Assembly: GCA_046076045.1 (NCBI GenBank)
Contig: JBJTRI010000119.1
Span: forward strand, 1,014 to 65,013
Origin: a bacterium
GTDB lineage: Bacteria > Eisenbacteria > RBG-16-71-46
Length of the DNA: 64,000 nucleotides
Reading direction: 5' to 3'
Made by a program: the position numbers and the translations under genes. Positions within the stretch are counted from its first letter, which is position 1. Every line of letters starts with the position of its first letter. Below are positions 1 through 64,000 of this stretch, piece by piece. A model generated the notes under the pieces. That model was not told where the DNA came from. It worked only from the letters and a program-made list of their open reading frames with translations, and did not search any database.

Positions 1-610
1 CGTGGTGGACGACCACTCCAGCGACGACACCGCCGCGGAAGCGCGTGCGGCCGGCGCCGAGGTGGTGATCCGGCACGAGACGAACCTCGGGGTCGGGGCC
101 GGCATCCGCACCGGACTGCTCGAGGCCAAGCGCCGCGGCATCGAGTTCGCCGCCATACTGTCGGGCGACGACCAGCACGAGCCCGACGAACTGCCGCGCA
201 TCCTGGTGCCGTTGTTCGCGGGCGAGGCCGACCTCGTGCAGGGCAGCCGCTGGCTCCCGGGTGGGGCCACGCCCGGCATCCCGCCCGATCGCCGCTGGCT
301 CACGCGCCTCTACCCGATCCTGTTCCGCATCGCGAGCGGGTTCCCGGTGACCGACGGCACCAACGGCATGCGGGCGTTCCGGCTGGCCCTGCTCGACGAC
401 CCGCGCATCCGGCTCGAGCAGGACTGGCTCGACCGCTACGAGTTGGAGCCCTACCTGCTGTTCCAGGCCATCCGCGCGCGCTACCGGGTTCAGGAGGCGC
501 CCGTGACCGTCCGATACCACGGACGCGGCACCACCAAGATGCGGTTGTTCCAGGACGGGTGGCGGATCCTGCGCCCCCTCGTCTTCCTGCGCTTCGGCCT
601 GCGGCACTGA
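1..610 (+). CDS. Glycosyltransferase family 2, Dpm1/polyprenol-phosphate mannosyltransferase-like (5' end cut by window edge)
   Basis: ORF 2..610. GT2 Rossmann-like core (HETNLGVGAGIRTG, SGDDQHEPDE) and C-terminal amphipathic region typical of Dpm1-like enzymes. High GC3. Confidence 0.75.
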   Translation, partial: VVDDHSSDDTAAEARAAGAEVVIRHETNLGVGAGIRTGLLEAKRRGIEFAAILSGDDQHEPDELPRILVPLFAGEADLVQGSRWLPGGATPGIPPDRRWLTRLYPILFRIASGFPVTDGTNGMRAFRLALLDDPRIRLEQDWLDRYELEPYLLFQAIRARYRVQEAPVTVRYHGRGTTKMRLFQDGWRILRPLVFLRFGLRH

Positions 611-623
611 CCCCGAGGACCCG

Positions 624-1586
624 ATGATCGAACTCCAGGACGCGCGCGTGCTCGTGACGGGCGGCGCCGGCTTCGTCGGCAGCAATCTCGTGAAGCGCCT
701 CATGCGTGAGGGCGCCCGCGTCACCGTGCTCGACGACCTGTTCACCGGCCGGCTCGACAACCTGCCCGCGACCGGCTTCGAGTTCGTGCACGGCTCGGTG
801 TGCGACGCTGCGCTCGTGGACCGCGTGGTGGCCGAGGCGGAGGTCGTGTTCCACGCAGCGGCGCGCAACATCGTGGTCTCGACGCGCAACCCGCGCGAGG
901 ACTTCGAGACCAACATCGGCGGGACGCTCAACGTGCTCATGGCGGCCCGCGCCGCGCAGAACCGAGTGAAGCGCGTGCTCTACACCTCGTCCACCTCGGT
1001 GTACGGCAACCCGCGCTACCTGCCCATCAACGAGGACGACCACCTCTCGTTGCTCACGCCGTACGCCGTCTCGAAGCTCGGGGGCGAGAACTACTGCATG
1101 GCGTTCTACGAGAGCTACGGCGTGCCCACGGCTGCGGTGCGCTACTCGAACGTCTACGGGCCCGGGCAGGACCCGGCCAACCCGTATTGCGGCGTGGTGG
1201 CCAAGTTCATCGAGTGCCTGTTCGAGGGCAAGGCACCCATGATCCACGGCGACGGCGAGCAGACGCGCGACTTCACGTTCGTGGACGATGCGGTCGAGGC
1301 CACCGTGCTCGCAGCGCGCTCGGATCGCGCGCTCGGCGAGGTCTTCAACGTCGGCACGGGCGTCGAGACGCGCGTGAACGAACTGGCCGCGACGCTCATC
1401 CGCATCCTCGGGGTGGACGTCCGCCCGCAGCACGCGAACCGGCGCGACATCGACAACATCCGGCGGCGCGTGGTGAACATCGAGAAGACCCGCCGCGCGC
1501 TGCGCTGGGTGCCCAGCATGACGTTGGAGAACGGCTTGCGGGCCACGGTGGAGTGGCAGAAGGCCAAGGGCTCCGGGAACTCCTGA
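624..1586 (+). CDS. NAD-dependent epimerase/dehydratase (extended SDR; UDP-sugar 4-epimerase / UDP-glucuronate decarboxylase-like)
   Basis: N-terminal VLVTGGAGFVGSNLVKRL Rossmann motif and YxxxK (YAVSK). 320 aa. Confidence 0.85.
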   Translation: MIELQDARVLVTGGAGFVGSNLVKRLMREGARVTVLDDLFTGRLDNLPATGFEFVHGSVCDAALVDRVVAEAEVVFHAAARNIVVSTRNPREDFETNIGGTLNVLMAARAAQNRVKRVLYTSSTSVYGNPRYLPINEDDHLSLLTPYAVSKLGGENYCMAFYESYGVPTAAVRYSNVYGPGQDPANPYCGVVAKFIECLFEGKAPMIHGDGEQTRDFTFVDDAVEATVLAARSDRALGEVFNVGTGVETRVNELAATLIRILGVDVRPQHANRRDIDNIRRRVVNIEKTRRALRWVPSMTLENGLRATVEWQKAKGSGNS

Positions 1587-2230
1587 CCTTCGGGTCGGTA
1601 GAGGGCCGGGGGCGGGGCCCGCAGGGTCGGTCGGAGCCCGGTCCTGGCAGCGTCTCGGGGCGGACGAAGTCCGGCCATGGGGGGGCCTCGAGGGCCGGCG
1701 CGGGCACCCGTTACAAGGCGTTGTCATGGCGTGGATTGCCGGGCGTCGAGCGGCCGGAGGGTGTCGTCGGGGGGATCGGGGCCGCCGAGAGCGAACGAAC
1801 CCCGGCGGGGAGGGACGGGCATCCTGCACGATGCGGCCCCGTGGGTTTCGCACGACCTCACCCACCCCGTGCTCCGAACGGCACAAGATTCCCCATTCCA
1901 CCGTTGAATCCCGTCCCACCGCGTTGCTAACATGGACTTGTCGGACCGGGTGCGCATTCCTCTACATGGAGAAACCACTGACGAACCTTGGCTAACTGGG
2001 TGTGTAGCACCACGAGCTCTGCCCCCGGACCCTCTCGGGTCGGTGGGACCCGTCGCAAGGCGGGAAAGACATCTCGATACGACATCTTGGTTCCCCCCAG
2101 GCGCTCGTAGGCGATCACTCCAGGGCCCTTCTCACCGAGGACCTTGCTGGACGGAGTGTCGTTCGGGCCACGGGTCGCTTCGCGGACCTGTGGTTCCTCG
2201 TTTCGGGCGACGACAACTGAGAGTGCGCAG

Positions 2231-3142
2231 ATGGAGCCCGAACTCCTCGCGTCGATGTCCGGTCACGGGACCGCTCCCGTGTCGGAGACCGGTGCGAACA
2301 CCGTCCAGTCCGAGGAATCGTCGTCCGTGGAAACCCCGACCGACATCACCAAGCCGCACATCGTGCGACTGCACGCCGTGAGTGCGCACGCCCCCGTGGC
2401 GCCGCGCGCCCGCATCCATGCGGGTGGGTTCACCAACGGCCACGCGCGCCCGCGTCTCGTCGCCACGCCCCGCCTCGCCACCCATCCGGGTGCCGCGTCG
2501 GTCGAGGTGGTGCCGTTCGAGACCCCGGCCCCGCACACCCTCTACCTGCGCTTCGGCAAGCGCGCCTTCGACGTGCTGGCCTCCGCGCTCGCGCTGGTGC
2601 TGCTCGCGCCCGTCATCGCGGTGCTGGCGGTGCTCGTCAAGCTGAGCTCGCCGGGCCCGGTCTTCTACCGCTCGACCCGCGTCGGGCGCGGCGGGCGTCC
2701 GTTCACCTTCTATAAGCTGCGCTCGATGGTGAAGGATGCCGACCTCAAGCGCCGAAACCTCGCGCACATGAACGAGGCCGACGGTCCCGTGTTCAAGATT
2801 GCGCGCGACCCGCGCATCACCGGCATCGGGCGCTTCATGCGCTCGACGAGCCTCGACGAGGTGCCGCAGTTCTGGAACATCCTGAAGGGTGACATGAGCC
2901 TCGTCGGCCCGCGTCCCCCGATCCCCGAGGAGGTCGCGCAGTACGAGCCGTGGCAGTTGCGCCGCCTCGACGTGCTGCCGGGCCTCACCTGCCTGTGGCA
3001 GATCAGCGGCCGTAGCCGGATCGGCTTCCATGAGTGGATGCGCCTCGACCTCGAGTACATCCGCCACCAGTCGTTCCGCCTCGACCTCAAGATCCTCCTG
3101 CGCACGATCCCCGCGGTGCTGTCGCGGGAGGGTGCGTACTGA
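2231..3142 (+). CDS. Polyprenyl-phosphate sugar-1-phosphate transferase (bacterial sugar transferase, WbaP/EpsL-type) with unusual ~90-aa N-terminal extension
   Basis: C-terminal 200 aa match the bacterial sugar transferase domain (FKRAFDVL...TM...GPVFYRSTRVGRGGRPFTFYKLRSM...GDMSLVGPRP). Start uncertain: ATG 2231 has high GC3 downstream; an alternative GTG lies at 2507. Confidence 0.8.
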   Translation: MEPELLASMSGHGTAPVSETGANTVQSEESSSVETPTDITKPHIVRLHAVSAHAPVAPRARIHAGGFTNGHARPRLVATPRLATHPGAASVEVVPFETPAPHTLYLRFGKRAFDVLASALALVLLAPVIAVLAVLVKLSSPGPVFYRSTRVGRGGRPFTFYKLRSMVKDADLKRRNLAHMNEADGPVFKIARDPRITGIGRFMRSTSLDEVPQFWNILKGDMSLVGPRPPIPEEVAQYEPWQLRRLDVLPGLTCLWQISGRSRIGFHEWMRLDLEYIRHQSFRLDLKILLRTIPAVLSREGAY

Positions 3143-3165
3143 CCGAAACGCTCGAGCCCCCACCC

Positions 3166-4764
3166 ATGGCCCCACCCGTTCACACGGGTGCCCGGCCGGC
3201 CGACCCTCCTCGCCCGAGCTCCCTCGCACAGGCCCCGCCGCGCACGCTCCTCGCCGCCACGCTCGTGGCGGCGTTGTTGCGCTTGCCCGGCCTCGGTCGG
3301 CCGAGCCTGTGGATCGACGAGCAGTTCACGCTGCTCGCGGCCGGACTGCCGGGCCCGTTCGACCCGCTCGCGTTGCTGGGCGACGTGCACGGGCCGCTCT
3401 ACACGCTCGCGGTGGCGTTCGCGGCCGCGCTCGGGGGTGACGCCGAGTGGGTGCTGCGTCTGCCGAGCGCGCTCGCGGGCGTGGCGACGGTGCCGGCGAT
3501 GGCGTGGCTCGCCGGGCGTTGGCTCGGCCCGGGCGCGGTCGCACCCGCCGCGTGGCTCGCGGCCGGCTCCCCGTTCCTCGTGTACTACTCGCAGGAGTGC
3601 CGCAACTACTCGTTCGTGCTGCTCGCCACGGTGCTTTCGCTCGGCGCCGCGCTGGGTCTGCGCGACCGCGCCGATGCCCGCCGCGTCGCGGGCTGGCTCG
3701 CCACCGTGGTGGCGGGCGTCCTCAGCAACTTCGCGTTCGTGTTCGTCGCGCCCCTGCAACTCCGCCTGCTGCTCGCGCCGGGCGAGGCGCTCGCGCGTCG
3801 CCGTCGTCTACTCGCGGGTGCGATCGTGGTCGTGGTACTCGCGGCTGCCCCGTGGGTGCCCGCGGTCGTCGGCACGTGGGACTGGGCGCGACTCGTGCCC
3901 GGGCGCGAGGCGCCCGCGACCGAGACGGGACTGCGCGGCGAGCACACCTTCCACCCGGCGGCGATCCCGTTCACGCTCCACACCTTCACGTCGGGGTACG
4001 GGGTGGGGCCGAGCCTGCGCGAGTTGCGGGCCGGACCGGCCGCGGCCGTCCGCGACCATGCCCTCGAACTGGCGCTCGCGGCCGCGCTGTTCGCGGTCCT
4101 GGGCGGGCTCGGGCTGCGGGCGGTGGCGAGGCGGGGGCGACTGGCCGATACCCTCCTCTGGCTCGTCGCACCCATGCTCGTCGTGAGCTATTTTGCGACG
4201 ACCAACTTCAAGGTGTTCCACCCCCGGTACCTCGCGGCCGCGATGCCGTGCGTGTTGCTGGTGGTGGCCGCCGCGTTCGCGGATGCTGCTCCGCGCACCC
4301 GGCGGGTGCTGGCTCTGGCGGTCGCGTTGCTGTGGTCGGTCTCGCTCGCGCGTGGCGCGTTCGACCCGGACTACGGCCGCGAGGACTACCGGACGGCGAT
4401 GGCGCACGTGCGCGCGGGGCTCGTCCCCGGCGAGCGCGTCCTCGCGGTCGGGGCGCCCGAGCCGGTGGAGTGGTACGGACGCGGTCTCGAGGTGCGGCGC
4501 TTCTGGCTCGGCTACGCGAGCGACGAGGCGCGGCTCTCGCGGGCGTGGCGGGACTCGGTGGGCGCACCGCCCCCGGGGCTGTGGGTGGTGGCGAGTCGCA
4601 CCGAGGACCTCGACCCCGAGGGGCGGTTCGCGCGACGACTCGACGGCTGGACGAATGAGCAGGACCGGAGCGCGTTCGCCGGGGTGCGGGTCTGGCACCT
4701 GCGCGAGCGTGTGACGGAGGACGATTCGGCCGGCGTGGTCGGTCCGGCGCAGGGTTCCCGGTAG
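3166..4764 (+). CDS. GT-C fold integral membrane glycosyltransferase (PMT/ArnT family, GT39/GT83-like)
   Basis: About 10 predicted TM helices in the first 400 aa, then a soluble C-terminal domain. The N-terminal loop (RLPGLGRPSLWIDEQF) is typical of dolichyl/undecaprenyl-phosphate-sugar dependent GT-C enzymes. ATG 3166 lies inside longer ORF 3034..4764. Confidence 0.7.
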   Translation: MAPPVHTGARPADPPRPSSLAQAPPRTLLAATLVAALLRLPGLGRPSLWIDEQFTLLAAGLPGPFDPLALLGDVHGPLYTLAVAFAAALGGDAEWVLRLPSALAGVATVPAMAWLAGRWLGPGAVAPAAWLAAGSPFLVYYSQECRNYSFVLLATVLSLGAALGLRDRADARRVAGWLATVVAGVLSNFAFVFVAPLQLRLLLAPGEALARRRRLLAGAIVVVVLAAAPWVPAVVGTWDWARLVPGREAPATETGLRGEHTFHPAAIPFTLHTFTSGYGVGPSLRELRAGPAAAVRDHALELALAAALFAVLGGLGLRAVARRGRLADTLLWLVAPMLVVSYFATTNFKVFHPRYLAAAMPCVLLVVAAAFADAAPRTRRVLALAVALLWSVSLARGAFDPDYGREDYRTAMAHVRAGLVPGERVLAVGAPEPVEWYGRGLEVRRFWLGYASDEARLSRAWRDSVGAPPPGLWVVASRTEDLDPEGRFARRLDGWTNEQDRSAFAGVRVWHLRERVTEDDSAGVVGPAQGSR

Positions 4765-4796
4765 CGGACGCGAGGCGCGTCCCGGAGGTCTCCCCG

Positions 4797-6113
4797 ATGC
4801 GGGTGGTGGTGGTCGGTCTCGGTTACGTGGGTTCCGTGTGCTCGGCGTGCCTCGCCGATCGTGGTCACGACGTCGTCGGTGTGGACACGAGCGAGTTCAA
4901 GGTGGAGTGCATCCGTCGCGGTGAGAGCCCGATCGTCGAGAAGGGGCTGCCCGAGCTCATCGGCAAGGCCGTGCGCGAGGGCCGACTGTCGGCCACCACG
5001 CGCATCGCCGAGGCCATGCCCGGCGCGGACATCGTGCTCGTGTGCGTGGGCACGCCGAGCGCCGAGGACGGTTCGCTCGACCTCGGCCATGTCAAGCGCG
5101 CCTGCGCCGAGGTCGGCTCCGCGCTCGCCGCCATGGGGCGGTTCGTGACCGTGGTCATGCGCAGCACCATGCTGCCGGGCTCGGTGCTCGACGAGCTGCG
5201 GCCGGTGATCGAGCAGTCCTCGGGGCTGCGTGCCGGTGACGGCTTCGGGGTCGCCTACAACCCCGAGTTCCTGCGCGAGGGCACCGCGGTCGAGGACTTC
5301 TTCGGCGCCGACTACACCATCCTGGGCGCGGGTTGCGCGCGCTCGGGCGAGGCGCTGCGCCAGCTCTACCACGGCGTCGGCGGCGAGCTCATCGTGACCG
5401 CCATCCCGACGGCCGAGATGCTCAAGTACGTGAACAACTCGTACCACGCGCTCAAGGTCGCGTTCGCGAACGAGTTCGGGCGGCTGTGCAAGCGCGAGGG
5501 CGTGGACAGCCACGAGGTCATGCGCCTCATGCGGCGCGACACCAAGCTCAACATCTCGGGTGCCTACCTGTCGCCGGGCTTCGCGTTCGGCGGTTCGTGC
5601 CTGCCCAAGGACCTGCGCGCGGTGAACTCGCGGGCGCGGCGCCACGACCTCGACCTGCCGGTGCTCGCCAGCATCATGCGCTCCAACGAGCTGCACGTGT
5701 CCGAGTCGGTCGCGCTCATCGAGCGCTTCAAGAAGCGCCGGCTCGGGTTCCTCGGCCTGTCGTTCAAGGCCGGCACCGACGACCTGCGCGAGAGCCCCAT
5801 CCTGCGCGTCATCGGAACGCTCGTCGGCAAGGGCTACGATGCCCGCCTGCACGACCCGAGCCTCGACGTCGAACGCCTGCTCGGCGCCAACCGCCGGTTC
5901 GTGGAGTCGGAGCTCGCGTACCTGCCCGAGCGCCTGCGTCCCGACCTCGCCGAGGTGCTCGCGCACGCCGAGGTCGTCGTGATCGGCAACCGCTCGGCCG
6001 AGTACCGTACGATCGGTCCGCGCCTGCGCGCGGGTCAGGTGGTGGTGGACCTCGTCGCGGCACTCGACCCGTCCACGGTCGTCGCCGGGGAGTACCATGG
6101 CCTCGCGTGGTAG
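4797..6113 (+). CDS. Nucleotide-sugar 6-dehydrogenase (UDP-glucose / UDP-ManNAc 6-dehydrogenase family)
   Basis: N-terminal VVGLGYVGSV NAD-binding motif and catalytic GFAFGGSCLPKD motif. 438 aa. Confidence 0.85.
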   Translation: MRVVVVGLGYVGSVCSACLADRGHDVVGVDTSEFKVECIRRGESPIVEKGLPELIGKAVREGRLSATTRIAEAMPGADIVLVCVGTPSAEDGSLDLGHVKRACAEVGSALAAMGRFVTVVMRSTMLPGSVLDELRPVIEQSSGLRAGDGFGVAYNPEFLREGTAVEDFFGADYTILGAGCARSGEALRQLYHGVGGELIVTAIPTAEMLKYVNNSYHALKVAFANEFGRLCKREGVDSHEVMRLMRRDTKLNISGAYLSPGFAFGGSCLPKDLRAVNSRARRHDLDLPVLASIMRSNELHVSESVALIERFKKRRLGFLGLSFKAGTDDLRESPILRVIGTLVGKGYDARLHDPSLDVERLLGANRRFVESELAYLPERLRPDLAEVLAHAEVVVIGNRSAEYRTIGPRLRAGQVVVDLVAALDPSTVVAGEYHGLAW

Positions 6114-7302
6114 GGTCCTGCACCTGTCCGAGAACCTCACGCTGCCGTTCGACCGGCGCGTGTGGATGGAGCTGAACGCACTCAAGGGCGCGGGGTGGGA
6201 CGTCGCCGCCATCTGCCCCATGGGCGAGGGCGGGAGCGAGCCCTACGAGGTGTTGAACGGCATCCACCTCTACCGCTACCCGGCGCCGCCCGAGACCAGC
6301 GGGTTCGTGAGCTACGTCTGGGAGTTCCTGTACTGCTGGCTGCGCACGTTCGCCCTCACGCTGCGCGTCTCGGCGCGTCACGGCTTCGACGTCATCCACA
6401 CCGCGAACCCGCCCGACACGTTCTGGGCCATCGCGCTGCCGTTCAAGCTCGCGGGCGTGCGGTTCGTCTTCGACCACCACGACCTGTGTCCCGAGTTGTA
6501 CCTGTCGCGCTTCGGCGAGCAGCGCGCCGGGTCGCTGCCGCACCGCTTGCTGCAGTGGCTCGAGCGCATGCAGTTCGCGTGCGCCGACCTCGTCATCTCG
6601 ACCAACGAGTCGTACCGTCAGGTCGCGATCGAGCGCGGACGCAAGCCCCCCGACCGTGTGCGCGTCGTGCGCAGCGGGCCCAGCCACCAGCGCTTCGCGA
6701 CCGTGCGCGAGCCCGCGCCCGAGCTCAAGCGCGGTCGGCCCTACCTCGTGGCCTACCTCGGCGTCATGGCGCCGCAGGACGGCGTGGACCACCTCGTGCG
6801 CGCCGCACGCATCCTGCTCGACCGCCGCTCCGACGTGGCGTTCACGTTCATCGGCGCGGGCGACTCGTTCGAGGACCTCAAGGCGCTGTCGCGCTCGCTC
6901 GGACTCGAGGACGCCTGCCAGTTCACCGGGCGCATCCCCGACGCCGAGGTCGAGCGCATCCTGGCGACCGCCGACGTGTGCGTGAGCCCCGACCCCAAGA
7001 ACCCGCTCAACGACGTGAGCACCATGAACAAGGTGCTCGAGTACATGGCGTGCGCCAAGCCCGTCGTGTGCTTCGACCTGCGCGAGCACCGCCACAGCGC
7101 GGGCGACGGCGCGGTCTACGCCGAGCCCAACCGTGACGACGACCTCGCCGCGTGCATCGAGCGCCTGATCGAGGACCCCGCGCTGCGCGAGCGACTCGGG
7201 GCCATGAACCGCCGTCGCTTCCTCGACCACCTCGCATGGGAGCACAACGCCGGCGCCTTGGTGTCGGCCTACGAGGAGCTATGCGCGCCGCGGCGCGGGT
7301 GA
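6097..7302 (+). CDS. Glycosyltransferase family 4
   Basis: GT-B fold with a C-terminal EX7E-like region; 401 aa. Overlaps the upstream gene by 17 nt. Confidence 0.8.
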   Translation: MASRGRVLHLSENLTLPFDRRVWMELNALKGAGWDVAAICPMGEGGSEPYEVLNGIHLYRYPAPPETSGFVSYVWEFLYCWLRTFALTLRVSARHGFDVIHTANPPDTFWAIALPFKLAGVRFVFDHHDLCPELYLSRFGEQRAGSLPHRLLQWLERMQFACADLVISTNESYRQVAIERGRKPPDRVRVVRSGPSHQRFATVREPAPELKRGRPYLVAYLGVMAPQDGVDHLVRAARILLDRRSDVAFTFIGAGDSFEDLKALSRSLGLEDACQFTGRIPDAEVERILATADVCVSPDPKNPLNDVSTMNKVLEYMACAKPVVCFDLREHRHSAGDGAVYAEPNRDDDLAACIERLIEDPALRERLGAMNRRRFLDHLAWEHNAGALVSAYEELCAPRRG

Positions 7303-8462
7303 AGGTGCTGCTCGTCGGCAGCGGTCGCGCCTTCGGCGGGACCGAGCGCGTGCTGTGGGAGCTCGCGACCGGGCTGAGCCCGTCGCGCTACGAGGTCCGC
7401 GTCTGGTTGTCGCCCGCCTCCGGCGTGGACGAACTGGCGCAGGCGCTGGAGGCGAGCGGCATCCCGGTGGACCGGGTCGCCGAGGTGGACCGGCGCAGCG
7501 ACCTGCGCGGGATGTGGGACACGTGGTCGCGCCTGCGCGCGCTGCGTCCCGACCTCGTGCATGTGCACCACGTCTGGCCCGCGGCCGATCGCTACCTCGC
7601 CCTGCTCGCGCGCGCCGCCGGCGTGCCGCACCTGGTCGTGACCGAGCACATCACCGGGAGCTCGCACTCGGCCGGTCAGCGCTGGCTCAAGCGCGACGAG
7701 TTGCGTTCGGCGTCCGCGGTGACCGCGGTGACGGGGGCGATCGTGGACACGCTGGTGCGCGACTACGGCATCGAGCGCTCGCTCGTGCGCGTGGTGCCGA
7801 ACGGGGCCGACGTGCCCGACGCCGCGCGCGAGGAACCGCTCGCGCGCCAGTGGCGCGAGCGCTACCTCGCCACCCCGATCAAGCCGTTGTGGGTGATCGC
7901 CGGTCGCATCGAGGAGCAGAAGGGGCACGACGTGCTGTTCCGCGCGCTCGCCCCGATCGTCGCGGCGGGTCTCGACTTCACGCTCGTGGTCGCGGGCGAC
8001 GGCTCGCGTCGGCGCTGGCTCGAGCAGCAGGCGATCTCGAACGGCCTCTCGCCGCGCGTGCAGTTCGTGGGGCAGGTGGACGACATCGGACCGTTGCTCG
8101 CCGCCGCCGACACCGTGCTGCTGCCGTCGCGCTGGGAGGGACTGCCGCTCGTGCTGCTCGAGGCCATGGCGCGCGCACGACCCATCGTGGCGTCCGCGGT
8201 CGGTGGCATCACCGACGTGATCGAGGACGGCGTCACCGGGACGCTCGTGCCGCCCGACGACGTCCCCGCGCTGAGCGCCGCGTTGGAGCTGGCGCACCGC
8301 AAGTCCGACCGCGCCATGCGCATCGGGCGCGCCGCCGCGCAGTGCGTGCGCGAGCGCTACACGTGGGGGGCGGTGGTCTCGGAGTTCGAGGCCGTGTACG
8401 ACGAGGCCGTCGGCGCAGCGAGCGTGACGCCCGAGCGTCCCCCCGCCGGCGGCGCACGATGA
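7281..8462 (+). CDS. Glycosyltransferase family 4/1
   Basis: The internal ATG at 7281 (MRAAARVKVLLVGSG...) gives a typical GT4 N-terminus. It overlaps the previous stop, and the TGA at 8460 overlaps the next start. Confidence 0.75.
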   Translation: MRAAARVKVLLVGSGRAFGGTERVLWELATGLSPSRYEVRVWLSPASGVDELAQALEASGIPVDRVAEVDRRSDLRGMWDTWSRLRALRPDLVHVHHVWPAADRYLALLARAAGVPHLVVTEHITGSSHSAGQRWLKRDELRSASAVTAVTGAIVDTLVRDYGIERSLVRVVPNGADVPDAAREEPLARQWRERYLATPIKPLWVIAGRIEEQKGHDVLFRALAPIVAAGLDFTLVVAGDGSRRRWLEQQAISNGLSPRVQFVGQVDDIGPLLAAADTVLLPSRWEGLPLVLLEAMARARPIVASAVGGITDVIEDGVTGTLVPPDDVPALSAALELAHRKSDRAMRIGRAAAQCVRERYTWGAVVSEFEAVYDEAVGAASVTPERPPAGGAR

Positions 8463-9436
8463 GACTGGGCGTGGTGATCCCCTGCCACCGGCAGGAGCGC
8501 TTCCTGCCGCGCACGCTCGCCGCACTCGAGCACGCGCTCGCCGGTCGCGAGTGGGCGGGCGTGCTGGTGCTCGCCTCGCCGGGGGCCGACGCCGACCTGC
8601 TGCGCGTACCCGCGGGCTGGCGCGTGCTGCGCGCGACCGGGCCCGCCGACGCCGCTCCGCTCACGCCGGGTGCGGCGCGCAACGCCGGGTTCGCGGCGTG
8701 CGGGGGCGACTGGGTGCTGTTCGTGGACGCCGACGTCGAGGTGGAGCGCGCCTGGCTCGAGCGCGCCTGCGACGAGGCGCGACGCGACCCCGAGCTCGCG
8801 GGTTCGTGGGGGCGCATCGAGGAGTGGTTCGTGGACGGGGCGGGGGAGCGGCCGGGCGTGCGCGACCTGTACCGCGTCGGCGACGCCGACGCCGAGGCGC
8901 GCTACACCGCCACGCTGTCGTTCTACCGCCGCGCCGCGCTCGAGGGCGTGGGCGGCTACGACCCGTCGCTCCACAGCGAGGAGGACTTCGAGCTCGGCCT
9001 CCGCCTGCGGCTCGCCGGGCTCCGCATGCGAACGCTCGCACCGCTCGCGGCGCGCCACTGGAGCGGCCCGCGCCCGAGCTTCGCCGAGGTCGGGCGGCGC
9101 TGGCGCACCGGGCTGTGCCTGGGGTCGGGCGAGGCGTTGCGCGCCTACCTCGGGCGTGCGGGCTTCGGTGAACTCGTCGCGCGCAACGCGCACTACGGCG
9201 CCATGCTCGTGCTCGCCCTCGCGGCCCCGGTCGCGGTCGGGCTCGCGGGCGCGCGCGGCCTCGCGGGGTGGGCGCTCGCCCCGCTCGCGCTGCTCGCGCT
9301 CATGACCGTGCGCAAGCGCAGCGCCCGTCTCGCGCTGCACTCGATCGTGACGTGGTCGGTGATGGCCGCGGGTCTGGTCGCGGGGTTCGTGCGCGGCGGG
9401 GCGGCGGCACCCGCGCCCGTCGAGGAGGTCGCGTGA
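8459..9436 (+). CDS. Glycosyltransferase family 2 with C-terminal TM helices
   Basis: Starts MRLGVVIPCHRQERFL (GT2 N-terminal motif) and has DAD and ED-like motifs. Its ATGA overlap joins it to the upstream gene. Confidence 0.75.
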   Translation: MRLGVVIPCHRQERFLPRTLAALEHALAGREWAGVLVLASPGADADLLRVPAGWRVLRATGPADAAPLTPGAARNAGFAACGGDWVLFVDADVEVERAWLERACDEARRDPELAGSWGRIEEWFVDGAGERPGVRDLYRVGDADAEARYTATLSFYRRAALEGVGGYDPSLHSEEDFELGLRLRLAGLRMRTLAPLAARHWSGPRPSFAEVGRRWRTGLCLGSGEALRAYLGRAGFGELVARNAHYGAMLVLALAAPVAVGLAGARGLAGWALAPLALLALMTVRKRSARLALHSIVTWSVMAAGLVAGFVRGGAAAPAPVEEVA

Positions 9437-10605
9437 GGGTGCACCTCGCCTGCGACAACGACATCCACCCGCCGATGTTCGGCGCGACGCAGCGCCTGTT
9501 CGGACTCGCGCGCGGGCTCGCGACGCGGGCCGAGGTGGAGGCGTTGTGCGTCGTGCCCGCCCGCAGCGCTGGCGCGCCCGACGAGCGTGTGGCCGGGGTC
9601 GCGCTGCACCGGCGCAAGGCCCCGCACACGAGCGTGGCGTGGTGGCTGCAGCGCGCCCGCGTCGCGCCGTCGTTCACGAGCGCGTGGGGGCATCGCGCCA
9701 ACGCGGCCGCGTACCGGCGCACGCTCGGTGCGCCCGCCGACGTGCTCGTGTGCGACCTCGCGCTCACCGGCCTGTTCGAGGGCGCGCCCGAGACCGTGCG
9801 CGCCTACCACGCGCACAACGTCGAGGCCCGCCTGTGGCCGCAGACCGCGCCGCCGGTGTGGGGGCGCGCGGCCTGGGCGCGGCGACTCGAGGACCTCGAG
9901 CGCCGTGCGGTCGCCAACAGCGACCTGTGCGTGGCGTGCACCGACGAGGACGCCGAGGCCCTGCGCGCGATCCACGGGGCGCGCGACGTCGAGGTGGTCC
10001 CGAACGGTTACGACGAGACCGCGCTCGCGCCCGCCTCGACCGAGGCCCGCGCGCGCGCCCGCCAGGCGCTCGGCATCGCCCCCGACGCCTATGTGGCGGC
10101 GTTCGTGGGCGGGGACTGGGGCCCCAACCACGATGCCGTGGCGTGGCTCGTGCGCGAGGTGGGGCCGCGGCTGGCCTCCGACGGCGGCGTGCTGCTCGTG
10201 GTCGGCGCGTTCGCGCGCCGGCTCGCGGACCGCCGCGAGCCGTGGCTCGTGACCCGTCCCGAGACGCCCGAGCTCGCCGCCGTGCTCGCCGCCGCCGACG
10301 CCGGGCTGAACCCGGTCGCGAGCGGGGGCGGGAGCAACGTCAAGGTGCCCACCTACCTCGCCTGCGGGCTCGCCGTGGTCTCGACCGCGTTCGGCGTGCG
10401 CGGCTATGCGCCGCTCGCACCCGCGGTCACGGTCGTGCCGCTCGACGGCGTCGCCGACGCGCTGCGCGCGCGTCCGCGCGGTTGGGCGGCCGCCGGCACC
10501 GCAGCGCCGAGCGCGCTCGCGGGCTACGCGTGGGGCGCGCTCGGAGCCGGGCTCGCCGACGCGTTCGCCGCACGCCTCGCCGTGCGCCGACGGGGGGTGG
10601 CGTGA
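9433..10605 (+). CDS. Glycosyltransferase family 4
   Basis: GTG start overlapping the previous stop (GTGA). GT-B fold with conserved C-terminal glycine-rich region. Confidence 0.7.
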   Translation: MRVHLACDNDIHPPMFGATQRLFGLARGLATRAEVEALCVVPARSAGAPDERVAGVALHRRKAPHTSVAWWLQRARVAPSFTSAWGHRANAAAYRRTLGAPADVLVCDLALTGLFEGAPETVRAYHAHNVEARLWPQTAPPVWGRAAWARRLEDLERRAVANSDLCVACTDEDAEALRAIHGARDVEVVPNGYDETALAPASTEARARARQALGIAPDAYVAAFVGGDWGPNHDAVAWLVREVGPRLASDGGVLLVVGAFARRLADRREPWLVTRPETPELAAVLAAADAGLNPVASGGGSNVKVPTYLACGLAVVSTAFGVRGYAPLAPAVTVVPLDGVADALRARPRGWAAAGTAAPSALAGYAWGALGAGLADAFAARLAVRRRGVA

Positions 10606-11711
10606 TGCGCGTCGCGATGATCGGGCAGAAGGGCATCCCCGCGACCTACGGGGGCATCGAGCGGCACGTCGACGAGATCGCACGCCGGCTCGTGGACCTG
10701 GGCATCGACGTGGACGTGTTCTGCCGCCTCTACTACACGCCGCCCGGTACCGAGTACCACAACATCGGTCTGCTCCGTCGGCCGAGCATCCACACCAAGC
10801 ACCTCGACACCGTGACGCACGTGGCGTGGGCGACCGCCGAGGCCATGCTCAAGCGCTACGACGTCGTGCACTTCCACGCCCTCGGGCCCGCGCTGTTCTC
10901 GGGGCTGCCGCGGCTCACGGGGTCGCGCAGCGTGGTGACCGTGCACGGGCTCGACTGGCAGCGCGAGAAGTGGGGGCGGTTCGCGTCGTGGGCGCTGCGG
11001 CGCTGCGAGGGTCCGGCCGCGCACTTCCCCGACCGCACGATCGTGGTGAGCAAGACGCTGCGCGAGCACTTCAAGCACGAGCACGGCGTGGACACCGAGT
11101 ACATCCCGAACGGTACGCACCTGCCGCAGCCGCGCGCCCCGCGCAAGCTGGCCTCGCTCGGACTCGAGCCCGGCAAGTACGTGCTGTTCGTGGGCCGACT
11201 CGTGCCCGAGAAGGGCGTGCACTTCCTGTGCGAGGCGTTCAGCCGCATCGACACCGACCTCAAGCTGGCGCTCGTGGGTGGGCTGTCGTTCTCGCAGGAC
11301 TACGTGAACCTGCTGCGGCGCTACGAGAGCGATCGCATCCGTCTGCTCGACTACGTGTTCGGGGAGTCGCTCGAGGAGCTGTGGAGCAACGCCTACTGCG
11401 TCGTGCAGCCCTCGACCATGGAGGGGCTCTCGATCGCGCTGCTCGAGGCGTTGTCGTACGGCCGCTGCGTGCTCGTCTCGGACATCCCCGAGAACATGGA
11501 GGTGGCCGAGGAGTGCGCGCTGCCGTTCCGCAGCAAGGACGTGGACGACCTGCAGGCGAAGCTCGAGCACCTCATCCGTCATCCCGACGAGGTCGCGGCC
11601 TACGGCGCGCGCGCCCGGGCCCACATCCAGCAGCATTACTCGTGGGACAACGTCGCGGAGTCCACCGCGCTCCTCTACGAGCGCCTGACCGGGAAGTCGC
11701 GACGCGGATGA
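10605..11711 (+). CDS. Glycosyltransferase family 4
   Basis: MRVAMIGQKGIPATYGGIERHV N-terminus and EGLSIALLEALSYGRCVLVSDIPEN C-terminal motif. Its start overlaps the previous stop (TGATG). Confidence 0.85.
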   Translation: MRVAMIGQKGIPATYGGIERHVDEIARRLVDLGIDVDVFCRLYYTPPGTEYHNIGLLRRPSIHTKHLDTVTHVAWATAEAMLKRYDVVHFHALGPALFSGLPRLTGSRSVVTVHGLDWQREKWGRFASWALRRCEGPAAHFPDRTIVVSKTLREHFKHEHGVDTEYIPNGTHLPQPRAPRKLASLGLEPGKYVLFVGRLVPEKGVHFLCEAFSRIDTDLKLALVGGLSFSQDYVNLLRRYESDRIRLLDYVFGESLEELWSNAYCVVQPSTMEGLSIALLEALSYGRCVLVSDIPENMEVAEECALPFRSKDVDDLQAKLEHLIRHPDEVAAYGARARAHIQQHYSWDNVAESTALLYERLTGKSRRG

Positions 11712-11760
11712 CGCCCCGCCGTGGCGCCCCGCGAGGCGCTGTGCTAACCCTTGAGGTCGC

Positions 11761-12822
11761 ATGACGACCCCGACCCGATCGCGTGGTGCGCTCATCCTGG
11801 CCGGTGGCCGGGGCGAGCGATTCTGGCCCTGGAGCACGCCGGAGCGGCCCAAGCAGTTGCTGCCGCTCGCCTCGGGCGGGCGCACGCTGCTCGCGGCCAC
11901 GTTCGCGCGCGCGACCCGGCTGGTGCCCGCCGAGTGCGTGGTCGTCATGACCGCGGCCCCGCTCGTCGAGGCCTGTCGGCGCGAGTGCCCGGGCGCGATC
12001 GTGGTGGGTGAGCCGGTGGGTCGCAACACCGCACCCGCGATCGCCGCGGCCGCCGCGTTCTTCGCCCCCGACACCGCGTTCGCGGTCCTGCCGTCGGACC
12101 ACGCCATCGACGACGAGGCGGCGTTCACCGCCGACCTCGACCGCGCCTTCGAGGTCGCCTCGCGCGACCCGCTGCTCGTGACCTTCGGCATCCGGCCCGC
12201 GACGCCCGACACCGGGTTCGGGTACGTCGAGCGCGGGGCGCCGCTCGCGCCGCGCCTGCACCGCGTCGCGCGCTTCACCGAGAAGCCCGACCTCGAGCGC
12301 GCACAGGCCTACCTCGCCGGCGGCCGACACATGTGGAACAGCGGCATGTTCGTGTGGAAGCGCCGCACCTTCATGAACGCGCTCGCGCAGGGTCGGCCGG
12401 CGATCGCCGACGCGTTCGAGGACTGGGCGTACGGTCCCGGCGACGAGCATGCGTTCGAGGCCGCGCTGGCTGCGCGGTTCGTCGACATGGAGTCGGTGTC
12501 GGTGGACTACGCGGTGCTCGAGGTGGCGTCCAACGTGGTCGTGCTCGAGGCCGCGTTCGACTGGGACGACCTCGGGGGGTGGAACGCCTGGGCGCGCCGC
12601 CAACCGGTGGACGCGCGCGGCAACGTGGCGTGGGGGCAGGCCGTGCCGGTGGACTGCGACCGCTGCGTGATCGTGGGCGACGGGGTGCCGGTGGCCCCCA
12701 TGGGGTTGTCGGACATGGTGGTGGTGACCACGCCCAACGGCACGCTCGTGTGTCGTCGCGAGGACACCGAACGCGTGCGCCGCGTCACCGAGGCGGTGCG
12801 CGCGCGACAGGGGGGAGCATGA
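11761..12822 (+). CDS. manC: Mannose-1-phosphate guanylyltransferase (ManC/CpsB-like nucleotidyltransferase)
   Basis: LILAGGRGERFWPWS...PKQLLPL N-terminal NTP-transferase motif and HMWNSGMFVW region. 353 aa. Confidence 0.75.
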   Translation: MTTPTRSRGALILAGGRGERFWPWSTPERPKQLLPLASGGRTLLAATFARATRLVPAECVVVMTAAPLVEACRRECPGAIVVGEPVGRNTAPAIAAAAAFFAPDTAFAVLPSDHAIDDEAAFTADLDRAFEVASRDPLLVTFGIRPATPDTGFGYVERGAPLAPRLHRVARFTEKPDLERAQAYLAGGRHMWNSGMFVWKRRTFMNALAQGRPAIADAFEDWAYGPGDEHAFEAALAARFVDMESVSVDYAVLEVASNVVVLEAAFDWDDLGGWNAWARRQPVDARGNVAWGQAVPVDCDRCVIVGDGVPVAPMGLSDMVVVTTPNGTLVCRREDTERVRRVTEAVRARQGGA

Positions 12823-13472
12823 GGTCGAACACCGTCCTCGCCGCAGTCGTGCTGGGGTCGTGGCTCGTCGCGTGGCCCGCGGGGGCCGCACCGTCGTCGC
12901 CGGTGGCGGACTCGCTGCCGTCGCCGACCGCGCTGCGCGTGCTCGCGCGCATCCCCGAGCCCGTGCCCGCCGACCGCGTGGTCGCGCCTGCGCCTACGCC
13001 CGCGCGCCGCGCGGCCGCACCCGAGGCCGCCTACGACACGCTGCGCACGGGCGACGTGCCGGTGCCGTCCCCGACGACGCCGTTCACCCCGCCGCCGCCG
13101 CCCGTCGTGCTGCCGCCCGAGCCCGCCGCGCCCGTGGCCCCGACCGCACCCGCCGCGCCGGCCGCACCCGCCGACGGTTCGTGCTGGCGCGTGCAGTTCG
13201 CCGCGCCCGCCGACTCGACGCTGGCCGCGTCGCGTCGCGAGGCCGCGCAGTCGTTGCTGCTCGTGGCGGCGTCGGTGGAGTTCGAGCGCGGGCTGTACAA
13301 GGTGCGCTCGCGCGACTGCATGACGCGCGAGGCCGCCGACGCGGTCAAGCGCCGTGCGACCGAGTCCGGCTTCGAGGGCGTGTTCCTGCTCGACGCCTCG
13401 GTCCGTGCGAGCGAGCCCCCGGCGACGAAGCCCGCGCCCAAGCGCAAGACGCGGCGCGGCACGAGCCGATGA
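12819..13472 (+). CDS. SPOR domain-containing protein (signal peptide, Pro/Ala-rich linker, C-terminal SPOR)
   Basis: ATGA overlap with manC. N-terminal hydrophobic signal, a long PAPT-rich linker, and a C-terminal CWRVQFAAPAD...YKVRSRDCMTREAADAVKRR segment typical of SPOR domains. Confidence 0.7.
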   Translation: MRSNTVLAAVVLGSWLVAWPAGAAPSSPVADSLPSPTALRVLARIPEPVPADRVVAPAPTPARRAAAPEAAYDTLRTGDVPVPSPTTPFTPPPPPVVLPPEPAAPVAPTAPAAPAAPADGSCWRVQFAAPADSTLAASRREAAQSLLLVAASVEFERGLYKVRSRDCMTREAADAVKRRATESGFEGVFLLDASVRASEPPATKPAPKRKTRRGTSR

Positions 13473-14713
13473 GCACGCGCCGTCTCATCCTGCACGAGGA
13501 CCGCTTCTGGCGGTCGTTGCGCCCGCTCACCGACCTGCTGCCCGTGCCCGCGCTCGCGTTCGGCGCCTCGGACCTGGCGCGTCGCTGGATCGCGTACGCG
13601 GGCCTGCCGTTGTTCGCGATCGAGGCGCGCGCCGCCGCCATGGCCGGCTGGGCCGCGGCCCCGGTGCCCGACACCGCGGCCATCGCGGCCGACGACGAGG
13701 CGCTGGTGGTGAACGCCGCCGCACTCCCGGGACCGTGGTTCGATGCCGTGCGCGCCGGGCGCGCGCCGGGCCTGTTCCTCGCGGGCGGGCGCGTCGCCGC
13801 CGCTCGCCTGCCGCTCGCGCTGTTGCGCGGCGGGATCGGACGCGGCGAGGACTTCGAGACCGTGCTGCTCGGGCTCGCGCTGCCCACCGCCCCGGTGGAC
13901 GCCGCGTTCCTCGACTGGCCGTGGGACCTCATGGCGCGCAACCCCGACGCGATCGCCGCCGACCTCGCGGGCTGCGCGCCGCGGCGTGACGGCCGCGTGC
14001 ACGCGAGCGCGGTGCTCGAGTCCCCGGAGCGCATCGCGATCGAGGACGGTGCGGTCGTGGGCCCGTTCGTGGTGCTCGACGCCAGCGACGGCCCCATCCG
14101 CATCGCGCGTGGCGCGCGCGTCGAGGCGCACTCGGTGGTGCGCGGGCCGTGCGTCGTCGGCCCCGGCACGCAGTTGCTCGGCGGCTCGTTCACCGCGTGC
14201 ACGTTCGGGCCCGAGTGCCGCGTCGCGGGCGAGGTCGAGTGGACCGTGTGGCAGGGATACGCCAACAAGCGCCACCACGGGTTCGTGGGGCACAGCGTGA
14301 TCGGGGAGTGGGTGAACCTCGGTGCGCTCACCACCACGAGCGACCTCAAGAACAACTACGGGCGCGTGCGGGTGTGGGTGGACGGCCACGAGACCGACAC
14401 CGGCAGCCCGAAGGTGGGTGCGTTCCTCGGGGCGCACGTCAAGACCGGCATCGGCACGCTGCTGCCCACCGGGGCCGCGGTCGGCAGTGCCGCCAACCTG
14501 TTCGGCGGGGGGCGCTTCGTGCCCAAGCGCGTCGCCCCGTTCGCGTGGTGGGACGGTGAGCGCTGGGCCGAGCACGACCTCGAACGCATGCTCGCGACCG
14601 CGCGTCTCGTCGCCTCGCGCCGCGGGCGCACGCTCACGCCGGCGGCCGAGGACGCGATCCGCGCGCTCCATTCGGCAACCGCCGCCGAGCGCGCCACGGT
14701 CACGGGCGCTTGA
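13469..14713 (+). CDS. Left-handed beta-helix (hexapeptide-repeat) protein with degenerate N-terminal nucleotidyltransferase-like domain
   Basis: ATGA overlap with the SPOR gene. The C-terminal half has hexapeptide repeats (IGEWVNLGALTTTSDLKNNYGRVRVWV...GAFLGAHVKTGIG); the N-terminal half lacks a GxGxR motif. Confidence 0.6.
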   Translation: MSTRRLILHEDRFWRSLRPLTDLLPVPALAFGASDLARRWIAYAGLPLFAIEARAAAMAGWAAAPVPDTAAIAADDEALVVNAAALPGPWFDAVRAGRAPGLFLAGGRVAAARLPLALLRGGIGRGEDFETVLLGLALPTAPVDAAFLDWPWDLMARNPDAIAADLAGCAPRRDGRVHASAVLESPERIAIEDGAVVGPFVVLDASDGPIRIARGARVEAHSVVRGPCVVGPGTQLLGGSFTACTFGPECRVAGEVEWTVWQGYANKRHHGFVGHSVIGEWVNLGALTTTSDLKNNYGRVRVWVDGHETDTGSPKVGAFLGAHVKTGIGTLLPTGAAVGSAANLFGGGRFVPKRVAPFAWWDGERWAEHDLERMLATARLVASRRGRTLTPAAEDAIRALHSATAAERATVTGA

Positions 14714-14790
14714 CCCTGCTCGCGCCCCGTTCCTAGACTCGCGCGGTTCGCACCCGTGGGTGCGGACCTCCATCCCTTCCCGAGGACCCG

Positions 14791-15804
14791 ATGCCCGAAC
14801 TGCGCAAGGACCCCGTCGTTGGCCGCTGGGTGATCATCTCCACCGAGCGCAGCCGCCGCCCCGGACACTTCACGCCCGAGACCGGTACGGACGCCCACGC
14901 GTTCTCCCCGTTCGCCGAGGGGCGCGAGGACATGACCCCGCCCGAGGTGTGGTCCGACCGGCCGGCCGGCAAGCCCGCGAACTCGCCGGGTTGGACGGTG
15001 CGCGTGGTCCCCAACAAGTTCCCGGCGCTCGAGATCGAGGGCTCGCTCGACCGGCGCGGCGAGGGCCTGTACGACAGGATGAACGGCGTCGGCGCGCACG
15101 AGGTCGTGATCGAGACGCCCGACCCCGGCGTGCAGTTCGCCGACCTGCCCGTGGAGCCCATGCAGCAGGTGCTCATCGCGTGGCGCGAGCGCATGCGCGA
15201 CCTGCGCAAGGACCCGCGGTTGCGCTACGTGCTCGTGTTCAAGAACCACGGCGCGGGCGCCGGGGCGACGCTCGAGCACTCGCACAGCCAGATCATCGCC
15301 ACGCCCATCATCCCGCGCATGGTGCAGGAGGAGCTCGACGGCGCGCGCCGCTACTTCGAGCTCAAGGAGCGTCCGGTGTTCTCGGACATCATCGACCAGG
15401 AGACCGGCGAGGCGCAGGGCAAGCGCGTGATCTCGCGCACCGGTCGGTTCATCGCGCTCGCACCGTTCGCGCCGCGGTTCCCGTTCGAGACCTGGGTGAT
15501 GCCGCTCGCGCACCGGCCGTCGTACCACATGATCGACGACGACGGGGAGCTGCTCGAGCTCGCCGGCCTGCTCAAGGACACGCTCGCGCGCCTCAACGCC
15601 GCGCTCGACTCGCCGCCCTACAACCTCGTGCTGCACACCGCGCCGCTGGCCGACCCGGACCATCCGCACTACCACTGGCACATCGAGATCATGCCCAAGC
15701 TCACGCGGGTCGCCGGGTTCGAGATCGGATCGGGTTTCTACATCAACCCGACGCCGCCCGAGGACGCGGCCCGCTACCTGCGCGACGTCGTCGTCGGCGC
15801 CTGA
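14791..15804 (+). CDS. GalT-family (HIT superfamily) hexose-1-phosphate nucleotidyltransferase, galactose-1-phosphate uridylyltransferase-like
   Basis: KDPVVGRWVIISTERSRRP N-terminus, Cys/His zinc site region and the HSHSQ active-site motif with catalytic His. 337 aa. Confidence 0.75.
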   Translation: MPELRKDPVVGRWVIISTERSRRPGHFTPETGTDAHAFSPFAEGREDMTPPEVWSDRPAGKPANSPGWTVRVVPNKFPALEIEGSLDRRGEGLYDRMNGVGAHEVVIETPDPGVQFADLPVEPMQQVLIAWRERMRDLRKDPRLRYVLVFKNHGAGAGATLEHSHSQIIATPIIPRMVQEELDGARRYFELKERPVFSDIIDQETGEAQGKRVISRTGRFIALAPFAPRFPFETWVMPLAHRPSYHMIDDDGELLELAGLLKDTLARLNAALDSPPYNLVLHTAPLADPDHPHYHWHIEIMPKLTRVAGFEIGSGFYINPTPPEDAARYLRDVVVGA

Positions 15805-15823
15805 GCGGAGTCCCGACCCGGTC

Positions 15824-17356
15824 ATGGGTTCGCCCCTGTCCATCGTCCACCTCGCGAGCGAGATGGCCCCGTTCGCCAAGGTGGGCGGGCTCGGTGACGT
15901 CGTCGCCGCGCTCGCGCGCGAGCAGGTCCGGCGCGGGCATCGCGTGGTGGTCGCACTGCCGCGCTACCGCGACCTCGTGCTGCCCGCCGGGTGGCGGCTC
16001 ACCGAGCTCGACGGCACGCTCGTGCCGTGGGGTGTGGGGCACGAGCCGGCCCGGTTCGCGATCGCCGAGGGCCCGCTCGACCAGCCCACCGTGCTGCTCG
16101 TCGAGCACGCCGGTGACCGCCGGTTCTTCGCGCGCGCGGGCTTCTACGACGACCCGGTGACGCACGAGGGCTACCCCGACAACCCCGAGCGCTTCCTGTT
16201 CTTCACGCGCGCCGCGCTCGAGGCGGTGAAGGCGTTCGGGGAGCGCTTCCACGTCCTGCACGCGCATGACCAGCAGGCGGCGTGGGCGCCGTGCTTCGTG
16301 CGCACGCACGATGCCGACGACGACGCGTTCCTCGGCACCGCGACCGTGTTCACGATCCACAACCTCGGCTACCAGGGCATCGTGGACCCGTGGGTGCTCG
16401 GGCTCGCCGGCTTCCCGCGCGGTGAGTTCCACCCGCGCAGCCCGTTCGAGTACCACGGCCGCGTGAACTTCATGAAGGTCGGCATCCTGTTCGCCGACCT
16501 CGTCTCGACCGTGAGCCCCACCTACGCGCGCGAGATCCAGACCACGGGCGAGTACGGGTTCGGGCTCGAGGGCGTGCTGCGTCGCCGCACGGGCGACGTG
16601 CGGGGCATCCTGAACGGCATCGACGACCACGACTGGGACCCGGCGCACGACCGTTGGCTGCCGGCGCACTACGACCGCGACCGACTCGACGGCAAGCGCG
16701 TCTGTCGTCGGGCGCTCGCGCTCGAGTCGGGCTTCCCGCTCGAGCCCGACTGGCCCATCGTGGGCATCGTGTCGAGGCTCGTCGAGCAGAAGGGCTTCGA
16801 CCTCATCGAAGCCGCCGAGCATGCGCTGTGCGACCTGCAGGCGCGCTTCGTCGTGCTGGGTATGGGTTCGCCGCGCTACGTGGAGCGGTTCCGCCGGCTG
16901 GCGGCCGAACGCCCGTGGCAGTGGCGGTTCGAGGGGGCGCACGACGAGGGACTGGCGCACCGCATCGAGGCCGGCGCCGACCTGTTCCTCATGCCGTCGC
17001 GCTACGAGCCGTGCGGGCTCAACCAGCTCTACTCGCTGCGCTACGGCACCGTGCCGGTGGTGCGCGCGACCGGGGGGTTGGCCGACACGGTGCGCGAGTT
17101 CGACCCGATCACGCGCGAGGGCAACGGGTTCGTGTTCGAGGGCTTCGCGCCGGACGAGATGGTCATGGCCCTGCGGCGCGCACTCGCGACGCACGGCGAG
17201 CCCGAGGCGTGGCGCGCGCTCCAGCGCAACGGCATGGCGCGCGACTCGAGTTGGCGGGCCGCGGCCGACGGCTACGACCGCCTGTACGCCGAGGCCATGG
17301 AGCGAGTGGCGCAGGGCCGCGTGCCGAGCCTCGAGAGCGTGCTCGACACCTTCTGA
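15824..17356 (+). CDS. glgA: Glycogen (starch) synthase, ADP-glucose type (GT5)
   Basis: The KVGGLGDVV motif near the N-terminus is the hallmark of GlgA. GT-B fold, 510 aa. Confidence 0.85.
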   Translation: MGSPLSIVHLASEMAPFAKVGGLGDVVAALAREQVRRGHRVVVALPRYRDLVLPAGWRLTELDGTLVPWGVGHEPARFAIAEGPLDQPTVLLVEHAGDRRFFARAGFYDDPVTHEGYPDNPERFLFFTRAALEAVKAFGERFHVLHAHDQQAAWAPCFVRTHDADDDAFLGTATVFTIHNLGYQGIVDPWVLGLAGFPRGEFHPRSPFEYHGRVNFMKVGILFADLVSTVSPTYAREIQTTGEYGFGLEGVLRRRTGDVRGILNGIDDHDWDPAHDRWLPAHYDRDRLDGKRVCRRALALESGFPLEPDWPIVGIVSRLVEQKGFDLIEAAEHALCDLQARFVVLGMGSPRYVERFRRLAAERPWQWRFEGAHDEGLAHRIEAGADLFLMPSRYEPCGLNQLYSLRYGTVPVVRATGGLADTVREFDPITREGNGFVFEGFAPDEMVMALRRALATHGEPEAWRALQRNGMARDSSWRAAADGYDRLYAEAMERVAQGRVPSLESVLDTF

Positions 17357-17384
17357 GCCCGCGACCCCGCGCGGTTCGCGATCG

Positions 17385-18592
17385 TCAGTTCGCGGACTCG
17401 AGGAACCGCGCGTGCAGCGCACGCACCGCGTCCTCGATGCGGTCGCCCGGCACGCGCAGGATGAGCGCGGCCGGCGTGGTGCGCAGCGCGATGAGCGGCA
17501 CCCCGACGCGCTCGAGGGCGCGCTCGGCGAGTGCCGCTTCGCGGGCCCCGAGCCCCAGCCCCACGAGCGAGACGAACGCCGCGTCGTGCACCGCGTCGAG
17601 CCGCCACTCGCCGCCCGGGCCGCGCAGTTCGCGGAACGTGCGCTGCAACTCCTCGACGTCGTGACGCTCGCCCATCCACACCAGTGCGCCGTGCGTGGGC
17701 GTGGCCTGCTCGTGCGCGACGAGTTCGAGCGCGGGGAAGCGCTCGTGCACCGACTCGAGGATGCCACGGGCCTCGCCGACGCCGCCGGCGTTGCCCTCGG
17801 CGAGCGCGAGCGAGACGTGGGCGCGATGGGTGACGGCTTCGACTCGAGGGGCTTCCACGGTGTCCTCCGCGATCTCGGTGCCCGGGGCGTCCCGGAACGA
17901 CGAACGAACGGTGAGCGGCACGCGCTCGCGCGCGGCCAGGTCCACGCAGCGCGCGTGCAGCACGCGGCCGCCGAGGTGGGCGAGGGCCGAGCACGCGCGA
18001 TAGCCGAGCCGCGGCACGAGGCGCGCGGCCGGCACCAGTCGCGGGTCGGCGGTGAACACGCCGTCCACGTCGGTGAGGATCTCGCAGCGCGCACGGCCGA
18101 GGGCGGCGGCGAGCGCGACCGCGGTCGTGTCGCTGCCCCCGCGGCCGAGCGTGGTGATCTCCTTGGTGACCGGCGAGACACCCTGGAAGCCGGCCACGAT
18201 CACGACGTCGTCGTTCGCGAGCGCCGCCTGCAGCCGGTCGGGCCGCACCCCCACGATGCGCGCGTTCGAGTGCGCCTCGTCGGTGAGGATGCCGCTCTGC
18301 GAGCCCGTGAACGAGATCGCGCGCACCCCGAGGTCGTGCAGGGCCATGGCGAGCAGCGCCATCGAGACGCGCTCGCCGGTCGAGAGCAGCATGTCCATCT
18401 CGCGGCGCGACGGGCTGGGGGAGACCTCGCGCGCGAGCGCGATGAGGTCGTCGGTGGTGTCGCCCATGGCGCTCACCACCACCACCATGGAGTTCCCCTG
18501 CTCGCGCGCCGCGGCGATGCGCCGGGCCACGGCCCGGATGCGATCGGGGCCGTTCACCGAGGTGCCGCCGTACTTGTGGACGAGGATGCTCA
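17385..18592 (-). CDS. lysC: Aspartate kinase
   Basis: Minus-strand ORF. I placed the start at GTG ([13 protein letters not shown], the KFGGTS kinase motif) so the gene does not run through the tRNA. Kinase domain plus two C-terminal ACT-like regions. Confidence 0.8.
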
Positions 18593-18799
18593 CTGGGCGA
18601 GGGATAGACGGTCGGGGCGGTCCGTGCAACCCGCGCCCGCGGCCCCGTCCGGGCGGGGACGGCTCCGGGGCCGGCCCGGCTCCGAGGGGGCCCGTGCGGG
18701 GCTGCCGGGGGCCTTCCCGGCGAGCTCCCCGGCGGGGCGAGCGGGGGCGGGCTTGACGGTCACGCCTCCGGCCGGATATGGTTGCCGCCGCTCTTGTTC

Positions 18800-18876
18800 G
18801 CGGAAGTAGCTCAGCCCGGTAGAGCATCACCTTGCCAAGGTGAGGGTCGGGGGTTCGAATCCCCTCTTCCGCTCCA
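18800..18876 (+). tRNA. tRNA-Gly (anticodon GCC)
   Basis: Hand-folded cloverleaf: acceptor GCGGAAG/CTTCCGC, D-arm GCTC..GAGC, anticodon stem TCACC/GGTGA with loop TTGCCAA, T-arm GGGGG-TTCGAAT-CCCCT, discriminator T, encoded CCA. Confidence 0.85.
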
Positions 18877-18932
18877 TGTCCGCACGGGCCGGCCTTCCAG
18901 GTCGGCCCGTCGCGCTTTCCGGGGGTGTTCCC

Positions 18933-19499
18933 ATGAGCGGTCCCGTTCGCGACCTGGCCGCCGTCGAGCGCGCCGTCGCCGACCTGCTCCGGGCCCTGGG
19001 GCTGTCCGCCGTCTCCGAGCCCGAACTGGCCCAGACCCCCGCGCGGGTCTCCGAGCTCTACCGCGAGGTGCTCTCGGGGCTCGACCCGGCCACGCACCCC
19101 GACCTCGCCACCTTCCCGCACGCCGGTCAGGGCGACCTCGTCGTGGTCCGCGACCTCGAGTTCCACTCGTTGTGCGTGCACCACATGGTGCCGTTCTTCG
19201 GTCGCGCGCTCGTGGCCTACCTGCCGGGCGACACGCTCGTCGGGATCAGCGCCGCCGCTCGCTTGCTCGAGACCTACTCGCGCCGTCCGCAGTTGCAGGA
19301 GCGACTCGGCCAGCAGATCGCCGACCACCTCGACCGCCTCATCCGTCCGCGCGGCGTCGCGGTGGTGCTCGAGGCGCGCCACCTGTGCATGGAGATGCGC
19401 GGGATCCGCCGGCGGGGCATGGTCGAGACGCGCGCGGTGCGCGGTGAACTCGCCGACCCGCGGTGGGCCGAGGCGTTGCGCTTCGGGCCCGGGGCCTGA
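18933..19499 (+). CDS. folE: GTP cyclohydrolase I
   Basis: Conserved FolE core ([27 protein letters not shown]). The internal ATG at 18933 avoids overlap with the tRNA. Confidence 0.85.
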
Positions 19500-19513
19500 G
19501 CCGGGGGGCAGCG

Positions 19514-20266
19514 ATGAGCGGTGTGCCGTCGGTCAGCGTCGTGCTCGTGACCCGCGACCGGCGTGCGCTGCTCGCCGACGCGCTCGCGAGCGTGGTCGCG
19601 CAGTCGCCCGCGCCGTGCGAGGTGCGCATCGGCGACGACGGCACCACGCCCGCCGTGCTGCCCGACGACCTGCCCCTGCTCGAGGTCACGGTGGTGCCGG
19701 GGGGGCACGGGTCCGCCGCGGCCGCGCGCAATGCCGCCGCTGCCGGGGCGCGCGGTGAGGTGCTGGCGTTCCTCGACGACGACGACCGCTGGCGTCCGGG
19801 GCACCTCGCCGCGCTCGCCGAGGCGTTCCGCGACCCCACGGTGGGCTTCGCCTGGCGCGACAGCGAGGTGGTGCGCGAGCGCGTGGCCCCCTCGGGCGAG
19901 CGCATCGCCTACGACCGTCGCACGCTCGCGCGCGACTGGGACGACGCGCTCATGCGCTCCGACGACTACCTGCCGCCGAGCGCGTGGGGCGTGCGTCGCT
20001 CGTGCTTCGAGGCGCTGGGCGGGTTCGACGCCTCGCTGCGCTACAGCGAGGACTGGGACTTCGTGCTGCGGGCCGCCGCCCGCACCGGCGTGCGCCGCGT
20101 GCCCGGTGTTTCGGTCGAGGTCCGGCTGCGCGAGAGCGGCAACAGCTCGGCGGAGTTCACGCCCGAGCGTCTCGAGTGCCTGCGGCGCGTGGCCGAGCGC
20201 CACGGGTTCGCGACCCCGGGCCCCAAGACGTTCTGGGAGGTGGCGCTCGCGGTGGGGGCGTCGTGA
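19514..20266 (+). CDS. Glycosyltransferase family 2
   Basis: [21 protein letters not shown]...DDGT and FLDDDD (DXD) motifs. 250 aa. Confidence 0.7.
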
Positions 20267-21177
20267 CGGGACGCGAACTGGTCATCGTGGGCGCGGGCCC
20301 GGCCGGGGTCTCGGCCGCGTTGTGGGCGCGCCTGCTCGACCTCGACGTGCTGTTGCTCGAGGCGGGCGAGGGGCCGGGCGGCCAGTTGCACCACATCCAC
20401 TTCCAACCGCGCGAGATCCCGGGGTGGACGGCGGGGGACGGTGCGGCCATGGCCGCGACCTACGAGCGCCAGCTCGCCGAGTCCGGCATCCCCGTGCGCT
20501 ACGGTGCGGTCGCGGCGGCCCTCACGCCCGGCGAGCCCCCGTCTCTGACGCTCGCCGACGGCGGCACGGTGGCCGCGCGTGCGCTGCTCGTCGCCACCGG
20601 CGCGCGGCGCCGTCGTCTCGGCGTGCCGGGCGAGGAGGATTTCACCGACCGCGGCCTGTCGTACTCCGCGACCCGCGACCTGTCGCGCCTCACCGGGCGC
20701 CGCCTGGTGGTGGTGGGCGGGGGCGATGCGGCCTACGAGAACGCGCTCATCCTGGCGGCCGCGGGCCGCGACGTGACGCTGCTCGTGCGCGGGGTGTCGC
20801 GGGCGCGTGCCGAGTTCCGCGAGCGCGTGGCGGCCGATGCCCGCATCCGCGTGCGCACCGGTGCCACGGTGCGCGCGGTGCTCGGCGACGATCGCGTGCG
20901 GGCGCTGCGCGTCGCGGAGCCCGACGGCGAGCGCGAGTTGCCGTGCGACGGCGTGGTGGTGAAGGTCGGCGTGGTGCCCAACACCGAGTGGTGCCGTGGT
21001 GCGCTCGCGCACGACGCCGACGGCTGGCTCACGGTGGACGCGTCGTTCGCGACCTCGGGTGCGGGCGTGTGGGCCGCGGGCGACGTGACGCGCCCGCTGC
21101 TGCCGGGCATCCCGGTCGCGCACGGCCACGGTGCCCTCGTGGTCGCCGCCATCCGGCACGCGCTGCGCGGCGACTGA
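20263..21177 (+). CDS. Thioredoxin-reductase-like FAD/NAD(P)-binding oxidoreductase lacking the CxxC redox centre (TrxR-type FNR-like)
   Basis: GTGA overlap with upstream GT2. It has LVIVGAGPAGVSAA (FAD) and VVVGGGDAAYENAL (NADPH) motifs. The position of the TrxB CATC motif reads SYSATRDL, so both cysteines are missing. Confidence 0.75.
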   Translation: MTGRELVIVGAGPAGVSAALWARLLDLDVLLLEAGEGPGGQLHHIHFQPREIPGWTAGDGAAMAATYERQLAESGIPVRYGAVAAALTPGEPPSLTLADGGTVAARALLVATGARRRRLGVPGEEDFTDRGLSYSATRDLSRLTGRRLVVVGGGDAAYENALILAAAGRDVTLLVRGVSRARAEFRERVAADARIRVRTGATVRAVLGDDRVRALRVAEPDGERELPCDGVVVKVGVVPNTEWCRGALAHDADGWLTVDASFATSGAGVWAAGDVTRPLLPGIPVAHGHGALVVAAIRHALRGD

Positions 21178-21256
21178 CGCCGCGCTCTGGCGCCGCGGCC
21201 ACGGCGCGGTTAGCGTGCCGTGCATCCACCGACCGTCCCCGAACCCGGAGCCCCCG

Positions 21257-22786
21257 ATGAGCGCTTTCACCGACCCGCGCGACCTCGCCCAACTCGCCGA
21301 GCGTGGCATCTCGCCCGCCGAGGCCGAGCGCCAACTCGAGGTCATGGGCCGCCCCGCGGCGTGGGCCGTGCTCGAGCGCCCGTGCACGCCGGGCGACGGG
21401 ATCGAGCGGCTCGACGAGGCGCGGATCGAGGGGCTGCTCGCGGAGCACGCCCGCGCCGCCCGCGCCGGGCGCGTGAGCGCGTTCGTGCCCGCCTCGGGCG
21501 CGGCGACGCGCATGTTCAAGGACCTGCTCGCGGCCCGCGACCTGCCGGGGGCCCTCGAGCCCGCGGTGGTCCGCGCCACCGCGGGCCCGGCGGCCGCCGG
21601 TCTCGTGCGGTTCGTGGACGAGTTGCCGCGCTTCGCGTTCGCCGACGCGCTGGCCGCCGTGCTGGCGCGTGACGGTCACGACCTCGCCACGCTCCGCTCG
21701 CAGGGCCCGTGGCGCCCGCTGCTCGAGGGCTTCCTGGCCCCGAGCGGACTCGATGCGGCGCGCGCCCCCAAGGGCCTGCTCGCGTTCCACCGCGAGGGCG
21801 GGCAGGCGCGCACCGCGTTCGAGGAGCACCTGCTCGAGGCGGTGCCGCTCGCGAGCGACGCCACCGGCGTGCGAGCCCTCGACGTGACCGTGTCGCCCGA
21901 GCATCGCGCCGGGTTCGAGGCCGTGCTCGCGACGCGCGCCCCCGCGCTCGCCGAGTGCTTCGAGGGCCGCTGGGAGGTGGCCTTCAGCGAGCAGCACCCG
22001 GCCACCGACACGATCGCGGGCGACCCCGCGGGCGGGGCGTTCCGCGACGAGCACGGTCGGCTGCTGTTCCGGCCCGCCGGGCACGGCGCGCTGCTCCACA
22101 ACCTCGGGGTCTCGGGGCGCGACCTCGTGTTCCTGAAGAACATCGACAACGTGGCGGTGTGGCGCATGAAGGGCGAGACCGTGCGCTGGGCGCGCGCACT
22201 CGTCGGGTTGGCGGCCGAGACCTCGGCGCACGCGAGCGCGCTCGTGCGCCGCCTGCGCGCCGGGGACGCGGCGGCCCCCGCCGAGGCCCGCGCGTGGGCG
22301 GCGATGGAACTGGGTCTGGTGCTGCCCCCCGCGCTCGATGCGGCCGCTCTGGCTGACGCGCTCGACCGTCCGGTGCGCGTGTGCGGCATGGTGGCCAACA
22401 CCGGCGAGCCCGGGGGCGGACCGTTCTGGGTGCGCGGCGCGCACGGCCTGACGCGCCAGATCGTGGAGTCCGCGCAGGTCGATCCGGCCTCGGCCGCGCA
22501 GCAGGCGGTGCTGCGCTCGGCCACGCACTTCAACCCGGTGTTCCTCGCCTGCGCCCTGCGCGCCGCCGACGGACGACCGCACGACCTCGACCGGTTCGTG
22601 GACCCCGCCGCGGTCATCGTCACGCGCAAGTCGCACGGGGGCCGCGACCTGTTGGCGCTCGAGCGGCCGGGGTTGTGGAACGGTGCGATGGCGCACTGGC
22701 TCACGCGCTTCGTCGAGGTGCCGCTCGCGGTCTTCAATCCCGTCAAGACGGTCTTCGACCTGTTGCGCCCCGAGCACCAGGGCTAG
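21257..22786 (+). CDS. Conserved hypothetical protein, DUF4301-like (possible nucleotidyltransferase-like fold)
   Basis: 509-aa ORF with uniformly high GC3. Motifs VPASGAATRMF and LFRPAGHGALL..FLKNIDNV recall sugar-nucleotide pyrophosphorylase folds. The family name is from memory, not a search. Confidence 0.55.
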   Translation: MSAFTDPRDLAQLAERGISPAEAERQLEVMGRPAAWAVLERPCTPGDGIERLDEARIEGLLAEHARAARAGRVSAFVPASGAATRMFKDLLAARDLPGALEPAVVRATAGPAAAGLVRFVDELPRFAFADALAAVLARDGHDLATLRSQGPWRPLLEGFLAPSGLDAARAPKGLLAFHREGGQARTAFEEHLLEAVPLASDATGVRALDVTVSPEHRAGFEAVLATRAPALAECFEGRWEVAFSEQHPATDTIAGDPAGGAFRDEHGRLLFRPAGHGALLHNLGVSGRDLVFLKNIDNVAVWRMKGETVRWARALVGLAAETSAHASALVRRLRAGDAAAPAEARAWAAMELGLVLPPALDAAALADALDRPVRVCGMVANTGEPGGGPFWVRGAHGLTRQIVESAQVDPASAAQQAVLRSATHFNPVFLACALRAADGRPHDLDRFVDPAAVIVTRKSHGGRDLLALERPGLWNGAMAHWLTRFVEVPLAVFNPVKTVFDLLRPEHQG

Positions 22787-22802
22787 GCGGGCGCCCGCGC
22801 CC

Positions 22803-24859
22803 TCAGTGCGTGGCGAGCACGCGCAGCGAGCGCGGCGCGAGCCGGTCGTGCATCGGGTCGGGCAGCGGACGCGACTGCTCGATCGGCGTGAAGTCCTCGG
22901 GCGCGGCACTCGCGGTGTCGGCGATGAGGTGCCAGTGGCCGCCGCGCCCGGGCTCGGGCGTGGTGAAGTGCTGCGGTTGGGCCGTCCCGTTCACCTGCAG
23001 CAGGAAGTCCGGGTCGCCGTCGCCGTGCACGTGCATCTGCAGCATGAGGCCACCCGCGTCCCAGTCGGGCGGGCCGAGGATCGGACCGTGCCAGCTCACG
23101 CCGTCGGCGCCGGTCGAGCGGTACCAGCCCTCGCCGCGCAGCACCTTGTACTCGCGCCGCAGTCGCATGAGGCCCGCCACGAAGCGCTGGAACGCGGCCT
23201 CGTCGGGGCTGGCGTCCCAGTCGAGCCACCACGCCGGGCCGTCGTGGCACCACGCGTTGTTGTTGCCGCGCTGCGAGCGCAGGCGATCGTCGCCCCACAG
23301 CCAGAGCACCGCGCCGCGCGACAGCAGGGTGAGGGCGGCGGCGTTGCGCGCCTGACGCAGGCGCACGCCGAGCACCGCCGGGTCGTGCGTCGGGCCCTCG
23401 GCGCCCCCGTTCCAACTGCGGTGGTGGTCGCTGCCGTCGCGTTCCTGCTCGCCGTTCGCGAGGTTGTGCTTGCGCTCGTGGCTCACGAGGTCGGCGAGCG
23501 TGAAGCCGTCGTGGCAGGTCACGAAGTTCACCGAGTGCCCCGGGCGCCGGTCGGGCGCGAACCGGTCGGAGGAGCCGCCGAGCCGGGTGGCGAGCGCGCC
23601 GGGGCACCGCCGTGCCCGCGCAGCCAGTCGCGCACGTCGTCGCGGAAGTGGTCGTTCAACTCGGCCCACCGGCCGTGGTGCGGGAAGCGGCCGCCGTGGT
23701 ACACGCCGGTGTCCCACGGCTCGGCGATGAGCTTGCAGTGCGCGAGCAGCGGGTCCTCGGCGATCGCGCGCACGAGCGGCGGGTCGGCGAGCGGGGTGCC
23801 GTCGGGGCCGCGCGTGAGCGTCGAGGCGAGGTCGAAGCGGAACCCGTCCACGTGCATCTCGTGCGCCCAGAACCGCAGCGCGTCGAGCACCATGCGCGAG
23901 CCGTGCTCCGAGGCGCACGCGAACGTGTTGCCGCAGCCGGTGTGGTCGCGGTCGCGCCCGTCGGCGTCGAGCAGGTAGTAGCTCGCGCGGTCGAGCCCGC
24001 GCCAACTGCGCGGCGGTTCGGTGCGTGAGCCCTCGCCAGTGTGGTTGAACACCACGTCCAGGATGACCTCGAGCCCGACGCGGTGCAGCGCGCGCACCAT
24101 GTCGCGGAACTCCCGCAACGCCCCGGCCGCGGTGGCGTCGGCGGCGTACGCGGTGCGCGGCGCCATGAACGCGAGCGGCGCGTAGCCCCAGACGTTGAGC
24201 AGCGGCTCGCCCGTGAGCGGGTTCGTGCGCGGGTTGTCGGTCTCGTCGAACTCGGCGACCGGCATGAGCTGCACCGCCGTGAAGCCCATCGCGGCCAGCC
24301 ACCCGGCCTTCTCCGCGAGGCCCGCGAACGTGCCGGGGTGCGCGACGCGCGAGCTCGGGTGCGCGGTGAACGCACGCACGTGCGTCTCGTGGATCACGGT
24401 GTCGCCGAGCGGCGTGCGCGGCGCGCGGTCGTCGCCCCAGTCGTAGGCCAGGTCCACCACGACCGAGCGCAGCACGCGCGGGCCGCCGCGCTCGGGTCGC
24501 TCGCCCCAGCGCTCGGAGCCCGCCACGCCGTGCGCGTACGGGTCGAGCAGGAGGGCGTCGGGGTCGAACGCGTGCTCGGGACCGCGCACGTCGGAGTCGG
24601 AGCGCCACGCGTACTCGGCGCCTGCGGCGAGCCCGGGTACGAACGCGTGCCAGACGTCGCCGGTGCGGTGGCGCGCCGGGGCGAGCTCGAACTCGCGTAC
24701 CGCGCGGCCGCCGGGTGCGAACAACGCGAGCGTCAGACGCGTGGCGTGGCGCGAGACGACCGCGAAGTTCACGCCAGCCCGCGTGAGCGTGGAGCCGAGC
24801 GGCTCGGCGGAGCCGGGCTCGACGCTCAGCGCACTCGGGGGCGGGACGGGATCGGCCAT
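22803..24859 (-). CDS. glgX: Glycogen debranching enzyme GlgX / isoamylase (GH13), reading frame interrupted by an apparent 1-nt frameshift near 23590-23600
   Basis: Two overlapping minus-strand ORFs (23528..24859 and 22803..24608) together give a colinear GlgX: N-terminal CBM48-like region, catalytic GH13 motifs (GFRFDLAS, EPWD) and C-terminal domain. The shift sits in a CCCC/GGGG run inside GHGGAP/PGALATRLGGSSD. Confidence 0.7.
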
Positions 24860-24934
24860 GCGGGACGGGACCTCGGGGAGTGGGGGACGCCGCAGGTTAG
24901 CGCGTCCTGCGCCCGACGCCCAAGCCGGCCGCGC

Positions 24935-25444
24935 TCAGCGCGCGGGCTTGAACGTGAGCGACACCGAGTTGATGCAGTAGCGCAGCCCGCTGGGCTCGGG
25001 GCCGTCCTCGAACACGTGCCCGAGGTGCCCGCCGCAACGCCCGCAGTCCACCGCGACGCGCACCATGCCCCACGAGGTGTCGGACTTCTCGTGCACGACG
25101 TTGTCGAACGCCGGGCGCCAGAAGCTCGGCCAGCCCGTGCCCGAGTCGAACTTGGTGTCGGACCCGAACAGCGTGAGCCCGCAACCCGCGCACGCGAACG
25201 TGCCCTTGCGCGACTCCTTCCACAGCGCGCCCGTGAACGCGCGCTCGGTCCCCTCCTCGCGCAGGACGTGGAACTGCTCGGGGGTGAGGCGCGCGCGCCA
25301 CTCGGCCGCGGTGCGCACCACCTTCTCGTAGCGCGGGCCCGCGGGTGCGCGTGCCGGGGTGCGCGCGTCGCGCGCAGGGGCGGCGAGGGCCGGGGCGGCG
25401 GACAGCGCGAGCACGAGGGCGAGGGCGCGGAGCGGGCTGGGCAT
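24935..25444 (-). CDS. msrB: Peptide-methionine (R)-S-oxide reductase MsrB with N-terminal signal peptide
   Basis: Conserved MsrB zinc CxxC pairs ([17 protein letters not shown]) and catalytic RYCINS motif. Start ATG ([12 protein letters not shown]...) is preceded by GGAGG. Confidence 0.85.
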
Positions 25445-25539
25445 CGGGGGCCTCCGAGGGTGGGTCATGGCGCGACGGTCTCGCAGCGTTCGATGGTGCG
25501 CAGGGCACGGGCGTTGCAGGCGGCGGGGTCCGGGCGGGG

Positions 25540-26175
25540 TCAAATCCCGCCTGCGCGCCCGGCGAGTGCCGCGCGCGCGGTCGGCAGCAGGGTGTCGGCC
25601 CACTCGGCGTAGGCGCGGCCGCCGGGATGGAGCAGGTCCTCGGCCAGGTAGGCGGGGTCGCCGCCGTGGCGGCGCGAGTGCGCCGTGACGTCCACCCAGT
25701 GCGCGCCGATCGCGCGCACGCGCTCGTGCTGCGCGGCGTTGAGCGCGTCGATCTCGCGTGCGATGCGCGCCCGGTCGCGGCCGGCCGCGTACGGCGTCGC
25801 ACCCCAGTCGGGGATGGAGACCGCGACGACGCGCGCCGGCTGGTCCCCCGCGAGCGCGACGGCGCGCGCGAGGGCGCGGACGTGGTCGGCGAGGGTGTTC
25901 GCGGGGTCGAGCCCGCGGTACTGGTCGTTGACGCCGATGAGCAGGGTCACGAGCGCGTGCCGACCGCCATCGGGCCACACGCCCTCGCGCTCCATCGCGC
26001 CCAGCATCTCGGCCACGGTCCAGCCGGTGCGCGCGACGATGCGCGGCTCGGCGACCGGCATGCCGCCCGCGGTGAGCGCGCGCGCGAGGCGCACGGGCCA
26101 GCGCTCGGCCGGGGTGACGCCCTCGCCGATCGTGTACGAGTCGCCGAGGGCCAGGAACGGGGCGGGTTCGCTCAT
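25540..26175 (-). CDS. SGNH/GDSL-family hydrolase
   Basis: N-terminal LALGDSYT (GDS block I), GVNDQ (block III) and a C-terminal DxxH-like block. 211 aa. Confidence 0.7.
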
Positions 26176-26218
26176 GCGGCGAGCGTAGCGTGCGCGCCGC
26201 CCGCCCGCATCCGCGCCC

Positions 26219-26833
26219 TCAGGCCGCGCGCGCGTCGAGCCCCGGGTTGCCGTGGCCCTCGAGCTGGCCCGTCTCGCGCAGACGGATGAAGGCGTCCACC
26301 ACCTCGGGGAAGAACTGCGTGCCGCGGTGGCGCTGCAACTCGGCGCACGCCTCGTCGGCGGGCAGGCCATGGCGGTAGGGGCGCTCCTCGGTCATCGCGT
26401 CGTAGGCCGCGCACACCATCACGATGCGCGCCCCCATGGGGATCGCCTCGCCCGTGAGCCCGCGCGGGTAGCCGCGCCCGTCGGGGCGTTCGTGGTGCGC
26501 GTGCACGATCGCCGCGACCTCGCCGAGTCCGGGGACACCGCACAGCATCTCCCAGCCCACGGTGGGATGTGTGCGCACCGCCGCGACCTCGTCGGGGTCG
26601 AGCGGGCGCGGACTCTGCACGACGTCGTTGAGGAGCGCGTGCCGCCCGAGGTCGTGCAGACGCGCGCCCATCTCGATCGCCCACAGGTCGGTGGCGGGCA
26701 CGCCGAGCTCGCGCGCGATCGCGAGCGACCAGCGCGCGATGCGCGCCGAGCGACCGCGCGTGTGCGGGTCCGCGGCGTCGATGACGTGCGTGAGCGCACG
26801 CACGAGCGGGAGTAGCGCGGGATCGGGTCTCAT
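26219..26833 (-). CDS. Stand-alone HD-GYP domain protein (putative c-di-GMP phosphodiesterase)
   Basis: HD motif (ARLHDLGR) and HHERPDGRGYPRGL (HD-GYP signature). GGAGG lies 6 nt upstream of the ATG. 204 aa. Confidence 0.75.
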   Translation of the reverse strand: MRPDPALLPLVRALTHVIDAADPHTRGRSARIARWSLAIARELGVPATDLWAIEMGARLHDLGRHALLNDVVQSPRPLDPDEVAAVRTHPTVGWEMLCGVPGLGEVAAIVHAHHERPDGRGYPRGLTGEAIPMGARIVMVCAAYDAMTEERPYRHGLPADEACAELQRHRGTQFFPEVVDAFIRLRETGQLEGHGNPGLDARAA

Positions 26834-26867
26834 CGGGGGCCTCCGGTCGGGTGGTGGAGGGCGGGCG

Positions 26868-27926
26868 TCATGCCGCCTCCGAGGTCGCGCGCGCGGCGAG
26901 CGCGCCCGGGTCCAGTGCATGGCGGAACGCCTCGGCGCGGTGGATCGCGCCGGTGCGTACGAGTTCGAGCAGGGCCGCGTCGAGCGAGGCCAGCGTGGTG
27001 GCCGGGGTCGCGAGTGCGAGGCCGCGCGTGCCGGCGCCGACCGTGCTCGTCGTAGGCGGGGCGAGCGCGGCGTCGGCCACCAGTCGTCGGCCGCTGCCGT
27101 CGGCGTGCCGCACGAGGCGCTGGGTCACGACCATGCGCAGGTGGCTCGCCAATCGTGCGCGTGCCGCATCGCGGCGCGCGGGCGCATGCGCGCTCACGAG
27201 GCGATCGACCGCGTGCGTGGCATCGGGTGCGTCGAGCGCGCCCAGCACGAGCGTGCCGGCGGCCGCGAGTTCGAGTGCGGCCGCCGCGGCAGCCGGCTCG
27301 TGCAGGTCGGCGAGCAGCACCACGTCGGCGTCGGCGCGCATGGCGTCGCGCACCGCGTCCTCGAGGCTCGGCGCGTGCGTGCCCACCTCGCGCTGACCCA
27401 TCGCGCACTGCAGCGGGACATGGCGGTGCTCGATCGGGTCCTCGATCGTCACGATGCGCCCGCGCCGCGTCTGGTTGAGGTGGCGCACCAGCGCCGCGAG
27501 CGTCGTCGAGCGTCCCGAGCCGTGCGGTCCGGTCACCACCACCAGACCCGAGTCGAGCGCGAGCACGGCGGGCACGAGTGCGGGCAGGGACAGCGCGGCG
27601 AGCGTCGGCGGTTCGGCCGGGAGCGGGCGGAGTGTCGCGGCGACACCCGCGGCGTGCCGCACCACCGTCACGCGGAACCGGCCCGCGGTCGAGTCGTCGA
27701 ACGCACCCACCGCACGCACGCCGGCATGGGCGCGCTCGAGCAGGGCGTCGGGCAGGCGCGCGGCGAGCCACGCCACGACCTCGCCCGCGATCACGGGGTC
27801 CGAGCCCCACGCCACCGCACGACCGTGCTGGCGCACGCGCGGCAGGTCGCCGTCGCTCAGGTGCAGGTCGGAGACGCCCTCGGTCGCGGCGCGTGCGAGC
27901 AGCGCGTCGAGGCGGTGCGTGCTCAT
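26868..27926 (-). CDS. PilT-like type IV pilus retraction ATPase family protein (Walker A intact, catalytic Glu and His-box residues substituted)
   Basis: ASDLHL N-terminal motif, Walker A GPHGSGRSTT, Asp box IEDPIE. The Walker B/catalytic region is DVVLLADLHE where PilT has DVILVGEMRD, and the His box GTLHT is replaced by GALDA. ATGA overlap with the upstream paralog. Confidence 0.8.
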   Translation of the reverse strand: MSTHRLDALLARAATEGVSDLHLSDGDLPRVRQHGRAVAWGSDPVIAGEVVAWLAARLPDALLERAHAGVRAVGAFDDSTAGRFRVTVVRHAAGVAATLRPLPAEPPTLAALSLPALVPAVLALDSGLVVVTGPHGSGRSTTLAALVRHLNQTRRGRIVTIEDPIEHRHVPLQCAMGQREVGTHAPSLEDAVRDAMRADADVVLLADLHEPAAAAAALELAAAGTLVLGALDAPDATHAVDRLVSAHAPARRDAARARLASHLRMVVTQRLVRHADGSGRRLVADAALAPPTTSTVGAGTRGLALATPATTLASLDAALLELVRTGAIHRAEAFRHALDPGALAARATSEAA

Positions 27927-29017
27927 GCGGCCCTCCGCTCGTCCTGCGCCAGCGCGAGTAGGGCGGGGCGCGTGACGAACGGCGCGAGGCTGCCGCGGTC
28001 GTCCGCACGCAGGAACGCGTCGTCGGGGTCGGCGTCGCCCGCGCGCACGAGTGCGACGAGCGCGTGGTCCATGAGCTGCATGCCGAGCCGACGCCCGGCG
28101 GCGATCGCCCCCGGCAGTTGCGCGCTGCGGCCCTCGAGCACGAGCGCGCGCACGGTGGGCGTGCCGATCAGCACCTCGTGCACCGCGACGCGTCCGCGGC
28201 CATCGGCGCGACGCACGAGTTGCTGCGACACGACGAGGCGCAACGACTCGGCGAGCGCCCGTCGCGTGCTGGGCGAGTCGGCGCCGAGGTCGGTGAGGCG
28301 TTCGAGCGTGGCCACCGCGCCGCGCGTGGGCAGCGTGGCGATGACGCGGCGTCCCGAGGTCGCGGCCGCGAGCACGGCGGCAAACATGGCGGCGTCGGGG
28401 ATGTCGTCGAGTGCAACCACGTCGTGGTCGCCGTCGCGTGCCGCGTTCAGACCGTGCACGCGCGAGGGCACGTGCGTGCCGAGCTCGCGCTGGACCACGG
28501 GGGCGACACCGGGCGCATGCAGGCACTCGATCGGGTCCTCGAGCGTGAGCACCGCGGCGCCCTCGCGATCGAGCGCGTCGCGCACCAGTGCCGCCATGGT
28601 CGTGGAGCGTCCGCTGCCGGCCGGGCCGGTCACCAGCACGAGCCCGTGGCGCGGACCGCCGGGGTCGGTGATGACGCGCGGCAGTCCGAGGTCGGCGGGG
28701 CGCGGCGGCAGCAGCGGCACGAGGCGCGACGTGCACGCGAGACCGGCCTGTTCGAGGTGCACCGAGAGCCGTGCCCGCGTGCCGTCGGCGCCGACGTGCG
28801 CGAGCCGCACCGCACCGTGCGCGGCCAGCGCGTCGCGCGCGGAGGGGGGCAGCGCCTCGCGCACCAGGTCCTCGAGCGCGGTGGCGTCGAGCGCGCGGAA
28901 CGGCACCGGCACCAGCACGCCGTCCACGCGCGCGAGCGGCGGCTGGCCGACCGTGAGGTGCAGGTCGGACGCGCCGAGCTGTCGTGCGGCGTCGTGGAAG
29001 GCGTCGATCCGGGCCAT
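27923..29017 (-). CDS. PilT-like ATPase family protein, second tandem paralog (also degenerate at catalytic Glu/His box)
   Basis: SDLHL, Walker A GPAGSGRSTT, LEDPIE. The Walker B region is DVVALDDIPD and the His-box position is ATLPT. 364 aa. Confidence 0.8.
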   Translation of the reverse strand: MARIDAFHDAARQLGASDLHLTVGQPPLARVDGVLVPVPFRALDATALEDLVREALPPSARDALAAHGAVRLAHVGADGTRARLSVHLEQAGLACTSRLVPLLPPRPADLGLPRVITDPGGPRHGLVLVTGPAGSGRSTTMAALVRDALDREGAAVLTLEDPIECLHAPGVAPVVQRELGTHVPSRVHGLNAARDGDHDVVALDDIPDAAMFAAVLAAATSGRRVIATLPTRGAVATLERLTDLGADSPSTRRALAESLRLVVSQQLVRRADGRGRVAVHEVLIGTPTVRALVLEGRSAQLPGAIAAGRRLGMQLMDHALVALVRAGDADPDDAFLRADDRGSLAPFVTRPALLALAQDERRAA

Positions 29018-29032
29018 GGCGTCGTCCGCGCG

Positions 29033-30784
29033 CTAGGGCAGCGCGCGGAACCTCTCCAGCAAGGTCGTGGCGCTGTCGGGCCGGTCCTCGGGGTGGCGGG
29101 CCATGGTGGACGCGATGAGTCGCGACAGCTCGATCGGCACGCCGGGCACCGATTCGTGCACGGGCGGCACCGCGCCCTCGAGCACGCGGAACAGCACGTT
29201 GGCGGGGTTCGTGCCCTCGAACGCGGGGCGTCCGGTGAGGGCTTCGTGCAGCACGACGCCGAGCGAGTAGAGGTCGGAGCGCCCGTCGAGTGGCAGGCCC
29301 TCGATCTGCTCGGGCGAGATGTACTCCGGGGTGCCCACCATCATGCCGCTGCGCGTCAGGCGAGACAGGCCGTCGAGGTGCGCCGAGGCGAGCCCGAAGT
29401 CCACGATGCGGACCGCATCGCCCTCGCCCACGAGCAGGTTCCCGGGCTTGAGGTCGCGGTGCAGCACGCCGGCCTCGTGCGCGGCGGCCAGTCCCTCGAG
29501 CGCCTGTTCGGCGATGCGGCGCACGCGTGCCGGCGACAGCGGACCGTCCTCGTGCAGGACGCGGCCGAGGTCGCGGCCGTCGAACCACTCCATCGAGATG
29601 GCGTGCGAGTCGCCGAGGTCGAGCAGGTCGTGGATGCGGATCACGTTCGGGTGCACGATGCGGCGCGCGAGCTTCATCTCGCGCACGAACCGGCGCAGCG
29701 TCTCGGGGTCGCGCGAGAGTTGCGGCGCGAGCACCTTGAGCACGACCTCCTCGTGCACGAGCAGGTCCTCGGCGCGGTACACCGTGCCGAAGCCGCCCGA
29801 GCCGATGCGGCTCACGACCCGGAACCGGCTCGCGAGCACGGTGCCGGGAGAGAGCCGCGCGAGGTCGAGGCCACGCGGGCCCTCGGCGGCGGCGGGCGCA
29901 CCCGCCCCGGTCCCGGACGGGCGCAGGCGCTCCCACTCCCGGGCCGGGGTGGGCGAGGCGGGCGAAGCGGGGCGCGTCACGCCGGCCGTGGCCAGCGCGC
30001 GCGCGATCGCGTCGCGCGTCGTGGCGGGCAGGTCGCGCGCGGCGAGCGCGTGCAGTGCGTCGGCGGCGCGCTCGCGCACCCACCAGTCCTCGTCGCGGAG
30101 CGCTCCGGCGAGGGCCGGCACCGCGCGCTCGTCGGGCGAGGCGTTGAGGATCTCGGTCGCGTAGCGGCGCGTGAACGGGTCGGGGTCGTGCAGCAGTTCG
30201 AGCACCGCGTCGGTGACGCCGGGGCCGCCGAGCGCACCGAGCGCCTCGGCGGCGCGGGCGCGCAGTCGGCCGTCGGCCAGACGCAGCGCCTCGGCGAGTT
30301 CGCGCACGCGTTCGGGAGAGCGCACGCCGACGAGCGCGTGCACCGCGGCCTCGCGCACCGCCTCGGACTCGTCCTCGAGCGCACGCAACCACTCGGCGGC
30401 GGGCACGCGCGCGGCCTGCGCGGTGAGCGCGAGGTCGAGCCGGGCACGCGCGACGCGTTCGTCGCGGTAGAGCGGGAGCAGCGCGCGCGGGTCCCAGGTC
30501 GCGCTCGAGGCGAGCGCGCGTGCGGCCGCATCGGCGACCGGGGCGACCGGGGAGCGGAGCGCGTCGGCGAAGTCGCCGAACGTCTCCGGTCGCACGAGGC
30601 CCGAGAGCGTGGCGAGCATCGCGGGGGTGGCGGGCCGCGCCGCGACCGCGTCGAGGAGCGCACGCGCCGCGGGCGCTCCAGCGGCGAGCAGGTCGGCCTG
30701 CGCCTCGGCGAGCGCATCCGGGCCGGCGCCCGACTGCAGCAGTCGGACGTGGTGCTCGGTGCGGAGGCGGTTCGCGTCGCTCAT
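29033..30784 (-). CDS. Ser/Thr protein kinase with N-terminal HEAT/PBS-lyase-type repeats
   Basis: The C-terminal Hanks kinase domain has FGTVYRA, VLK, HRDLKPGNLL, DFGLA and GTPEYISPE motifs. The N-terminal 300 aa carry repeated HEAT-like motifs (VREAAVHALVG...RARAAEALGALG...WVRERAADAL). Confidence 0.8.
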   Translation of the reverse strand: MSDANRLRTEHHVRLLQSGAGPDALAEAQADLLAAGAPAARALLDAVAARPATPAMLATLSGLVRPETFGDFADALRSPVAPVADAAARALASSATWDPRALLPLYRDERVARARLDLALTAQAARVPAAEWLRALEDESEAVREAAVHALVGVRSPERVRELAEALRLADGRLRARAAEALGALGGPGVTDAVLELLHDPDPFTRRYATEILNASPDERAVPALAGALRDEDWWVRERAADALHALAARDLPATTRDAIARALATAGVTRPASPASPTPAREWERLRPSGTGAGAPAAAEGPRGLDLARLSPGTVLASRFRVVSRIGSGGFGTVYRAEDLLVHEEVVLKVLAPQLSRDPETLRRFVREMKLARRIVHPNVIRIHDLLDLGDSHAISMEWFDGRDLGRVLHEDGPLSPARVRRIAEQALEGLAAAHEAGVLHRDLKPGNLLVGEGDAVRIVDFGLASAHLDGLSRLTRSGMMVGTPEYISPEQIEGLPLDGRSDLYSLGVVLHEALTGRPAFEGTNPANVLFRVLEGAVPPVHESVPGVPIELSRLIASTMARHPEDRPDSATTLLERFRALP

Positions 30785-30827
30785 CGCTCGGTCCCGTGGC
30801 CGGCGCGCACGGGCGCGCCGGGCGAGG

Positions 30828-31391
30828 TCAGGGGCGCAGCCACAGGCGCACGGCGAACCACGCGAGCGTGGCGCCGAGCAGCATGCCCACGATCGTCTCG
30901 CGCACGGCCCAACGCCGCGGCGGCGGGATCTCGACCGCACCCTCGGGCGTCACGGGCGGCAGCGGGCGGCCCTTGGCCGGAGCGGTCATGCCACTCAACT
31001 CGGCGCGCGACAGCACCACCGTGTGACGCGCCGCATCGCTCGTGGTCGCGGGCGGTGCGCTCGCGCGCGGGCGGGCGCGGCGGTCGGTCTCGACCCCGAC
31101 CCACAGCGTGTACTTGCCGAACCGCACCACGTCGTTGTCGCGCACGAACGAGGCGTTGACCATCTGGTCGTTCACGAACGTGCCGTTCGCGCTGCCGAGG
31201 TCGGTGATGCGGTACTCACCCGGCGCGGTGCGCTCGATGCGGAAGTGGTCGCGCGACACGCCCGGGTTGTCCACGAACACGTCGGCCTCGGGATCGCGCC
31301 CCACGCTCACGACGTCCTGGTCGAACGTGTAGTTGCGAACCGGTCGTCCCATGAGGGACAGGCGGAGCTTGAGGATCTGCCCATCGGCCAT
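30828..31391 (-). CDS. FHA domain protein with C-terminal transmembrane anchor
   Basis: FHA core (VSVGRDPEADVFVDNPGVSRDHFRI...GSANGTFVN) followed by a Pro-rich linker and a C-terminal TM helix (IVGMLLGATLAWFAVRLWL). GGAGG lies upstream of the ATG. Confidence 0.75.
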   Translation of the reverse strand: MADGQILKLRLSLMGRPVRNYTFDQDVVSVGRDPEADVFVDNPGVSRDHFRIERTAPGEYRITDLGSANGTFVNDQMVNASFVRDNDVVRFGKYTLWVGVETDRRARPRASAPPATTSDAARHTVVLSRAELSGMTAPAKGRPLPPVTPEGAVEIPPPRRWAVRETIVGMLLGATLAWFAVRLWLRP

Positions 31392-31625
31392 GCGGGGTTC
31401 CTCCACGGCGGCCGTCCTGGCCGCCCGAGGGTGGAAGGGGGGCGTGCCCCCGGATCACTCGGACTCCCCGGGGTCATCGGCCCGTCGGCGCCCCGGCTTG
31501 AGGATTCCCCGCGTCCGGGGCGGGCGCGGGCGGCGCCGGCCGTGATACCGTCGGACGGCTCCGTGCCCCGCGCCCCCCGGCTCCGGGCCCGTACCCCACC
31601 GCCCGCACCCCGGAGACCCGCCCCC

Positions 31626-34121
31626 ATGCGGTTCCCTCGCCCGTTCGCGCGTCCCGTCCTCGCCAGCCTCGTCCTCGCCGCCCTCGCCGCCGCCCCGGCC
31701 GTGGCCGACCCCCGGCCACGTGAGCCCATGGACGCGGGCGGTATCGCCCACGAACTCCGGCGCCTGCGCTCCACCGCCACGGTGCTGCACGTGGCCGCGC
31801 ATCCCGACGACGAGAACACCGCGCTGCTCGCGTGGCTCACGCACGCGAAGGGGGCGCGCGCCGCGTACCTCTCGCTCACGCGCGGGGACGGTGGCCAGAA
31901 CCTGATCGGGCCCGAGCTCGGGCCGCCGCTCGGGGTGATCCGCACGCAAGAACTGCTCGCCGCGCGCCGCACCGACGGCGCCGAGCAGTGGTTCACGCGC
32001 GCGCTCGACTTCGGCTTCAGCAAGAACTCCGACGAGACCCTGCGACTGTGGGGTCGCGACTCGGTGCTCGCCGACGTCGTGTGGGTGATCCGCAACCTGC
32101 GTCCCGACGTCATCGTGACGCGCTTCCCGCCCGACTCCACCGCGGGCCACGGGCACCACAGCGCGTCGGCCATCCTCGCCGAGGACGCGTTCGAGGCCGC
32201 GGCCGACCCGGCACGCTTCCCCGAGCAACTGGCGTGGGTGCGGCCGTGGCGCGCGAAGCGGCTGGTGTGGAACGTGTTCTCGTTCGGGCGCGTGACGATC
32301 GACTCGGCCTGGGTGGCGGTGGACGTGGGCGCCTACGAGCCGCTGCTCGGCCGCTCCATGAACGAGGTGGCCGCGACCTCGCGCAGCCACCACCGCAGCC
32401 AGGGCTTCGGTTCGGCCGAGCGCCGTGGCACCTCCCTGCAGTACCTGCGACCGCGTCTGGGCGAGCCCGCGCGGCGCGACCCGTTCGACGGGGTGGAGAC
32501 CGGCTGGCGGCGCTTCCCGGGTGGCGAGGCCGTGACCGCGGCCCTCGACCAGGCCGAGCGCGCCTACGACCCGAGGCATCCCGAGCGCGTCCTGCCGTGG
32601 CTCGCGCGCGCGCACGCCGCGCTCGCCAAGCTCCCGGACGAGCCCATCGTGCGGCACCGCCGCGCCGAACTCGAGCACGTCATGGCCTCGTGCGCCGGAC
32701 TGTGGGCCGAGGCCACCTCGACGCGTCCCGCGGTGGTGCCCGGCGACCGCGTGACGGTGGCGACCTCGATCCTCGCGCGCACCGCCGCCGACGTCGTACT
32801 CGAGTCGATCGTGGTCGCGGGCGAGGCGCGCGACTCGGTCCGCACGCTCGTCACGAACCGCGCACTCGCCGACACGTTCGTGGTCGCGATCGCGCGCGAC
32901 CTCGCGGTGACGCAACCCTACTGGCTGCGCCAGCCGCCCACGCGCGGGTTGTCGCACGTGGCCGAGCGCGCCGACCTCGGAGCGCCCGAGGACCGTCCGG
33001 TGCTCACGGCCGAGTTCCGTCTGCGCATCGCGGGCACCCCGGTGCGGATCGTGCGCACGGTGGCGTACCGCTGGATCGACCGCGTCGAGGGGGAGCGCTG
33101 GCGGCGGCTCGAGGTGACGCCGCCGGCCTCGCTCGCGTTCGACGCCCCGTTCCGCTGGTTCGGCGGGGCCGCGTCGCGCCCGGTGCGCGTGACCGTGCGG
33201 GCCGAGCGCGACGGCGCCCAGGGCGTGTTGCGCCTCGAGGTGCCCGCCGGGTGGACGGTCACGCCCGACACGGTCGCGGTCGCGATCCCGCGCGAGGCCG
33301 GCGAGCGCGCGTTCGAGTTCCGCGTCACGCCGGGGCCCGGCGGGGGTGAGGCGCGCGCGGTGTTCCGCGACGCCGAGGGGCGCGACTGGTCGCACGCCGT
33401 GCAGCGCCTCGATCATACGCACATCCCGCTGCAGACGCTGCACCCCGCGGCCACGCTCACGCTCGTGCGCGGCGAGCCGCTGCCGCGTGCGCCGCGCATC
33501 GGCTGGGTGGCGGGCTCCGGCGACCCGCTCGACGAGGCACTGCGCCAGATGGGGGCCGCGGTCACCGCGCTCTCCGACGACGACCTCGCGGCGGGCGACC
33601 TGTCGCGCTTCGACGTCATCGTGACGGGAGTCCGCGCTTACAACACGCGTCCGCGCCTGCGCGCGCTGCAGCCGCGACTGCACGAGTGGGTGGCGGCGGG
33701 CGGGCGTCTGGTGATGCAGTACGTCACCAGCACGGACGGCGTGGGCGAGGGGCTGGGACCGCGCCCGTTCCGCGTCTCGCGCGAGCGCGTCACGGTGGAG
33801 GACGCGCCGGTCACGTTCCGTCTGCCCGCGCACCCGCTGCTGCGCACGCCGTACGCGCTCGGGGCCGCCGACTTCGACGGTTGGGTGCAGGAGCGCGGTC
33901 TGTACTTCGCGAGTCCGTTCGACGCGGGCTACGACGCGCCGCTGTCGTCGAACGACCCCGGCGAGCCGGCGCGCGACGGCGGTCTGCTGTACGCGCGGCA
34001 TGGGCGCGGGGAGTTCGTGTACTGCGCCTACGCGCTGTTCCGCCAGATCCCGGCCGGGGTGCCCGGCGCGTGGCGACTGCTCGGCAACCTCGCGAGCCCC
34101 GCTGCGGCGGCGCGTCCGTGA
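31626..34121 (+). CDS. Secreted large PIG-L/LmbE-family N-acetylglucosaminyl deacetylase with C-terminal ThuA/GATase1-like domain
   Basis: Signal peptide, then the LmbE motif (AHPDDE, HHSAS) in the first 200 aa. The C-terminal 250 aa resemble a ThuA/class-I glutamine-amidotransferase-like fold (DVIVTGVRAYNTRP). 831 aa. Confidence 0.75.
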   Translation: MRFPRPFARPVLASLVLAALAAAPAVADPRPREPMDAGGIAHELRRLRSTATVLHVAAHPDDENTALLAWLTHAKGARAAYLSLTRGDGGQNLIGPELGPPLGVIRTQELLAARRTDGAEQWFTRALDFGFSKNSDETLRLWGRDSVLADVVWVIRNLRPDVIVTRFPPDSTAGHGHHSASAILAEDAFEAAADPARFPEQLAWVRPWRAKRLVWNVFSFGRVTIDSAWVAVDVGAYEPLLGRSMNEVAATSRSHHRSQGFGSAERRGTSLQYLRPRLGEPARRDPFDGVETGWRRFPGGEAVTAALDQAERAYDPRHPERVLPWLARAHAALAKLPDEPIVRHRRAELEHVMASCAGLWAEATSTRPAVVPGDRVTVATSILARTAADVVLESIVVAGEARDSVRTLVTNRALADTFVVAIARDLAVTQPYWLRQPPTRGLSHVAERADLGAPEDRPVLTAEFRLRIAGTPVRIVRTVAYRWIDRVEGERWRRLEVTPPASLAFDAPFRWFGGAASRPVRVTVRAERDGAQGVLRLEVPAGWTVTPDTVAVAIPREAGERAFEFRVTPGPGGGEARAVFRDAEGRDWSHAVQRLDHTHIPLQTLHPAATLTLVRGEPLPRAPRIGWVAGSGDPLDEALRQMGAAVTALSDDDLAAGDLSRFDVIVTGVRAYNTRPRLRALQPRLHEWVAAGGRLVMQYVTSTDGVGEGLGPRPFRVSRERVTVEDAPVTFRLPAHPLLRTPYALGAADFDGWVQERGLYFASPFDAGYDAPLSSNDPGEPARDGGLLYARHGRGEFVYCAYALFRQIPAGVPGAWRLLGNLASPAAAARP

Positions 34122-34222
34122 GCGCCCCCGAGCCCCGCTGGGGCCGGCTGCACGCCGCCGTGATCGGCGCGCTCGTGGTCGAGGTCGTGCTGCTCGCGGC
34201 GCTCTCGGCGCGGACATGGTGA
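34118..34222 (+). CDS. Possible 34-aa single-TM peptide upstream of the SSF symporter
   Basis: GTG overlapping the PIG-L stop (GTGA). It encodes VSAPEPRWGRLHAAVIGALVVEVVLLAALSARTW and ends 26 nt before the symporter ATG. Small subunits are known to accompany SSF transporters, but this is weakly supported. Confidence 0.2.
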   Translation: MSAPEPRWGRLHAAVIGALVVEVVLLAALSARTW

Positions 34223-34247
34223 GCGCGCCGCGCGCGCGGGGGCGCGC

Positions 34248-35951
34248 ATGATCCGTCCGCTCGATGCGTTCGTCATGGTGGCCGCGCTCGTGGGCTTCGT
34301 GCTCTACGGGTTGTGGCGCGCCCGCGGCACGCGCGACCTCGACGGCTACCTGGTGGCGGGCCGCAGCCTGCCGTGGCCCATGGTGGCGCTCTCGGTCATG
34401 GCCACGCAGGCGAGCGCGGTGACGTTCATGGCCACGCCCGGTCAGGGCTACGTCGCGGGCCTGTCGTTCGTGCAGTTCTACTTCGGCCTGCCCATCGCCA
34501 TGGTGGTGCTGTGCGCGACGCTCGTGCCGCTCTACCAGCGCCTGCGCGTCTCGACCGCGTACGAGTACCTGGAGCGGCGCTTCGACGGCAAGACGCGCAC
34601 GCTCGCCGCCGGTCTGTTCCTCGTTCAGCGCGGGCTCGCGGCCGGCATCACGATCTACGCCCCGGCGCTCGTGCTGAGCGTGCTGCTGGGGCTCGACACG
34701 GGCACGACCGCCATGGGCATCGGGGCGCTCGTCGTGGGCACGATCGTGCTCGGGGGCTCGCGCGCGGTCGCGCACGCGCACGCGCTGCAGTTCGTGGTCA
34801 TCATGGGTTCGATGGCGCTGGCGTTCGCGCTCGTGCTGCGCACGCTCCCCGACGGCGTGGGCTTCGGCGACGCGCTCGCGGTCGCGGGGGCGGCCGGCCG
34901 GCTCGAGGCGGTGGACCTGAGCTTCGATCCCACGAGCCGCTACAACCTGTGGGCCGGGCTGCTCGGCGGCTTCTTCCTGCAGCTCGCGTACTTCGGGACC
35001 GACCAGTCGCAGGTGGGCCGCATCCTCACCGCGGGCTCCGAGCGCGAGAGCCGGCTGGGACTGCTGTTCAACGGGTTGTTCAAGGTGCCCATGCAGTTCC
35101 TCATCCTGCTGCTCGGCGTGCTCGTGTTCGCGGCCTACCGCTTCGAGCCGCCCCCCGTGTTCTTCGACCCCTCGGCCGCGACGCGCGTCGCGGCCGGACC
35201 GCACGCCGCGCAGTGGCGTGCTGCCGAGCGCGAATGGGGTAGCGCCCGCCGCGCGCTCTCCGACGCGTTGGTGGTCGAGCGCCGTGCCGCGCGTGCGGGC
35301 GACGAGGCGGCGGTGGCGCGGGCGCACGCCGACGCGGCCGCGGCCGAGGTCGTCGCCGAGGCCGCGCGCGCGCGGGCGGTCGCCGCGCTGCGCGCCACCG
35401 ACCCGACGGCCAACACCAACGACACGAACCACATCTTCCTGCACTTCGTGCTCACCCACCTGCCGGTCGGGGTGGTGGGGTTGCTGCTCGCGGCCATCAT
35501 CGCCGCGGCCATGAACGCCACCATGAGCGAGCTCAACGCGCTCGCCTCGACCACGGTGGTGGATGTGGTCGAGCGCATGCCGTGGCGTCCGGACGAGCGC
35601 ACGCTGCTCGCGGTCTCCCGCGGCGCGACGTTGCTGTGGACGTTGTTCGCGGTCGGCTTCGCGCAGTACGCCGGGCGGCTGGGGTCGCTGGTCGAGGCCG
35701 TGAACATCATGGGGTCGCTGTTCTACGGCACCATCCTGGGCATCTTCATGACCGGCTTCCTCGTGAAGCGCGCCGGTGGTCACGCGGTGTTCGTGGCCGC
35801 GCTCGTGGCCGAGGGCGTGGTGATCGCGTGTTGGAAGGGGACCGAACTGTCGTTCCTGTGGTGGAACCTGATCGGCTGCGTGGTGACCGTGGGGTTGGCC
35901 GCGACGTTCGCGGCCTTCGGGCCACGGCGCACCGACCGGGTCACGGCCTGA
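34248..35951 (+). CDS. Sodium:solute symporter family (SSF/SLC5) transporter
   Basis: 13-14 TM helices and an SSF N-terminal signature (ATQASAVTFMATPGQGY). It has a 60-aa hydrophilic Ala/Arg-rich insertion. 567 aa. Confidence 0.85.
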   Translation: MIRPLDAFVMVAALVGFVLYGLWRARGTRDLDGYLVAGRSLPWPMVALSVMATQASAVTFMATPGQGYVAGLSFVQFYFGLPIAMVVLCATLVPLYQRLRVSTAYEYLERRFDGKTRTLAAGLFLVQRGLAAGITIYAPALVLSVLLGLDTGTTAMGIGALVVGTIVLGGSRAVAHAHALQFVVIMGSMALAFALVLRTLPDGVGFGDALAVAGAAGRLEAVDLSFDPTSRYNLWAGLLGGFFLQLAYFGTDQSQVGRILTAGSERESRLGLLFNGLFKVPMQFLILLLGVLVFAAYRFEPPPVFFDPSAATRVAAGPHAAQWRAAEREWGSARRALSDALVVERRAARAGDEAAVARAHADAAAAEVVAEAARARAVAALRATDPTANTNDTNHIFLHFVLTHLPVGVVGLLLAAIIAAAMNATMSELNALASTTVVDVVERMPWRPDERTLLAVSRGATLLWTLFAVGFAQYAGRLGSLVEAVNIMGSLFYGTILGIFMTGFLVKRAGGHAVFVAALVAEGVVIACWKGTELSFLWWNLIGCVVTVGLAATFAAFGPRRTDRVTA

Positions 35952-36041
35952 CGGTCGCTGGAAGTGGAACGGACGAGGCCCCGACGGACCGGGTCCGTCG
36001 GGGCCTTGCGTCGCCTCGGCGCGCAGGACGCGCCCGTCACC

Positions 36042-36908
36042 TCACTTGCGCTTGGTCGTCCACTCCGCGAGCAGCTTCTCGCTGTCCGCGACCGCCTGCG
36101 CCATGTTGGGGTCGGCCTTGCCGAGGTCGATGGCCTTGCGCATGAGCGTGACCGCGGTCGCGGTGTCGCCCTTCTTCGCGGCCATCTTGGCGAGCAGCTG
36201 CTGCGTCTGCCAGTTCTCCTTCACCTTGCCGGCCGCCGCCGCCCACGTCGCGGCCTCATCGGCGGCGAGCCCGGCGTCGAACGCCCACGAGGCGGCGCGG
36301 TACGGCGTGCGCCAGTCGTCGGGCTTGGCGGCCGCGATCGCGGCGCGTGCGGCGACCAGCGCCTGCGCGTTCGTGTCCATGGTGATGCGCACGCGCACGG
36401 CCACCTTCTCCCAGCGCAACTGGAGCGTGGTCGCGTCCATGCCCGGGTCGTCGAACGTGAACGACAGGCGCTCGGTGAGCTCGGCCGCGGCCGGCTTCAC
36501 GGTGACGCGCAACACGTCGTTCTTGGGGTCGTAGCCCATCGCGCCCCACATGTCCTTCTGGCTCGAGAACACCACCACCCAAGAGTCCTGCCCGGGGATG
36601 GTCACGAGCGCATAGTCGCCGGCTGCGAGCTTCTGGCCCTCGACCATGATGTCGGTGCTGTTCGTGAAGCGCGTCGCCTCGTTCGCGCCGGTGCGCCACG
36701 GCTCGCCGTAGGGCACGAGACCGCCCCAGATGGTGCGCCCCTTCACGCCGGGGCGGGAGTAGGCGACCGAGAGCTCGGTGAGGCCGACGGTCTGCGTGAC
36801 CTTGGCCTTGGGGCTCGCGGCCGGCGCGGCGAACTGGGCGCGGGCCGAGGGCGCGAGGACGAGCAGCAGGGCGCAGAGCGGGAGACGGAGCAGGTACGGG
36901 ATCCGCAT
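36042..36908 (-). CDS. Secreted DUF2911-like protein with C-terminal TPR-like helical region
   Basis: Signal peptide (MRIPYLLRLPLCALLLVLAPSARA) and the conserved GEPWRTGANEAT motif that I associate with DUF2911; the family assignment is from memory. Confidence 0.6.
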   Translation of the reverse strand: MRIPYLLRLPLCALLLVLAPSARAQFAAPAASPKAKVTQTVGLTELSVAYSRPGVKGRTIWGGLVPYGEPWRTGANEATRFTNSTDIMVEGQKLAAGDYALVTIPGQDSWVVVFSSQKDMWGAMGYDPKNDVLRVTVKPAAAELTERLSFTFDDPGMDATTLQLRWEKVAVRVRITMDTNAQALVAARAAIAAAKPDDWRTPYRAASWAFDAGLAADEAATWAAAAGKVKENWQTQQLLAKMAAKKGDTATAVTLMRKAIDLGKADPNMAQAVADSEKLLAEWTTKRK

Positions 36909-37183
36909 GGGAGAGGTCTCCGTGGAGTTCGGGTTCGTCGGGTGGTCCACCGCCGATCGGCGGGGGGGCCCGTGGGGCGGCGGGGGACGCTACCAGAAGG
37001 CCCGGAGGGGTGCGAGACGGGGCGAGTCCCGGGACCCGATGCGGCATCGAAGGGTAGTGAGAACGGGAATTCCCATGCTCCCGCTCGGCCGCGCACGCTA
37101 CTATCCCCACGCTTCCCGGCGCCTCCCCCCGGCGCCATCCCGACGACCTGCCTTGCCCACCCACGACCCTCCCGGGAGGCCCC

Positions 37184-37693
37184 ATGTCCTTTCGCAGCAT
37201 CCTGCCCGCGGCCGTGTTCCTGGCCCTGATCGTCCCCGTAGCGGTGTCCGCCTGTTCGGACCCCGCGGCCCATGCTGCCGGCGCCTCGGCGCCCCACCTG
37301 AGCCTCGCGGCGAACCACCCGCTGCTCGCCCTGCGCCCGCGTGCGTGGATGCCCGCCTCGCACCGTGTCGCGGTTCAGCGCGCCGCGGCCGGCCTGCGCG
37401 TCGCCGTGGACCCGGTGGACGGCACGCTCGGCATGCCGGCGCCCGAGCCCGCGGCGGAGTTCGTGCAGGTGGACGACGGCGAGCCCATCGTGGTGCGGAC
37501 GCGGCGCGACGGTTCGCGCTGGGCGGTGCTCGACGAGCGCTTCGCCGAGTTCTCGGTCGCCACGATCGGCCCCGACGGCAAGTTGTCGTGGACCTGCGTC
37601 TCGGGGCCGCGCAACGCCGCGCGCTTCCTCGCGAACCCGGTCGTGACCCCGGATCGCGCCCCGGCCCCCGGCACCGTGTGGGAGGACCGCTGA
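37184..37693 (+). CDS. Hypothetical lipoprotein/secreted protein
   Basis: Signal peptide with a possible lipobox (VAVSAC). 169 aa, high GC3, and immediately followed (2-nt gap) by the protease gene. No recognisable domain. Confidence 0.5.
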   Translation: MSFRSILPAAVFLALIVPVAVSACSDPAAHAAGASAPHLSLAANHPLLALRPRAWMPASHRVAVQRAAAGLRVAVDPVDGTLGMPAPEPAAEFVQVDDGEPIVVRTRRDGSRWAVLDERFAEFSVATIGPDGKLSWTCVSGPRNAARFLANPVVTPDRAPAPGTVWEDR

Positions 37694-37695
37694 CC

Positions 37696-39384
37696 ATGCG
37701 CACGATCCTCCGCCGACTCGCCCCGGCCGCCCTGCTCGCGCTGCTCGCCGCACCCGTGCACGCCGCGGCCACCATCACCATCGTGAACATGGACGGCGCG
37801 CTCGAGGGGTTCAACGACCCGACGATCGTCGCGCCCGTCGGGGGCAACCCCGGCACCACGCTGGGCCAGCAGCGCCTGAACGCGTTCCAGCGCGCCGCCG
37901 ACATCTGGGCCACGTACATCGACTCGCCGGTGCCCATCCTCATCCAGGCCGCGTTCAACCCGCTCACCTGCACCGCGACCTCGGCCACGCTCGGCTCCGC
38001 CGGGCCGCGCTTCGCCGAGATCAACCACCCGAACGCCGAGTTCCCCAACTACTGGTACCACGAGGCGTTGGCCAACAAGCAGGCGGGTGTGGACCTCACG
38101 CTCCCCGGTGAGGCCAGCCCGACCGACAACGGCAGCGACATCAACGCGCAGTTCAACTCCAACATCGGCACCACCGGTTGCCTCGAGGGCCGGGGCTGGT
38201 ACTACGGCTACGACGGCAACGAGGGCAACAACATCGACCTCGTCGTGGTGCTGCTGCACGAGTTCGCGCACGGGCTCGGGTTCAGCAACCTCACGAGCGG
38301 TTCGTCGGGCAACTTCTTCAACGGCAGCCCGGCGGTGTTCGACAAGTTCCTCTACGACGAGACCACCGGCCTGCACTGGGACCAGATGGCGCTCGCCTCA
38401 CAGCGCCAGACCTCGGCCATCAACACCAACAACCTCGTGTGGGACGGCATCCACACCTCGGTGGCGGGCAACCAGACGCTCGCGGCGTCCCCCGAGATGG
38501 TGGCGCCCTACGGCACCGTGCTCGGCAACGCCGCCGCCTTCGGGCCGGCGTTCACGAACACCGGTGTGATCGGGCAGGCGGTGCTCGCGGTGGACGCCGT
38601 CGCGCCCACCGGGGACGCGTGCTCGTTGCCGGCCTCGCTCGCGGGTCAGATCGCGGTCGTCGACCGTGGGACCTGCAGCTTCAACATCAAGGTGAAGTTC
38701 GCGCAGGACGCCGGTGCGATCGCGGTCATCCTGGTGAACAACGTCGCCGGCACGTTCTCGCCGGGCGGCACCGACCCGACCATCACCATCCCGACCATCG
38801 CCATCACGCAGGCCGACGGCAACACGCTCAAGGCGGCGATCGCGGCCGGACCGGTCACCGTCACGCTGCGCCGCAGCCCCACCGCGCGCGCCGGCGTGCA
38901 CCCGAGCGGGCGTGTGCGCATGTACGCGCCGAACCCGTTCCAGTCGGGCTCGAGCGTCTCGCACTTCGACGTCTCGCTCACGCCCAACGCGCTCATGGAG
39001 CCGAGCATCAACGCCGACCTCGGTAGCGGGATCGACCTCACGCAGGCGCTGTTCCGCGACATCGGCTGGATCCCCAGCCTGCTCGACGCTCCCGGTCGCA
39101 CGCCGTCGGGCACGGTCGCGCTCGCGAGCCGGCCCAACCCGGCGCGCGGTGGGGCGAGCGTGCGCTTCGAGCTGCCGTCCGAGGAGTCGCTCACGCTCGT
39201 GCTCCACGACGTCGCGGGGCGCGAGGTCCGCACGCTCGCGAACGGGCGGTTCGAGGCCGGAGCGCACGACGTGCGCTGGGACGGGCTCGACGCCGCCGGC
39301 CGCCCGGCCGCGCCGGGGGTCTACATGGCGCGCCTGAAGGGCAGCCGCACGCAGGTCACGCGCGCGATCGTGCTGGTGCAGTAG
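37696..39384 (+). CDS. Secreted zinc metallopeptidase-like protein (HExxH) with PA domain and C-terminal FlgD-Ig/T9SS-type sorting domain
   Basis: Signal peptide; HEFAHGLGF zinc-binding motif (resembling the leishmanolysin/M8-type HExxHxLGF); PA domain (QIAVVDRGTCSFNIKVKFAQDAGAIAVILVNN); C-terminal roughly 80-aa beta-sandwich ending GVYMARLKGSRTQVTRAIVLVQ. GGAGGA SD. Confidence 0.7.
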   Translation: MRTILRRLAPAALLALLAAPVHAAATITIVNMDGALEGFNDPTIVAPVGGNPGTTLGQQRLNAFQRAADIWATYIDSPVPILIQAAFNPLTCTATSATLGSAGPRFAEINHPNAEFPNYWYHEALANKQAGVDLTLPGEASPTDNGSDINAQFNSNIGTTGCLEGRGWYYGYDGNEGNNIDLVVVLLHEFAHGLGFSNLTSGSSGNFFNGSPAVFDKFLYDETTGLHWDQMALASQRQTSAINTNNLVWDGIHTSVAGNQTLAASPEMVAPYGTVLGNAAAFGPAFTNTGVIGQAVLAVDAVAPTGDACSLPASLAGQIAVVDRGTCSFNIKVKFAQDAGAIAVILVNNVAGTFSPGGTDPTITIPTIAITQADGNTLKAAIAAGPVTVTLRRSPTARAGVHPSGRVRMYAPNPFQSGSSVSHFDVSLTPNALMEPSINADLGSGIDLTQALFRDIGWIPSLLDAPGRTPSGTVALASRPNPARGGASVRFELPSEESLTLVLHDVAGREVRTLANGRFEAGAHDVRWDGLDAAGRPAAPGVYMARLKGSRTQVTRAIVLVQ

Positions 39385-39460
39385 TCGCACGCGGCGGAAC
39401 GAACGAGCCCCCGGTGGTCACCCACCGGGGGCTCGTCGCCTTCGGGACCGCGCACCGGCG

Positions 39461-42340
<2,880 letters not shown>

Positions 42341-42717
42341 CGAGGGTTCTCCGGGGGGCGGTCGCGAGCAGGTCCGTGTGGCCACTCGCGAACGGGGCCG
42401 TTCCACGGCGCCGGGTGAGCGACCGCGGGGGACGGGTGTGGACCGGACGCCGGGGGCGCCGGGGTGGACCGGACCGCGACCCGAGCGCGGTCGGGCACGC
42501 ACGGCCCACCGCTCCCCGGGACGCGGGGATACCCCGAGGTCTTCGGCACGCGAGGGGCAGCGCTTGAGCACCGAGGGGTCCTCGTGCATGGTGGGGGCGT
42601 AGGAGGGCCCCCAGACCCGGTCGGACCGGGTCTGGCCCGCCCCTCCGCGCGGTCCCTCCACCCGGGATGGGCCGCCCCGGACCGTCCCGGTCCGTCCCAG
42701 CCCCCCTCGGAGTCCCG

Positions 42718-44013
42718 ATGCCCTTCGCCTCACTGGGTCTGCCCGCCGCCCTGCTGCGCGGCGTCCGCGCCGCCGGTTACCAGACCCCCACCCCGGTCCA
42801 GGCCCGGGCCATCCCGCTCGTGCTCGAGGGGGGAGACGTGGTCGCCGCCGCCCAGACCGGCAGCGGCAAGACCGCCGCCTTCGTGCTGCCCATCCTCGCC
42901 CAGTTGCTCGACCGCCCGCGCGCGCTGCGGGCGCTGGTGCTCGCGCCCACCCGCGAGCTCGCCGCCCAGATCGAGACCGCGGCCCGTGACCTCGCGCGCT
43001 TCACCAAGCTCAAGGTGGGAGTGGTGCACGGTGGCGTGAACATCGGCCCGCACGAGCGCATGCTGCGCGGCGAGGGCGTGGACATGCTGGTCGCCACGCC
43101 GGGCCGCCTGCTCGACCTGTATGGTCGGCAGAGCGTGGTGTTCGACGACATCGAGGTGCTCGTGCTCGACGAGGCCGACCGCATGGTGGACATGGGGTTC
43201 GCGCCCGACCTGAAGCGCATCCTGTCGCTGCTGCCCGACGACCGGCAGACGCTGCTGTTCTCGGCCACCATGCCGCCGGCGCTCAACGACGTGGCCAAGC
43301 AGGCGCTCTACGATCCGGTGCGCGTGGACCTGGCCCCGCAGACGCGGCCCGCGGCCGGCATCACGCAGGCCGTCTACCCCGTGTCGCGACCGCTCAAGAC
43401 CGACCTGCTCGACACCCTGTTGCGGCGCACCCCGACCGACGGCGTCATCGTGTTCGCACGCACCAAGCGCGGTGCCGAGCGACTCGCGCGACAGCTCGAG
43501 AAGCGCGGGCACGCGGTGGCCGCGCTGCACGGGGACCGCTCGCAGTCGCAGCGCGAGCGCGCGCTGCGCGACCTCAAGCGCGGGCGCGTCGAGGTGCTGG
43601 TCGCCACCGACATCGCCTCGCGCGGCATCGACGTCGAGGACCTCACGCACGTCATCAACTACGACGTGCCGGTGACGCCCGAGGACTACGTGCACCGCAT
43701 CGGTCGTACCGGGCGCGCGGATGCCACCGGTGACGCGTTCACGCTCATGTCGCCCGAGGAGGACCGCGACATGAAGGCGATCGAGCGCTTCATCGGTCGC
43801 AGCATCGCGCGCGTCACCCTGCCCGACTTCGACTACCGCAAGGCCCCGACGCCGCAGGGTGGCGAGGACCGCGGTGGGCGCGGGGGGAGCGGTGCGCGCG
43901 AGCACGGCTCGGTGTCGCGTCCGGCCGCCCCGGCAACGCCCGCGGCGCCCTCGGGTCCGGTGCACGGTCGGCGCCCGAAGCGCGAGGCTCCCGGCGGCCG
44001 TCGTCGTCGCTGA
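42718..44013 (+). CDS. DEAD-box ATP-dependent RNA helicase (RhlE-like)
   Basis: Q-motif ([13 protein letters not shown]), [18 protein letters not shown] and HRIGRTGR motifs, plus an Arg/Gly-rich C-terminal tail. Confidence 0.85.
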
Positions 44014-44025
44014 CGACGGTCGCCG

Positions 44026-45375
44026 CTAGTCGCGACCGCCCGGGAAGCGCATGCCCCGCAGCTCGCGGTAGAGCCGCACCGCGTAGGGGTCGGTCATGCC
44101 CGCGATGTGGTCGGTGATGCGCACGAGCTGCTCGTAGCGCGTGCCGCCGTCGGCGATCACCGCCGAGCGCAGTTGGCGCTGGTGGTCGCCGCGCAGCGAG
44201 CCCGGGGTGAGCAGCGCGGTGACGAAGCAGTCGAGCAGGCCCTGGATGGCTTCCGCGCCCGCCAGCTCCATCTTGAGCACGTCGCGCGCCTCGTAGCACT
44301 GCGCGGCGCACACCCGCTCGACCTCGCGCAACTCGCCGGCGTGCGGGATGTGGCGGCGCAACTCCTCGTCGAACGTGCCCGCGAGGATGCCGTCCATGTG
44401 GGCGATGAACGCGTCGGCCAGCTCGTGCACGAGCGTGTCGATCGCGCGCGCGCGCAACCAGTCCGCGCGGTCGAGCCGGTCGTTGCGCGCGGTGAGCGGC
44501 TCGTGGGCCTCGGCCGACGAGCCGCTCGGACCGGCGAGCGGGCGCACGAGGCGCAGGTACTCGTCCTCGCTCACGTGACGCAGGCGGAAGCCGTCCTCGA
44601 GGTCGAGCAGCAGGTAGGCGACGTCGTCGGCGGCCTCGGTGAGGAACGCGAGCGGATGCCGCGGCCAGTGGTCCACGCCCGCGGTGCGGCGCTCGAGCCC
44701 GAGCGCCTCGGCGGTGCGCTCCCAGGCGGCGAGTTCGTGCGCCATGATGCCGTGCTTCTTGGCGCTTCGGCCGCGGTCGCGCTGCCCGCCGACCTCGGCG
44801 GTGCACGGGTACTTCATGAAGGCACCGAGGGTGGCGTGCGTGAGCCCGAGTCCGCCGCGGCGCGGCGGTTCGAGGCGCGTGAGGATGCGGAACGCCTGCG
44901 CGTTGCCCTCGAAGCGCAGCAGGTCGGCGCGCTCGCGCGCGTCGAGCCCGTCGAGCAGGCCGGCCGGGGCGTGCCGCTCGAAGTACTCCTGGATGGCGCG
45001 CTCGCCGACGTGCCCGAACGGCGGGTTGCCGAGGTCGTGGGCCAGACAGGCGGCCGCGACGCAGTCGCCCACGTCGCGCGGGTCGCGGCCGGTGGGCAGG
45101 GCCACGCCGTGCTCGACCAGTCGGTGGCCGACCAGCGTGCCGAGCGAGCGCCCGATCGTGGCGACCTCGAGGCTGTGCGTGAGTCGCGAGTGGACGTGGT
45201 CGTCCTGCGGCATGGGGAACACCTGCGTCTTGTCGGCGAGCCGGCGGAACGGGCCCGAGAACAGGATGCGGTCATGGTCGCGCTGGAACGGCGAGCGGCC
45301 CATGGACTCCGCACCGGTCGTGGGACCGGAGCGGGTGGCCGGCAGCAGGTGACGCCATTGGAGGGGGACGGGCAT
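44026..45375 (-). CDS. dgt: dGTP triphosphohydrolase-like HD-domain protein
   Basis: SPFQRDHDRILFSGPFRRLADKTQV N-terminal motif and HSLEVA...HDLGNPPFGH HD motif. 450 aa. Confidence 0.75.
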   Translation of the reverse strand: MPVPLQWRHLLPATRSGPTTGAESMGRSPFQRDHDRILFSGPFRRLADKTQVFPMPQDDHVHSRLTHSLEVATIGRSLGTLVGHRLVEHGVALPTGRDPRDVGDCVAAACLAHDLGNPPFGHVGERAIQEYFERHAPAGLLDGLDARERADLLRFEGNAQAFRILTRLEPPRRGGLGLTHATLGAFMKYPCTAEVGGQRDRGRSAKKHGIMAHELAAWERTAEALGLERRTAGVDHWPRHPLAFLTEAADDVAYLLLDLEDGFRLRHVSEDEYLRLVRPLAGPSGSSAEAHEPLTARNDRLDRADWLRARAIDTLVHELADAFIAHMDGILAGTFDEELRRHIPHAGELREVERVCAAQCYEARDVLKMELAGAEAIQGLLDCFVTALLTPGSLRGDHQRQLRSAVIADGGTRYEQLVRITDHIAGMTDPYAVRLYRELRGMRFPGGRD

Positions 45376-45534
45376 GGGTACTCCCAAGGTCTACTCGCGG
45401 AACGAGTTGCAGGTGCGGGGTTTGCCGCCCGTGCGGCGCGGGACTAGACTCGCCGGAACGCACATCGTCGATCCTCGGCGGTCCCCCACGGGGGAGCCGC
45501 CGCACACCATAGTGGAAGACCGACCGGAGAATCC

Positions 45535-47337
45535 ATGAGCGCCAATCCGAAGCTCCAGGCCTGGGTCGAGGACCTGCGGGCCATGTGTGGCCCCGAACGG
45601 GTCGTGTGGTGCGACGGCTCGCCCGCCGAGTACCGCGAGATGCTGCGCCTGTTGGTGCAGGCGGGCACCGCCATCCCGCTCGATCCCGAGAAGCGCCCCG
45701 GCAGCGTGTTCGTGCGCTCCGACCCTGCCGACGTGGCACGGGTCGAGGAGTTCACGTTCATCTGCTCGGAGAACGAGGACGACGCCGGTCCCACGAACCA
45801 CTGGCGGGACCCGGCCGAGACCAAGCGCATGCTGACCGGGTTGTTCACCGGGGCCATGCAGGGCCGCACCATGTACGTGATCCCTTACAGCATGGGGCCC
45901 ATCGGCTCGGGGATCTCGCGCATCGGCGTCGAGATCACCGACTCGCCCTACGTGGTCGCGAGCATGCACATCATGGCGCGCGTGGGCACGCCGGTGCTCG
46001 AGGCGCTCGGTGCCAGCGAGGACTTCGTGCGCGGGCTGCACTCGGTCGGCGCCCCGCTGGCCTCGCCGACCGCGCCGGACTCGCCGTGGCCGTGCAACGC
46101 CACCACCAAGTACATCACGCACTTCCCCGAGACTCGCGAGATCTGGTCGTACGGTTCGGGCTACGGCGGCAACGCGCTGCTCGGCAAGAAGTGCCACGCG
46201 CTTCGCATCGCCTCGGTGCAGGCGCGCGACGAGGGCTGGCTGGCCGAGCACATGCTCGTGCTCAAGCTCACCGACCCGAAGGGCGTCGTCACCTACGTGG
46301 CGGCCGCGTTCCCGTCGGCGTGCGGCAAGACCAACCTCGCCATGCTGACGCCGACCATCCCCGGCTGGAAGGTCGAGACGATCGGCGACGACATCGCGTG
46401 GATGAAGTTCGGGGCCGACGGCCGCCTGTACGCCATCAACCCCGAGGCGGGGTTCTTCGGTGTGGCGCCCGGCACCAGCATGAAGTCGAACCCCAACGCG
46501 ATGCGCACCATCACGCGCGACACCCTGTTCACGAACTGCGCGCTCACGCCCGACGGTGACGTGTGGTGGGAGGAGATGGGCCCGCCCCCGGCGCACCTCA
46601 CGGACTGGCTGCGCCGACCGTGGACGCCGCAGAGCGGTCGCAAGGCGGCGCACCCGAACGCGCGCTTCTGCGTGCCGGCACGGCAGTGCCCGGTCGTCGC
46701 GCCCGAGTGGGAGGACCCGAAGGGCGTGCCGATCTCGGCGATCCTGTTCGGTGGCCGCCGCGCCACCACGGTGCCGCTCGTGAACGAGGCGCTGTCGTGG
46801 CAGCACGGGACGTTCCTGGGTTCCATCATGAGCAGCGAGACCACGGCGGCCGCGGCCGGCGCGGTCGGCGCGCTGCGTCACGACCCCATGGCGATGCTGC
46901 CGTTCTGCGGCTACCACATGGGTGACTACTTCGCGCACTGGCTCAAGCTGGGGGCGACCGCCGATGCCCTCAAGCTGCCGCGCATCTTCTACGTGAACTG
47001 GTTCCGCAAGGACGCCGAGGGCCGCTTCCTGTGGCCGGGCTACGGCGAGAACAGTCGCGTGCTCAAGTGGGTCGTCGAGCGCGTGCAGGGCACGGCGAAG
47101 GCGGTGGACACGCCGATCGGGCGTCTGCCCGCCGCGGGTGCGCTCGACCTCTCGGGGCTCGACGTGAGCCCGGCGGCGCTCGAGGAGCTGATGCGCGTGG
47201 ACGTCGAGGGTTGGCTCAGCGAGGTGCCGTCCATGCGGGCGCACTTCGACAAGTTCGGCGCCAAGCTGCCGCAGGGGCTGCGCGACGAGCTCGAGGCCCT
47301 GGAGTCGCGCCTGCTCTCGGCCAACGTCGCACGCTGA
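45535..47337 (+). CDS. pckG: Phosphoenolpyruvate carboxykinase (GTP)
   Basis: 600 aa with PEPCK-GTP signatures (FPSACGKTN kinase-1a; [11 protein letters not shown]; the FGGRRA GTP-binding loop). Confidence 0.9.
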
Positions 47338-47409
47338 TCCGCATCACCCGGAACACCGACGGCGGGGCTCGCAAGGAGTCCCGCCGTCCGGTCGTTCCGG
47401 GGCACGTGC

Positions 47410-48672
47410 TCAGGGGATCGCGGCGGTGAGCACCTCGGGTGCCCCGGTGGTGACGAGCACGTCGTCCTCGATGCGGATGCCACCGAAGCCGAGCAGCGCG
47501 TCCACGCGGTCCCAGCGCACCGCGTCGCGGTGCCGCTGGCGCAGTTCGGCATCCTGCAGCAGCGCCGGGATGAAGTAGATGCCCGGCTCGACCGTCATCA
47601 CGTAGCCGGGCTCGAGCGGCAGGTCGGTGCGCAGCATGCCGAGCCCCGGGCGCGTGCTGCGCGTGCGCCCGGGCAGGTAGCCGCTCGCGTCGCGCACGCC
47701 GAGCCCCACCATGTGGCCGAGCCCGTGCGGGAAGAAGAGCGCGTGCGTGTCGCGCTCCACGAGCGAGTCGGGTGAGCCCGTGAGGATCCCGAGCTCGACG
47801 AGGCCCTCGGCGATGGTGCGTGCGGCGCCCATGTGCAGGTCGCGCCACTCGGCGCCCGGGACGCAGCCGGCGATGGCCTCGCGTTCGGCACGCAGCACGA
47901 GGGCGTGCAGGTCGCGGAAGAACGCGTCGTCGCCCCCGCCGGGCAGGCGGTAGGTGCGCGTGACGTCGGCGGTGTAGCGCGCCACCTCGGCGCCCGCGTC
48001 CACCAGCACCACGTCGCCCGGCTCGGCGCGGCGATCGCCGGGTGTGAAGTGCAGCACGCCCGCGTCGCTGCCCACGCCCACGATGGAGCCGTAGCCGGTG
48101 CGGTCGGCGCCGGCGCGGAAGAACGCCGACTCCAACTCGACCTGCAGTTCGCGCTCGCTCACCCCCGGGCGCAGCGCCTGCACGAGCGCCTTGAAGCCGG
48201 TGGCCGTCGCCTCGCAGGCGCGGCGCAACAGCGCCAGTTCGGCCTCGTCCTTGGGACGGCGTGCGTGCAGCAGGCGCTCGCGGAGTGCGGCCGTGAGGTC
48301 GGGGTCCGCGGTCACGCCGCCCACCGCGCAGCCCAGCATGGCGATCGGGCGTCCGCGACGCGCGGCGAGCCAGCCCTCGAGTTCGGGGCGCGGCGTGCCG
48401 CGGGACTCGGTGCGCCCTTCCCAGACGCGCTCGGCCTGCGTCACCGGCGGCACGAAGTCGGTCCAGCCCGCGCGCGGGTCGAACGCCAGCACGCTCTCGG
48501 GCGTCTCGTGGCCCGCGAGCCACAGGTACTCGCTGTGCGCGAGGAACGGGTAGGTCTGGTCGGCGCCCCCGGGGACGGGGACGGGGGAGCCCGCGCCCAC
48601 GAGCACGATGGCGTCGCTCTGGGCCCAGGCCGCAGCGGCGCGTTCGCGCCGTGGGGCGAAGGGGTCGGTCAT
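47410..48672 (-). CDS. Xaa-Pro aminopeptidase (M24B family)
   Basis: N-terminal creatinase/prolidase domain plus pita-bread fold with metal ligands (HGLGHMVGLGVRD, VMTVEPGIY). 420 aa. Confidence 0.8.
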   Translation of the reverse strand: MTDPFAPRRERAAAAWAQSDAIVLVGAGSPVPVPGGADQTYPFLAHSEYLWLAGHETPESVLAFDPRAGWTDFVPPVTQAERVWEGRTESRGTPRPELEGWLAARRGRPIAMLGCAVGGVTADPDLTAALRERLLHARRPKDEAELALLRRACEATATGFKALVQALRPGVSERELQVELESAFFRAGADRTGYGSIVGVGSDAGVLHFTPGDRRAEPGDVVLVDAGAEVARYTADVTRTYRLPGGGDDAFFRDLHALVLRAEREAIAGCVPGAEWRDLHMGAARTIAEGLVELGILTGSPDSLVERDTHALFFPHGLGHMVGLGVRDASGYLPGRTRSTRPGLGMLRTDLPLEPGYVMTVEPGIYFIPALLQDAELRQRHRDAVRWDRVDALLGFGGIRIEDDVLVTTGAPEVLTAAIP

Positions 48673-48715
48673 GCCGGCACTCTAGCATCGGGGCGCGGGG
48701 GCGCGCCCGGACCCT

Positions 48716-49348
48716 TCACCAGCGCCAGCGCACCTCGGAAGCGCCGCGGCGCGGGACCTCGACGGTGCGGGTGAGGACGCGCCCCCCGGGCCGCCACGCG
48801 CGCAGCGCGTAGCGCCCGGCGGGCAGTTCGGGCAGGCGCCAGCGCCCGGTGCTGTCGGCGATCGCGTAGGCGCGCGACGGCGTCACCACCCACCACGACG
48901 ACTCGTCCGCGTGCAGGTCGCAGCGCAGCTGCACCCGACCCGCGTGGGTCGCACGCAGCGTGTCGAGCGCGCCCGGCGGGCGCTTGCCACGGTCGAGCAT
49001 GTGGCCCGCGGTCATGCTGAAGACGCCGTGCCAGAGCCGGTCCTCGTTCGCGATCACGACCTCGCTCCCCACGGGCGTGACCTGCAGGGCGGGGCGGAAG
49101 CGACCGCCGCGGATCGTGATGCGGGGCAGCGGGGGCTCGGGTGGGCGGCGTTGCCAGAACCAGCGTCGCGGCCCGCGTTCGAGCCGCGCGGCGACCGCGG
49201 TCGGGAGCGAGTCCACCCACACCACGCCGGGGGCGCGCCGCCCCGGGCCCGGGCCCTCGATCACGCCCGCCTGCGCGGGCACCGCCAGACTCGCGAGCAG
49301 CCCCACGCCCGTCAGGGCGTTCCGGACCCACCGCGTTCGGGACGTCAT
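48716..49348 (-). CDS. Hypothetical secreted protein
   Basis: Signal peptide ([11 protein letters not shown]). 210 aa, Arg/Trp-rich, no recognised domain. Its start overlaps the upstream VOC gene stop (ATGA). Confidence 0.45.
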
Positions 49349-49740
49349 GCCGGGCGCGCGACCTCGCTCTGGAGCGCGAGCACGTTGTCCTCGGGGTCGC
49401 GCAGGAACGCCATCCACAGGTCGGCATGCGGCATGCGAGCCACGAATGCGGGGTCGCGCTCGAACACCGCGCCGCGCGCGCGCAGTTCGGCGTGTGCGGC
49501 GGCGAGGTCGGCGACGTCGAGGTACAGGATGGAGGACGGATGGTCGAAGCGCGGCTCGCTCGGACGCGTGATCATGAGCCGCACGCCGGCGAGGTCGAGG
49601 AACGACAGGTCGGGCCCGGCCGTGAACAGGAGCGGGAGTCCGAGTACGTCGCGGTACCACACGGTCGCGCGCGCGACGTCGTGGGCGCGCACCGCGATCT
49701 GGGCGAGTCGGCGAACGGGGGTGGGCATGACGACCTCCAC
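49345..49740 (-). CDS. VOC (glyoxalase/bleomycin-resistance/dioxygenase) family protein
   Basis: 131 aa with a paired beta-alpha-beta-beta-beta pattern and conserved motifs ([21 protein letters not shown]...FLRDPEDN). Confidence 0.65.
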
Positions 49741-49839
49741 GGTGGAGCGCGAGCATACACGCGCGCCGGTGCGTCACGTGCATCCCGGCGCGGATGGCGT
49801 AATATCCGCGGACCGTCACCACTTCCGAAGGAGAACCCC

Positions 49840-50394
49840 ATGCCCGCAGCCATGACCGAGGTCGCGACCCTCGCCGGCGGATGCTTCTGGTGCCTCGAGG
49901 CCGTGTTCGAGCGCCTGCAGGGCGTCGAGCGCGTGGTCTCGGGCTACTCGGGGGGCGGCACCGACGCGCCGAGCTATCGCGAGGTGTGCAGCGGACGCAC
50001 CGGTCACGCCGAGGTGGTACAGGTCACGTTCGACCCCGCGGTGCTGTCGTATCGCGACGTGCTGGGGTTCTTCTTCGCGTTCCACGACCCCACGACGCTC
50101 GATCGACAGGGGGCGGACGTGGGCACGCAGTACCGCTCGGCCATCTTCCACCACTCGCCCGAGCAGGAGCGCGTGGCGCGCGAGGTGATCGCCGAGCTCG
50201 AGTCGTCCGCCGTGTTCCGCGCGCGCATCGTCACCACGGTGGGACCGTTCGACCGGTTCTTCCCCGCCGAGGCGGAGCATCAGGGTTACTACTCGCGCAA
50301 CGCCGCGCAGCCCTACTGTCGCGCGGTCATCGCGCCCAAGGTCGCCAAGCTGCGTGCGCAGTTCGCCCGCCGGCTGCGGCCCGAGCGCGCCTGA
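49840..50394 (+). CDS. msrA: Peptide-methionine (S)-S-oxide reductase
   Basis: GCFWC active-site motif. AAGGAGA SD 8 nt upstream. 184 aa. Confidence 0.85.
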
Positions 50395-50404
50395 GCGGCG
50401 CCGC

Positions 50405-51349
50405 GTGATCGTCCCGACCGCACCCGGACGCGACCTGCGGCGCTTCGCGTTGCTCTCGGTGGCCGCTGCGGTGGCCACCATCGCACTCAAGACGCTGGCC
50501 TGGGTGTTCACCGGTTCGGTGGGCCTGCTCTCGGACGCGGTCGAGTCGTTGGTCAACCTCGCCGGTGCCATGCTGGCGCTCGCCATGTTGGCGGTGGCCG
50601 CACGCCCCGAGGACGAGGCGCACCCCTACGGTCACGACAAGGCCGAGTACTTCTCGAGCGCGGTCGAGGGCGTGCTCATCCTGCTCGCGGGGCTTGCGAT
50701 CGCGGTGACCGCGGTCCGACGTCTGTGGGCGCCGCGCGAGCTCGAGCAGGTCGGGCTCGGACTCGTGCTGTCGGTGGGGGCCTCGGTCGTGAACCTCGTG
50801 GTCGCGCTCGTGCTGCTGCGCGCCGCGCGCCGTCACCACTCGGTCTCGCTCGAGGCCAACGCACACCACCTGCTCACCGACGTCTGGACCTCGGTCGGCG
50901 TGTTGGCCGGGGTGTGCGCGGTCCTGCTCACGGGCTGGCGCTGGCTCGACCCGGTCGCGGCCCTCGTGGTGGCGCTCATGATCGTGCGCACGGCCGTGGA
51001 CATCATGCGGCGTTCCGTGCACGGGCTCATGGACACGGCGCTCTCGAGCGAGGACCAGGAGCGCCTGCGCCGCGCGCTCGAACCGCACCTCGTCGCGCCG
51101 GTGCAGGTGCACGCGCTGCGGTCGCGACAGGCCGGGGCGCGGCGGTTCGTGTCGATGCACGTGCTCGTGCCCGGGGACTGGACCGTGCACCGCGGGCACG
51201 CGCTGCTCGAGGCGATCGAGGCCGACATCCGGGTCGCGATCCCCAATGCGGCCGTGCTCACGCACCTCGAGTCGCTCGACGACCCGGCATCGTGGGACGA
51301 CGTCACGCTGGACCGTCCGGCGCCGCGGCGCGACGAGGTGGAGCGCTAG
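50405..51349 (+). CDS. Cation diffusion facilitator (CDF) family divalent-metal efflux transporter
   Basis: Six TM helices with metal-site motifs (LLSDAVESLVN, HLLTDV) and a C-terminal cytoplasmic domain. Start is a GTG chosen to avoid overlap with msrA; an ATG at 50354 is the alternative. Confidence 0.75.
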   Translation: MIVPTAPGRDLRRFALLSVAAAVATIALKTLAWVFTGSVGLLSDAVESLVNLAGAMLALAMLAVAARPEDEAHPYGHDKAEYFSSAVEGVLILLAGLAIAVTAVRRLWAPRELEQVGLGLVLSVGASVVNLVVALVLLRAARRHHSVSLEANAHHLLTDVWTSVGVLAGVCAVLLTGWRWLDPVAALVVALMIVRTAVDIMRRSVHGLMDTALSSEDQERLRRALEPHLVAPVQVHALRSRQAGARRFVSMHVLVPGDWTVHRGHALLEAIEADIRVAIPNAAVLTHLESLDDPASWDDVTLDRPAPRRDEVER

Positions 51350-51710
51350 CCCAACGAGGACGCGGCCAGCTGGGCGACGGCGAATGTCGAGAGCCGCGGC
51401 TGAGGGTGAGGGGGCTTGCCGCTGGGCCGGCCCGACCGCATCGCGATGGGTTGCGAGCGTGCTCCGCGTGACGATCCCTAGCGGGGTGTCCGTCGAGGCC
51501 CAGGGCCGCGCGTCCCCGCCCTGAAGTCCCGGACCGACCAGCCCAGAGGTTGCACGCCTCAGGGCTCCGCACCCCGGGGGCGATGTGGCTCGGACCGCGG
51601 GGCGGTGCTCGGGCGCCGAACCGTTCGCGCCTGATGCTCGCGGATTCGTGCGGACCCCTGAACCCTGCGCACCGCAGGATGGAGGTGCCTGCGCCCGCCA
51701 CCGCGACCCC

Positions 51711-51751
51711 ATGAAACGCGAAACCCGGCGCCGAGGGGACTCGGCGCCGGG
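51711..51751 (-). terminator. Rho-independent terminator-like hairpin for the minus-strand gene 51771..52451
   Basis: 12-bp perfect GC-rich stem (CCCGGCGCCGAG/CTCGGCGCCGGG) with a 4-nt loop, followed on the minus strand by TTTCGCGTTTC, 20 nt after the stop. Confidence 0.45.
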
Positions 51752-51770
51752 TTCGTGGTGAGGCTTGATA

Positions 51771-52451
51771 TCAGCGGAAGCGCGCCTTCAGCGAGCCCCA
51801 GCTCGACTTCGAGACCGGCGTCGGGTTGACGGACTCGAGGAACAGGACCGCGTCGTCGAAGTCCTGATCGCCACCGACCTGCTCCTCGAAGCAGAGGAAC
51901 CACTGGCCGGCGTTCAGCCCGGTACCCGCGTAGGTCAGCGCCTGGGCGTTGCCCGAGTTGCGCGAGTCCTGCGTGTAGTACGTGCCGTTCGTGCCGTTGA
52001 TGTAGAAGCCGAAGTTGTTGCGATCGGCGCCCAGGTACGTGGTCGTGCCCTGGAGGGCCGCCGTGTCGTCGAACAGGTTCACGACGACGCGGGTCGGCAG
52101 GTTGCGGAACGAGGCGACTGCGAACCAGCCGGTCGTGGCCGCACCCGGGAACACCAGGTACAGCGACGGCGCCGCGGCGCCGGCGTTGTAGAGACCGAGC
52201 GCGTTGCCGGCGGCGTTGCCCGAGAGCTCGACCTGGATCGTGAACGTCGAGTTGTTCGAGACCGTCGCCGCCCAGCTCTGCACGGCGTTCTGGTCGGTCG
52301 CGACGTTGATGCCGCCATCAGCGGAGTTCAGGTAGCCCTGGAGACCGCCACCGAGCACGGTGATCTGCGGCGAACGCAGCGCGGCCGACGCGGTGGTGGC
52401 CGCGAGGGCCAGCACGGCGAGGCCGGCGAAGAGAGTAGCGAAACGCTTCAT
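51771..52451 (-). CDS. Secreted Ser/Thr/Gly/Asn-rich hypothetical protein with conserved-looking C-terminal SWGSLKARFR motif
   Basis: Signal peptide (MKRFATLFAGLAVLALAATTASA). 226 aa, compositionally biased toward predicted beta-strands. Confidence 0.55.
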   Translation of the reverse strand: MKRFATLFAGLAVLALAATTASAALRSPQITVLGGGLQGYLNSADGGINVATDQNAVQSWAATVSNNSTFTIQVELSGNAAGNALGLYNAGAAAPSLYLVFPGAATTGWFAVASFRNLPTRVVVNLFDDTAALQGTTTYLGADRNNFGFYINGTNGTYYTQDSRNSGNAQALTYAGTGLNAGQWFLCFEEQVGGDQDFDDAVLFLESVNPTPVSKSSWGSLKARFR

Positions 52452-52825
52452 GGAGCATCCCTCCTAAGGAGAACTGTCGAACTGGGTGTTCCCGGAACGG
52501 GTCGTCATCCTGGATGTGTGCCGGATCCCGGGGGAGATCCAGCCCTTCGAACCGGGCACAGCCGGCTGACTAGGGGGGGGGACCGGGGGTCCCGCTGTCA
52601 GACCAAGGTGTGCACAGATACAGGAATAACATACCAGTCGCCCCGGTTCCTGGGAAGGGAATTCGACACGAAGTGGCACCAGTGTGTTGGAAAATGCCCA
52701 CTTGCATCATGTTTCGCAGTAACGGGATGCCTTGAATTCCTTGGATTACCGGCGATGCCGGGAAGTGGTACCTGTCGAATCGGCATAATTCCCATCCGAC
52801 CCGCCCACTTGCCCGACCCTTGTGA

Positions 52826-52948
52826 GGCGAAGATTGTTGAGATTCCCGGGGCAACGACTTAGCCACGCCGAGGCGGCGTGCCCTCGACGGGATCGCAATG
52901 GGTTACGAGCGCAGGTCGAGCGCCGTGCCACTCCTCAACAATCTTCGC
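52826..52948 (+). promoter_or_regulatory. Leader structure upstream of the S1-like gene: perfect 16-bp inverted repeat enclosing a 91-nt segment that carries a motif repeated at 51441-51467
   Basis: GGCGAAGATTGTTGAG (52826-52841) pairs with CTCAACAATCTTCGCC (52933-52948). The enclosed sequence contains CGACGGGATCGCAATGGGTTACGAGCG and an inner CTCGAC/GTCGAG stem. The element ends 27 nt before ATG 52975. Confidence 0.3.
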
Positions 52949-52974
52949 CGCACTACCTTCCCCATAACGAGCCC

Positions 52975-54312
52975 ATGCTTCAGGATGCGGCCATGACCCG
53001 TGACCTAATCCTCCCGCCCGACGATGACGACCTCACCGACGCCGCTTCCGCCGCCGAGTTCGGGGCCATGCTCGAGGACTTCGAGCGCTCCCGTCCCACA
53101 CCCGGGGCCACCGCCCCGACCGGTAAGCGGGCCCCCACCGCCGAACCCCGGGTCGGAGCCCGCGTCCAGGCCCGGGTGGTCTCGGTCTCGGGCGACAGCC
53201 TGCTCCTCGACATCGGCGGGCGGAGCGAGGCCGTGGCCGACGCCCGCGAGTTCCGCCGGGACGACGGGACGCTCACCGTCGAGGTGGGGCAGGTGCTCGA
53301 CCTCGCCATCGTCGAACTGGGGGAGTCCCCGGTCCTGTCGCGCATCGCGCGCCCGAGCGGCCGCGGTCGCGTCTCGCTCGAGGCCGTGCGTCAGGCTCGC
53401 GAAGCCGGACTCGCGGTGCGGGGCCGCGTCACCGCGCTGAACACCGGCGGGCTCGCGGTGGACGTGGACGGAGTGCGTGCGTTCTGTCCGATCTCCCAGG
53501 TGGACTCGGGATTCGTCGAGGACGCCTCGACGTTCGTGGGGCGCACGCTCGAGTTCCTCGTCACCGAGGTGGACGAGGCGCGCCGCAACGTGGTGCTCTC
53601 GCGTCGCAAGTGGCTGCAGCGCGAACAGGCCGCTGCAGCCGAGGCGCGCCTCGCGACGCTCGCCCCCGGGCAGGACCTCGAGGGCACGGTGACGCGACTC
53701 GAGCCCTTCGGTGCGTTCGTGGATCTCGGTGGACTCGACGGGCTCGTGCACGTCTCGGAGGTCTCGCACGCACGCGTCGCGCACCCGCGCGAAGTGGTCG
53801 CGGTCGGGGACCGCGTGCAGGTGCGCGTGCTCAAGGTCGAACCGGGACGCGAAGGACGCGCGCGCATCGCGTTGAGCCTCAAGGCGGCCGCCCCCGACCC
53901 GTGGCACGACGCGGTGCGCGCGTTCCCGTCGGGTGCGCGCGTCTCGGGCGTGGTCGTGCGACTCGCCGACTTCGGGGCGTTCGTGAACCTCGCCCCGGGC
54001 GTGGACGGGCTCGTGCACGTCTCGCACCTCTCGTCGCGCCGCATCACGCACCCGCGCGAGGTGGTCTCGCCCGGGCAGGCCGTCGAGGCGGTGGTGCTCG
54101 CGGTCGAACCCGAACGTCGGCGCGTGTCGTTGTCCATGCGCGAGGCCGCCGCGGAGGCTCCGCCGCCCTCGCGCATGCGGCGCACCGAGGAGCCGGACGA
54201 CGAGCCGGTCGCCCCGCGCCCGCCGGTCGCGGACGAGGGCCCCACCCCCATGCAGTTGGCGTTCCGCCGCGCCCGCGAGGAAGCCGAGCGGCGTACCCGC
54301 GGCGAGTCGTGA
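52975..54312 (+). CDS. rpsA: Ribosomal protein S1-like protein with four S1 RNA-binding domains
   Basis: Four S1 repeats with the G..V.G.V......GAFV.L..G..GL.H.S pattern (three shown: GRVTALNTGGLAVDV, GTVTRLEPFGAFVDLGGLDGLVHVSE, GVVVRLADFGAFVNLAPGVDGLVHVSH). Acidic/basic C-terminal tail. 445 aa. Confidence 0.65.
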   Translation: MLQDAAMTRDLILPPDDDDLTDAASAAEFGAMLEDFERSRPTPGATAPTGKRAPTAEPRVGARVQARVVSVSGDSLLLDIGGRSEAVADAREFRRDDGTLTVEVGQVLDLAIVELGESPVLSRIARPSGRGRVSLEAVRQAREAGLAVRGRVTALNTGGLAVDVDGVRAFCPISQVDSGFVEDASTFVGRTLEFLVTEVDEARRNVVLSRRKWLQREQAAAAEARLATLAPGQDLEGTVTRLEPFGAFVDLGGLDGLVHVSEVSHARVAHPREVVAVGDRVQVRVLKVEPGREGRARIALSLKAAAPDPWHDAVRAFPSGARVSGVVVRLADFGAFVNLAPGVDGLVHVSHLSSRRITHPREVVSPGQAVEAVVLAVEPERRRVSLSMREAAAEAPPPSRMRRTEEPDDEPVAPRPPVADEGPTPMQLAFRRAREEAERRTRGES

Positions 54313-54370
54313 GACACCCCGGCGGCGCACGTGAACGGTGCGCCGCCGCGGTCCCACCCCCGGAGGACCG

Positions 54371-55807
54371 ATGTCCCGTTCCTTGATCCTCGCGCTCCTG
54401 CTGTTCGCGGCCATGCCCGCGGTCGCCGCCGGTCCGTCGTCGGGGCCGCCCCCCGCGTCGCCGTTCACCACCGCGCAACTCGACCACGCGCGCGCGTTGC
54501 GCGAGCGCGCCCTCGAGGACGACACGGCCTACGAACTGCTGCGCTCGCTCACGAGTCGCGTCGGCCCTCGCTTCGCGGGTAGCCCGGGGGACTCGGCCGC
54601 GGTGGCGTGGGCGGTCGCGACGTTGCGCGGCCTCGGGTTCAGCGCGGTGCGCACCGAACCCGTGCGCGTCCCGCGCTGGGTACGAGGCGACTGCCGCGTC
54701 GAGACCGTGTCGCCGTGGCCGCAGCGACTCGTCGCCGAGGCGCTCGGCGGCAGCGTGGCCACGCCCGAGGGTGGGATCGAGGCCGAGGTGGTGGGCGTGC
54801 GCGACCTCGACGAGCTCATGCGCGGGGACAGCACGCGATTCGCGGGGCGCATCGTGTTCGTGCAGCGCCGCATGGAGCGCAGCGCGGACGCCTCGGGCTA
54901 CGGGCCCGCCGTGGCCGGACGCACGCGCGGTGCGGCCGAGGCCGCGCGCCGCGGGGCGGTCGCGGTCGTCATCCGCTCGATCGGCACCGACGACGACCGC
55001 GTCGCGCACACGGGCGCGATGCGCTATGAGCCCGGCGTGCCGCGCATCCCGGCGCTCGCGCTCTCGAACCCCGACGCCGACCTGCTCGGTGAGCAACTCG
55101 CCTCGGGCGCCCCGGTCCGCATGCGGCTGCGCGACTCGTCGAGGTGGGCCGACAGCACGTGGTCGGCGAACGTCATCGGCGAGATCCCGGGGCGCGAACG
55201 TCCGAACGAGGTGGTGGTGCTGGGCGCGCACCTCGACTCGTGGGACCTGGGGACCGGCGCACACGACGACGGCGCCGGCGTCTGCATCATGACCGGTGCC
55301 GCGCGGCTCATCGCGCAGGCTCCGCTGCGCCCGCGCCGCACCGTGCGCGTGGTGCTGTTCGCCAACGAGGAGTTCGGGCTGAGCGGCGCGCGCGACTATG
55401 CCCGCACCCATGCCAGCGAGGCCGCGCTGCACGTGCTCGGCATGGAGTCCGACCTCGGCGCGTTCCGCCCGCTCGGCTTCCGCTCCCGCGTCGCCGACGA
55501 GTACCTGCCCGCGATGCGCGCCATCCACTCGCTGCTGTCGCCGCTCGGCGTCGAGTATCGCGGCAACGATGCGACCGGGGACGCCGACGTGGGGCAGCTG
55601 GTGCCGCTCGGCATCCCGGTGTGCGACCTCGACACCGATGCGAGCACGTACTTCGACCTGCACCACACCGCCAACGACACGTTCGACAAGGTGGACCCCG
55701 AACTCGTGCGCCGGAACGTGGCGTGCTACGCGGTCATCGCGTGGTTGGCCGCCGACCTGTCCGGCGGTCTGGGGCGACTCCCGGTCAGTCCTTCGCCCGC
55801 TCGCTGA
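54371..55807 (+). CDS. Secreted M28-family zinc aminopeptidase with PA-like insert
   Basis: Signal peptide. M28 metal-ligand motifs (LGAHLDSWDLGTGAHDDGAGV; FANEEFGLSGA). Confidence 0.75.
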   Translation: MSRSLILALLLFAAMPAVAAGPSSGPPPASPFTTAQLDHARALRERALEDDTAYELLRSLTSRVGPRFAGSPGDSAAVAWAVATLRGLGFSAVRTEPVRVPRWVRGDCRVETVSPWPQRLVAEALGGSVATPEGGIEAEVVGVRDLDELMRGDSTRFAGRIVFVQRRMERSADASGYGPAVAGRTRGAAEAARRGAVAVVIRSIGTDDDRVAHTGAMRYEPGVPRIPALALSNPDADLLGEQLASGAPVRMRLRDSSRWADSTWSANVIGEIPGRERPNEVVVLGAHLDSWDLGTGAHDDGAGVCIMTGAARLIAQAPLRPRRTVRVVLFANEEFGLSGARDYARTHASEAALHVLGMESDLGAFRPLGFRSRVADEYLPAMRAIHSLLSPLGVEYRGNDATGDADVGQLVPLGIPVCDLDTDASTYFDLHHTANDTFDKVDPELVRRNVACYAVIAWLAADLSGGLGRLPVSPSPAR

Positions 55808-56696
55808 GCGTGCGCGAGGCCCCGCGCGTGATGGCCTGCACGGCGGGATGGTGCACGCGCCGCTCGGTCGTGATGGCGTAGAACGACTCGCGGCAGTCGC
55901 CGGCTCGTCCGAGAGCGCGCAGTCCCCAGCGCTCGCGGGCCTCGCGGAGCGTGGCGGCGGGCAGCGGCAGGAACCCGAGCCCGTCGGCCGCGGCCATCTT
56001 CATGAGTGCGCGGTCGTCGTACTCGGCCACCACGCGCGGGGTCACCCCACGGTCGCGGAACCACGGTTCGAGCGTGCGCCGCAGTGCGGAGCCGGCTGCG
56101 GGCAGGAGCGCGGGGGCGTCCTCGAGCGAGCGGGGGAAGCGGGGCTTGAGCCGGGCCGCCAGTCGCGCGGTGGCGCAGAACACGATGGCGGACGACCCGA
56201 GCAGGTGGTGTTGCGTGCGCACGGGGGACGAGCTGGGTGCGGGCTCGTCGGCGAGCACGAGGTCGAGCCGGAACGCCGCGAGTTCGCCGAGCAGGTCGGC
56301 GACCGGGCCCTCGTGGCACACGAGCTGGACCTGCGCGGCGGCGGTGAACGCGGGTCGCAGCAGATCGTGGCACAGGCTCTTCGGGAGTGAGTCGGTGATC
56401 CCGACCGCGAGTCGCAGCGGGGCGTCCCCGGTCGGGGTGCGGAGGGTCGCCTGCAACTCGTCCCCGAGCGCGAAGATCTCGTCCCCGTAGCGGCACACCC
56501 GAGCGCCCGCTTCGGTGAGCGCGAGCCCGCGGCCCGCGCGCCGGAACAGCTTCTCGCCGAGGGCGTCCTCGAGCGCCCGGACCTGGGCGGACACGGTGGG
56601 CTGGGAGACGTGCAGTCGCTCGGCGGCGGCCCGCACGCTGCCCGTCCGGGCGACCGTCCAGAAGTAGCGCAGGTGATGGAAGTTGAGGGGCTGCAT
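55785..56696 (-). CDS. LysR-family transcriptional regulator
   Basis: N-terminal wHTH (LRYFWTVARTGSVRAAAERLHVSQPTVSAQVRALE) and a C-terminal LysR substrate-binding domain. Its 3' end overlaps the M28 gene's 3' end by 23 nt. Confidence 0.85.
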   Translation of the reverse strand: MQPLNFHHLRYFWTVARTGSVRAAAERLHVSQPTVSAQVRALEDALGEKLFRRAGRGLALTEAGARVCRYGDEIFALGDELQATLRTPTGDAPLRLAVGITDSLPKSLCHDLLRPAFTAAAQVQLVCHEGPVADLLGELAAFRLDLVLADEPAPSSSPVRTQHHLLGSSAIVFCATARLAARLKPRFPRSLEDAPALLPAAGSALRRTLEPWFRDRGVTPRVVAEYDDRALMKMAAADGLGFLPLPAATLREARERWGLRALGRAGDCRESFYAITTERRVHHPAVQAITRGASRTLSERAKD

Positions 56697-57214
56697 AGGG
56701 GGGCAGCCTAGACCAGAGCCCGCCCTGCCGCACTCCCGGGTCCGGCCTGCGTCCACCATGCGTTCCGCAACGGGTCGTGCGGTTCGACGGGCACCCCGGA
56801 CCCGGGAGGGAGGGGGCCGGGCGGCGCGGGTTGGCAATGCCATGAAACCGCTTGGGAGCGCGCCTCGGCGAGGGCTATCCTTTCGAGCGTGTGGTGTTCC
56901 GACCGGAGCCCGCACGGATTCCACATATACATACACCCGACCGGCCGTCACCCCCCTCCGCCACGGCCCGGTTCGAAGTGAACCATGCGTGCGCCTCACC
57001 GCGCCGCCGGGGTCACCCTGCCATGCACCTGCGCCGATCCCACGACCTCGTGTCGGTCCGCGCCATCGCCCGGAGGGGCGCGATGGCGTGTCTCGTGTGT
57101 GCCCTCCGCGAGACCCGCCCGCTCCGCGCCGCGCGATCCCTTTCGCAACTGCGATCCGTTGCCGCCCCCTGCATCACTCCCGCCCACTCGCGTCACCACT
57201 CCCCTGGAGCATCC

Positions 57215-58024
57215 ATGCGTAACCTCACCCTGACCCTCGCGATCGCAGCGTTGTCGTGGCTCGCCGTTCCGGCGCAGGCCGCCGTCACCGCCGCACTGGT
57301 CCCCGCCAACCAGACGGTGACGCCGGGCAGCGACTTCGACGTCTTCTTCGACGTCACGGCGGCCGGCTCGAGCTTCAACGGTATCGACCTGGTCGTGTCC
57401 TGGGATCCGGCTCGGCTCACGCTGCTTCCGACCTCGCCCACGACGGCGCAGCAGGGCTGCCTCATGACCGGCACCTGCAGCGCATCGTGCGGCAGCACGT
57501 TCCATCGCTTCTCCACCGCGGCCGACAGCGCGGTGGCGACGAGCGTGATGCTCTGCAACGGCGTCTCGCTCACCGGCCCCGGGCGGCTCTACAAGCTCCG
57601 GTTCCGCGCCGCCAACGTGGTCGCGGCCACCGCCATCACGGTCCGTCGCGCCAGCTTCTACAACGCCGGTCTCACCGTGAGCCCGGTCAGCTCCGCGGGC
57701 TGCAACGTCGGGATCGGTGTCACGACCGGCGTCGAGGACGGGGTGCGCCCCGGCCTGCGCCTCCTGCGCGTCGAGCCCAACCCTGCGCATGGCCGCGTGC
57801 AGTTCCGCTCCGAGGACGACCACGCCGGGCTCGTCGCGGCCGAGGTGCTCGACCTCCAGGGCCGCGTGCGCCATCGCATGGCACCGGTCTGGGTGGGAGC
57901 GCGTGGTGGGTTCACGTGGGACGGCCGCGACCTCGACGGCGGCCGCCTGCCCGCCGGGCTCTACCTCGTGCGCATCCGCCGCGGCGGCAGCGATCAGACC
58001 CATCGGGTGACGCTGCTCCCGTGA
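57215..58024 (+). CDS. Secreted cohesin-like domain protein with C-terminal FlgD-Ig/T9SS-type sorting domain
   Basis: Signal peptide. A roughly 150-aa beta-sandwich region fits the cohesin pattern (TVTPGSDFDVFFDVTAAGSSFNGIDLVVSWDPARLTLL...RLYKLRFRAANVVAATAITV). The C-terminal tail reads LRVEPNPAHGRVQFR...VLDLQGRV...WDGRDLDGGRLPAGLYLVRIRRGG...RVTLLP. Its stop overlaps the next start (GTGA). Confidence 0.6.
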   Translation: MRNLTLTLAIAALSWLAVPAQAAVTAALVPANQTVTPGSDFDVFFDVTAAGSSFNGIDLVVSWDPARLTLLPTSPTTAQQGCLMTGTCSASCGSTFHRFSTAADSAVATSVMLCNGVSLTGPGRLYKLRFRAANVVAATAITVRRASFYNAGLTVSPVSSAGCNVGIGVTTGVEDGVRPGLRLLRVEPNPAHGRVQFRSEDDHAGLVAAEVLDLQGRVRHRMAPVWVGARGGFTWDGRDLDGGRLPAGLYLVRIRRGGSDQTHRVTLLP

Positions 58025-58077
58025 CGAACACCCTCGTGCATCGGCTCCGCGACGCGCAGCGCGCGATCCGCGAGTGG

Positions 58078-61000
58078 GTGGCCCCGCGGCCGCTCACTCG
58101 GGCTCGTGCGTGCGCGGCGGTGCTCGCGTGCACGATGGTCGCCAGCGCTGCGCACGCGCAGACGCTGCGTCCCGACTTCCAGATCACGAACGGGCAGGTG
58201 AACGCGCAGGTGCTGCGCGGCGACACGCTCTACGTGGGTGGCAGCTTCTCCTTCGTCGGTCCCGTCACGGGCGCGGGTGTGCCGGTGGACACGGCGACCG
58301 CACAGCCCCTCGTGGGCTTCCCTGCGGTGAACGGTTCGGTGTTCGCGGCCGTCTCGGACGGTGCGGGCGGGTGGTACCTCGGCGGCCAGTTCACCGCGGT
58401 CGGCAGCAGCCCTCGCAGCAACCTCGCCTACGTGCTCGCCGACGGCAGCGTGTCGTCGTGGAACCCGGGTGCGAACGGCGCGGTGCGTGCCCTGGCGCTG
58501 CGCTCGGGCGTGCTCCACTGCGGTGGCGACTTCCTCTCGCTCGGCGGCGTGCTGCGCAATCGCATCGGTGCGGTGAGCGCCTCGACGGGCGCGGTGCAGG
58601 CTTGGAACCCGAACGCCAACGCCACCGTGCGTGCGCTCGTCGAGGGCGCGACCGGGGTCTACGTGGGCGGCCAATTCACCTCGATCGGTGGTCAGGTGCG
58701 CAATCGAGTGGCGCTGCTCTCGTTCGCCACCGGTGCCGCGGACGCGACCTGGAACCCGAACGCGAACAGCACGGTGAATGCGCTCCACCTCCATGCGGCC
58801 TCGGGTACGGTCTACGCGGGTGGTCAGTTCACCGCGATCGGTGGCCAGCTCCGCAATCGTGCCGCGGCGCTCGATGCCGTCACCGGTGTCGCCCGTGGCT
58901 GGAATCCCAACGTGGCCGCGACCGTCAACGCGATCGCGGCCGACGCCGCCACCGTGTACCTGGGTGGTTCGTTCACCTCGGTGGGCGGGCAGGCGCGCAG
59001 CCGCATCGTCGCGATCGACGCTTCGACCGGCCTGCCGACCGCATGGAACCCGAACGCCGGCAACACGGTCCAGACGATTCTCCTGAGCGGCGCGACCCTC
59101 TACGTGGGCGGCGACTTCCTCGCGGTGGGCGGCGAGGCGCGCAGCCGCCTCGCCGCACTCTCCACCGCGACCGGGCTTGCGACCGCGTGGAACCCGAGCG
59201 CGTTCGGCACCGTGTCCGTGCTGCAGTTCGACGGATCGCGTCTGTTCGTGGGCGGTTCGTTCAACGGGCTCGGCGGTGTGGCGCGCAACAACCTCGCCGC
59301 CTTCGACGTCACGACCGGCCAGGTCACCGCGTGGAACCCCGACGCCAACAACCAGGTCCAGGCGCTCGCGCTCTCGGGCGACACGCTCGTCGTGGGCGGT
59401 AACTTCACCTCCGTCGCGGGCCAGGTGCGTAACGGTGCTGCGGCCGTGCATGCGATCACCGGTGCGCTGCACGCGTTCGACCCCAACGTGGGCGGTCAGG
59501 TCAGCGCCATCGCGGTGGCGCTCCCGCGCGTCTACCTGGGAGGGCTGTTCGGGACGGTCGGGGGGCAGGTGCGCGTCAACCTCGCCGCGGTGAACTCGGC
59601 CACCGGTGCGGTCGAATCGTGGACCGCCGACACGGACGACCAGGTGTTCGCGATCGAGCCCACCGCGCAAGGCGTGCTCGTGGGTGGCAACTTCACCTTG
59701 TTGTCGGGCGTCGTGCGCGGGTTCATCGGCGCGCTCGACCCCGTCTCGGGGGCCGCGACCGCGTGGATCCCCGACGCGAACGGCACCGTGCGCACGATCG
59801 CCGCCGGATGCGACCGCATCTACGCCGGCGGCTTCTTCACGAGCATCGGTGGGCAGTCCCGCAACCGCGCAGCGGCGCTCAACCGCAGCAACGGCCAGGC
59901 GTTGTCGTGGGATCCCAACCTGAACGGTCCGGTATTCGCGCTCATGCCGCGTCCGGGCACGGTCTACCTGGGTGGCGTCTTCAGCACGGTGGGTTCGACC
60001 GCGCGCAATCGCATCGCTGCCGTGGACCCGGTGAGTGCCGCGGTCACGGCATGGAACCCCAACTCGAACGGCACGGTGCGCAGTGTCGTGGTGGGGAATA
60101 GCGAGGCTTACGCGGGCGGACTGTTCTCCACCATGTCGGGCGCACCGTCGGGTAACCTCGCGGCCTTCCCCTCGGATGCGAGCCTGCCCTGTGCCACCAT
60201 CGGCCTACCTTCGGGCCCGATCTCGACCGCGGTGGTCGGGGGTGCGGTCGCACACTCGTTCCCGGCCAGCGGTGGCACGTCACCCTATTGCTATCGCGTC
60301 TCGTCGGGGACATTGCCGACCGGGCTCTCGCTCGACCCCTCGACCGGTTCGGTCACGGGCACGCCGCTCACCTCCGGCACGTTCTCGTTCTCGATCACCG
60401 CGACCGACGTGCGCGGCTGCACGGGCACCGTGGCGCTGACGTGGGCGGTGGCGCCCACGCCGGCTTCGAACGGTGTGGCGCCCGTCACCACCGGGTTGTG
60501 CCTGAACCCCGAGGTGTCGGTGGTGCAGGTGCCGTTCTCGCTCGTGCGCGGGGACACGCTCGCGCTGCGCTCGGTGAGCGTGACGTTCCAGGTCGACACC
60601 ACGCGCCTTCGGCTGCCGACGGCGGGCCCCGCATCGGCGCACGTCAGCGCCGGGGCGTGGGGAGCGGCGTTCCCGAACCGCACGCTGCAGGTCACCGAAC
60701 TCGGCGGCGGCCGCTACACGGTCGAGGTCGCACTCACCGGTGCGCCGTGCGGGGTCACGACGGGCGGCACGCTGTTCTCGGTCGCGCTCGCAGCTCAGGG
60801 CCCGAGCGGGGTCGCCGCGGTGAGCCTGGTCGCGATCGGAGCCCAGGACTGCGCTGGCGTGCCGGTCGGGCTCAACATGGGGGCGGCGGGTGGCGTGAAC
60901 GTTTCCACGTCGCCGATCGCGGTCTCGCCGGACTCGCTGCCGGTCGCGATCGCTGGCGGGGCCTACGCCGTCTCGTTCTCCGCGACCGGTGCCAGTGGGC

Positions 61001-64000
61001 CGCTCACCTGGACGGTCGCATCCGGTGCGCTTCCCGCAGGCCTGACGCTGTCCTCGGCCGGCGTGCTCGCGGGCACGCCGACGGCCTCGGGCACGTTCCC
61101 GCTGGTGATTCGCGCCACCGAGGCCGCGGGTTGCCGGGGCTCGCTCGCCTGCACGCTCACCGTGGCCTGCCCGACCATCGCGCTCACGCCCGCGTTGCTG
61201 CCGGACGGCTCCGTGGGCGCGGCCTACTCCGCCACGCTCGGTGCGGTCGGGGGCGTCGCCCCGTTCACGTATGCGGTGACCGCGGGCTCGCTGCCCGCGG
61301 GACTCACGCTGTCGGAGGCAGGTGCGATCTCGGGCACCCCGAGCGCGGTCGGCACGTCCATCCTGACCATCACCGCGACCGATGCGGCCGGTTGCACCGC
61401 GACGATCGAGCACCTCGTGGACGTGTACGCCACGGTGCCGCTCTCGACGGTGCGGGCCGTGTCGCTGGGGCAGGCCCTCACCAGCGCGCGCTCGCGCGTG
61501 ACGGTGCCCTTCACCTACACGCGCGGCGAGAGCGACAGCGTGCGCGGCGTGACGGTGTCGTTCCAGACCGACCCCACGCGGGTCGCCTTGAACGACACGA
61601 TGACCGCGGCGATCCGACTCGGCGACTGGACCGCGGGGTACCCGAACACGAACCTGCAGGTGGTCCAGGACGGCCCTGACGCGTGGACGGTGGACGTCAT
61701 CCTGCTCGGCGGGTCGTGCGGCATCACGACCGGGGGCACGTTGTTCACCGTGGACCTGCGTTCGGTGGGGCCGGACGGCCCCGCGCCGATCGTAGTGACG
61801 CGCGTGAAGGCCCGTGACTGCGGCAACCTGCCGGTGCCGGTGCGCGCCGGTGCGATCGACACGCTGCGTGTGCAGAACACGGACCTCGCGCTCACGCCGG
61901 CGACGCTGCCCAACGGCGAGGTCGGCGCGGCCTACTCGGTCGCACTGGGTGCGTCGAACGCGCGCACGCCGCTGACGTTCGCGCTCGTCTCGGGTGCGTT
62001 GCCGCCGGGGCTCGCGCTGTCCTCGTCGGGTGTGCTCACCGGGCTGCCCACGACGAGTGGGGCCTACTCGTTCACGGTCTCGGCAGCGGATGCCGACAGT
62101 GTGCCGGGCCAGCGCGTCTTCGTGCTCACGGTCGCGTGCCCGGTGCTGGTGCTCGACCCGGCGCTGCTCGCCGACGCTCGTGTGGGCGCGTCGTACTCGG
62201 ACTCGATCGCGGTGCTCAACGGCATCGGCCCGTTCGCGTTCACGCTCGTCGAGGGTGTGTTGCCCAGCGGCCTCGCGTTGTCCCCGACCGGCGCGATCTC
62301 GGGCGTGCCGACCGCTCCGGGCTTCCACATCTTCACGCTCGGTGCCACGGGCGGGTCGGGTTGCACGGGGCAGGAGACCTACACGATCAACGTGTTCGCC
62401 GACTCGGCCGTCTCGCGCATCGTGGCCCGCACGCAGGGGCTCTGTCTCACGCCCTCGAACCCGTGCGTCACCGTGCCGTTCGTCTACGAGCGAGCGGACA
62501 CCATGCCCGCACGACTCGTGCACGTCGAGTTCGAGCTCGACGCCCGCTTCGCGCTGTGCACGCCGGCCGCGCCGTACTCGAGCATCCGCGAGGGGACATG
62601 GGCGGGGGGCGCGAGCACCGTGTTCCAGGTGATGTCGCTCGGCGCCAACCGCTACGGGGTGGACCTGGCGATCCTCGGTGAGCCGTGCGGCCCCGACTCG
62701 ACCGTCGTGTTGTTCACGGTGGACGTCGCCGCGGTCGGCGGGGACGGCGTGGGCGACCTGGTCGTGACCGATGCGCGTGTGCGCGACTGCGACAATCAGC
62801 CGATCCCGGTCGAGTCCGGTTCGACCGCGGCGCTGGTGGTGACCAGCACGCTGCCGCCCGCGATCGCGGATCTATCGGTGACGCGCGTGACCTCGGGGAA
62901 TGGCACCTCGGGCCGCATCGGGTTGTTGGTGTCGTGGACGCCGCCGCTCGAGGGCGTGGTGTCCCTCTACCGTGCGCCATTCGGAAGCTATCCCGAGTAC
63001 GACGATGCCGGTGGCGTGACGCCCGACTCCGCACTCGCCCCCGGCGCGCCGTGGACGCTGGTCTCGGCCGCGGCGAGCCCGGGCTTGGTGGACCTGCCGC
63101 CGGTGCGTGGCGTGTGGCACTACCTCGCATTCGTGACGGACTCGTGCCAGATGCGCTCCGCGCCCTCGAACCTCACGCCCGGTCGGCCGAACTACCAACT
63201 CGGTGACGTGAGCGACGGCGCCGTGCGCGGCCAGGGCGACAACCTCATCCGGGTCGAGGACGTGTCATTGCTCGGCGCGCACTACGGGCGCACGGGGGCT
63301 GCGATCGCGGCCGCGAACGTGGCGTACCTCGACGTGGGCCCGACGGTGGACGGGACGCCGGACAGTCGTCCGGTCACGGACGACGTGATCGGGTTCGACG
63401 ACCTGATGCTGTTCTCGCTCGGCTTCGAGTCGGTGTCGTCGCCCGCGATGCGCGCGCGTCCCGCCGCGAGCCCCGAGCGTGCGGAGGCCACCGAGTCGTT
63501 CGAGGTGTTCGCGCCTTCGCGGGTCGCCGCCGGCGACGAGGTGGTGGCCGAACTGCGACTCGACGCCCGCGGCGGCCTGCAGGGCTTCGCCGTGCAGCTG
63601 GCGTGGGACGAGGGCGTGCTGGAGCCGCTCGGGTCCGAGTCCGGCGGGCTGGCCGAGTCCCAGGGCGGCGTGGCCTACCTGCCGCGCCCCGGCGCCGCCG
63701 ATGCGGCACTGCTGGGCGTGAGCGACGTCGGCTTCACCGGTACGGGCGTGGTGGCACGCTACCGCTTCCGTGCGCGCCGAGACGGCGACCCCGCCGTCCG
63801 CATCGCGACGATCGAGGCGCGCGACGCCGCGAACCACTCCGTCCCCGCATCGCGACTGGGCGCGACGCGAGTGCCCGCACCTCCGACGACCACCGTGCTC
63901 CTGTCCCCGGCCCCCAACCCCGCCCGCGGTGCCGCGAACCTGGCGTTCGGACTGGCGCGCCGCGGTCCGGTGGAGTTGACGGTGCTCTCGGTGGACGGCC
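58078..64000 (+). CDS. Giant secreted multidomain surface protein, 3'-truncated by window end (>1,970 aa): signal peptide, about 14 beta-propeller-type repeats, 5 He_PIG Ig domains interleaved with 3 Cys-containing beta-sandwich modules, a dockerin-like segment, a cohesin-like module and the start of a FlgD-Ig/T9SS-type tail
   Basis: Hand translation of the frame starting at GTG 58021 shows no stop codon through 64000 and uniformly high GC3. The ORF is missing from the supplied track because it has no in-window stop. I chose GTG 58078 as the start because it gives a canonical signal peptide (..APRPLTRARACAAVLACTMVASAAHA|QT). Minus-strand ORFs 57994..59670 and 60280..62523 are its antisense shadows. 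Confidence 0.7.
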   Translation, partial: MAPRPLTRARACAAVLACTMVASAAHAQTLRPDFQITNGQVNAQVLRGDTLYVGGSFSFVGPVTGAGVPVDTATAQPLVGFPAVNGSVFAAVSDGAGGWYLGGQFTAVGSSPRSNLAYVLADGSVSSWNPGANGAVRALALRSGVLHCGGDFLSLGGVLRNRIGAVSASTGAVQAWNPNANATVRALVEGATGVYVGGQFTSIGGQVRNRVALLSFATGAADATWNPNANSTVNALHLHAASGTVYAGGQFTAIGGQLRNRAAALDAVTGVARGWNPNVAATVNAIAADAATVYLGGSFTSVGGQARSRIVAIDASTGLPTAWNPNAGNTVQTILLSGATLYVGGDFLAVGGEARSRLAALSTATGLATAWNPSAFGTVSVLQFDGSRLFVGGSFNGLGGVARNNLAAFDVTTGQVTAWNPDANNQVQALALSGDTLVVGGNFTSVAGQVRNGAAAVHAITGALHAFDPNVGGQVSAIAVALPRVYLGGLFGTVGGQVRVNLAAVNSATGAVESWTADTDDQVFAIEPTAQGVLVGGNFTLLSGVVRGFIGALDPVSGAATAWIPDANGTVRTIAAGCDRIYAGGFFTSIGGQSRNRAAALNRSNGQALSWDPNLNGPVFALMPRPGTVYLGGVFSTVGSTARNRIAAVDPVSAAVTAWNPNSNGTVRSVVVGNSEAYAGGLFSTMSGAPSGNLAAFPSDASLPCATIGLPSGPISTAVVGGAVAHSFPASGGTSPYCYRVSSGTLPTGLSLDPSTGSVTGTPLTSGTFSFSITATDVRGCTGTVALTWAVAPTPASNGVAPVTTGLCLNPEVSVVQVPFSLVRGDTLALRSVSVTFQVDTTRLRLPTAGPASAHVSAGAWGAAFPNRTLQVTELGGGRYTVEVALTGAPCGVTTGGTLFSVALAAQGPSGVAAVSLVAIGAQDCAGVPVGLNMGAAGGVNVSTSPIAVSPDSLPVAIAGGAYAVSFSATGASGPLTWTVASGALPAGLTLSSAGVLAGTPTASGTFPLVIRATEAAGCRGSLACTLTVACPTIALTPALLPDGSVGAAYSATLGAVGGVAPFTYAVTAGSLPAGLTLSEAGAISGTPSAVGTSILTITATDAAGCTATIEHLVDVYATVPLSTVRAVSLGQALTSARSRVTVPFTYTRGESDSVRGVTVSFQTDPTRVALNDTMTAAIRLGDWTAGYPNTNLQVVQDGPDAWTVDVILLGGSCGITTGGTLFTVDLRSVGPDGPAPIVVTRVKARDCGNLPVPVRAGAIDTLRVQNTDLALTPATLPNGEVGAAYSVALGASNARTPLTFALVSGALPPGLALSSSGVLTGLPTTSGAYSFTVSAADADSVPGQRVFVLTVACPVLVLDPALLADARVGASYSDSIAVLNGIGPFAFTLVEGVLPSGLALSPTGAISGVPTAPGFHIFTLGATGGSGCTGQETYTINVFADSAVSRIVARTQGLCLTPSNPCVTVPFVYERADTMPARLVHVEFELDARFALCTPAAPYSSIREGTWAGGASTVFQVMSLGANRYGVDLAILGEPCGPDSTVVLFTVDVAAVGGDGVGDLVVTDARVRDCDNQPIPVESGSTAALVVTSTLPPAIADLSVTRVTSGNGTSGRIGLLVSWTPPLEGVVSLYRAPFGSYPEYDDAGGVTPDSALAPGAPWTLVSAAASPGLVDLPPVRGVWHYLAFVTDSCQMRSAPSNLTPGRPNYQLGDVSDGAVRGQGDNLIRVEDVSLLGAHYGRTGAAIAAANVAYLDVGPTVDGTPDSRPVTDDVIGFDDLMLFSLGFESVSSPAMRARPAASPERAEATESFEVFAPSRVAAGDEVVAELRLDARGGLQGFAVQLAWDEGVLEPLGSESGGLAESQGGVAYLPRPGAADAALLGVSDVGFTGTGVVARYRFRARRDGDPAVRIATIEARDAANHSVPASRLGATRVPAPPTTTVLLSPAPNPARGAANLAFGLARRGPVELTVLSVDG
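58180..60180 (+). repeat. About 14 tandem 47-48-aa coding repeats (beta-propeller/delta-60-like blades) within the giant ORF
   Basis: Period about 144 nt. Each unit is roughly WNPNANGTV.AL...G.TVYVGGQFTSIGGQ.RNR.AALDA.TG. DNA-level repeats are also visible (tggaacccgaacgcsaac recurs). Confidence 0.7.

Follow-up and report, generated by a model that had tools for sequence, protein, structure and literature searches.

The question raised by this locus is whether four closely spaced genes, folE, a family-2 glycosyltransferase gene (GT2), a gene for a cysteine-less flavoprotein of the thioredoxin-reductase (TrxR) fold and a gene of the DUF4301 family, belong to one pathway for a modified pterin or deazapurine metabolite, as a sequence-only reading had proposed. 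The features concerned are the following, with positions counted within the window, by which we mean the whole stretch of 64,000 nucleotides that was analysed.

18753..18782, + strand: sigma-70-like promoter match TTGACG-18-TATGGT, 5' of the tRNA gene (consensus match)
18800..18876, + strand: tRNA-Gly (GCC) (ARAGORN; Rfam RF00005, 70 bits)
18881..18925, + strand: GC-rich hairpin with a short U tract, terminator- or attenuator-like, in the tRNA-folE interval (folding)
18933..19499, + strand: folE, GTP cyclohydrolase I, 188 aa (PF01227, 3.9e-52)
19514..20266, + strand: small GT-A family-2 glycosyltransferase (GT2), 250 aa (PF00535, Glycos_transf_2, 3.1e-16)
20263..21177, + strand: Cys-less thioredoxin-reductase-fold FAD/NAD(P)H flavoprotein, 304 aa (Pyr_redox_2, 5.8e-43)
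21178..21256, + strand: 79-nt spacer between the flavoprotein gene and DUF4301
21257..22786, + strand: DUF4301 protein, 509 aa, a putative sugar-1-phosphate nucleotidyltransferase of the UDPGP fold (UGPase/UAP-like) (PF14134, 1.5e-150)
22803..24859, - strand: glgX-type debranching enzyme gene, convergent and frameshifted in the window (CBM_48 and Alpha-amylase domains)

When the open reading frames, starts and stops were read, all four genes proved to lie on the + strand with the positions and spacing first reported, and the Pfam matches agree with the identity given to each. The folE stop (TGA, 19497-19499) is separated from the GT2 ATG at 19514 by 14 nt; the GT2 stop overlaps the flavoprotein start in the GTGA at 20263-20266; and a gap of 79 nt lies between the flavoprotein stop (21177) and the DUF4301 ATG (21257), with a GGAG 8 nt 5' of the latter. 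In the convergent glgX gene, the alignment with orthologous proteins stays in frame -1 as far as 23606 and continues in frame -3 from 23597. On the upstream side, the sigma-70-like match is the only one between 18600 and 23000 (mean 0.0 in shuffled sequences) and is a candidate promoter by consensus, not evidence of function. The tRNA-Gly(GCC) gene stands immediately 5' of folE, and the same tRNA is found there in 16/16 related loci. The hairpin has a folding energy of -33.1 kcal/mol (z = -3.3); its stem (GGGCCGGC/GCCGGCCC) is conserved across 10 loci, both of its sides being changed in L086 and L113 (L numbers denote individual loci throughout), and hairpin and U tract end about 8 nt 5' of the folE ATG. 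A riboswitch was looked for at the locus and none was found.

Comparison within the lineage shows that folE and the flavoprotein gene form a conserved, co-oriented pair, with folE upstream in all 32 informative loci (an orthogroup at 49-100% identity), and their linkage survives separate rearrangements upstream (L090, L091) and downstream. Nearly as well conserved in the block are the tRNA-Gly gene and a divergently oriented aspartate kinase gene. GT2 is an optional, dispensable member of the operon, found in 35 of 43 related loci, while in 8/43 it is absent and folE abuts the flavoprotein gene directly; L086 is without GT2. The 4-nt overlap of GT2 and the flavoprotein gene is also present in L081, L083, L084, L087, L088, L089 and L090.

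The position of DUF4301 is more variable. Of the 17 loci in which it was found, the window is the one where it comes immediately after the flavoprotein gene; the other lineage loci have a membrane-protein gene or up to four unrelated genes in between. Unrelated or opposite-strand genes are inserted before DUF4301 in L086, L088 and L002, and in L086 and L088 the operon and DUF4301 are split by genes on the opposite strand. It lies some 1-4.5 kb downstream in 17 of the 19 loci of the window's sub-clade, given which a loose association with the operon may exist. In L113 and L118 it is absent within 8 kb of the operon; L113, L098 and L118 carry GT2 but have other genes downstream of the operon, with no DUF4301 nearby, and L086 has DUF4301 and no GT2. 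At the site of the spacer, L081, L084, L087, L088, L090 and L091 carry a gene whose product, a polytopic membrane protein of some 330 aa, matches no Pfam family. This gene is found in 13/28 lineage loci, and a tblastn search across the whole window revealed no trace of it; DUF4301 appears to adjoin the flavoprotein gene here because this genome lost the intervening membrane-protein gene.

DUF4301 is a large family, with more than 8,000 homologues, 2,376 clusters at 50% identity and members in Bacteroidota, Desulfobacterota, Acidobacteriota, Binatia, Nitrospirota and other phyla. The sequence-only reading had named DUF4301 homologues that never occur with folE or GT2 genes as evidence against the pathway, and the genomes speak in that direction: in 78 of 80 genome loci, all from other lineages, there is no folE, GT2 or TrxR-like gene within 10 kb of DUF4301, the exceptions being two close relatives of the window (L001, L002). 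No GTP cyclohydrolase or GT2 gene occurs among 53 same-strand adjacent partners, and the commonest neighbour family is seen in at most 8 of the 80 loci. The same-strand partners have a sugar-nucleotide flavour, with TreT, RfbB, RfbC, GT4, GT3 glycogen synthase and NTP_transferase among them.

This is consistent with what the DUF4301 protein itself appears to be. The Pfam match spans profile positions 3-507 of 507, and the AF2 model (pLDDT 86.9) resembles the eukaryote-type UDP-sugar pyrophosphorylases: the best 50 Foldseek matches in the PDB are exclusively UAP1/AGX/UGP enzymes (best E 2e-9, probability 1.0 throughout those 50, TM about 0.5 for the best), which bears out the "pyrophosphorylase-like motifs" seen earlier in the 509-aa product. 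Compared with human UGP2, human AGX1/UAP1 and Aspergillus UAP1, DUF4301 has SGAATRM for GGQGTRL in the nucleotide loop, PAGHGAL for PPGHGD and PDGNGG, KNIDN for SNIDN, and VEVPxxxFxPVKTVxDLL for the UGP2 segment INVPRSRFLPVKTTSDLL; the residues invariant in 60 diverse DUF4301 proteins (G81, R85, G275-H276-G277, N295, N298 and K497) fall in such UDPGP-like motifs. Sequence comparison lends the apparent relationship weak support: hhalign aligns residues 399-504, including the PVKTxxDLL motif, with human UGP2 (E 3.4e-4, probability 38%) and also finds the PxGxG motif of AGX1, but identity to the UDPGP enzymes is about 12%, there is no Pfam UDPGP match even at E = 10, and an HMM search of Pfam and the PDB for UDPGP relatives gave no match. 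DUF4301 further differs in an extra N-terminal helical part, a long helical insertion (residues ~302-370), the lack of the C-terminal domain of UGP2 (~100 residues; DUF4301 ends right after PVK...DLL) and the fusion of some relatives to, or their position beside, RR-SpoIIE phosphatases. Judged by model and motifs, DUF4301 is most likely a sugar-1-phosphate nucleotidyltransferase, whose UGPase/UAP catalytic core would carry out the predicted reaction NTP + sugar-1-P -> NDP-sugar + PPi, with a probable role in general carbohydrate metabolism.

The folE product is a GTP cyclohydrolase I of canonical type, scoring 180.8 bits against NCBIfam NF006826 (cutoff 162) and showing the Zn/active-site strings, including HLCMEMRG. 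GT2 reaches the cutoff of no NCBIfam equivalog; its best solved relative is the PglI-type glucosyltransferase 9jma (55 bits, with the DDDD motif in the alignment), and it would be an accessory GT-A enzyme gained or lost within the operon.

The flavoprotein shares the two-domain architecture and length of the low-molecular-weight TrxRs (TrxB, TIGR01292), can be aligned over its whole length with solved TrxRs (E 1e-37, 133 bits), among them 5uwy, with which it is collinear throughout, and retains the FAD (GxGxxG) and NADPH (GGGDxAxE, here GGGDAAxEN) motifs. The loss of the redox disulfide that had been read from the sequence is real and conserved: where a solved TrxR has 'gvsycavcd' the query has 'glsysatrd', so the CxxC position reads S-A-T-R, and every orthologue carries S-x-S-A-T-R in place of CxxC. 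Across 31 orthologue sequences S135 is invariant and A136, T137, R138 and D139 nearly so; the sole invariant cysteine, C244, lies elsewhere in the protein, in the string EWC. The HRR motif of TrxB is VRG here, and the score against TIGR01292 is 182 bits (cutoff 343). The N-terminal cysteine in the GxGxxG region that is a feature of YpdA is absent, and TIGR04018 is matched at 53 bits (cutoff 340). Since the disulfide is lost and the motifs for both FAD and NAD(P)H are kept, NAD(P)H would hand its electrons by way of FAD to an acceptor other than thioredoxin. That acceptor could be ferredoxin or flavodoxin, the protein then being a TrxR-type ferredoxin/flavodoxin-NAD(P)+ reductase (FNR) for general electron transfer, as likened earlier; the missing CxxC and the retained nucleotide-binding motifs stand in favour of this, but we consider it rather unlikely, the match to YumC-type and Chlorobaculum-type FNRs being just 47-56 bits, against 133 bits to genuine TrxRs. 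[quoted passage not shown] Its specific likeness to these FNRs is thus confined to the missing CxxC.

With the products so described, a single pathway can be imagined that turns the product of GTP cyclohydrolase into a pterin or 7-deazapurine bearing a sugar or some other modification. DUF4301 would activate the sugar, GT2 would transfer it and the flavoprotein would adjust the redox state. Co-orientation and tight spacing in the window, the nearness of DUF4301 within the sub-clade, and a pyrophosphorylase fold suited to supplying a donor for GT2 all fit. A known system to compare is the cyanobacterial biosynthesis of pterin glycosides (GTP cyclohydrolase I, PTPS, sepiapterin reductase and BGluT/PgtA), which likewise starts from GTP cyclohydrolase I and employs a nucleotide-sugar-dependent glycosyltransferase (PMC3546692). 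However, the glycosyltransferase of this locus is a GT2 and facultative in the operon, and the scanned ORFs of the window contain no PTPS/QueD, sepiapterin reductase-like (pterin reductase), QueC/E or FolB/K/P gene. Together with the absence of all three partners from the 78 DUF4301 loci of other lineages, the independent occurrence of GT2 and DUF4301 and the opposite-strand genes of L086 and L088, this makes the four-gene pathway, joint roles included, highly improbable.

A narrower proposal keeps folE and the flavoprotein, with GT2 in most genomes, as makers or recyclers of a specialised reduced pterin, the flavoprotein reducing pterins at the expense of NAD(P)H and GT2 glycosylating the product where present. 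It draws on the invariant folE-flavoprotein order, which persists through changes of the flanks and gain or loss of GT2, on the overlap recurring in seven relatives, and on the specificity of the folE link to this flavoprotein subfamily, evident because the nearest outgroup of TrxR-like proteins without the cysteines (31-41% identity) is not beside folE. Against it, all of the evidence comes from one lineage; conservation of the block does not on its own imply shared function, because the aspartate kinase and tRNA-Gly genes are nearly as conserved; folE passes the NCBIfam cutoff and looks like an ordinary housekeeping gene; and known pterin reductases are of SDR or DHFR types, no TrxR-fold pterin reductase having been described to our knowledge. 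We regard this proposal, roles and all, as unlikely. Still less probable, for the whole and for its roles together, is a cell-envelope or storage-glycan module in which GT2 transfers the sugar of an NDP-sugar made by DUF4301 and a lipid-linked or exported product is handled by the membrane protein of the relatives, with folE and the flavoprotein as bystanders. The first 17 kb of the window (0-17 kb) are indeed rich in EPS, sugar-nucleotide and glycogen genes (GT2, epimerase, Bac_transf, UDP-glucose dehydrogenase, GT4s, NTP_transferase, NTP_transf_4, GalT-like and glgA), glgX comes after DUF4301, the solved enzyme nearest to GT2 works on an undecaprenyl-PP-glycan, and Wza/Wzc-like genes follow the operon in L118. 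Yet GT2 and DUF4301 come and go independently, GT2 overlaps the flavoprotein gene and not DUF4301, no family can be recognised for the membrane protein, and glgX, being convergent, is not co-transcribed.

On balance we favour, with some confidence, a lineage-specific string of co-oriented genes, here in a candidate Eisenbacteria genome, with no dedicated four-gene pathway. The stable unit would run from tRNA-Gly through folE and, where present, GT2 to the Cys-less flavoprotein; it is probably transcribed together, because its genes overlap or stand 14 nt apart. DUF4301 would be a separate gene, independent of the operon. The perfect linkage of folE to the flavoprotein gene could reflect real functional coupling and not shared transcription alone. 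Overall, the region would be an ordinary synteny block that holds two modestly interesting uncharacterised enzymes.

The four genes at issue lie in series on the plus strand of a stretch with a G+C content of about 74%, whose proteins find their closest matches in public records named Candidatus Eisenbacteria. The gene order, spacing and individual annotations proposed for them in the sequence-only reading were borne out in every detail by open reading frames, Pfam matches and junction sequences, including the 14-nt gap between folE and the glycosyltransferase (GT2) gene and the GTGA stop/start overlap that joins the latter to the gene for a Cys-less flavoprotein of the thioredoxin reductase (TrxR) fold. 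The DUF4301 gene follows after a spacer of 79 nt, with a GGAG ribosome-binding site ahead of it. The features of the region are as follows.

18753-18782, + strand: promoter-like site (consensus match)
18800-18876, + strand: tRNA-Gly(GCC) (tRNA search, Rfam)
18881-18925, + strand: GC-rich hairpin with a short U tract (folding)
18933-19499, + strand: folE (open reading frame, Pfam)
19514-20266, + strand: GT2 gene (open reading frame, Pfam)
20263-21177, + strand: Cys-less TrxR-fold flavoprotein gene (open reading frame, Pfam)
21257-22786, + strand: DUF4301 gene (open reading frame, Pfam)
22803-24859, - strand: glgX-type debranching enzyme gene, with a frameshift near 23597-23606

The glgX-type gene converges on DUF4301 from the opposite strand, 16 nt away, and is split over two frames, orthologous proteins aligning with it first in frame -1 and further on in frame -3; the frameshift is either that of a pseudogene or an assembly error. 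Pfam scans mark the first 17 kb of the window as a region of exopolysaccharide, sugar-nucleotide and glycogen genes. An exopolysaccharide-type locus occupies positions 1-12800 (a GT2, an NAD-dependent epimerase, a Bac_transf priming transferase, a PMT_2-like membrane protein, UDP-glucose dehydrogenase and three GT4 genes), while 11761-17356 on the plus strand encodes, directly 5' of glgA, a ManC-like NTP_transferase, an NTP_transf_4/hexapeptide protein and a GalT-family (DUF4921/DUF4931-like) protein, a block that is syntenic in relatives (L081, L084 and L087). The window showed no classical glgC, and this, together with the presence of the block before glgA, suggests that the donor for glycogen synthase is made by an unusual route.

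Conservation of the string within the lineage was followed in loci drawn from the contexts of GT2, flavoprotein and DUF4301 orthologues and from a metagenome scan seeded with the flavoprotein. The flavoprotein orthogroup comprises 48 distinct loci at 49-100% identity, all with the motif G-x-S/T-x-S-A-T-x-D. Upstream of the flavoprotein gene and on the same strand, folE is present in all 32 informative loci, and a tRNA-Gly gene lies 5' of folE in 16 of 16, including two (L090 and L091) with a rearranged upstream region; tRNA-Gly, folE and the Cys-less flavoprotein form the one robust association across the lineage. The GT2 gene stands between folE and the flavoprotein gene in 35 of 43 loci and is a facultative member of the operon; where it is absent, as in L086, 18-64 nt separate the end of folE from the flavoprotein gene.

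DUF4301 behaves differently. It was found downstream in 17 of the 19 loci whose sequence extends to 3 kb or more, and directly adjoins the flavoprotein gene in a single one of these 17, the window itself. A gene for a polytopic membrane protein of about 330 amino acids, without a Pfam family, lies downstream of the flavoprotein gene in 13 of 28 loci, and directly 3' of it at L081 9744-10739, L084 9750-10754, L086 6596-7606, L087 8821-9801 and L088 5713-6714. Since tblastn found no trace of this gene anywhere in the 64 kb, it is lost from the window, where its place is taken by the 21178-21256 spacer. Other genes stand ahead of DUF4301 in L086 (a STAS, anti-sigma kinase and RR-SpoIIE set) and in L088 (Band_7, NfeD, an esterase and a fourth gene, divided between the two strands). 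Among more divergent members, the flavoprotein gene is followed by NfeD/Band_7 genes in L113 and L098 and by Wza/Wzc-like genes in L118, and no DUF4301 occurs within 8 kb in L113 or L118. DUF4301 is an independent, widespread gene that has come to adjoin the flavoprotein gene here through deletion.

Conservation as a block cannot by itself be read as proof of shared function in the Eisenbacteria lineage, we would caution, because the related loci mostly keep a divergent aspartate kinase gene as well. The homologue searches with GT2 and the flavoprotein are uninformative on distribution outside the lineage, the top 120 matches being all same-lineage orthologues. The next-nearest Cys-less TrxR-like family, an outgroup from the metagenome scan with 31-41% identity on contigs of medium G+C, was never found beside folE in its metagenome loci. 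Its members (L131-L171; G+C about 0.55) have the motif G-I/V-x-x-S-G/A-x-x-D and retain HRR, and their conserved neighbours are a 143-aa protein (DUF309-like by eye) and a 335-aa protein of no known kind.

The folE product is a clear member of its family, with 176.7 bits against PF01227 (cutoff 27) and 180.8 bits against NF006826 (cutoff 162), and its translation shows a Cys-x-His-His string and, further downstream, HLCMEMRG with a Cys; on the model of E. coli FolE we take these to be the zinc and active-site residues. No riboswitch or other Rfam family was found upstream of folE, and a consensus scan of 18600-23000 gave no intrinsic terminator. The hairpin between tRNA-Gly and folE folds at -33 kcal/mol (z = -3.3) and is kept in L081, L083, L084, L086-L088, L090, L091 and L113, with two-sided changes in its stem in L086 and L113. 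Since only about 8 nt separate it from the start of folE, expression of that gene is probably dependent on transcription reading through from the tRNA promoter; so little room for a separate folE promoter suggests control of folE by read-through or attenuation. In L090, the stretch from the aspartate kinase gene to tRNA-Gly contains integrase, GT87 and beta-helix genes, and the phage-type integrase (4817-5410) adjoins the tRNA gene (5472-5548), an arrangement that looks like integration at tRNA-Gly.

The loss of the CxxC disulfide from the flavoprotein, claimed in the sequence-only reading, is confirmed: S-A-T-R stands at the aligned position, where the TrxR 5uwy has C-A-V-C, and the replacement is conserved in 31 orthologues. 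Over its whole length the protein is collinear with genuine TrxRs (E 1e-37), and it retains GxGxxG and GGGDAAxEN, with the HRR motif reading VRG. The missing CxxC and a TIGR01292 score of 182.4 bits against a cutoff of 343.45 rule out a thioredoxin reductase. The likeness to TrxR-type ferredoxin-NADP reductases (FNRs) that had also been proposed holds in one respect and not in another. TrxR-like FNR classes are defined by CXXC loss together with a C-terminal subdomain that stacks a His, Val, Tyr or Phe on the FAD re-face (PMC10294844); the CxxC is absent here, and no FAD-stacking subdomain was found by alignment. The alignment of the 304-aa flavoprotein with 5uwy runs to residue 303 of 308, the match to the FNR YumC (3lzw) ends at residue 287 of 332 with 28 query residues remaining, and similarity to YumC-type and Chlorobaculum-type FNRs amounts to 47-56 bits. 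With a chain end collinear with TrxR and such scores, the protein appears to fall outside the TrxR-like FNRs as so defined. A YpdA/Bdr bacillithiol-disulfide reductase is likewise rejected on its TIGR04018 score (52.9 bits, cutoff 339.9). The N-terminal sequence, GAGPAGVSA, has no cysteine, and a conserved N-terminal cysteine, Cys14, is a feature of YpdA/Bdr. A single cysteine, Cys244 (codon 20992-20994), lies in an N-T/S-E-W-C motif and is invariant in the 31 orthologues; it could be the catalytic residue of a one-cysteine enzyme.

The GT2 protein scores 60.2 bits against PF00535 (cutoff 23.3) and has an acidic DxD-type motif, FLDDDDRW, aligned with FLDDDD of 9jma. It lies under every cutoff of the named GT2 equivalogs (MftF, PglI, WcaA, EpsD and the arsenosugar glycosyltransferase), the best being MftF at 79.5 bits against 280, with the others far below theirs; among solved structures, a PglI-type glucosyltransferase comes closest to it (55 bits).

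DUF4301 is full-length by its profile, with 502.9 bits against PF14134 over positions 3-507 of 507, and belongs to a large family (more than 8,000 matches in 90% clusters; 2,376 clusters at 50% identity, E <= 0.001) that is scarcely mentioned in the literature searched. We compared 80 DUF4301 genome loci, each taken with flanks of up to 10 kb; they come from Bacteroidales, Desulfobacterota, Acidobacteriota, Binatia, Nitrospirales, Ignavibacteria, Calditrichia and others. By tblastn, the FolE, GT2 and flavoprotein of the window occur near DUF4301 only in two close relatives (L001 and L002), and none of them does in the other 78; elsewhere DUF4301 stands without folE or GT2, the very outcome that the sequence-only reading had named as refuting its proposal. 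Neighbour clustering gave no family in more than eight of the 80 loci, and the top families, recognised by eye from their sequences as FtsH, FolP, CoaX, an ABC ATPase and RfbB/C, reflect lineage-local synteny. FolP, present in seven Desulfobacterota-type loci, might have offered a link to folate, but ftsH-folP is a usual gene block, and folP lies here beside ftsH, some 2 kb from DUF4301 and on the other strand, so the link was rejected. Among same-strand partners within 200 bp (n=53) there is no GTP cyclohydrolase and no GT2; those that recur are GT1/GT4 glycosyltransferases, TreT-type trehalose synthase, GT3 glycogen synthase, RfbC, RfbB-like dehydratase, NTP_transferase and undecaprenyl-phosphate translocase-like proteins.

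DUF4301 is directly followed by a TreT-type trehalose synthase gene in Binatia (L043 and L050, 11734-13095) and by an RfbB-like 4,6-dehydratase gene in a Firestonebacteria MAG (L023, 11573-12664), neighbours that hint at an NDP-glucose product. Two family representatives, P0317 (730 aa) and P0320 (905 aa), carry DUF4301 as a fusion with SpoIIE-type PP2C phosphatase domains, accompanied or not by a receiver domain, and full-length RR-SpoIIE genes adjoin DUF4301 in Eisenbacteria, Acidobacteriota and Calditrichia loci (L002 4238-5413, L086 8632-9822, L033 6163-7689 and L057 8546-9718), L086 having STAS and anti-sigma-kinase genes as well. DUF4301 may be regulated by a partner-switching module.

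An AlphaFold2 model of DUF4301 built from 30 homologues (pLDDT 86.9, pTM 0.88) matched 64 PDB chains in Foldseek at E <= 0.001. The top 50 were all eukaryote-type UDP-sugar pyrophosphorylases (Aspergillus, insect and human UAP1/AGX; human and plant UGPase), with probability 1.0 throughout, a best E of 2e-9, identity of about 12% and TM of 0.49-0.55 for the best matches. On this model, the catalytic core shares the fold of the UDPGP superfamily (UGPase/UAP), and the protein has additional sequence at its N-terminus and a long insertion of helices. Profile HMM searches of PDB sequences returned nothing even at E = 10, and at the same threshold DUF4301 was the sole Pfam match, with no PF01704. 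In hhalign comparisons with human AGX1 and UGP2, whose reference sequences were verified against 1jv1 and 3r2w, a narrow DUF4301 profile (A1) gave a non-significant E of 0.2 against AGX1. A broader profile of 60 sequences (A2) reached E 3.4e-4 against UGP2 (probability 38%) over residues 399-504, including PVKTxxDLL, and paired VEVPxxxFxPVKTVxDLL with INVPRSRFLPVKTTSDLL; against AGX1 (E 0.076) it paired PAGHGA with PDGNGG (PxGxG). Other pairings with UDPGP motifs, the Gly-rich NTP loop and N-x-D-N, were made by eye. Residues invariant across the diverse family (S80, G81, A83, R85, G275, H276, G277, N295, N298, G386, G387, E404 and K497) fall in motifs that match, again by eye, the UDPGP nucleotide loop, PxGHG, NxDN and the PVK lysine. 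Unlike the UGPases, DUF4301 stops right after PVK...DLL, so their C-terminal domain is absent. We regard DUF4301 as probably a sugar-1-phosphate nucleotidyltransferase, and its TreT, RfbB and glycogen-synthase partners make glucose-1-phosphate a sensible starting guess for the substrate.

The idea that the four genes form a pathway for a modified pterin or deazapurine metabolite finds no support in these comparisons. Such a pathway would have meant a new metabolite, but most of its basis is removed by the comparative evidence: the partners are missing in 78 of 80 DUF4301 loci, GT2 is absent from 8 of 43 and DUF4301 adjoins the flavoprotein gene in 1 of 17. DUF4301 is independent, GT2 is facultative, and no committed pterin or deazapurine enzymes lie nearby; the roughly 50 window ORFs scanned with Pfam contain no PTPS/QueD, sepiapterin reductase, QueC/QueE, FolB/K/P or other pterin genes. 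Cyanobacterial pterin-glycoside synthesis requires PTPS, sepiapterin reductase and BGluT/PgtA (PMC3546692), and none of these has a counterpart among the Pfam-scanned ORFs of the window. Given the association of tRNA-Gly, folE and the flavoprotein, a pterin-related redox partner is still conceivable, if improbable. We would give only a slim chance to a joint reading in which folE and the flavoprotein, mostly with GT2, make up a new Eisenbacteria pterin module. The flavoprotein would then be the first NAD(P)H-dependent pterin oxidoreductase with a TrxR fold, and GT2 would make a pterin glycoside by a GT family unlike the cyanobacterial one. DUF4301, separately, would represent a bacterial branch, not recognised before, of the UDP-sugar pyrophosphorylases of eukaryotic type, one that occurs widely across Bacteroidota, Desulfobacterota and Acidobacteriota and may have RsbU-like (RR-SpoIIE) phosphatases as its regulators.

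The reading we prefer is that of a robust tRNA-Gly, folE and flavoprotein association beside an independent DUF4301. A large family thereby gains a testable predicted activity, that of a UGPase/UAP-type sugar-1-phosphate nucleotidyltransferase, which would bear on how gut and rumen Bacteroidales, and many sediment phyla, metabolise carbohydrates; and a TrxR-derived, disulfide-less flavoprotein locked to folE throughout one candidate phylum offers a defined pair in which to look for a pterin-related redox function.

Follow-up and report, generated by a model that had tools for sequence, protein, structure and literature searches.

The two ATPase-like proteins considered here are related to PilT and PilU. 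PilT residues K136 and E204 are required for ATP binding and hydrolysis and for PilU-driven retraction, and in experiments PilT/PilU function is lost when Walker A or Walker B residues are replaced (PMC6762196). At the level of signaling, the PpkA/PppA/Fha1 pathway of type VI secretion is the analog of an ancestral switch that we propose below. Our literature search found no description of an FHA-kinase-PilT-PilT-HD-GYP arrangement, in line with the initial annotation of a 64-kb stretch of Eisenbacteria DNA (the "window"), which did not recognize the gene cluster found there as a described system.

The cluster comprises five co-oriented ORFs on the minus strand (26219-31391), followed by a lipase gene:

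30828-31391, minus strand: FHA protein, 187 aa (ATG at 31391, GGAGGA upstream)
29033-30784, minus strand: HEAT-repeat Hanks-type Ser/Thr kinase, 583 aa
27923-29017, minus strand: PilT-a, 364 aa (protein end RRAA)
26868-27926, minus strand: PilT-b, 352 aa (protein end SEAA)
26219-26833, minus strand: stand-alone HD-GYP (HD_5) protein, 204 aa (protein end ARAA)
25540-26175, minus strand: GDSL/SGNH lipase, 43 nt downstream of the HD-GYP gene (Lipase_GDSL_2 in orthologs L002 and L006)

Both the coordinates and the tight packing reported initially hold: from the FHA gene to the HD-GYP gene, the gaps are 43, 15, -4 (ATGA, where the PilT-b start overlaps the PilT-a stop) and 34 nt. A fifth gap of 43 nt, counted with these, is real but separates the HD-GYP gene from the lipase gene, outside the module. 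The lipase gene, which may be co-transcribed with the module, is not part of its conserved gene set and is absent between the HD and SelR genes in L004 and L005. Shine-Dalgarno sequences, described as strong throughout, are clear and of GGAGG type for the FHA, PilT-b and HD-GYP genes but weak for the kinase and PilT-a. The GC3 of the five genes (0.90-0.94) is a signature of real genes, and they are presumably co-transcribed; a promoter and terminator scan gave no match and is uninformative at 75% GC. Pfam and NCBIfam agree with the initial domain calls: FHA (2.1e-18, with Yop-YscD_cpl at 7e-12), HEAT plus kinase (Pkinase 1.6e-47, HEAT_2 1.3e-19, HEAT 6.6e-09), T2SSE in both PilT-like proteins (1e-21 and 2e-24) and HD_5 (3.8e-33).

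Our comparison set held 36 Eisenbacteria genome loci, and about 47 related loci overall. In each of the 23 distinct Eisenbacteria loci of sufficient length, the FHA, kinase, PilT, PilT and HD genes follow one order on one strand; the remaining Eisenbacteria loci are truncated by contig edges. The spacing between the two PilT genes is always -4 to +2 nt, and 4-nt overlaps are frequent at the kinase-PilT and PilT-HD joints, so that the order and tight spacing whose conservation the initial annotation had proposed to check recur in every long-enough Eisenbacteria locus. The four-gene core also occurs, with different flanks, in five more distant contigs (L043-L047), four of which encode an HD_5 protein near the core. 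In L044, L045 and L046 the core adjoins an HD-GYP domain fused to a PP2C phosphatase, a fusion that strengthens the case for tying the HD-GYP protein to Ser/Thr phosphorylation. Because the order is kept phylum-wide and the core recurs in distant contigs, we conclude from sequence comparison that the five-gene cluster is a real functional module. The "regulatory module" proposed initially thus behaves as one conserved unit, and it is not peculiar to the window genome: Eisenbacteria carry it across the phylum as their pilT/pilU locus. In most Eisenbacteria both ATPases are canonical PilT/PilU, and TIGR01420 (cutoff 319.1) gives 425-429 bits for the orthologs from L005 and L045. All cytoplasmic components of the module share a conserved C-terminal Ala-Ala.

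The signaling components of the window locus carry these features:

31179-31304, minus strand: FHA-domain residues GR (aa 31-32), SRDH (aa 46-49) and NGT (aa 69-71), invariant in the ortholog alignment
30996-31025, minus strand: FHA-protein linker motif HTVVLSRAEL (aa 123-132), consensus hTvvLSR.EL in the ortholog alignment
30831-30899, minus strand: C-terminal hydrophobic helix ETIVGMLLGATLAWFAVRLWLRP of the FHA protein, seen in the sequence, a predicted membrane tail anchor
29072-29821, minus strand: kinase domain (aa 322-571), with the HEAT array at aa ~57-290
26735-26770, minus strand: HD-GYP segment DPHTRGRSARIA, in which the first metal-ligand His is Arg (alignments to 5z7c and 4mcw)
26642-26656, minus strand: HD-GYP motif HDLGR, intact
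26465-26497, minus strand: HD-GYP motif HHERPDGRGYP, intact

The FHA protein begins with its FHA domain, which a linker joins to a transmembrane helix at the C-terminus, an architecture common to 41 sequences at 41-94% identity, with the hydrophobic C-terminus conserved in all orthologs. From general knowledge of FHA domains, we take the GR, SRDH and NGT residues to be those that bind phosphothreonine. In the linker, Eisenbacteria orthologs show no variation at T124, V125, V126, L127, S128, R129 or E131, and a GT.V[LI] core is also kept in the distant L043-L045. As a candidate pT-x-x-L site, this motif may accept a phosphate and be bound by an FHA domain, with T124 as the putative phosphosite. 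The HEAT-repeat kinase is a soluble protein with intact catalytic motifs (G-loop GSGGFGTVY, VVLK, HRDLKPGN, DFGLA and activation loop SRLTRSG..GTPEY) and a HEAT array that has ~200 aa fewer than that of canonical relatives. We infer that this kinase is wired to the FHA protein.

In the HD-GYP protein, Arg stands where V-cGAP3 (5z7c, 2e-36) and PmGH (4mcw) have the first metal-ligand His. Of the 22 distinct HD orthologs that were scored, a set without L032, 21 have the same Arg; L039 has His. What had been called a c-di-GMP-type phosphodiesterase is therefore a variant lacking the first metal-binding His, and its best solved relative, V-cGAP3, is a cGAMP-specific enzyme; any cyclic-nucleotide specificity of the window protein is presumptive. 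Because one canonical metal ligand is missing, the protein may hydrolyze nothing.

The two PilT-like proteins depart from PilT and PilU at their catalytic motifs:

28598-28627, minus strand: PilT-a Walker A, GPAGSGRSTT (Arg137, codon CGC)
28394-28423, minus strand: PilT-a Walker B, DVVALDDIPD (Asp205 in place of Glu)
28325-28357, minus strand: PilT-a His box, SGRRVIATLPT (both His gone)
27501-27530, minus strand: PilT-b Walker A, GPHGSGRSTT (Arg139, codon CGC)
27297-27326, minus strand: PilT-b Walker B, DVVLLADLHE (Asp207 in place of Glu)
27228-27260, minus strand: PilT-b His box, AGTLVLGALDA (both His gone)
26994-27065, minus strand: PilT-b low-complexity stretch, standing where the AIRNLIRE-equivalent segment would be

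PilT-a residues were assigned by HMMER alignment to the PilT structures 5fl3 and 3jvu, together with a motif table. The Arg codon CGC is at least two mutations away from any Lys codon. The Asp boxes are intact (LEDPIE in PilT-a, IEDPIE in PilT-b), and both proteins fall below the TIGR01420 cutoff of 319.1 bits (242.6 for PilT-a, 223.8 for PilT-b). An AlphaFold2 model of PilT-b is confident (pLDDT 88.2, pTM 0.88, only aa 292-305 below 50), and its best Foldseek matches are PilT4, PilT2 and PilU (TM 0.81-0.86), so the predicted PilT fold is kept despite the loss of motifs. The initial annotation had described two hexameric motor ATPases; with the Walker A Lys, Walker B Glu and His-box His absent and scores below the family cutoff, PilT-a and PilT-b are probably not motors.

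Both proteins show K-to-R, E-to-D and His-box loss in the window, L006, L001, L002 and L009, and the same double degeneracy occurs in P0014, P0121, P0122, P0162, P0164 and P0231. Because the degenerate set forms one clade both in the ATPase tree and in a tree of the FHA, kinase and HD proteins, the degenerate pair has a single origin. Within this clade, which lacks the GAF-HD gene, the replacement Arg and Asp and the P-loop are invariant, as is the PilT-a Asp box, while the His-box positions vary. At least five of its genomes, at 39-56% identity, retain uninterrupted PilT ORFs. With dS values rough at GC3 near 95%, dN/dS is 0.20 for PilT-a and 0.26 for PilT-b between the window and L006, and 0.39 and 0.41 for the degenerate ATPases between L001 and L009. 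Canonical pairs give 0.01-0.24, and their ATPases usually rank first in conservation; in the degenerate clade they are less constrained than their own operon partners, the opposite ranking. Selection on the degenerate pair is thus relaxed but still purifying. Because the catalytic residues are lost yet selection continues, PilT-a and PilT-b are probably regulated, non-motor pseudo-ATPases, which would bind ATP without turnover; K-to-R and E-to-D are conservative, so that residual or altered ATPase activity may persist.

A Pfam scan covering 46 of the 49 predicted window genes, with PIG-L, SSF and GDSL named from annotated orthologs, found no type IV pilus or type II secretion genes, in agreement with the initial report of no pilin, PilB/C/M-Q or secretin genes there. 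No frame of the window encodes a prepilin-type N-terminus, and the ~47 related loci contain no pilus structural or assembly genes. Because of this absence from the window and from every related locus, a link to pili is suggested by the family membership of the canonical orthologs and by a mention, in one paper, of pilus-assembly genes in an Eisenbacteria MAG.

We favor, at somewhat better than even confidence, a model in which the module is a conserved kinase/cyclic-dinucleotide control unit for retraction ATPases, whose motors have here become ATP-binding, hydrolysis-poor scaffolds. The cluster is the window genome's copy of a five-part module of the uncultured phylum Candidatus Eisenbacteria. 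The soluble kinase would write phosphothreonine, the tail-anchored FHA protein would read it at the membrane, and one or more HD-GYP proteins would form a cyclic-dinucleotide arm beside two translationally coupled PilT/PilU-type proteins; in distant relatives the HD-GYP-PP2C fusion would erase the phosphorylation. Because the ATPases are canonical PilT/PilU in most members, the best reading of the ancestral function is a switch, set by threonine phosphorylation and a cyclic dinucleotide, that would time retraction-ATPase engagement at the type IV pilus base. In the window clade, the parallel change in both ATPases (Arg for Lys in Walker A, Asp for the catalytic Glu, loss of the His box), with P-loop, Asp box and two-domain fold retained, suggests proteins that most likely still bind ATP and oligomerize but have little or no hydrolytic activity. 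Instead of being motors, they would serve as a scaffold, a sensor or a brake that the intact kinase, FHA and HD-GYP partners continue to regulate.

That these are instead ordinary active motors, co-transcribed with regulators and serving a standard type IV pilus whose genes lie elsewhere, we consider very unlikely. The canonical orthologous loci, the intact fold, the charge kept by both substitutions and the retained Asp box and P-loop glycines would fit it; against it, four independent catalytic elements are altered in both paralogs, scores lie ~80-95 bits under the family cutoff, constraint on the ATPases is relaxed with the ranking reversed, PilT-b lacks the AIRNLIRE-equivalent segment, and substitutions in Walker A and B of PilT/PilU experimentally abolish function (PMC6762196). 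Decay is a distinctly unlikely account: the clade would have lost type IV pili, leaving the ATPases to drift to pseudogenes while the regulators were kept for other reasons. A dN/dS raised two- to fourfold and a slightly lower PilT GC3 (0.90-0.91 versus 0.93-0.96 in neighbors) also fit early decay and count against the scaffold model. Decay would further fit the shortened HEAT array and missing GAF-HD gene of the same clade, PilT-b erosion progressively greater in the window and L006 than in L001 and L002, and the missing pilus genes. However, both frames are intact in every member, dN/dS stays well under 1, the replacement residues, P-loop and PilT-a Asp box are invariant, PilT-a/PilT-b coupling remains tight and the predicted fold is confident.

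An unlikely further reading makes the module independent of pili even when canonical, a PilT-like hetero-hexamer being the output or sensor of a threonine-phosphorylation/cyclic-dinucleotide circuit directed, for example, at another envelope machine, polysaccharide export or the cell cycle. The module never adjoins pilus genes in ~47 loci, survives where its ATPases are catalytically degenerate, has an FHA-transmembrane protein as its own anchor and bears the Ala-Ala ends typical of regulated-proteolysis substrates. Yet in well-studied bacteria pilT and pilU commonly lie apart from the remaining pilus genes, canonical orthologs exceed the curated model for PilT/PilU type 4a pilus ATPases by >100 bits, and one Eisenbacteria MAG is reported with pilus-assembly genes. 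We give almost no credence to an anti-phage defense or mobile-element cassette built from the kinase and ATPases: the kinase matches the PADLOC models PD-T4-6 and mad6 (1e-67 to 1e-81), but only in its generic kinase domain, the FHA and HD-GYP proteins have no PADLOC match, the ATPases have a weak P-loop match only, and the locus shows no integrases or composition shift and is syntenic core genome with the same housekeeping flanks across the phylum.

Among 1.84 billion representatives, no more than 3 clusters matched a profile of the degenerate PilT-b strongly.

The five packed minus-strand genes that the initial annotation placed at 26219-31391 are confirmed, with gaps of 43, 15, -4 and 34 nt between them:

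30828-31391, minus strand: FHA protein, 187 aa
29033-30784, minus strand: HEAT-kinase, 583 aa
27923-29017, minus strand: PilT-a, 364 aa
26868-27926, minus strand: PilT-b, 352 aa
26219-26833, minus strand: HD-GYP protein, 204 aa

Pfam and NCBIfam assign FHA, HEAT_2/HEAT plus Pkinase, T2SSE (twice) and HD_5 domains to the products. All five genes have a GC3 of 0.90-0.94, the codon-position GC pattern of real genes, in a window whose GC content is 72-77% along its whole length. The strong Shine-Dalgarno sites claimed for the operon are present ahead of the FHA, PilT-b and HD-GYP genes (GGAGG-type), but the sites of the kinase and PilT-a genes are both weak. The HD-GYP gene is followed in the same orientation, after 43 nt, by a GDSL lipase gene, and then come MsrB/SelR and isoamylase genes. 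A simple scan of the GC-rich window gave no promoter or terminator matches, and no riboswitch or other RNA element was found within or upstream of the operon, the sole match being a tRNA-Gly at 18800.

The window contains 49 predicted genes, of which 46 were covered by Pfam scans and three (PIG-L, SSF and GDSL) were named via annotated orthologs. As noted initially, none of the 49 encodes a component of type IV pili or of type II secretion. PilB, PilC, PilM-Q and pilins are absent from both the 64-kb window and the related loci, and prepilin-type N-termini were found neither in any frame of the window nor in 47 related loci. A single paper (identifier not given) mentions pilus-assembly genes for one Eisenbacteria MAG.

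The closest genome, that of a Candidatus Eisenbacteria MAG (GCA_041184705.1; loci L006/L007), has an identical gene order and 87-96% amino acid identity over the module; PilT-a is 100% identical to the metagenomic protein P0001. Using an FHA alignment, we retrieved 36 loci from species-representative genomes, nearly all labelled Candidatus Eisenbacteria, and searched all their ORFs with profiles built for the five module proteins. The FHA-kinase-PilT-PilT-HD order on a single strand is found in 23 of 23 distinct loci that extend far enough, the others ending at a contig edge. Throughout, the junction between the two PilT genes measures -4 to +2 nt, and in about half of the loci an additional, oppositely oriented GAF-HD_5 gene lies between the PilT-b and HD-GYP genes. 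Closer relatives also share the flanks, with PIG-L and SSF genes upstream and SelR, amylase and DUF4301 genes downstream. Because gene order is conserved across loci, the module inferred from the window stands: it is a real conserved unit.

In five contigs from further afield (L043-L047), the four-gene core persists among unrelated flanking genes, with an FHA identity of 41-46% for L043-L045. Four of the five encode an HD_5 protein near the core, and in three this protein joins a membrane HD-GYP to a PP2C Ser/Thr phosphatase, a physical coupling of cyclic-dinucleotide and phosphothreonine signalling:

L044:11725-13938: HD-GYP-PP2C fusion adjoining the FHA-kinase-PilT-PilT core, canonical first His present
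L045:9106-11331: HD-GYP-PP2C fusion adjoining the core, canonical first His present
L046:13755-15965: HD-GYP-PP2C fusion adjoining the core, canonical first His present

The HEAT-kinase family has many members in metagenomes; the named ones belong to Eisenbacteria and to one Verrucomicrobiae-labelled and one Methylomirabilota-labelled MAG, both presumably mis-binned. The Eisenbacteria-type operon also occurs in MAGs labelled Methylomirabilota or Verrucomicrobiia (L028, DATNFC010000289.1; L035, DATLUU010000019.1) at 57-71% FHA identity, and these contigs are probably mis-binned or mislabelled. In another locus (L005:296-2068, GCA_016710095.1), flagellin, FlbT, FlaF and MCP genes lie directly upstream of the module; at least some Eisenbacteria are therefore flagellated.

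The initial annotation described PilT-a and PilT-b as two PilT-family hexameric ATPases and suggested a regulated motor ATPase or else a non-pilus function. Neither protein is likely to be a motor here, and the degeneracy of their motifs had been overlooked. Motif states were read from HMMER alignments to solved PilTs (5fl3, 3jvu) and a motif table:

Table. ATPase motifs of the two PilT-like proteins.
Walker A: PilT-a GPAGSGRSTT; PilT-b GPHGSGRSTT; Lys to Arg in both, codon CGC in both
Walker B: PilT-a DVVALDD; PilT-b DVVLLAD; Asp at the catalytic Glu position, Gly also lost
His box: PilT-a SGRRVIATLPT (Arg and Pro for His); PilT-b AGTLVLGALDA (Thr and Asp for His); neither His retained
Asp box: PilT-a LEDPIE; PilT-b IEDPIE; kept in both

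The P-loop glycines and the Ser/Thr residues that follow the Arg are also retained. Against TIGR01420, the family of PilT/PilU type IVa pilus ATPases with a curated whole-protein cutoff of 319.1 bits, PilT-a and PilT-b score below the cutoff at 242.6 and 223.8 bits, as do the degenerate pair of locus L001 (281 and 246 bits); the canonical orthologs of L005 and L045 reach 425-429 bits. The automated label "type IV pilus twitching motility protein PilT" thus over-calls the degenerate proteins. The altered Walker A and Walker B positions correspond to PilT K136/E204 and PilU K134/E202, residues required for ATP binding and hydrolysis; an atypical Walker B motif has been defined as Dh4GE with its catalytic glutamate, PilU needs functional Walker boxes, and retraction in V. 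cholerae requires at least one active partner (PMC6762196). The two-domain PilT fold is nonetheless kept (phmmer E 4e-49 to PilT2, 5fl3). An AlphaFold2 model of PilT-b (pLDDT 88.2, pTM 0.88) matches PilT4, PilT2 and PilU in Foldseek with TM scores of 0.81-0.86, and its sole disordered stretch, aa 292-305, lies where the AIRNLIRE-equivalent helix was replaced.

The degenerate motifs occur only in the window, in L006/L007, L001 and L002/L003/L009, and in the metagenomic proteins P0014, P0121, P0122, P0162, P0164 and P0231; about 25 other species have canonical motifs. A PilT-a+PilT-b tree groups the degenerate genomes in a single clade, as does an independent FHA+kinase+HD tree, which indicates that the degenerate state arose once. 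Within this clade the Arg and Asp are invariant and the His-box positions variable, and the GAF-HD gene is missing. We rejected GC pressure alone as the explanation for the Lys-to-Arg change, since same-phylum loci at similar GC (64-76%) retain Lys. We also rejected the idea that PilT-a and PilT-b are extra paralogs beside a canonical pair: shared flanks (SelR-amylase-DUF4301 and PIG-L/SSF) make the locus orthologous to the canonical pilT/pilU locus of other Eisenbacteria.

The PilT-a and PilT-b ORFs are intact across the clade at 39-56% identity, and the degenerate ATPases are clearly not evolving neutrally:

Table. Nei-Gojobori dN/dS estimates within the degenerate clade.
Window versus L006: PilT-a 0.20; PilT-b 0.26; FHA 0.25; kinase 0.14; HD-GYP 0.09
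L001 versus L009: PilT-a 0.39; PilT-b 0.41; FHA 0.13; kinase 0.22; HD-GYP 0.12

In eight canonical pairs, ATPase dN/dS is 0.01-0.24 and the ATPases are usually the best-conserved genes of the operon; by this comparison, constraint on the degenerate ATPases is relaxed about 2-4 fold.

The degenerate form is rare: a degenerate PilT-b profile finds only three clusters among 1.84 billion representatives before scores fall to ordinary PilTs, and a metagenome scan with the degenerate PilT-b alignment returned no new clade members, only two ordinary PilT/PilB-like matches. High-scoring matches of 700-1000 aa were rejected as clade members, being tandem PilT-PilT fusions of other bacteria with mostly canonical motifs. 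Among these single polypeptides (P0361-P0369, 708-1024 aa, two tandem PilT modules), P0368 combines a first module that is degenerate (GSGRS, His box lost) with a second that is canonical. Such fusions give Rosetta-stone-type support for heteromeric PilT pairs.

The kinase retains every Hanks motif (GSGGFGTVY, VVLK, HRDLKPGN, DFGLA, SRLTRSG..GTPEY), with a Pkinase score of 162.6 bits against a cutoff of 31.7. Its HEAT array is about 200 aa shorter in the degenerate clade, where the kinases measure 565-583 aa versus 777-807 aa elsewhere, hinting that the array co-evolves with the ATPases; the regions concerned are 30041-30394 of the kinase in the window and L001:8307-10004. The FHA domain (66.9 bits, cutoff 20.7) has phosphothreonine-binding residues, G31-R32, S46-R-D-H49 and N69-G70, that are invariant in orthologs. 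Two further features of the FHA protein are kept in all 41 sequences examined, the linker motif hTvvLSR.EL and a hydrophobic helix at the C-terminus, and we infer that the protein may be a tail-anchored phosphothreonine reader with a candidate pT-x-x-L site.

The HD-GYP protein (HD_5, 115.1 bits, cutoff 27.2) contains HDLGR and HHERPDGRGYP. Its initial description as a c-di-GMP-type phosphodiesterase is upheld as far as the HD dyad and the HHExxDGxGYP motif, but not for the full set of metal ligands, and its best solved relative is cGAMP-specific. An Arg (within 26735-26770 of the window) aligns with the first metal-binding His of V-cGAP3 (5z7c) and PmGH (4mcw). The same Arg is present in 21 of the 22 distinct HD orthologs scored within L002-L041 (L032 left out), with L039 having His. 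The substitution suggests that the metal site is unusual, or that the protein serves as a receptor and not as an enzyme.

Three of the module proteins have an Ala-Ala C-terminus: PilT-a (RRAA, 27926-27937), PilT-b (SEAA, 26871-26882) and the HD-GYP protein (ARAA, 26222-26233). The same end is found in nearly all PilT-a, PilT-b and HD-GYP orthologs (L001-L047), in the GAF-HD proteins and in about half of the kinases, on tails that are otherwise variable. In the window it occurs in 4 of 51 predicted genes, the fourth being a hybrid histidine kinase whose orthologs in L009, L019 and L030 have Ala-Ala ends too. Across loci, 34 of 292 non-module genes end this way, versus about 2% expected from Ala content. 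These tails look like a conserved ssrA/ClpX-type C-terminal degron on signalling proteins. The hybrid histidine kinase (39461-42340, minus strand) combines a CHASE8 sensor with two receiver domains and one Hpt domain.

Tandem pilT-pilU genes encode the retraction ATPases of type IVa pili in Pseudomonas aeruginosa, Vibrio cholerae, Neisseria and Myxococcus xanthus. The module resembles them in its two adjacent, tightly coupled PilT-family genes, in the canonical Eisenbacteria orthologs that pass TIGR01420 and in the two-domain fold of the window proteins; it differs in that both window copies lack the Walker A Lys, the Walker B Glu and the His box and fall under the family cutoff. To our knowledge, pilT-pilU set between FHA, HEAT-kinase and HD-GYP genes is not the arrangement of the model organisms. 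Threonine phosphorylation controls type VI secretion (T6SS) through the PpkA kinase, PppA PP2C phosphatase and Fha1 in the P. aeruginosa H1-T6SS, and through TssL-Fha in Agrobacterium. As in that pathway, genes for a Hanks kinase and an FHA reader accompany one for an envelope-machine ATPase; PP2C appears in the distant L044-L046, and the FHA protein matches TagH weakly (TIGR03354, 8.6e-11). However, the module kinase is soluble, carrying a HEAT array in place of a transmembrane sensor, its FHA protein is predicted to be tail-anchored, its ATPases are PilT-like rather than ClpV, and PP2C is fused to an HD-GYP domain in the distant relatives. Pfam scans found no T6SS genes or PP2C in the window, and the module does not belong to that pathway.

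Control of pilus ATPases by c-di-GMP is known from FimX-PilZ-PilB in Xanthomonas and from the MshEN domains of MshE/PilB, and an RpfG HD-GYP-GGDEF-PilZ-PilT/PilU complex exists in Xanthomonas campestris. The module's HD-GYP protein is likewise genetically tied to PilT/PilU-type ATPases, but through a conserved operon rather than a demonstrated complex, and it is a stand-alone protein of 204 aa that lacks the first metal His; Pfam scans found no PilZ, GGDEF or MshEN domains. Compared with solved HD-GYPs (V-cGAP3 5z7c, PmGH 4mcw, PA4781 4r8z and the inactive Bd1817 3tm8), it has a full-length HD_5 match with HD and HHExxDGxGYP intact, but it carries Arg for the first metal-ligand His (GH in V-cGAP3 and PmGH) and has no receiver or sensor domain. 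In the archaellum, ArnA (FHA) and ArnB with Ser/Thr kinases similarly place a type IV-filament machine under phosphorylation and an FHA reader, and FlaH, a RecA-fold protein with a non-canonical Walker B, is a proposed modulator of the motor ATPase FlaI (PMC4307647). Unlike the module, ArnA/B act on transcription, and FlaH, the non-hydrolysing partner of FlaI, is KaiC-like rather than PilT-like and stands beside an active FlaI; both module PilT paralogs are degenerate, with no active partner seen in the locus. Finally, an N-terminal FHA fold tethered to the inner membrane recalls YscD/PrgH of type III secretion and GltG of Myxococcus gliding motility (Pfam Yop-YscD_cpl 7e-12; partial NCBIfam GltG match 4.5e-16, all NCBIfam scores being far under cutoffs). 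The module protein, at 187 aa, is far smaller, and it has a predicted tail anchor at its C-terminus, no periplasmic domain and canonical phosphothreonine-binding residues.

We favor, with moderate confidence, a joint reading in which the module is an ancestral switch for PilT/PilU retraction ATPases and the ATPases of the window's clade are now regulated pseudo-ATPases. Ancestrally, threonine phosphorylation and a cyclic dinucleotide would act on PilT/PilU-type retraction ATPases, with a logic analogous to the T6SS PpkA/PppA/Fha1 pathway; in the window's clade, the ATPases would have turned into pseudo-ATPases that bind ATP but hydrolyse it poorly, and would be kept as a regulated scaffold, brake or sensor. 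The pilus connection is the weakest link, with no pilus gene near the module at any locus. That gap fits a module independent of pili even in its canonical form, which the TIGR01420 scores of the canonical orthologs speak against and which we judge distinctly unlikely. PilT-a and PilT-b could still be ordinary, active motors, given their fold, Asp box and P-loop glycines; with the Walker A Lys, Walker B Glu and His box all gone, this is very doubtful.

Relaxed constraint is what decaying relics would show, and intact ORFs with invariant Arg and Asp are not; we regard decay as improbable. A defence cassette is hardly credible and was rejected: PADLOC gave only generic kinase-domain matches, none of them for the FHA or HD-GYP proteins. 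A further, still unlikely possibility extends the favored reading of regulated pseudo-ATPases: a PilT-fold pair long retained as the output or sensor of a circuit with an FHA reader, a HEAT-kinase writer and HD-GYP, possibly with ClpXP-type proteolysis via the Ala-Ala ends, its hexamer repurposed from motor to nucleotide-gated signalling scaffold independent of pilus retraction.

The domains are all known already, and precedents exist singly for tandem pilT/pilU, for Hanks-kinase/FHA control of envelope machines and for HD-GYP links to PilT/PilU. What appears undescribed is their combination as a conserved operon and a natural double-dead PilT/PilU pair under selection. The searched literature held no description of this gene combination, which the initial annotation had also not recognized, or of PilT pseudo-ATPases; the Eisenbacteria have been called one of the most poorly characterised phyla (paper identifier not given). 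What is known of how pilus retraction is regulated comes mainly from Proteobacteria, with inputs through PilZ/c-di-GMP and Chp-type chemosensory systems. An operon that, throughout the phylum, links PilT/PilU with Hanks kinase, FHA reader and HD-GYP (plus PP2C) proteins would represent a new way of regulating type IV filament motors, parallel to the T6SS threonine-phosphorylation pathway. The degenerate clade is a natural experiment in which both motors are altered at the residues that experimenters mutate to kill PilT/PilU (Walker A Lys, Walker B Glu), and the genes are nonetheless under purifying selection alongside their regulators; whether PilT-family hexamers have non-motor roles, as scaffold, brake or sensor, thus becomes directly testable with recombinant proteins.

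Elsewhere in the window, a CBM48 isoamylase/glycogen-debranching gene (22803-24859, minus strand) is split across two frames with a break at about 23600. A tblastn search with the 685-aa L006 ortholog places the frame change at residue 420, and the split reflects either pseudogene formation by frameshift or misassembly of a GC-rich run. Three further regions stand out:

2-14713: large polysaccharide-biosynthesis cluster with several GT2/GT4 glycosyltransferases, UDP-glucose dehydrogenase, epimerase, Bac_transf priming transferase and nucleotidyl transferases
14791-15804 and 15824-17356: glycogen genes after the cluster, GalT-like and starch synthase
57215-58024: FlgD_ig-containing protein, ahead of a giant ORF (58021-63999, >1990 aa) with He_PIG Ig repeats and beta-propeller matches that is open at the window end

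What the first reader, a model, noticed from the sequence alone, without database searches (positions are those of the whole stretch)
26868..29017. Both PilT paralogs keep Walker A but have lost the catalytic Glu and the His-box histidine
Against PilT (DVILVGEMRD ... GTLHT), paralog A reads DVVLLADLHE ... GALDA and paralog B reads DVVALDDIPD ... ATLPT. The Walker B glutamate needed for ATP hydrolysis is Asp in both, and the His-box His is Asp in A and Pro in B. The N-terminal ASDLHL motif, Walker A and Asp box are conserved. This predicts ATP-binding but hydrolysis-impaired pseudo-ATPases, or enzymes with altered kinetics. That fits a regulatory role, not a motor role, and makes the tandem pair unusual.
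Basis: seen in the sequence. Interest (0 to 1): 0.6.

Follow-up and report, generated by a model that had tools for sequence, protein, structure and literature searches.

The report
Tandem PilT-like proteins without catalytic residues
Two adjacent genes encode intact copies of the pilus-retraction motor PilT in which every residue known to drive ATP hydrolysis has been replaced, yet both are still kept by selection, so they probably act as ATP-binding scaffolds or switches and not as motors.

Summary
The two genes are real: PilT-like B (27923-29017, minus strand) and PilT-like A (26868-27926, minus strand), joined by an ATGA overlap. Ungapped alignments to solved PilT structures confirm Walker B Glu204 to Asp in both, and His229 to Pro (B) or Asp (A).

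The Walker A lysine is Arg in both, so Walker A is not kept. Arg206 and His222 are also gone. The P-loop glycines and Ser/Thr, the Mg-binding Glu163 and the arginine fingers remain.

The pair sits in a five-gene block (membrane FHA protein, HEAT/Ser-Thr kinase, B, A, HD-GYP) conserved across Candidatus Eisenbacteria. Most relatives carry fully canonical motifs. Only a small high-GC sub-lineage has the Arg/Asp state, fixed in 13/13 and 12/13 sequences.

dN/dS is 0.20-0.26 and the predicted folds are intact (TM about 0.9 to PilT4), so these are not decaying genes. The same triple change arose independently in a 49% GC Kerfeldbacteria pilus operon.

Best reading: nucleotide-binding, hydrolysis-deficient pseudo-ATPases. 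This is unproven without biochemistry. It is a new variant of a known kind, of moderate interest.

The parts
30828..31391 (-). FHA-domain protein with a C-terminal transmembrane helix; first gene of the conserved block
   Evidence: Pfam FHA 2e-18 and Yop-YscD_cpl 8e-12. A hydrophobic C-terminus is conserved in orthologs. Same position in L001, L002, L005 and L091.
29033..30784 (-). HEAT-repeat Ser/Thr protein kinase (start inferred from the ortholog in L005)
   Evidence: Pfam Pkinase 2e-47 and HEAT_2 2e-19. HRDLKPGN, DFG and VVLK motifs are intact.
27923..29017 (-). PilT-like paralog B, 364 aa, degenerate catalytic set
   Evidence: PF00437 at 77 bits. TIGR01420 at 242.6 bits, below the 319.1 cut-off. 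phmmer to PilT 5FL3 4e-49. AF2 pLDDT 90, TM 0.91 to 6OJX.
28601..28627 (-). B Walker A, GPAGSGRST; Arg137 (codon 28607-28609) replaces the invariant Lys
28526..28540 (-). B Asp box, EDPIE, with the Mg-coordinating Glu retained
28394..28423 (-). B Walker B, DVVALDDIPD; Gly to Asp204, catalytic Glu to Asp205 (28403-28405), Arg to Pro207
28325..28354 (-). B His box, GRRVIATLPT; His222 to Arg, His229 to Pro230 (28328-28330)
26868..27926 (-). PilT-like paralog A, 352 aa, degenerate catalytic set; its start overlaps B's stop (ATGA)
   Evidence: PF00437 at 86 bits. TIGR01420 at 223.8 bits, below the 319.1 cut-off. phmmer to PilT 5ZFQ 3e-41. AF2 pLDDT 88, TM 0.89 to 6OJX.
27504..27530 (-). A Walker A, GPHGSGRST; Arg139 (27510-27512) replaces the invariant Lys
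27429..27443 (-). A Asp box, EDPIE, retained
27297..27326 (-). A Walker B, DVVLLADLHE; Gly to Ala, catalytic Glu to Asp207 (27306-27308), Arg to His
27228..27257 (-). A His box, GTLVLGALDA; His222 to Thr, His229 to Asp232 (27231-27233)
27000..27059 (-). A residues 290-309: a low-confidence loop where PilT has the AIRNLIRE helix
   Evidence: AF2 pLDDT below 50 for residues 292-309; alignment; coordinates.
26219..26833 (-). HD-GYP domain protein (c-di-GMP phosphodiesterase type); last gene of the conserved block
   Evidence: Pfam HD_5 4e-33. HDLG and HHERPDGRGYP motifs are intact. Follows paralog A in all related loci.

Best explanation
Both genes encode full-length, correctly folded PilT-family proteins that have become pseudo-ATPases.

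The nucleotide pocket is still built. The P-loop glycines, the Ser/Thr, the Mg-binding Asp-box Glu and the arginine fingers are all kept. A positive charge (Arg) sits at the Walker A lysine position and an acidic residue (Asp) sits at the catalytic Glu position.

Every residue that mutagenesis shows to be needed for turnover is replaced: Lys136, Glu204, Arg206, His222 and His229. The proteins most likely bind ATP and hold an ATP-bound, closed-type conformation with little or no hydrolysis.

They would then act as nucleotide-dependent scaffolds or switches inside a conserved five-gene module: membrane-anchored FHA protein, HEAT/Ser-Thr kinase, PilT-B, PilT-A and HD-GYP. In sister Eisenbacteria this module contains a catalytically canonical PilT pair.

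Shown here: the substitutions, orthology with canonical pairs, a single sub-lineage origin, purifying selection, intact predicted folds and intact neighbouring enzymes.

Inferred: ATP binding, lack of hydrolysis, and the scaffold or switch role.
For: - Ungapped alignments to solved PilT structures place Arg, Asp and Pro/Asp at K136, E204 and H229.
- Column analysis of 13 degenerate sequences against about 100 canonical orthologs. Kept in all 13: G133, G135, the Ser/Thr at positions 137-138, E159, E163, R80, R82, Q175, R176 and G221. R97 is kept in 11 of 13. Changed: K136 to R in 13/13, E204 to D in 12/13, R206 lost in all, H229 lost in all (Pro in all six B).
- Only conservative replacements are fixed at positions 136 and 204, whereas 206 and 229 drift. 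This argues that a phosphate-binding pocket is still selected.
- Synteny shows orthology with canonical pairs: the same FHA / kinase / B / A / HD-GYP / GDSL / MsrB / amylase order occurs in L002 and L091 (canonical) and in L001, L005, L006 and L008 (degenerate).
- The degenerate B and A sequences each form one long-branched clade.
- dN/dS between the window and L005 is 0.20 for B and 0.26 for A, against 0.09-0.25 for neighbouring genes.
- ORFs are intact at 43-58% identity across the clade.
- AF2 gives pLDDT 90 and 88, with TM 0.91 and 0.89 to ATP-bound PilT4, 6OJX.
- Kinase HRD/DFG and HD-GYP motifs are intact in the degenerate loci.
- Published roles: the Asp-box Glu coordinates Mg, the His box contacts the gamma-phosphate, and the Glu after Walker B positions the water (PMC5424180). 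K136A, E204A and H229A abolish twitching (PMC10187167). R206S is a natural loss-of-function allele (PMC6762196).
- In the related RecA ATPase, K72R binds ATP with almost no hydrolysis, and E96D lowers hydrolysis without losing binding (PMC5240526).
- ATPase-dead PilT still has a function, as an adaptor for PilU (PMC6762196, PMC6821130).
Against: - No biochemistry exists. Arg at the Walker A position can also weaken nucleotide binding.
- Constraint on both proteins is clearly relaxed. In canonical lineages B and A are the best-conserved genes of the block (75% and 71%, against 65-72% for the others). In the degenerate lineage they are the worst (58% and 44%, against 60-72%).
- A has lost the AIRNLIRE helix.
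- Both score below the curated pilT_fam cut-off.
- Lys to Arg fits the extreme lysine depletion of this 74% GC genome: about 1% Lys overall, and none in A, B, the HD-GYP protein or the GDSL lipase.
- No active PilT/PilU partner or pilus machinery is visible in the 64 kb window.
- What is scaffolded is unknown.
Confidence: 0.55

Rival explanations
1. The Arg/Asp pair is a remodelled but still working active site. Under this reading the proteins remain slow or differently regulated ATPases and still drive pilus retraction or a related translocation.
For: - Arg and Asp are the most conservative replacements possible and are strictly fixed (13/13 and 12/13).
- The same K to R, E to D and H to D set evolved independently in Kerfeldbacteria protein P0236. 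It uses different codons (AGA, GAT) in a 49% GC genome. P0236 occupies the PilT slot between a canonical PilB and PilC in a complete pilus operon, found on 20 contigs.
- Other PilT-like families combine K with E204D and H229N/P/Q.
Against: - Five residues are lost at once, including Arg206 and both histidines.
- K to R and E to D cut hydrolysis drastically in RecA (PMC5240526).
- H229A and R206S alone disable PilT (PMC10187167, PMC6762196).
- Evolutionary rate accelerated after the change.
Confidence: 0.2
2. The genes are relics decaying under relaxed selection after loss of pilus function. They are not yet disrupted and have no remaining role.
For: - Long branches and a reversed conservation rank relative to neighbouring genes.
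- Scores below the pilT_fam cut-off.
- Loss of the AIRNLIRE region in A.
- No pilus genes nearby.
- A neighbouring amylase gene carries a frameshift.
Against: - dN/dS of 0.20-0.26 lies close to the upper end of the housekeeping neighbours' range.
- Both ORFs are intact, of conserved length and translationally coupled in at least five independent assemblies spanning 43-58% identity.
- Arg and Asp are fixed rather than random.
- The predicted folds have high confidence.
Confidence: 0.12
3. The degenerate pocket has been repurposed to bind another nucleotide, such as c-di-GMP or (p)ppGpp. The proteins would then be second-messenger receptors coupled to the adjacent HD-GYP phosphodiesterase.
For: - The link to HD-GYP is conserved, and the two genes overlap in L006, L008 and L091.
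- Degenerate enzyme domains acting as c-di-GMP receptors are an established theme (own knowledge: FimX, LapD; FleQ binds c-di-GMP at its ATPase domain).
- The pocket gains arginines: B R137 and R223-R224, A R139.
Against: - The HD-GYP linkage predates the degeneration, because canonical orthologs have it too.
- No known c-di-GMP-binding motif was identified.
- This is purely inferential.
Confidence: 0.08

Closest known systems
PilT retraction ATPases (P. aeruginosa PilT 3JVV; G. metallireducens PilT4 6OJX; T. thermophilus PilT2 5FL3)
   Same: - Full-length two-domain fold, with TM 0.89-0.91.
- 28-34% identity.
- ASDLHL motif, P-loop glycines, Asp box and arginine fingers.
- B keeps an AIRNLIRE-like helix (TVRALVLE).
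   Different: - Lys136, Glu204, Arg206, His222 and His229 are all replaced.
- Both score below the curated TIGR01420 cut-off.
- No pilus genes are nearby.
- They are embedded in a kinase / FHA / HD-GYP operon.
Canonical PilT-B/PilT-A pair of other Candidatus Eisenbacteria (P0028/P0129 in L002; P0033 and its downstream neighbour in L091)
   Same: Orthologs by synteny: same five-gene block, same gene lengths, same coupling between the two genes.
   Different: - The orthologs have K/E/E/H motifs. The A-type lacks only His222.
- They score 433-437 bits on pilT_fam.
- They are the most conserved genes of the block.
Engineered ATPase-dead PilT (K136A, E204A) in V. cholerae and P. aeruginosa
   Same: The same positions are hit. 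The dead protein still assembles, interacts with PilU and supports PilU-powered retraction, which shows an ATPase-independent role for a PilT ring (PMC6762196, PMC6821130).
   Different: - Those are laboratory alanine alleles paired with an active PilU.
- Here the changes are natural and conservative (Arg, Asp).
- Both paralogs are affected, so any motor partner must lie elsewhere.
Kerfeldbacteria (CPR) PilT-slot protein P0236
   Same: Independent K to R, E to D, R206 to D and H229 to D; full-length PilT homolog (7e-74 to 2EWV).
   Different: It sits in a complete pilus operon between PilB and PilC. It keeps an AIRNLIRE-like motif and comes from a 49% GC genome. It is uncharacterised.
RecA K72R and E96D alleles
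   Same: The Walker A Lys to Arg and catalytic Glu to Asp changes occur in a RecA-type ATPase core. ATP binding is kept and hydrolysis is nearly abolished or reduced (PMC5240526).
   Different: Different family. These are single engineered changes, not natural ones.
Degenerate nucleotide-binding sites of heterodimeric ABC transporters (TAP1, CFTR NBD1) and archaellum FlaH (own knowledge, not tested here)
   Same: Natural ATP-binding, non-hydrolysing sites created by replacing the catalytic Glu and the switch His. They serve regulatory or structural roles beside an active ATPase.
   Different: Unrelated folds or families. In those cases an active partner site is always present in the same complex.

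Membership tests
PilT/PilU family type IVa pilus ATPase (TIGR01420; Pfam PF00437 T2SSE) | Sequence match above the curated thresholds | tested here: inconclusive
   Pfam T2SSE is passed: 86.4 and 77.2 bits against a cut-off of 24.9. NCBIfam TIGR01420 is failed: 223.8 (A) and 242.6 (B) bits against 319.1. Canonical orthologs score 433 and 437.5.
PilT/PilU family type IVa pilus ATPase | Two-domain PilT fold (N-terminal domain plus RecA-like C-terminal domain) | tested here: met
   AF2 pLDDT 90.0 and 88.2. Foldseek TM 0.91 and 0.89 to PilT4 6OJX, E 8e-36 and 5e-31.
PilT/PilU family type IVa pilus ATPase | Walker A GxxGxGK[ST] with the invariant lysine | tested here: not met
   GPHGSGRST (A) and GPAGSGRST (B); Arg in 13/13 members of the clade.
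PilT/PilU family type IVa pilus ATPase | Atypical Walker B Dh4GE with the catalytic glutamate, followed by the invariant Arg206 | tested here: not met
   DVVLLADLHE (A) and DVVALDDIPD (B). Glu to Asp, Arg to His/Pro, Gly to Ala/Asp.
PilT/PilU family type IVa pilus ATPase | Asp box with the Mg-coordinating Glu (EDPIE) | tested here: met
   EDPIE in both; E163 is kept in 13/13.
PilT/PilU family type IVa pilus ATPase | His box with two histidines (H222, H229) | tested here: not met
   A has Thr and Asp; B has Arg and Pro.
PilT/PilU family type IVa pilus ATPase | Arginine fingers in the N-terminal domain (PilT R82, R97) | tested here: met
   GRFRV...TLRP in A and TRARL...TSRL in B. R82 is kept in 13/13 and R97 in 11/13.
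PilT (as opposed to PilU) | AIRNLIRE motif helix | tested here: inconclusive
   B has TVRALVLE in a confident helix (residues 287-295). A has a low-confidence loop with pLDDT below 50 (residues 292-309).
PilT/PilU family type IVa pilus ATPase | Genomic or functional association with the type IV pilus machinery (PilB, PilC, PilM-Q, pilins) | tested here: not met
   None was found in the 64 kb window or within about 8 kb in six related loci. The rest of the genome could not be examined.
PilT/PilU family type IVa pilus ATPase | Hexameric ATPase activity that powers retraction | not testable with these tools
   Needs purified protein and in vivo assays.
Pseudoenzyme (pseudo-ATPase) | Homolog of an active enzyme family with the catalytic residues replaced | tested here: met
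Pseudoenzyme (pseudo-ATPase) | Maintained by purifying selection as an intact gene | tested here: met
   dN/dS 0.20 (B) and 0.26 (A) against L005. ORFs are intact across 43-58% identity.
Pseudoenzyme (pseudo-ATPase) | Lack of catalytic activity with ligand binding retained | not testable with these tools
   Inferred only from residue roles (PMC5424180, PMC10187167, PMC5240526).

The most novel reading that the evidence does not exclude
A conserved PilT-PilT motor pair was converted as a unit, in one bacterial lineage, into two ATP-locked pseudo-ATPases. These persist under selection as components of a Ser/Thr-kinase / FHA / c-di-GMP signalling module. The same Arg/Asp/non-His state arose convergently in a CPR pilus operon. 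Together these would define a natural, recurrent 'non-motor' state of PilT rings, whose function is conformational signalling or docking and not force generation.
Probability: 0.3. Interest if true: 0.75.

Novelty: new variant of a known kind. Interest (0 to 1): 0.55.

Why it matters
Whether PilT rings have functions independent of ATP turnover is an active question. Two cases are under study: PilT as an adaptor for PilU, and PilT as part of surface sensing. So far the question has been addressed only with engineered alanine mutants.

In the papers I read, all four Geobacter and all five Myxococcus PilT-family proteins keep the canonical motifs (PMC5065972, PMC13584747). Three full-text searches found no description of a naturally degenerate PilT.

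This locus offers a natural experiment. Orthologous operons exist with canonical pairs and with degenerate pairs, so the non-catalytic role can be tested directly by swapping them. It also warns that automated 'twitching motility protein PilT' labels, which the public record of this very protein carries, can hide proteins that probably cannot act as motors.

Tried and rejected
- **Mis-alignment.** I looked for an indel that could restore a Glu or His. The phmmer alignments to three PilT structures are ungapped through all motifs, so this is rejected.
- **GC pressure alone as the cause of Lys to Arg.** The genome is extremely Lys-poor. However, a DEAD-box helicase in the window keeps its Walker A Lys (AQTGSGKT). 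The same change also occurs in a 49% GC Kerfeldbacteria genome with an AGA codon. GC pressure may have helped but does not explain it.
- **Pseudogene decay.** Rejected as the main explanation on dN/dS and ORF integrity.
- **Genome contigs and metagenome-contig scans for more clade members.** They returned only distant PilTs, with best identities of 44% and 41%. No gain.
- **Profile search of 1.84 billion representatives with the degenerate B profile.** It found no further members of the clade. It did reveal tandem PilT-PilT fusion proteins, but these are generic PilT fusions and not B/A orthologs.
- **NJ tree placement of degenerate A.** The tree put it next to the B clade and P0236. I treat this as long-branch attraction, because synteny places it in the A slot.
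- **Strict coupling of K136R with E204D across the family.** Not supported. R without D occurs (N-terminal halves of P0328 and P0343), and D without R occurs in several families.
Full report
**1. What is there**

The region holds two co-directional genes on the minus strand. PilT-like B is 27923-29017 (364 aa). PilT-like A is 26868-27926 (352 aa). The stop of B overlaps the start of A in ATGA.

Both match Pfam T2SSE (86 and 77 bits). Both align over their full length to solved PilT structures (A 3e-41 to 5ZFQ; B 4e-49 to 5FL3).

They are the third and fourth genes of a tight five-gene block:
- an FHA protein with a C-terminal membrane helix (30828-31391);
- a HEAT-repeat Ser/Thr kinase (29033-30784);
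- paralog B;
- paralog A;
- an HD-GYP protein (26219-26833).

**2. Checking the observation**

The alignments to P. aeruginosa PilT are ungapped through all four motifs, so positions map one to one.

| PilT position | Role | Paralog A | Paralog B |
|---|---|---|---|
| K136 | Walker A lysine | Arg (R139) | Arg (R137) |
| G203 | Walker B glycine | Ala | Asp |
| E204 | catalytic Glu | Asp (D207) | Asp (D205) |
| R206 | invariant Arg | His | Pro |
| H222 | first His-box His | Thr | Arg |
| H229 | second His-box His | Asp (D232) | Pro (P230) |

It was also right that ASDLHL and the Asp box EDPIE are kept.

In a sample of 487 PilT-like domains, 431 have K/E/E/H at positions 136/163/204/229. The complete Arg/Glu/Asp/non-His state is confined to this clade plus one Kerfeldbacteria protein.

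**3. Where it comes from**

The closest database entries are labelled Candidatus Eisenbacteria or 'bacterium' MAGs.

Fetching contigs shows that the whole neighbourhood is syntenic across this group. The order is PIG-L, FHA, HEAT-kinase, B, A, HD-GYP, GDSL lipase, MsrB, alpha-amylase, DUF4301.
- In L002 (66% GC) and L091 (70% GC) both PilT genes are canonical. B reads GPTGTGKST / VGELRD / GHLVLGTLHT. A reads GPTGSGKST / VGEMRD / G[IVT]xVxGTLHT.
- In the window and in L005, L001, L006 and L008 (71-75% GC) both are degenerate.

The window genes are therefore orthologs of ordinary PilT genes.

A neighbour-joining tree puts the six degenerate B sequences in one clade, sister to the canonical B clade. 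The seven degenerate A sequences form another clade. Both clades have long branches.

A profile search of 5.8 billion proteins found only about eight clusters of the degenerate A type. The state is rare and lineage-specific.

**4. Decay or function**

dN/dS between the window and L005 (87-90% amino-acid identity) is 0.20 for B and 0.26 for A. The five neighbouring genes give 0.09-0.25.

The ORFs stay intact and keep their lengths and coupling across members only 43-58% identical.

Constraint has nevertheless relaxed.
- In the canonical pair L002 versus L091, B and A are the best-conserved genes of the block (75% and 71%, against 65-72% for the others).
- Between the window and L001/L006/L008 they are the worst (55-58% and 43-47%, against 60-72%).
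- Both fall below the curated pilT_fam cut-off (224 and 243 against 319 bits). The canonical orthologs score 433-437.

AlphaFold models are confident (pLDDT 90 and 88) and superpose on ATP-bound PilT4 with TM 0.91 and 0.89. The one exception is residues 292-309 of A. There the PilT AIRNLIRE helix is replaced by a low-confidence loop.

**5. What the conservation pattern says about mechanism**

I examined 80 columns that are at least 95% conserved in both canonical clades.

All 13 degenerate sequences keep:
- the P-loop glycines G133 and G135, and the Ser/Thr at positions 137-138;
- E159 and E163 (E163 is the Mg ligand);
- R80 and R82 (R97 is kept in 11 of 13);
- Q175, R176 and G221.

They lose:
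- K136, always to Arg;
- E204, to Asp in 12 of 13;
- R206, to anything;
- H229, to Pro in every B and to Asp/Pro/Ala/Ser/Thr in A.

Published structures assign these roles. The Asp-box Glu coordinates Mg. The arginine fingers sense the phosphates. The His box contacts the gamma-phosphate. The Glu after Walker B positions the attacking water (PMC5424180).

Mutagenesis agrees. K136A, E204A and H229A abolish twitching (PMC10187167). R206S is a natural loss-of-function allele (PMC6762196).

In RecA, K72R binds ATP with almost no hydrolysis, and E96D lowers hydrolysis without losing binding (PMC5240526).

The simplest reading is a pocket still selected to hold nucleotide but no longer able to turn it over. 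That is an inference; nothing here measures binding or hydrolysis.

**6. Is Lys to Arg just GC pressure?**

The window proteome has about 1.0% Lys. A, B, the HD-GYP protein and the GDSL lipase have none. The drift from Lys to Arg is therefore strong.

Two facts argue against GC pressure as the whole cause.
- A DEAD-box helicase in the window keeps AQTGSGKT.
- The same set of changes occurs independently in Kerfeldbacteria protein P0236: GPFGSGRST / ISDLDE / GAMDTD, with codons AGA and GAT, in a 49% GC genome.

P0236 lies between a canonical PilB and PilC in a complete pilus operon and was seen on 20 contigs. This convergence is the strongest hint that the Arg/Asp state is a recurrent functional state. 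It is also the main support for the rival view that the site may still work.

**7. Context and likely role**

No pilus machinery genes occur in the window or within about 8 kb in six related loci.

The kinase (HRD, DFG) and HD-GYP (HD, HHExxDGxGYP) motifs are intact in the degenerate lineage.

ATPase-dead PilT can still act as an adaptor for PilU. PilT and PilU form separate homohexamers and not mixed rings (PMC6762196, PMC6821130).

I propose that A and B are nucleotide-bound rings that serve as a docking or switch element. They would act for the FHA / kinase / HD-GYP module, or for an unidentified motor elsewhere in the genome.

**8. Comparison with the known, and novelty**

All four Geobacter PilT paralogs, and Myxococcus PilT together with its four paralogs, keep all four motifs (PMC5065972, PMC13584747). 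Three literature searches found no description of a naturally degenerate PilT.

The proteins belong to the PilT superfamily by fold and descent. They fail three of its defining catalytic motifs and the curated family threshold.

I rate this a new variant of a known kind and give it interest 0.55.
- It is a clean natural counterpart to engineered dead PilT alleles, with orthologous active controls.
- Its function is unproven, and the organism is an uncultured MAG lineage.

**9. Limits**

- Only 64 kb of the genome is visible.
- The dN/dS values come from one close pair by the Nei-Gojobori method in a very GC-rich background.
- The tree is a distance tree and is affected by long branches.
- The two large contig scans were uninformative.

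Noticed in passing
window 22803-24859 (minus strand), break near 23606: The CBM48/alpha-amylase (glycogen-debranching type) gene is split by a single-base deletion relative to the 685-aa ortholog in L005. tblastn switches from frame -1 (aa 1-420) to frame -3 (aa 420-685) at 95-96% identity. This is either a pseudogene or an assembly error.
   Followed up: partly
window 58021-64000 (+): An open reading frame of at least 1993 codons runs off the window end. It has five He_PIG Ig-like repeats and beta-propeller matches, and only one lysine. It is probably a giant surface protein.
   Followed up: partly
whole window; 25540-29017 in particular: Lysine depletion is extreme: about 1.0% Lys and 9.2% Arg over the predicted proteins. 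PilT-A, PilT-B, the HD-GYP protein and the GDSL lipase contain no lysine at all.
   Followed up: partly
L089 8001-9077 (Kerfeldbacteria metagenome contig): A PilT-slot gene (P0236) lies between PilB and PilC in a full pilus operon. It carries the same Walker A Lys to Arg, Walker B Glu to Asp and His-box His to Asp changes, in a 49% GC genome, and was seen on 20 contigs.
   Followed up: partly
proteins P0323-P0329, P0343 (representative library): Single polypeptides of about 676-741 aa contain two PilT modules in tandem. In P0328 and P0343 the N-terminal module is degenerate (Walker A GSGR). In P0328 the C-terminal module is canonical. They are not B/A orthologs.
   Followed up: partly
L002 10165-11448 versus the window, L005, L006, L008 and L091: Canonical locus L002 has an extra GAF-HD-GYP gene on the opposite strand between PilT-A and HD-GYP. 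It is absent from the other canonical locus (L091) and from all degenerate loci. The kinase is about 780 aa in canonical loci and 565-583 aa in degenerate ones, because the HEAT region is shorter.
   Followed up: no
window 1-12822 (+): There is a long polysaccharide-synthesis cluster (GT2 and GT4 glycosyltransferases, Bac_transf, UDP-glucose dehydrogenase, epimerase, mannose-1-P guanylyltransferase). It is followed by glycogen-related genes (starch synthase at 15824-17356).
   Followed up: no
window 39461-42340 (minus strand): A hybrid histidine kinase with a CHASE8 sensor, HisKA/HATPase, two receiver domains and an Hpt domain.
   Followed up: no

Follow-up and report, generated by a model that had tools for sequence, protein, structure and literature searches.

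The analysis revealed that three cysteine-containing modules (M1–M3) of a giant, predicted secreted protein are very probably divergent cohesin-fold domains belonging to the cohesin superfamily. They represent a new cohesin subfamily missed by the current Pfam and NCBIfam models, not a new fold. In the explanation that we favour for the protein as a whole, to which we assign a rough probability of 0.45, these disulfide-braced cohesins would serve as receptors for docking partners on a surface protein that resembles scaffoldins. The window, i.e., the whole stretch of DNA that was analysed, comprises 64,000 nucleotides, and the host is an uncultured, high-GC member of Candidatus Eisenbacteria.

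The modules are encoded in an open frame on the plus strand (57223–63999) that leaves the window across its 3′ edge; the features recognized along it are listed in Table 1. An ortholog with 51% identity (P0001) has a full length of 2,044 aa, and its alignment with the window protein begins at its residue 23, ‘QT.RPDF’. In addition, a fragment with 87% identity (L001) continues the same sequence past the window end. Long antisense open reading frames (for example, 60283–62871 on the minus strand), which result from the 73% GC content, were rejected as genes, as all domain matches were located on the plus frame. The neighbours in the window are housekeeping genes, and neither operon structure nor neighbourhood gave evidence of a system, which counts against the docking mechanism favoured below.

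Table 1. Features of the giant open reading frame, in window positions.
Feature	Position	Strand	Basis or remark
Giant ORF	58021..63999	+	At least 1,993 aa inside the window; expected full length, about 2,050 aa
Start codon, likely	GTG at 58021 or an in-frame start close by	+	Read from sequence
Signal peptide, predicted	Cleavage ...AAHA|QT near 58158	+	Read from sequence
N-terminal beta-propeller region	58180..60177	+	At least 12 repeats, 48-aa period
He_PIG Ig domain 1, sole Ig of super-repeat 1	60178..60477	+	Pfam He_PIG; alignment of super-repeats 1 and 2
Cys-cohesin module M1	60478..60933	+	Family HMM, 141 bits
He_PIG Ig domains 2 and 3	60934..61452	+	Pfam He_PIG; BLAST
Cys-cohesin module M2	61453..61902	+	Family HMM, 155 bits; AF2 model built on M2
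He_PIG Ig domains 4 and 5	61903..62421	+	Pfam He_PIG; BLAST
Cys-cohesin module M3	62422..62874	+	Family HMM, 174 bits
Conserved region of about 100 aa	62878..63183	+	Between M3 and the dockerin-like module
Dockerin-like module	63184..63465	+	Family HMM, 115 bits
C-terminal cohesin, fourth cohesin-fold module	63484..63873	+	Family HMM, 149 bits; no cysteines
FlgD_ig-type (T9SS-sorting-like) C-terminal domain, start only	63889..63999	+	Truncated by the window end

The repeats of the N-terminal propeller share the motif W-N-P-N ... GG-F-T-x-x-GG-Q-x-R-N at a spacing of 48–50 aa, and the region matched the Pfam families DUF5122 (35 bits) and Rax2 (40 bits). Downstream of it, five stretches matched the Pfam family He_PIG (PF05345), scoring 193.6 bits where the gathering cutoff is 24 (E 6e-58), and the Ig units were related to each other in pairwise BLAST with E values of 1e-15 to 1e-28. 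The preliminary description had placed two He_PIG domains in each of three super-repeats, and this held for the second and third units; the first unit contains a single He_PIG domain, which gives a 1+2+2 layout. Consistent with this layout, super-repeat 1 aligned solely with residues 78–323 of super-repeat 2 (its last 246 aa), and super-repeats 2 and 3 aligned over their entire length (BLASTP, 42% identity over 318 aa, E 2e-81). Position 60290, previously proposed as the start of the repeat, falls within the first He_PIG domain. A conserved cysteine pair had also been described in the He_PIG domains; four of the five carry a single cysteine in a ‘GC’ motif, the fourth domain lacks it, and the cysteine totals are 3, 3, 1, 1, and 1.

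The threefold repetition of homologous modules itself was borne out by pairwise BLASTP, with identities of 39% for M1/M2 (E 3e-36), 36% for M1/M3 (E 3e-26), and 41% for M2/M3 (E 2e-28). Each module is about 150 aa long; the boundaries correspond to the HMM envelopes, from which the earlier coordinates deviate by no more than about 50 nt, and the pattern reported as common to the copies (VPF..R, W, QV, LG..CG..TGGTLF, DC...P.PV) is visible in the alignment. Judged from the sequences, the triplication is old, because the DNA of the copies reaches just 64–79% identity. M1, M2, and M3 each matched best the same-position module of the 51%-identical ortholog. A recent DNA duplication or an assembly artefact was ruled out by the DNA identity of the copies together with the presence of the triplication in that ortholog.

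Searches with the module sequences indicated a widespread and unannotated family. An exhaustive profile search detected 435 representative clusters (50% identity clusters) at E≤1e-3, 325 of them at E≤1e-10; since so many clusters carry the modules, we consider the family genuine. The source names found for its members were all “hypothetical protein.” The single-protein genome scan found only three loci, and a word-indexed homolog search with M2 as the sole query gave no match. M1–M3 had no Pfam match at E≤10, PF00963 included, did not reach the gathering score, and had no NCBIfam match at E≤1. Just two of 62 relatives touched Pfam Cohesin (E 0.034). Profiles built from three and from 62 module sequences yielded chance-level matches alone in sequence-profile searches of the PDB (designed Ig proteins, Cel7A, and fimbrial proteins). 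These results agree with the part of the preliminary description which stated that the module could not be matched to a known family, as far as the Pfam and NCBIfam models are concerned; in contrast, fold and profile homology assign it to cohesins.

The AF2 model of M2, built with a 62-sequence family alignment, had a pLDDT of 95.1 and a pTM of 0.88 and consisted mainly of beta-strands with one helix of four residues. In the Foldseek comparison with the PDB, 64 matches were obtained at E≤1e-3, and all 50 matches listed were cohesins (probability 1.00, query-normalised TM 0.51–0.73), including structures from A. fulgidus (2xdh), C. perfringens (2jh2, 2vo8, 2w1n), and C. thermocellum (1ohz, 1aoh, 1anu). 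No carbohydrate-binding module, Big domain, or other Ig family was among these 50, and such families were rejected on that ground. The cohesin homology of the Cys-modules is also traceable in sequence, because the C-terminal domain family of the same proteins links both. Its profile aligned with that of the Cys-module family in hhalign (96.3%, E 2e-9, with shared motifs), and an HMM built solely from C-terminal cohesins scored M2 at 38.9 bits. Of the C-terminal domains, 23 of 41 family members matched Pfam Cohesin PF00963 (best E 2.5e-11), and the family profile matched the solved cohesins 3l8q (E 5e-6), 5g5d, and 2vn5 (range E 5e-6 to 0.015); the copy in the window was below Pfam detection. 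The preliminary description had suggested a new domain and had named a divergent cohesin beforehand as the result that would speak against it. A divergent cohesin is what alignment, HMM, structure prediction, and Foldseek gave; the beta-sandwich fold and the extracellular nature of the protein, proposed in the same description, were supported. An unrelated domain family that resembles cohesins through convergence would accord with the missing Pfam, NCBIfam, and PDB sequence matches for the modules and the family profile. Nevertheless, this reading is largely refuted by the profile-level homology, with motifs in common, between the modules and a genuine cohesin family that occurs alongside them, and by the exclusively cohesin fold matches among those listed; we regard it as highly improbable.

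Some carbohydrate-binding modules have a jelly roll similar to that of cohesins. It is conceivable that the modules bind a carbohydrate or another non-protein ligand, by which the protein would adhere to polysaccharides, to the surface of a prey or host, or to a mineral. The heads carried by sister proteins (beta-helix/NosD, C-type-lectin-like, and propeller) are typical of glycan-directed surface proteins and would suit such a role. However, every structural match listed was a cohesin, the sequence homology also points to a cohesin family, and the family consensus contains no obvious conserved aromatic platform, which makes binding of this kind improbable.

The CG and DC cysteines, previously proposed to form a disulfide, are the sole cysteine pair common to M1, M2, and M3. 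Among 146 family domains, both cysteines of this pair (C91/C125) were found in 143 and neither in two. The second pair, C15/C47, was complete in 130 domains, absent from 15, and represented by one cysteine alone in one. The idea that both pairs form disulfides, read from the sequences, is supported because their members were gained and lost together. M3 has the full set (C8, C15/C47, and C91/C125 in profile numbering). M1 contains cysteines at module positions 8, 91, and 125 and has lost the C15/C47 pair, and M2 has the CG/DC pair alone (C89 and C123 in module numbering).

Downstream of M3, the region of about 100 aa is strongly conserved family-wide, with the motifs ..YRA.FG.YPEYDD.. and ..W.Y.AF..D.C...S, and had no Pfam match. 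The module that follows contains two related segments, GDVSDG...GDNLIRVEDVSLLGAHYG and DVGPTVDG...TDDVIGFDDLMLFSLGF, which aligned internally in hhalign (E 9e-4) over 17 columns. The best AF2 model of this module had a pLDDT of 80.6 and three helices, and the other four models had pLDDT values of 52–57. Foldseek matches 1–11 were all dockerin-containing chains, but weak (E 0.07–1.7), and the top three matches of the PDB profile search, again weak, were all dockerins (E 0.36–0.47). None of 43 family members matched Pfam Dockerin_1 (PF00404) at E≤10, nor did the full-length scans contain such a match; a word-indexed search with the dockerin-like profile returned short unannotated fragments alone, with no Pfam domains and no transitive link to Dockerin_1. 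The evidence for a dockerin-like segment at 63184–63465 is weak. Of the 150 best relatives, 80 contained the segment at a fixed distance, and it adjoined the C-terminal cohesin in every relative. At the extreme C-terminus, the orthologs P0001 and P0003, as well as other relatives, had a Pfam FlgD_ig domain, and P0028 showed weak matches to Por_Secre_tail and CHU_C besides. One of the genes that neighbour the ortholog encodes a dockerin-like module, a cohesin, and FlgD_ig without a Cys-module, and its product is a possible candidate for a ligand-type protein.

The explanation we favour may be outlined as follows. The protein of about 2,050 aa would be secreted and displayed at the cell surface, with a signal peptide, a propeller, three units of one or two He_PIG domains and a Cys-cohesin, the ~100-aa region, a dockerin-like module, a cohesin of canonical type, and a FlgD_ig/T9SS-like domain. 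Each Cys-cohesin would be a rigid docking receptor kept apart from its neighbours by the He_PIG spacers, and would bind, in trans, the dockerin-like module carried by the same protein family. The protein would then work as a small scaffold on the cell surface, bringing sister proteins together or building a network, with the C-terminal domain responsible for export and anchoring and the propeller serving as the displayed head. The C91–C125 disulfide, always present, and the C15–C47 disulfide, usually present, would keep the sandwich stable in the extracellular environment. The extracellular context is indicated by the predicted signal peptide, the He_PIG domains, and the FlgD_ig C-terminal domain. 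Set against a scaffoldin-type architecture, the protein has cohesin-fold modules to a total of four, a single dockerin-like module, and the FlgD_ig C-terminal domain, and no dockerin-bearing enzymes were seen. Dockerin binding and the scaffold role of the Cys-cohesins are proposed tentatively, by analogy with scaffoldins, which have multiple cohesins and a single dockerin, at somewhat less than even odds.

The Cys-cohesins may have no dockerin partner, because the adjacency of the dockerin-like module and the C-terminal cohesin allows a clasp in cis. In this reading, modules without a specific ligand would form, together with the He_PIG domains, a rigid, disulfide-braced, and protease-resistant stalk that lifts the propeller off the surface, and the clasp would be part of the anchor. 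The beads-on-a-string alternation of modules and Ig spacers fits such a stalk, as do the copy number of one to three among relatives, usual for stalk repeats, the invariable adjacency of the two putative clasp modules, and the loss of the optional C15/C47 pair from two of the three window modules, which suggests relaxed constraint. Cohesin-fold domains can also serve as mere spacers, a point against a docking role. On the other hand, relatives that are only about 26–46% identical to M2 (one 63%) retain the near-invariant polar residues R24, R31, D81, R121, and N125, which exceed the needs of core packing. The last module also occupies a fixed place: M3 sits where most relatives have their single module, and the distance from an M3-type module to the C-terminal cohesin is constant at about 205 aa (IQR 203–209; 80 relatives). 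The position-by-position conservation of the copies between 51%-identical orthologs likewise argues against a mere stalk, which we consider rather unlikely.

Extended beyond this protein, docking by Cys-cohesins could be part of a non-cellulosomal, disulfide-reinforced cohesin–dockerin system of surface assembly in Eisenbacteria and relatives, an extension that is speculative and, in our estimate, unlikely. Hundreds of secreted proteins would then share a C-terminal cassette (in some with a Cys-cohesin, then an X-like region of about 100 aa, an atypical dockerin, a cohesin, and FlgD_ig) under varied heads such as propellers, beta-helices, and lectin-like domains. Proteins with several Cys-cohesins, such as the one in the window, would act as the scaffoldins, gathering the others into a network at the cell surface, and the Cys-cohesin would count as a new type of cohesin that recognizes dockerins of its own. 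Among the papers searched, none linked the Eisenbacteria phylum to cohesins. A preprint on giant genes of Omnitrophota names cohesin and dockerin and was set aside as not comparable.

With the module assigned to the cohesin superfamily, the lead of a “new domain” proves false. What emerges instead is a cohesin subfamily of considerable size, so far unannotated, in an uncultured phylum; it has conserved disulfides and is constantly accompanied by a dockerin-like module, another cohesin, and a FlgD_ig sorting domain. Several hundred proteins would gain an annotation from a Pfam or NCBIfam model made for it. If the Cys-cohesins do bind the dockerin-like module, Eisenbacteria would have the assembly logic of cellulosomes for non-cellulolytic surface proteins, and the disulfide-braced pair could serve as an orthogonal docking pair in protein engineering.

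Comparison with known systems demonstrated both similarities and differences. In both the fold and the sequence comparisons, Type II X-dockerin dyads (4u3s, 4wi0, 2b59, 5m0y) headed the matches of the dockerin-like segment, at non-significant values (E≥0.07). As in these dyads, a conserved region of about 100 aa lies directly 5′ of the dockerin-like module, the likeness to an X-module being one of position. Unlike the dyads, both putative Ca loops, as read from the sequence, have insertions relative to the canonical loop of 12 residues, and the Pfam Dockerin_1 model does not match.

The cohesins of cellulosomal scaffoldins (PF00963; C. thermocellum CipA and OlpC, Acetivibrio cellulolyticus ScaA and ScaB; 1anu, 1aoh, 1ohz, 4dh2, 3l8q) have the same beta-sandwich as predicted for the window modules (TM about 0.6–0.7). 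In addition, several cohesin copies are arranged along one predicted secreted protein together with one putative dockerin-type module, an order that resembles the scaffoldin layout. However, the window modules are 10–19% identical to scaffoldin cohesins, are missed by the Pfam model, and have conserved disulfides. He_PIG Ig spacers replace the Pro/Thr linkers, and a propeller head replaces CBM3; the host belongs to the high-GC Eisenbacteria and is not a cellulolytic Firmicute, and no dockerin-bearing glycoside hydrolases were seen.

PMC13487519 describes a non-cellulosomal class of cohesins in a largely non-catalytic context, and the context of the window protein is similar. The A. fulgidus cohesin 2xdh ranked first among the structural matches (E 4e-7, TM 0.66/0.71, 19% identity). 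Unlike 2xdh, the window modules occur in another phylum and another architecture, are tripled, have conserved cysteines, and are tied to FlgD_ig. The highest TM values (0.68–0.73, query-normalised) were obtained with the cohesin-like modules of Clostridium perfringens GH84C and GH33 (2jh2, 2vo8, 2w1n), and the target-normalised values for 2jh2 and 2vo8 were 0.77–0.80. Those cohesins belong to catalytic toxin-complex enzymes of a Firmicute and, in contrast to the window modules, are without conserved disulfides and without the He_PIG super-repeat, whereas the order of a cohesin followed by a fibronectin-type-III module in 2w1n resembles that of M3 followed by the ~100-aa region.

The GC content of the window is 70–77%. 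The frame of the giant ORF continues past the 3' end of the window, and its third-position GC is as high (0.86) as genuine genes of this genome should have. Very long ORFs, antisense or off-frame (up to 863 codons), overlap it; without domain matches, they are not genes and are due to the high GC content (73%) of this DNA. The product probably starts at about 58021, and its N-terminus, read from the sequence, is signal-peptide-like (...AVLACTMVASAAHA, followed by QT); the alignment with P0001, a 51%-identical full-length ortholog of 2,044 aa, begins at P0001 residue 23, at the equivalent 'QT.RPDF'. Directly upstream, overlapping the 5' open frame, is another open stretch with gene-like codon bias and no Pfam match at E≤1e-5. 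Pfam recognised five He_PIG Ig domains in the giant ORF, together with beta-propeller repeats (DUF5122/Rax2); the propeller array is very regular, yet Pfam sees DUF5122/Rax2 only weakly. The coordinates of the features are collected in the table.

Features of the giant ORF, its surroundings and two relatives' loci (window positions unless a locus is named)
Feature	Coordinates	Strand	Remarks
Hybrid sensor histidine kinase	39464-43000	-	Large; CHASE8, HisKA, HATPase_c, two receiver domains, Hpt
Upstream open stretch	56846-58021	+	392 codons
Giant ORF, open frame	57223-63999	+	
Beta-propeller array	58180-60177		N-terminal half of ORF; at least 12 repeats, 48-aa period, W-N-P-N ... GG.FT..GGQ.RN
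Antisense ORF (example)	60283-62871	-	Not a gene
Cys-module M1	60478-60933	+	HMM envelope
Cys-module M2	61453-61902	+	HMM envelope
Cys-module M3	62422-62874	+	HMM envelope
Conserved region, ~100 aa	62878-63183		Between last Cys-cohesin and dockerin-like module; YRA.FG.YPEYDD, W.Y.AF..D.C...S
Dockerin-like segment	63184-63465		
Dockerin-like module plus adjoining cohesin	63184-63873		
Cysteine-free cohesin C4	63484-63873		
He_PIG protein, ortholog locus L004	5335-9102		JGI 3300047409 contig Ga0467011_0000032; 1,255 aa; dockerin-like module, cohesin, FlgD_ig; no Cys-module
Cohesin-like ORF, locus L002 (OZ245046.1)	4592-5707		A4 HMM (C-terminal cohesin profile) 20.9 bits

The three homologous modules of the preliminary description are present, with mutual identities of 36–41% (BLASTP, E 3e-26 to 3e-36), and the motif string given for them was seen in their alignment. 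The surrounding units proved less uniform than described. Super-repeats SR2 and SR3, each comprising He_PIG domains and one Cys-module, shared 42% identity across 318 aa (E 2e-81), and SR1 matched only residues 78-323 of SR2; the layout is therefore 1+2+2, and the first unit has one He_PIG domain instead of the two ascribed to every unit. The He_PIG domains have no cysteine pair in common, contrary to that description, their cysteine counts being 3, 3, 1, 1 and 1, with the fourth domain lacking the 'GC' cysteine. DNA identity among the repeat copies was just 64–79%, the layout of P0001 is likewise 1+2+2, and the best match of each module was the same-position module of P0001. The divergence of the DNA copies and the layout shared with the ortholog thus indicate that the triplication is old.

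None of M1–M3 had a match in Pfam (E≤10) or NCBIfam (E≤1), a PDB sequence-profile search with the modules returned noise only, and a word-indexed homolog search found nothing. An exhaustive HMMER search with a three-module profile against 1.84 billion cluster representatives matched 435 proteins at E≤1e-3, of which 325 reached E≤1e-10 and 34 reached E≤1e-30; ten representatives were looked up, and their source names were only 'hypothetical protein'. The consensus of 146 full-length family domains was C......C.t.P....R......Rg.SVtf.Ls..L.LC...G.yl....fqV.dnGgGsYTVD.aiLG.pCG.t..GtLFtv........dGtGtitvt.v..RDC.N.p.p...G. Judged by sequence, the Cys-modules form a real but unannotated family.

The AlphaFold2 model of M2, built from a 62-sequence family alignment, was nearly all beta-strand (pLDDT 95.1, pTM 0.88). 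Foldseek returned 64 matches at E≤1e-3, and all 50 listed PDB matches were cohesins; with no carbohydrate-binding module among these listed matches, a carbohydrate-binding role of the modules is less likely. The best match (E 4e-7) was 2xdh, a non-cellulosomal cohesin from Archaeoglobus fulgidus. The Clostridium perfringens cohesin-like modules 2jh2, 2vo8 and 2w1n gave query-normalised TM scores of 0.68–0.73 (target-normalised 0.77–0.80 for 2jh2 and 2vo8), and C. thermocellum contributed the classic cohesins 1ohz, 1aoh and 1anu. In addition, a fourth, cysteine-free copy near the C-terminus, C4, aligned with M1–M3 (M2 versus C4, BLAST E 5e-5). Pfam Cohesin matched 23 of the 41 members of this C-terminal family (best E 2.5e-11), scoring above the gathering threshold in the full-length relatives P0024 (34.8 bits), P0040 (33.7) and P0001 (25.5), and the family profile matched the solved cohesins 3l8q (E 5e-6), 5g5d, 2vn5, 1g1k and 4uyp. 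These profile matches identify the C-terminal family as a bona fide cohesin family. The fold model, the fourth copy and the C-terminal family concur: M1–M3 belong to a divergent cohesin subfamily. This takes the place of the possible new domain, and is the very outcome, 'a divergent member of ... cohesin', that the preliminary description had set against its own proposal. The evidence all but rules out a genuinely new fold. A direct Pfam HMM match is the sole defining cohesin feature that fails for the Cys-modules, which are therefore filed within the superfamily and not as ordinary PF00963 members.

The suggested disulfide stabilisation gained indirect support from pairwise covariation. Among the 146 family domains, C15/C47 (profile numbering) were both present in 130, both absent in 15 and single in 1; for C91/C125 the counts were 143, 2 and 1, and both positions were substituted together in the cysteine-free C-terminal cohesins. 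The two pairs are thus putative disulfides. C8, found in 112 domains, has no obligate intradomain partner. M3 carries C8 and both pairs, M1 carries C8 and C91/C125, and M2 carries C91/C125 only; hence C15/C47 is wholly lost in M1 and M2, and C8 additionally in M2. In P0001, the first and third modules show C8, C15 and C47, and the second has F at C8.

The last Cys-module was followed by the C-terminal cohesin at near-constant spacing in 80 of the best 150 relatives (median gap 205 aa, IQR 203–209). The cohesin stops approximately 80–100 aa short of the protein C-terminus, where Pfam found FlgD_ig; in one relative Por_Secre_tail and CHU_C also matched, weakly. Between the last Cys-module and this cohesin lies a strongly conserved region. 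Its first part had no Pfam match and recalls the X module of X-dockerin dyads, a likeness of position. Its second half resembles a dockerin, with two related stretches, 'DN.V...DiS.LGa.YG' and 'D..i.FEDL..FaiNYG' (hhalign E 9e-4). The best AlphaFold2 model of this segment had three helices (pLDDT 80.6), the other four being poor. Foldseek matches 1–11 were all dockerin-containing chains (X-dockerin dyads, a type II dockerin and dockerin-bearing scaffoldin fragments), yet at E 0.07–1.7, and the only three PDB sequence-profile matches were weakly scoring dockerins (E 0.36–0.47). Pfam Dockerin_1 matched no member of this family, and a further homolog search from the segment gained no annotated relatives. 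We therefore call the segment dockerin-like.

This module directly adjoins the cysteine-free cohesin, a fixed-spacing pairing that precedes FlgD_ig and is seen again in 80 of the best 150 relatives. The main rival to a docking function is that the dockerin-like module clasps this cohesin in cis, the Cys-modules being mere rigid stalk elements. A pure spacer role is mildly disfavoured by the near-invariance of polar R24, R31, D81, R121 and N125 in relatives mostly just 26–46% identical to M2, by the fixed position of the last Cys-module, and by the position-by-position conservation of the copies across orthologs.

The nearest genomic matches were Candidatus Eisenbacteria (Eiseniibacteriota) metagenome-assembled genomes, including an 87%-identical fragment in JBEGJG010000314.1; the complete Eiseniibacteriota chromosome OZ245046.1 encodes a single-module relative (39% identical), immediately 3' of which a separate ORF carries another cohesin-like domain. 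The N-terminal parts of relatives differ (propellers, beta-helix/NosD, lectin-like domains). Within the window, Cys-cohesin, dockerin-like and cohesin modules occur only in the giant ORF. The genes around it are of the housekeeping kind and encode M28 and M24 peptidases, PEPCK, an S1-domain protein, a cation-efflux protein and a hybrid histidine kinase, the last seemingly unrelated to the finding. In the ortholog locus, one position further upstream and beyond an intervening 278-aa FlgD_ig gene, lies the He_PIG protein gene of the table; lacking a Cys-cohesin, its product is a possible ligand-type partner, and the window has no equivalent. The literature searched yielded no paper naming both Eisenbacteria and cohesin.

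In conclusion, the giant ORF encodes a secreted protein of many domains. Its cohesin-fold modules number four, and the three that belong to the disulfide-bearing subfamily are set apart by He_PIG Ig domains. A cohesin-dockerin surface-assembly system in Eisenbacteria is a tentative reading, to which we assign roughly one chance in four. As for the likeliest mechanism, the Cys-cohesins would act as docking receptors for dockerin-like modules of the same protein family, a role suggested by analogy with the scaffoldins, in which several cohesins occur together with one dockerin. The protein would thereby gather sister proteins at the cell surface, with the FlgD_ig domain used for its export and anchoring.
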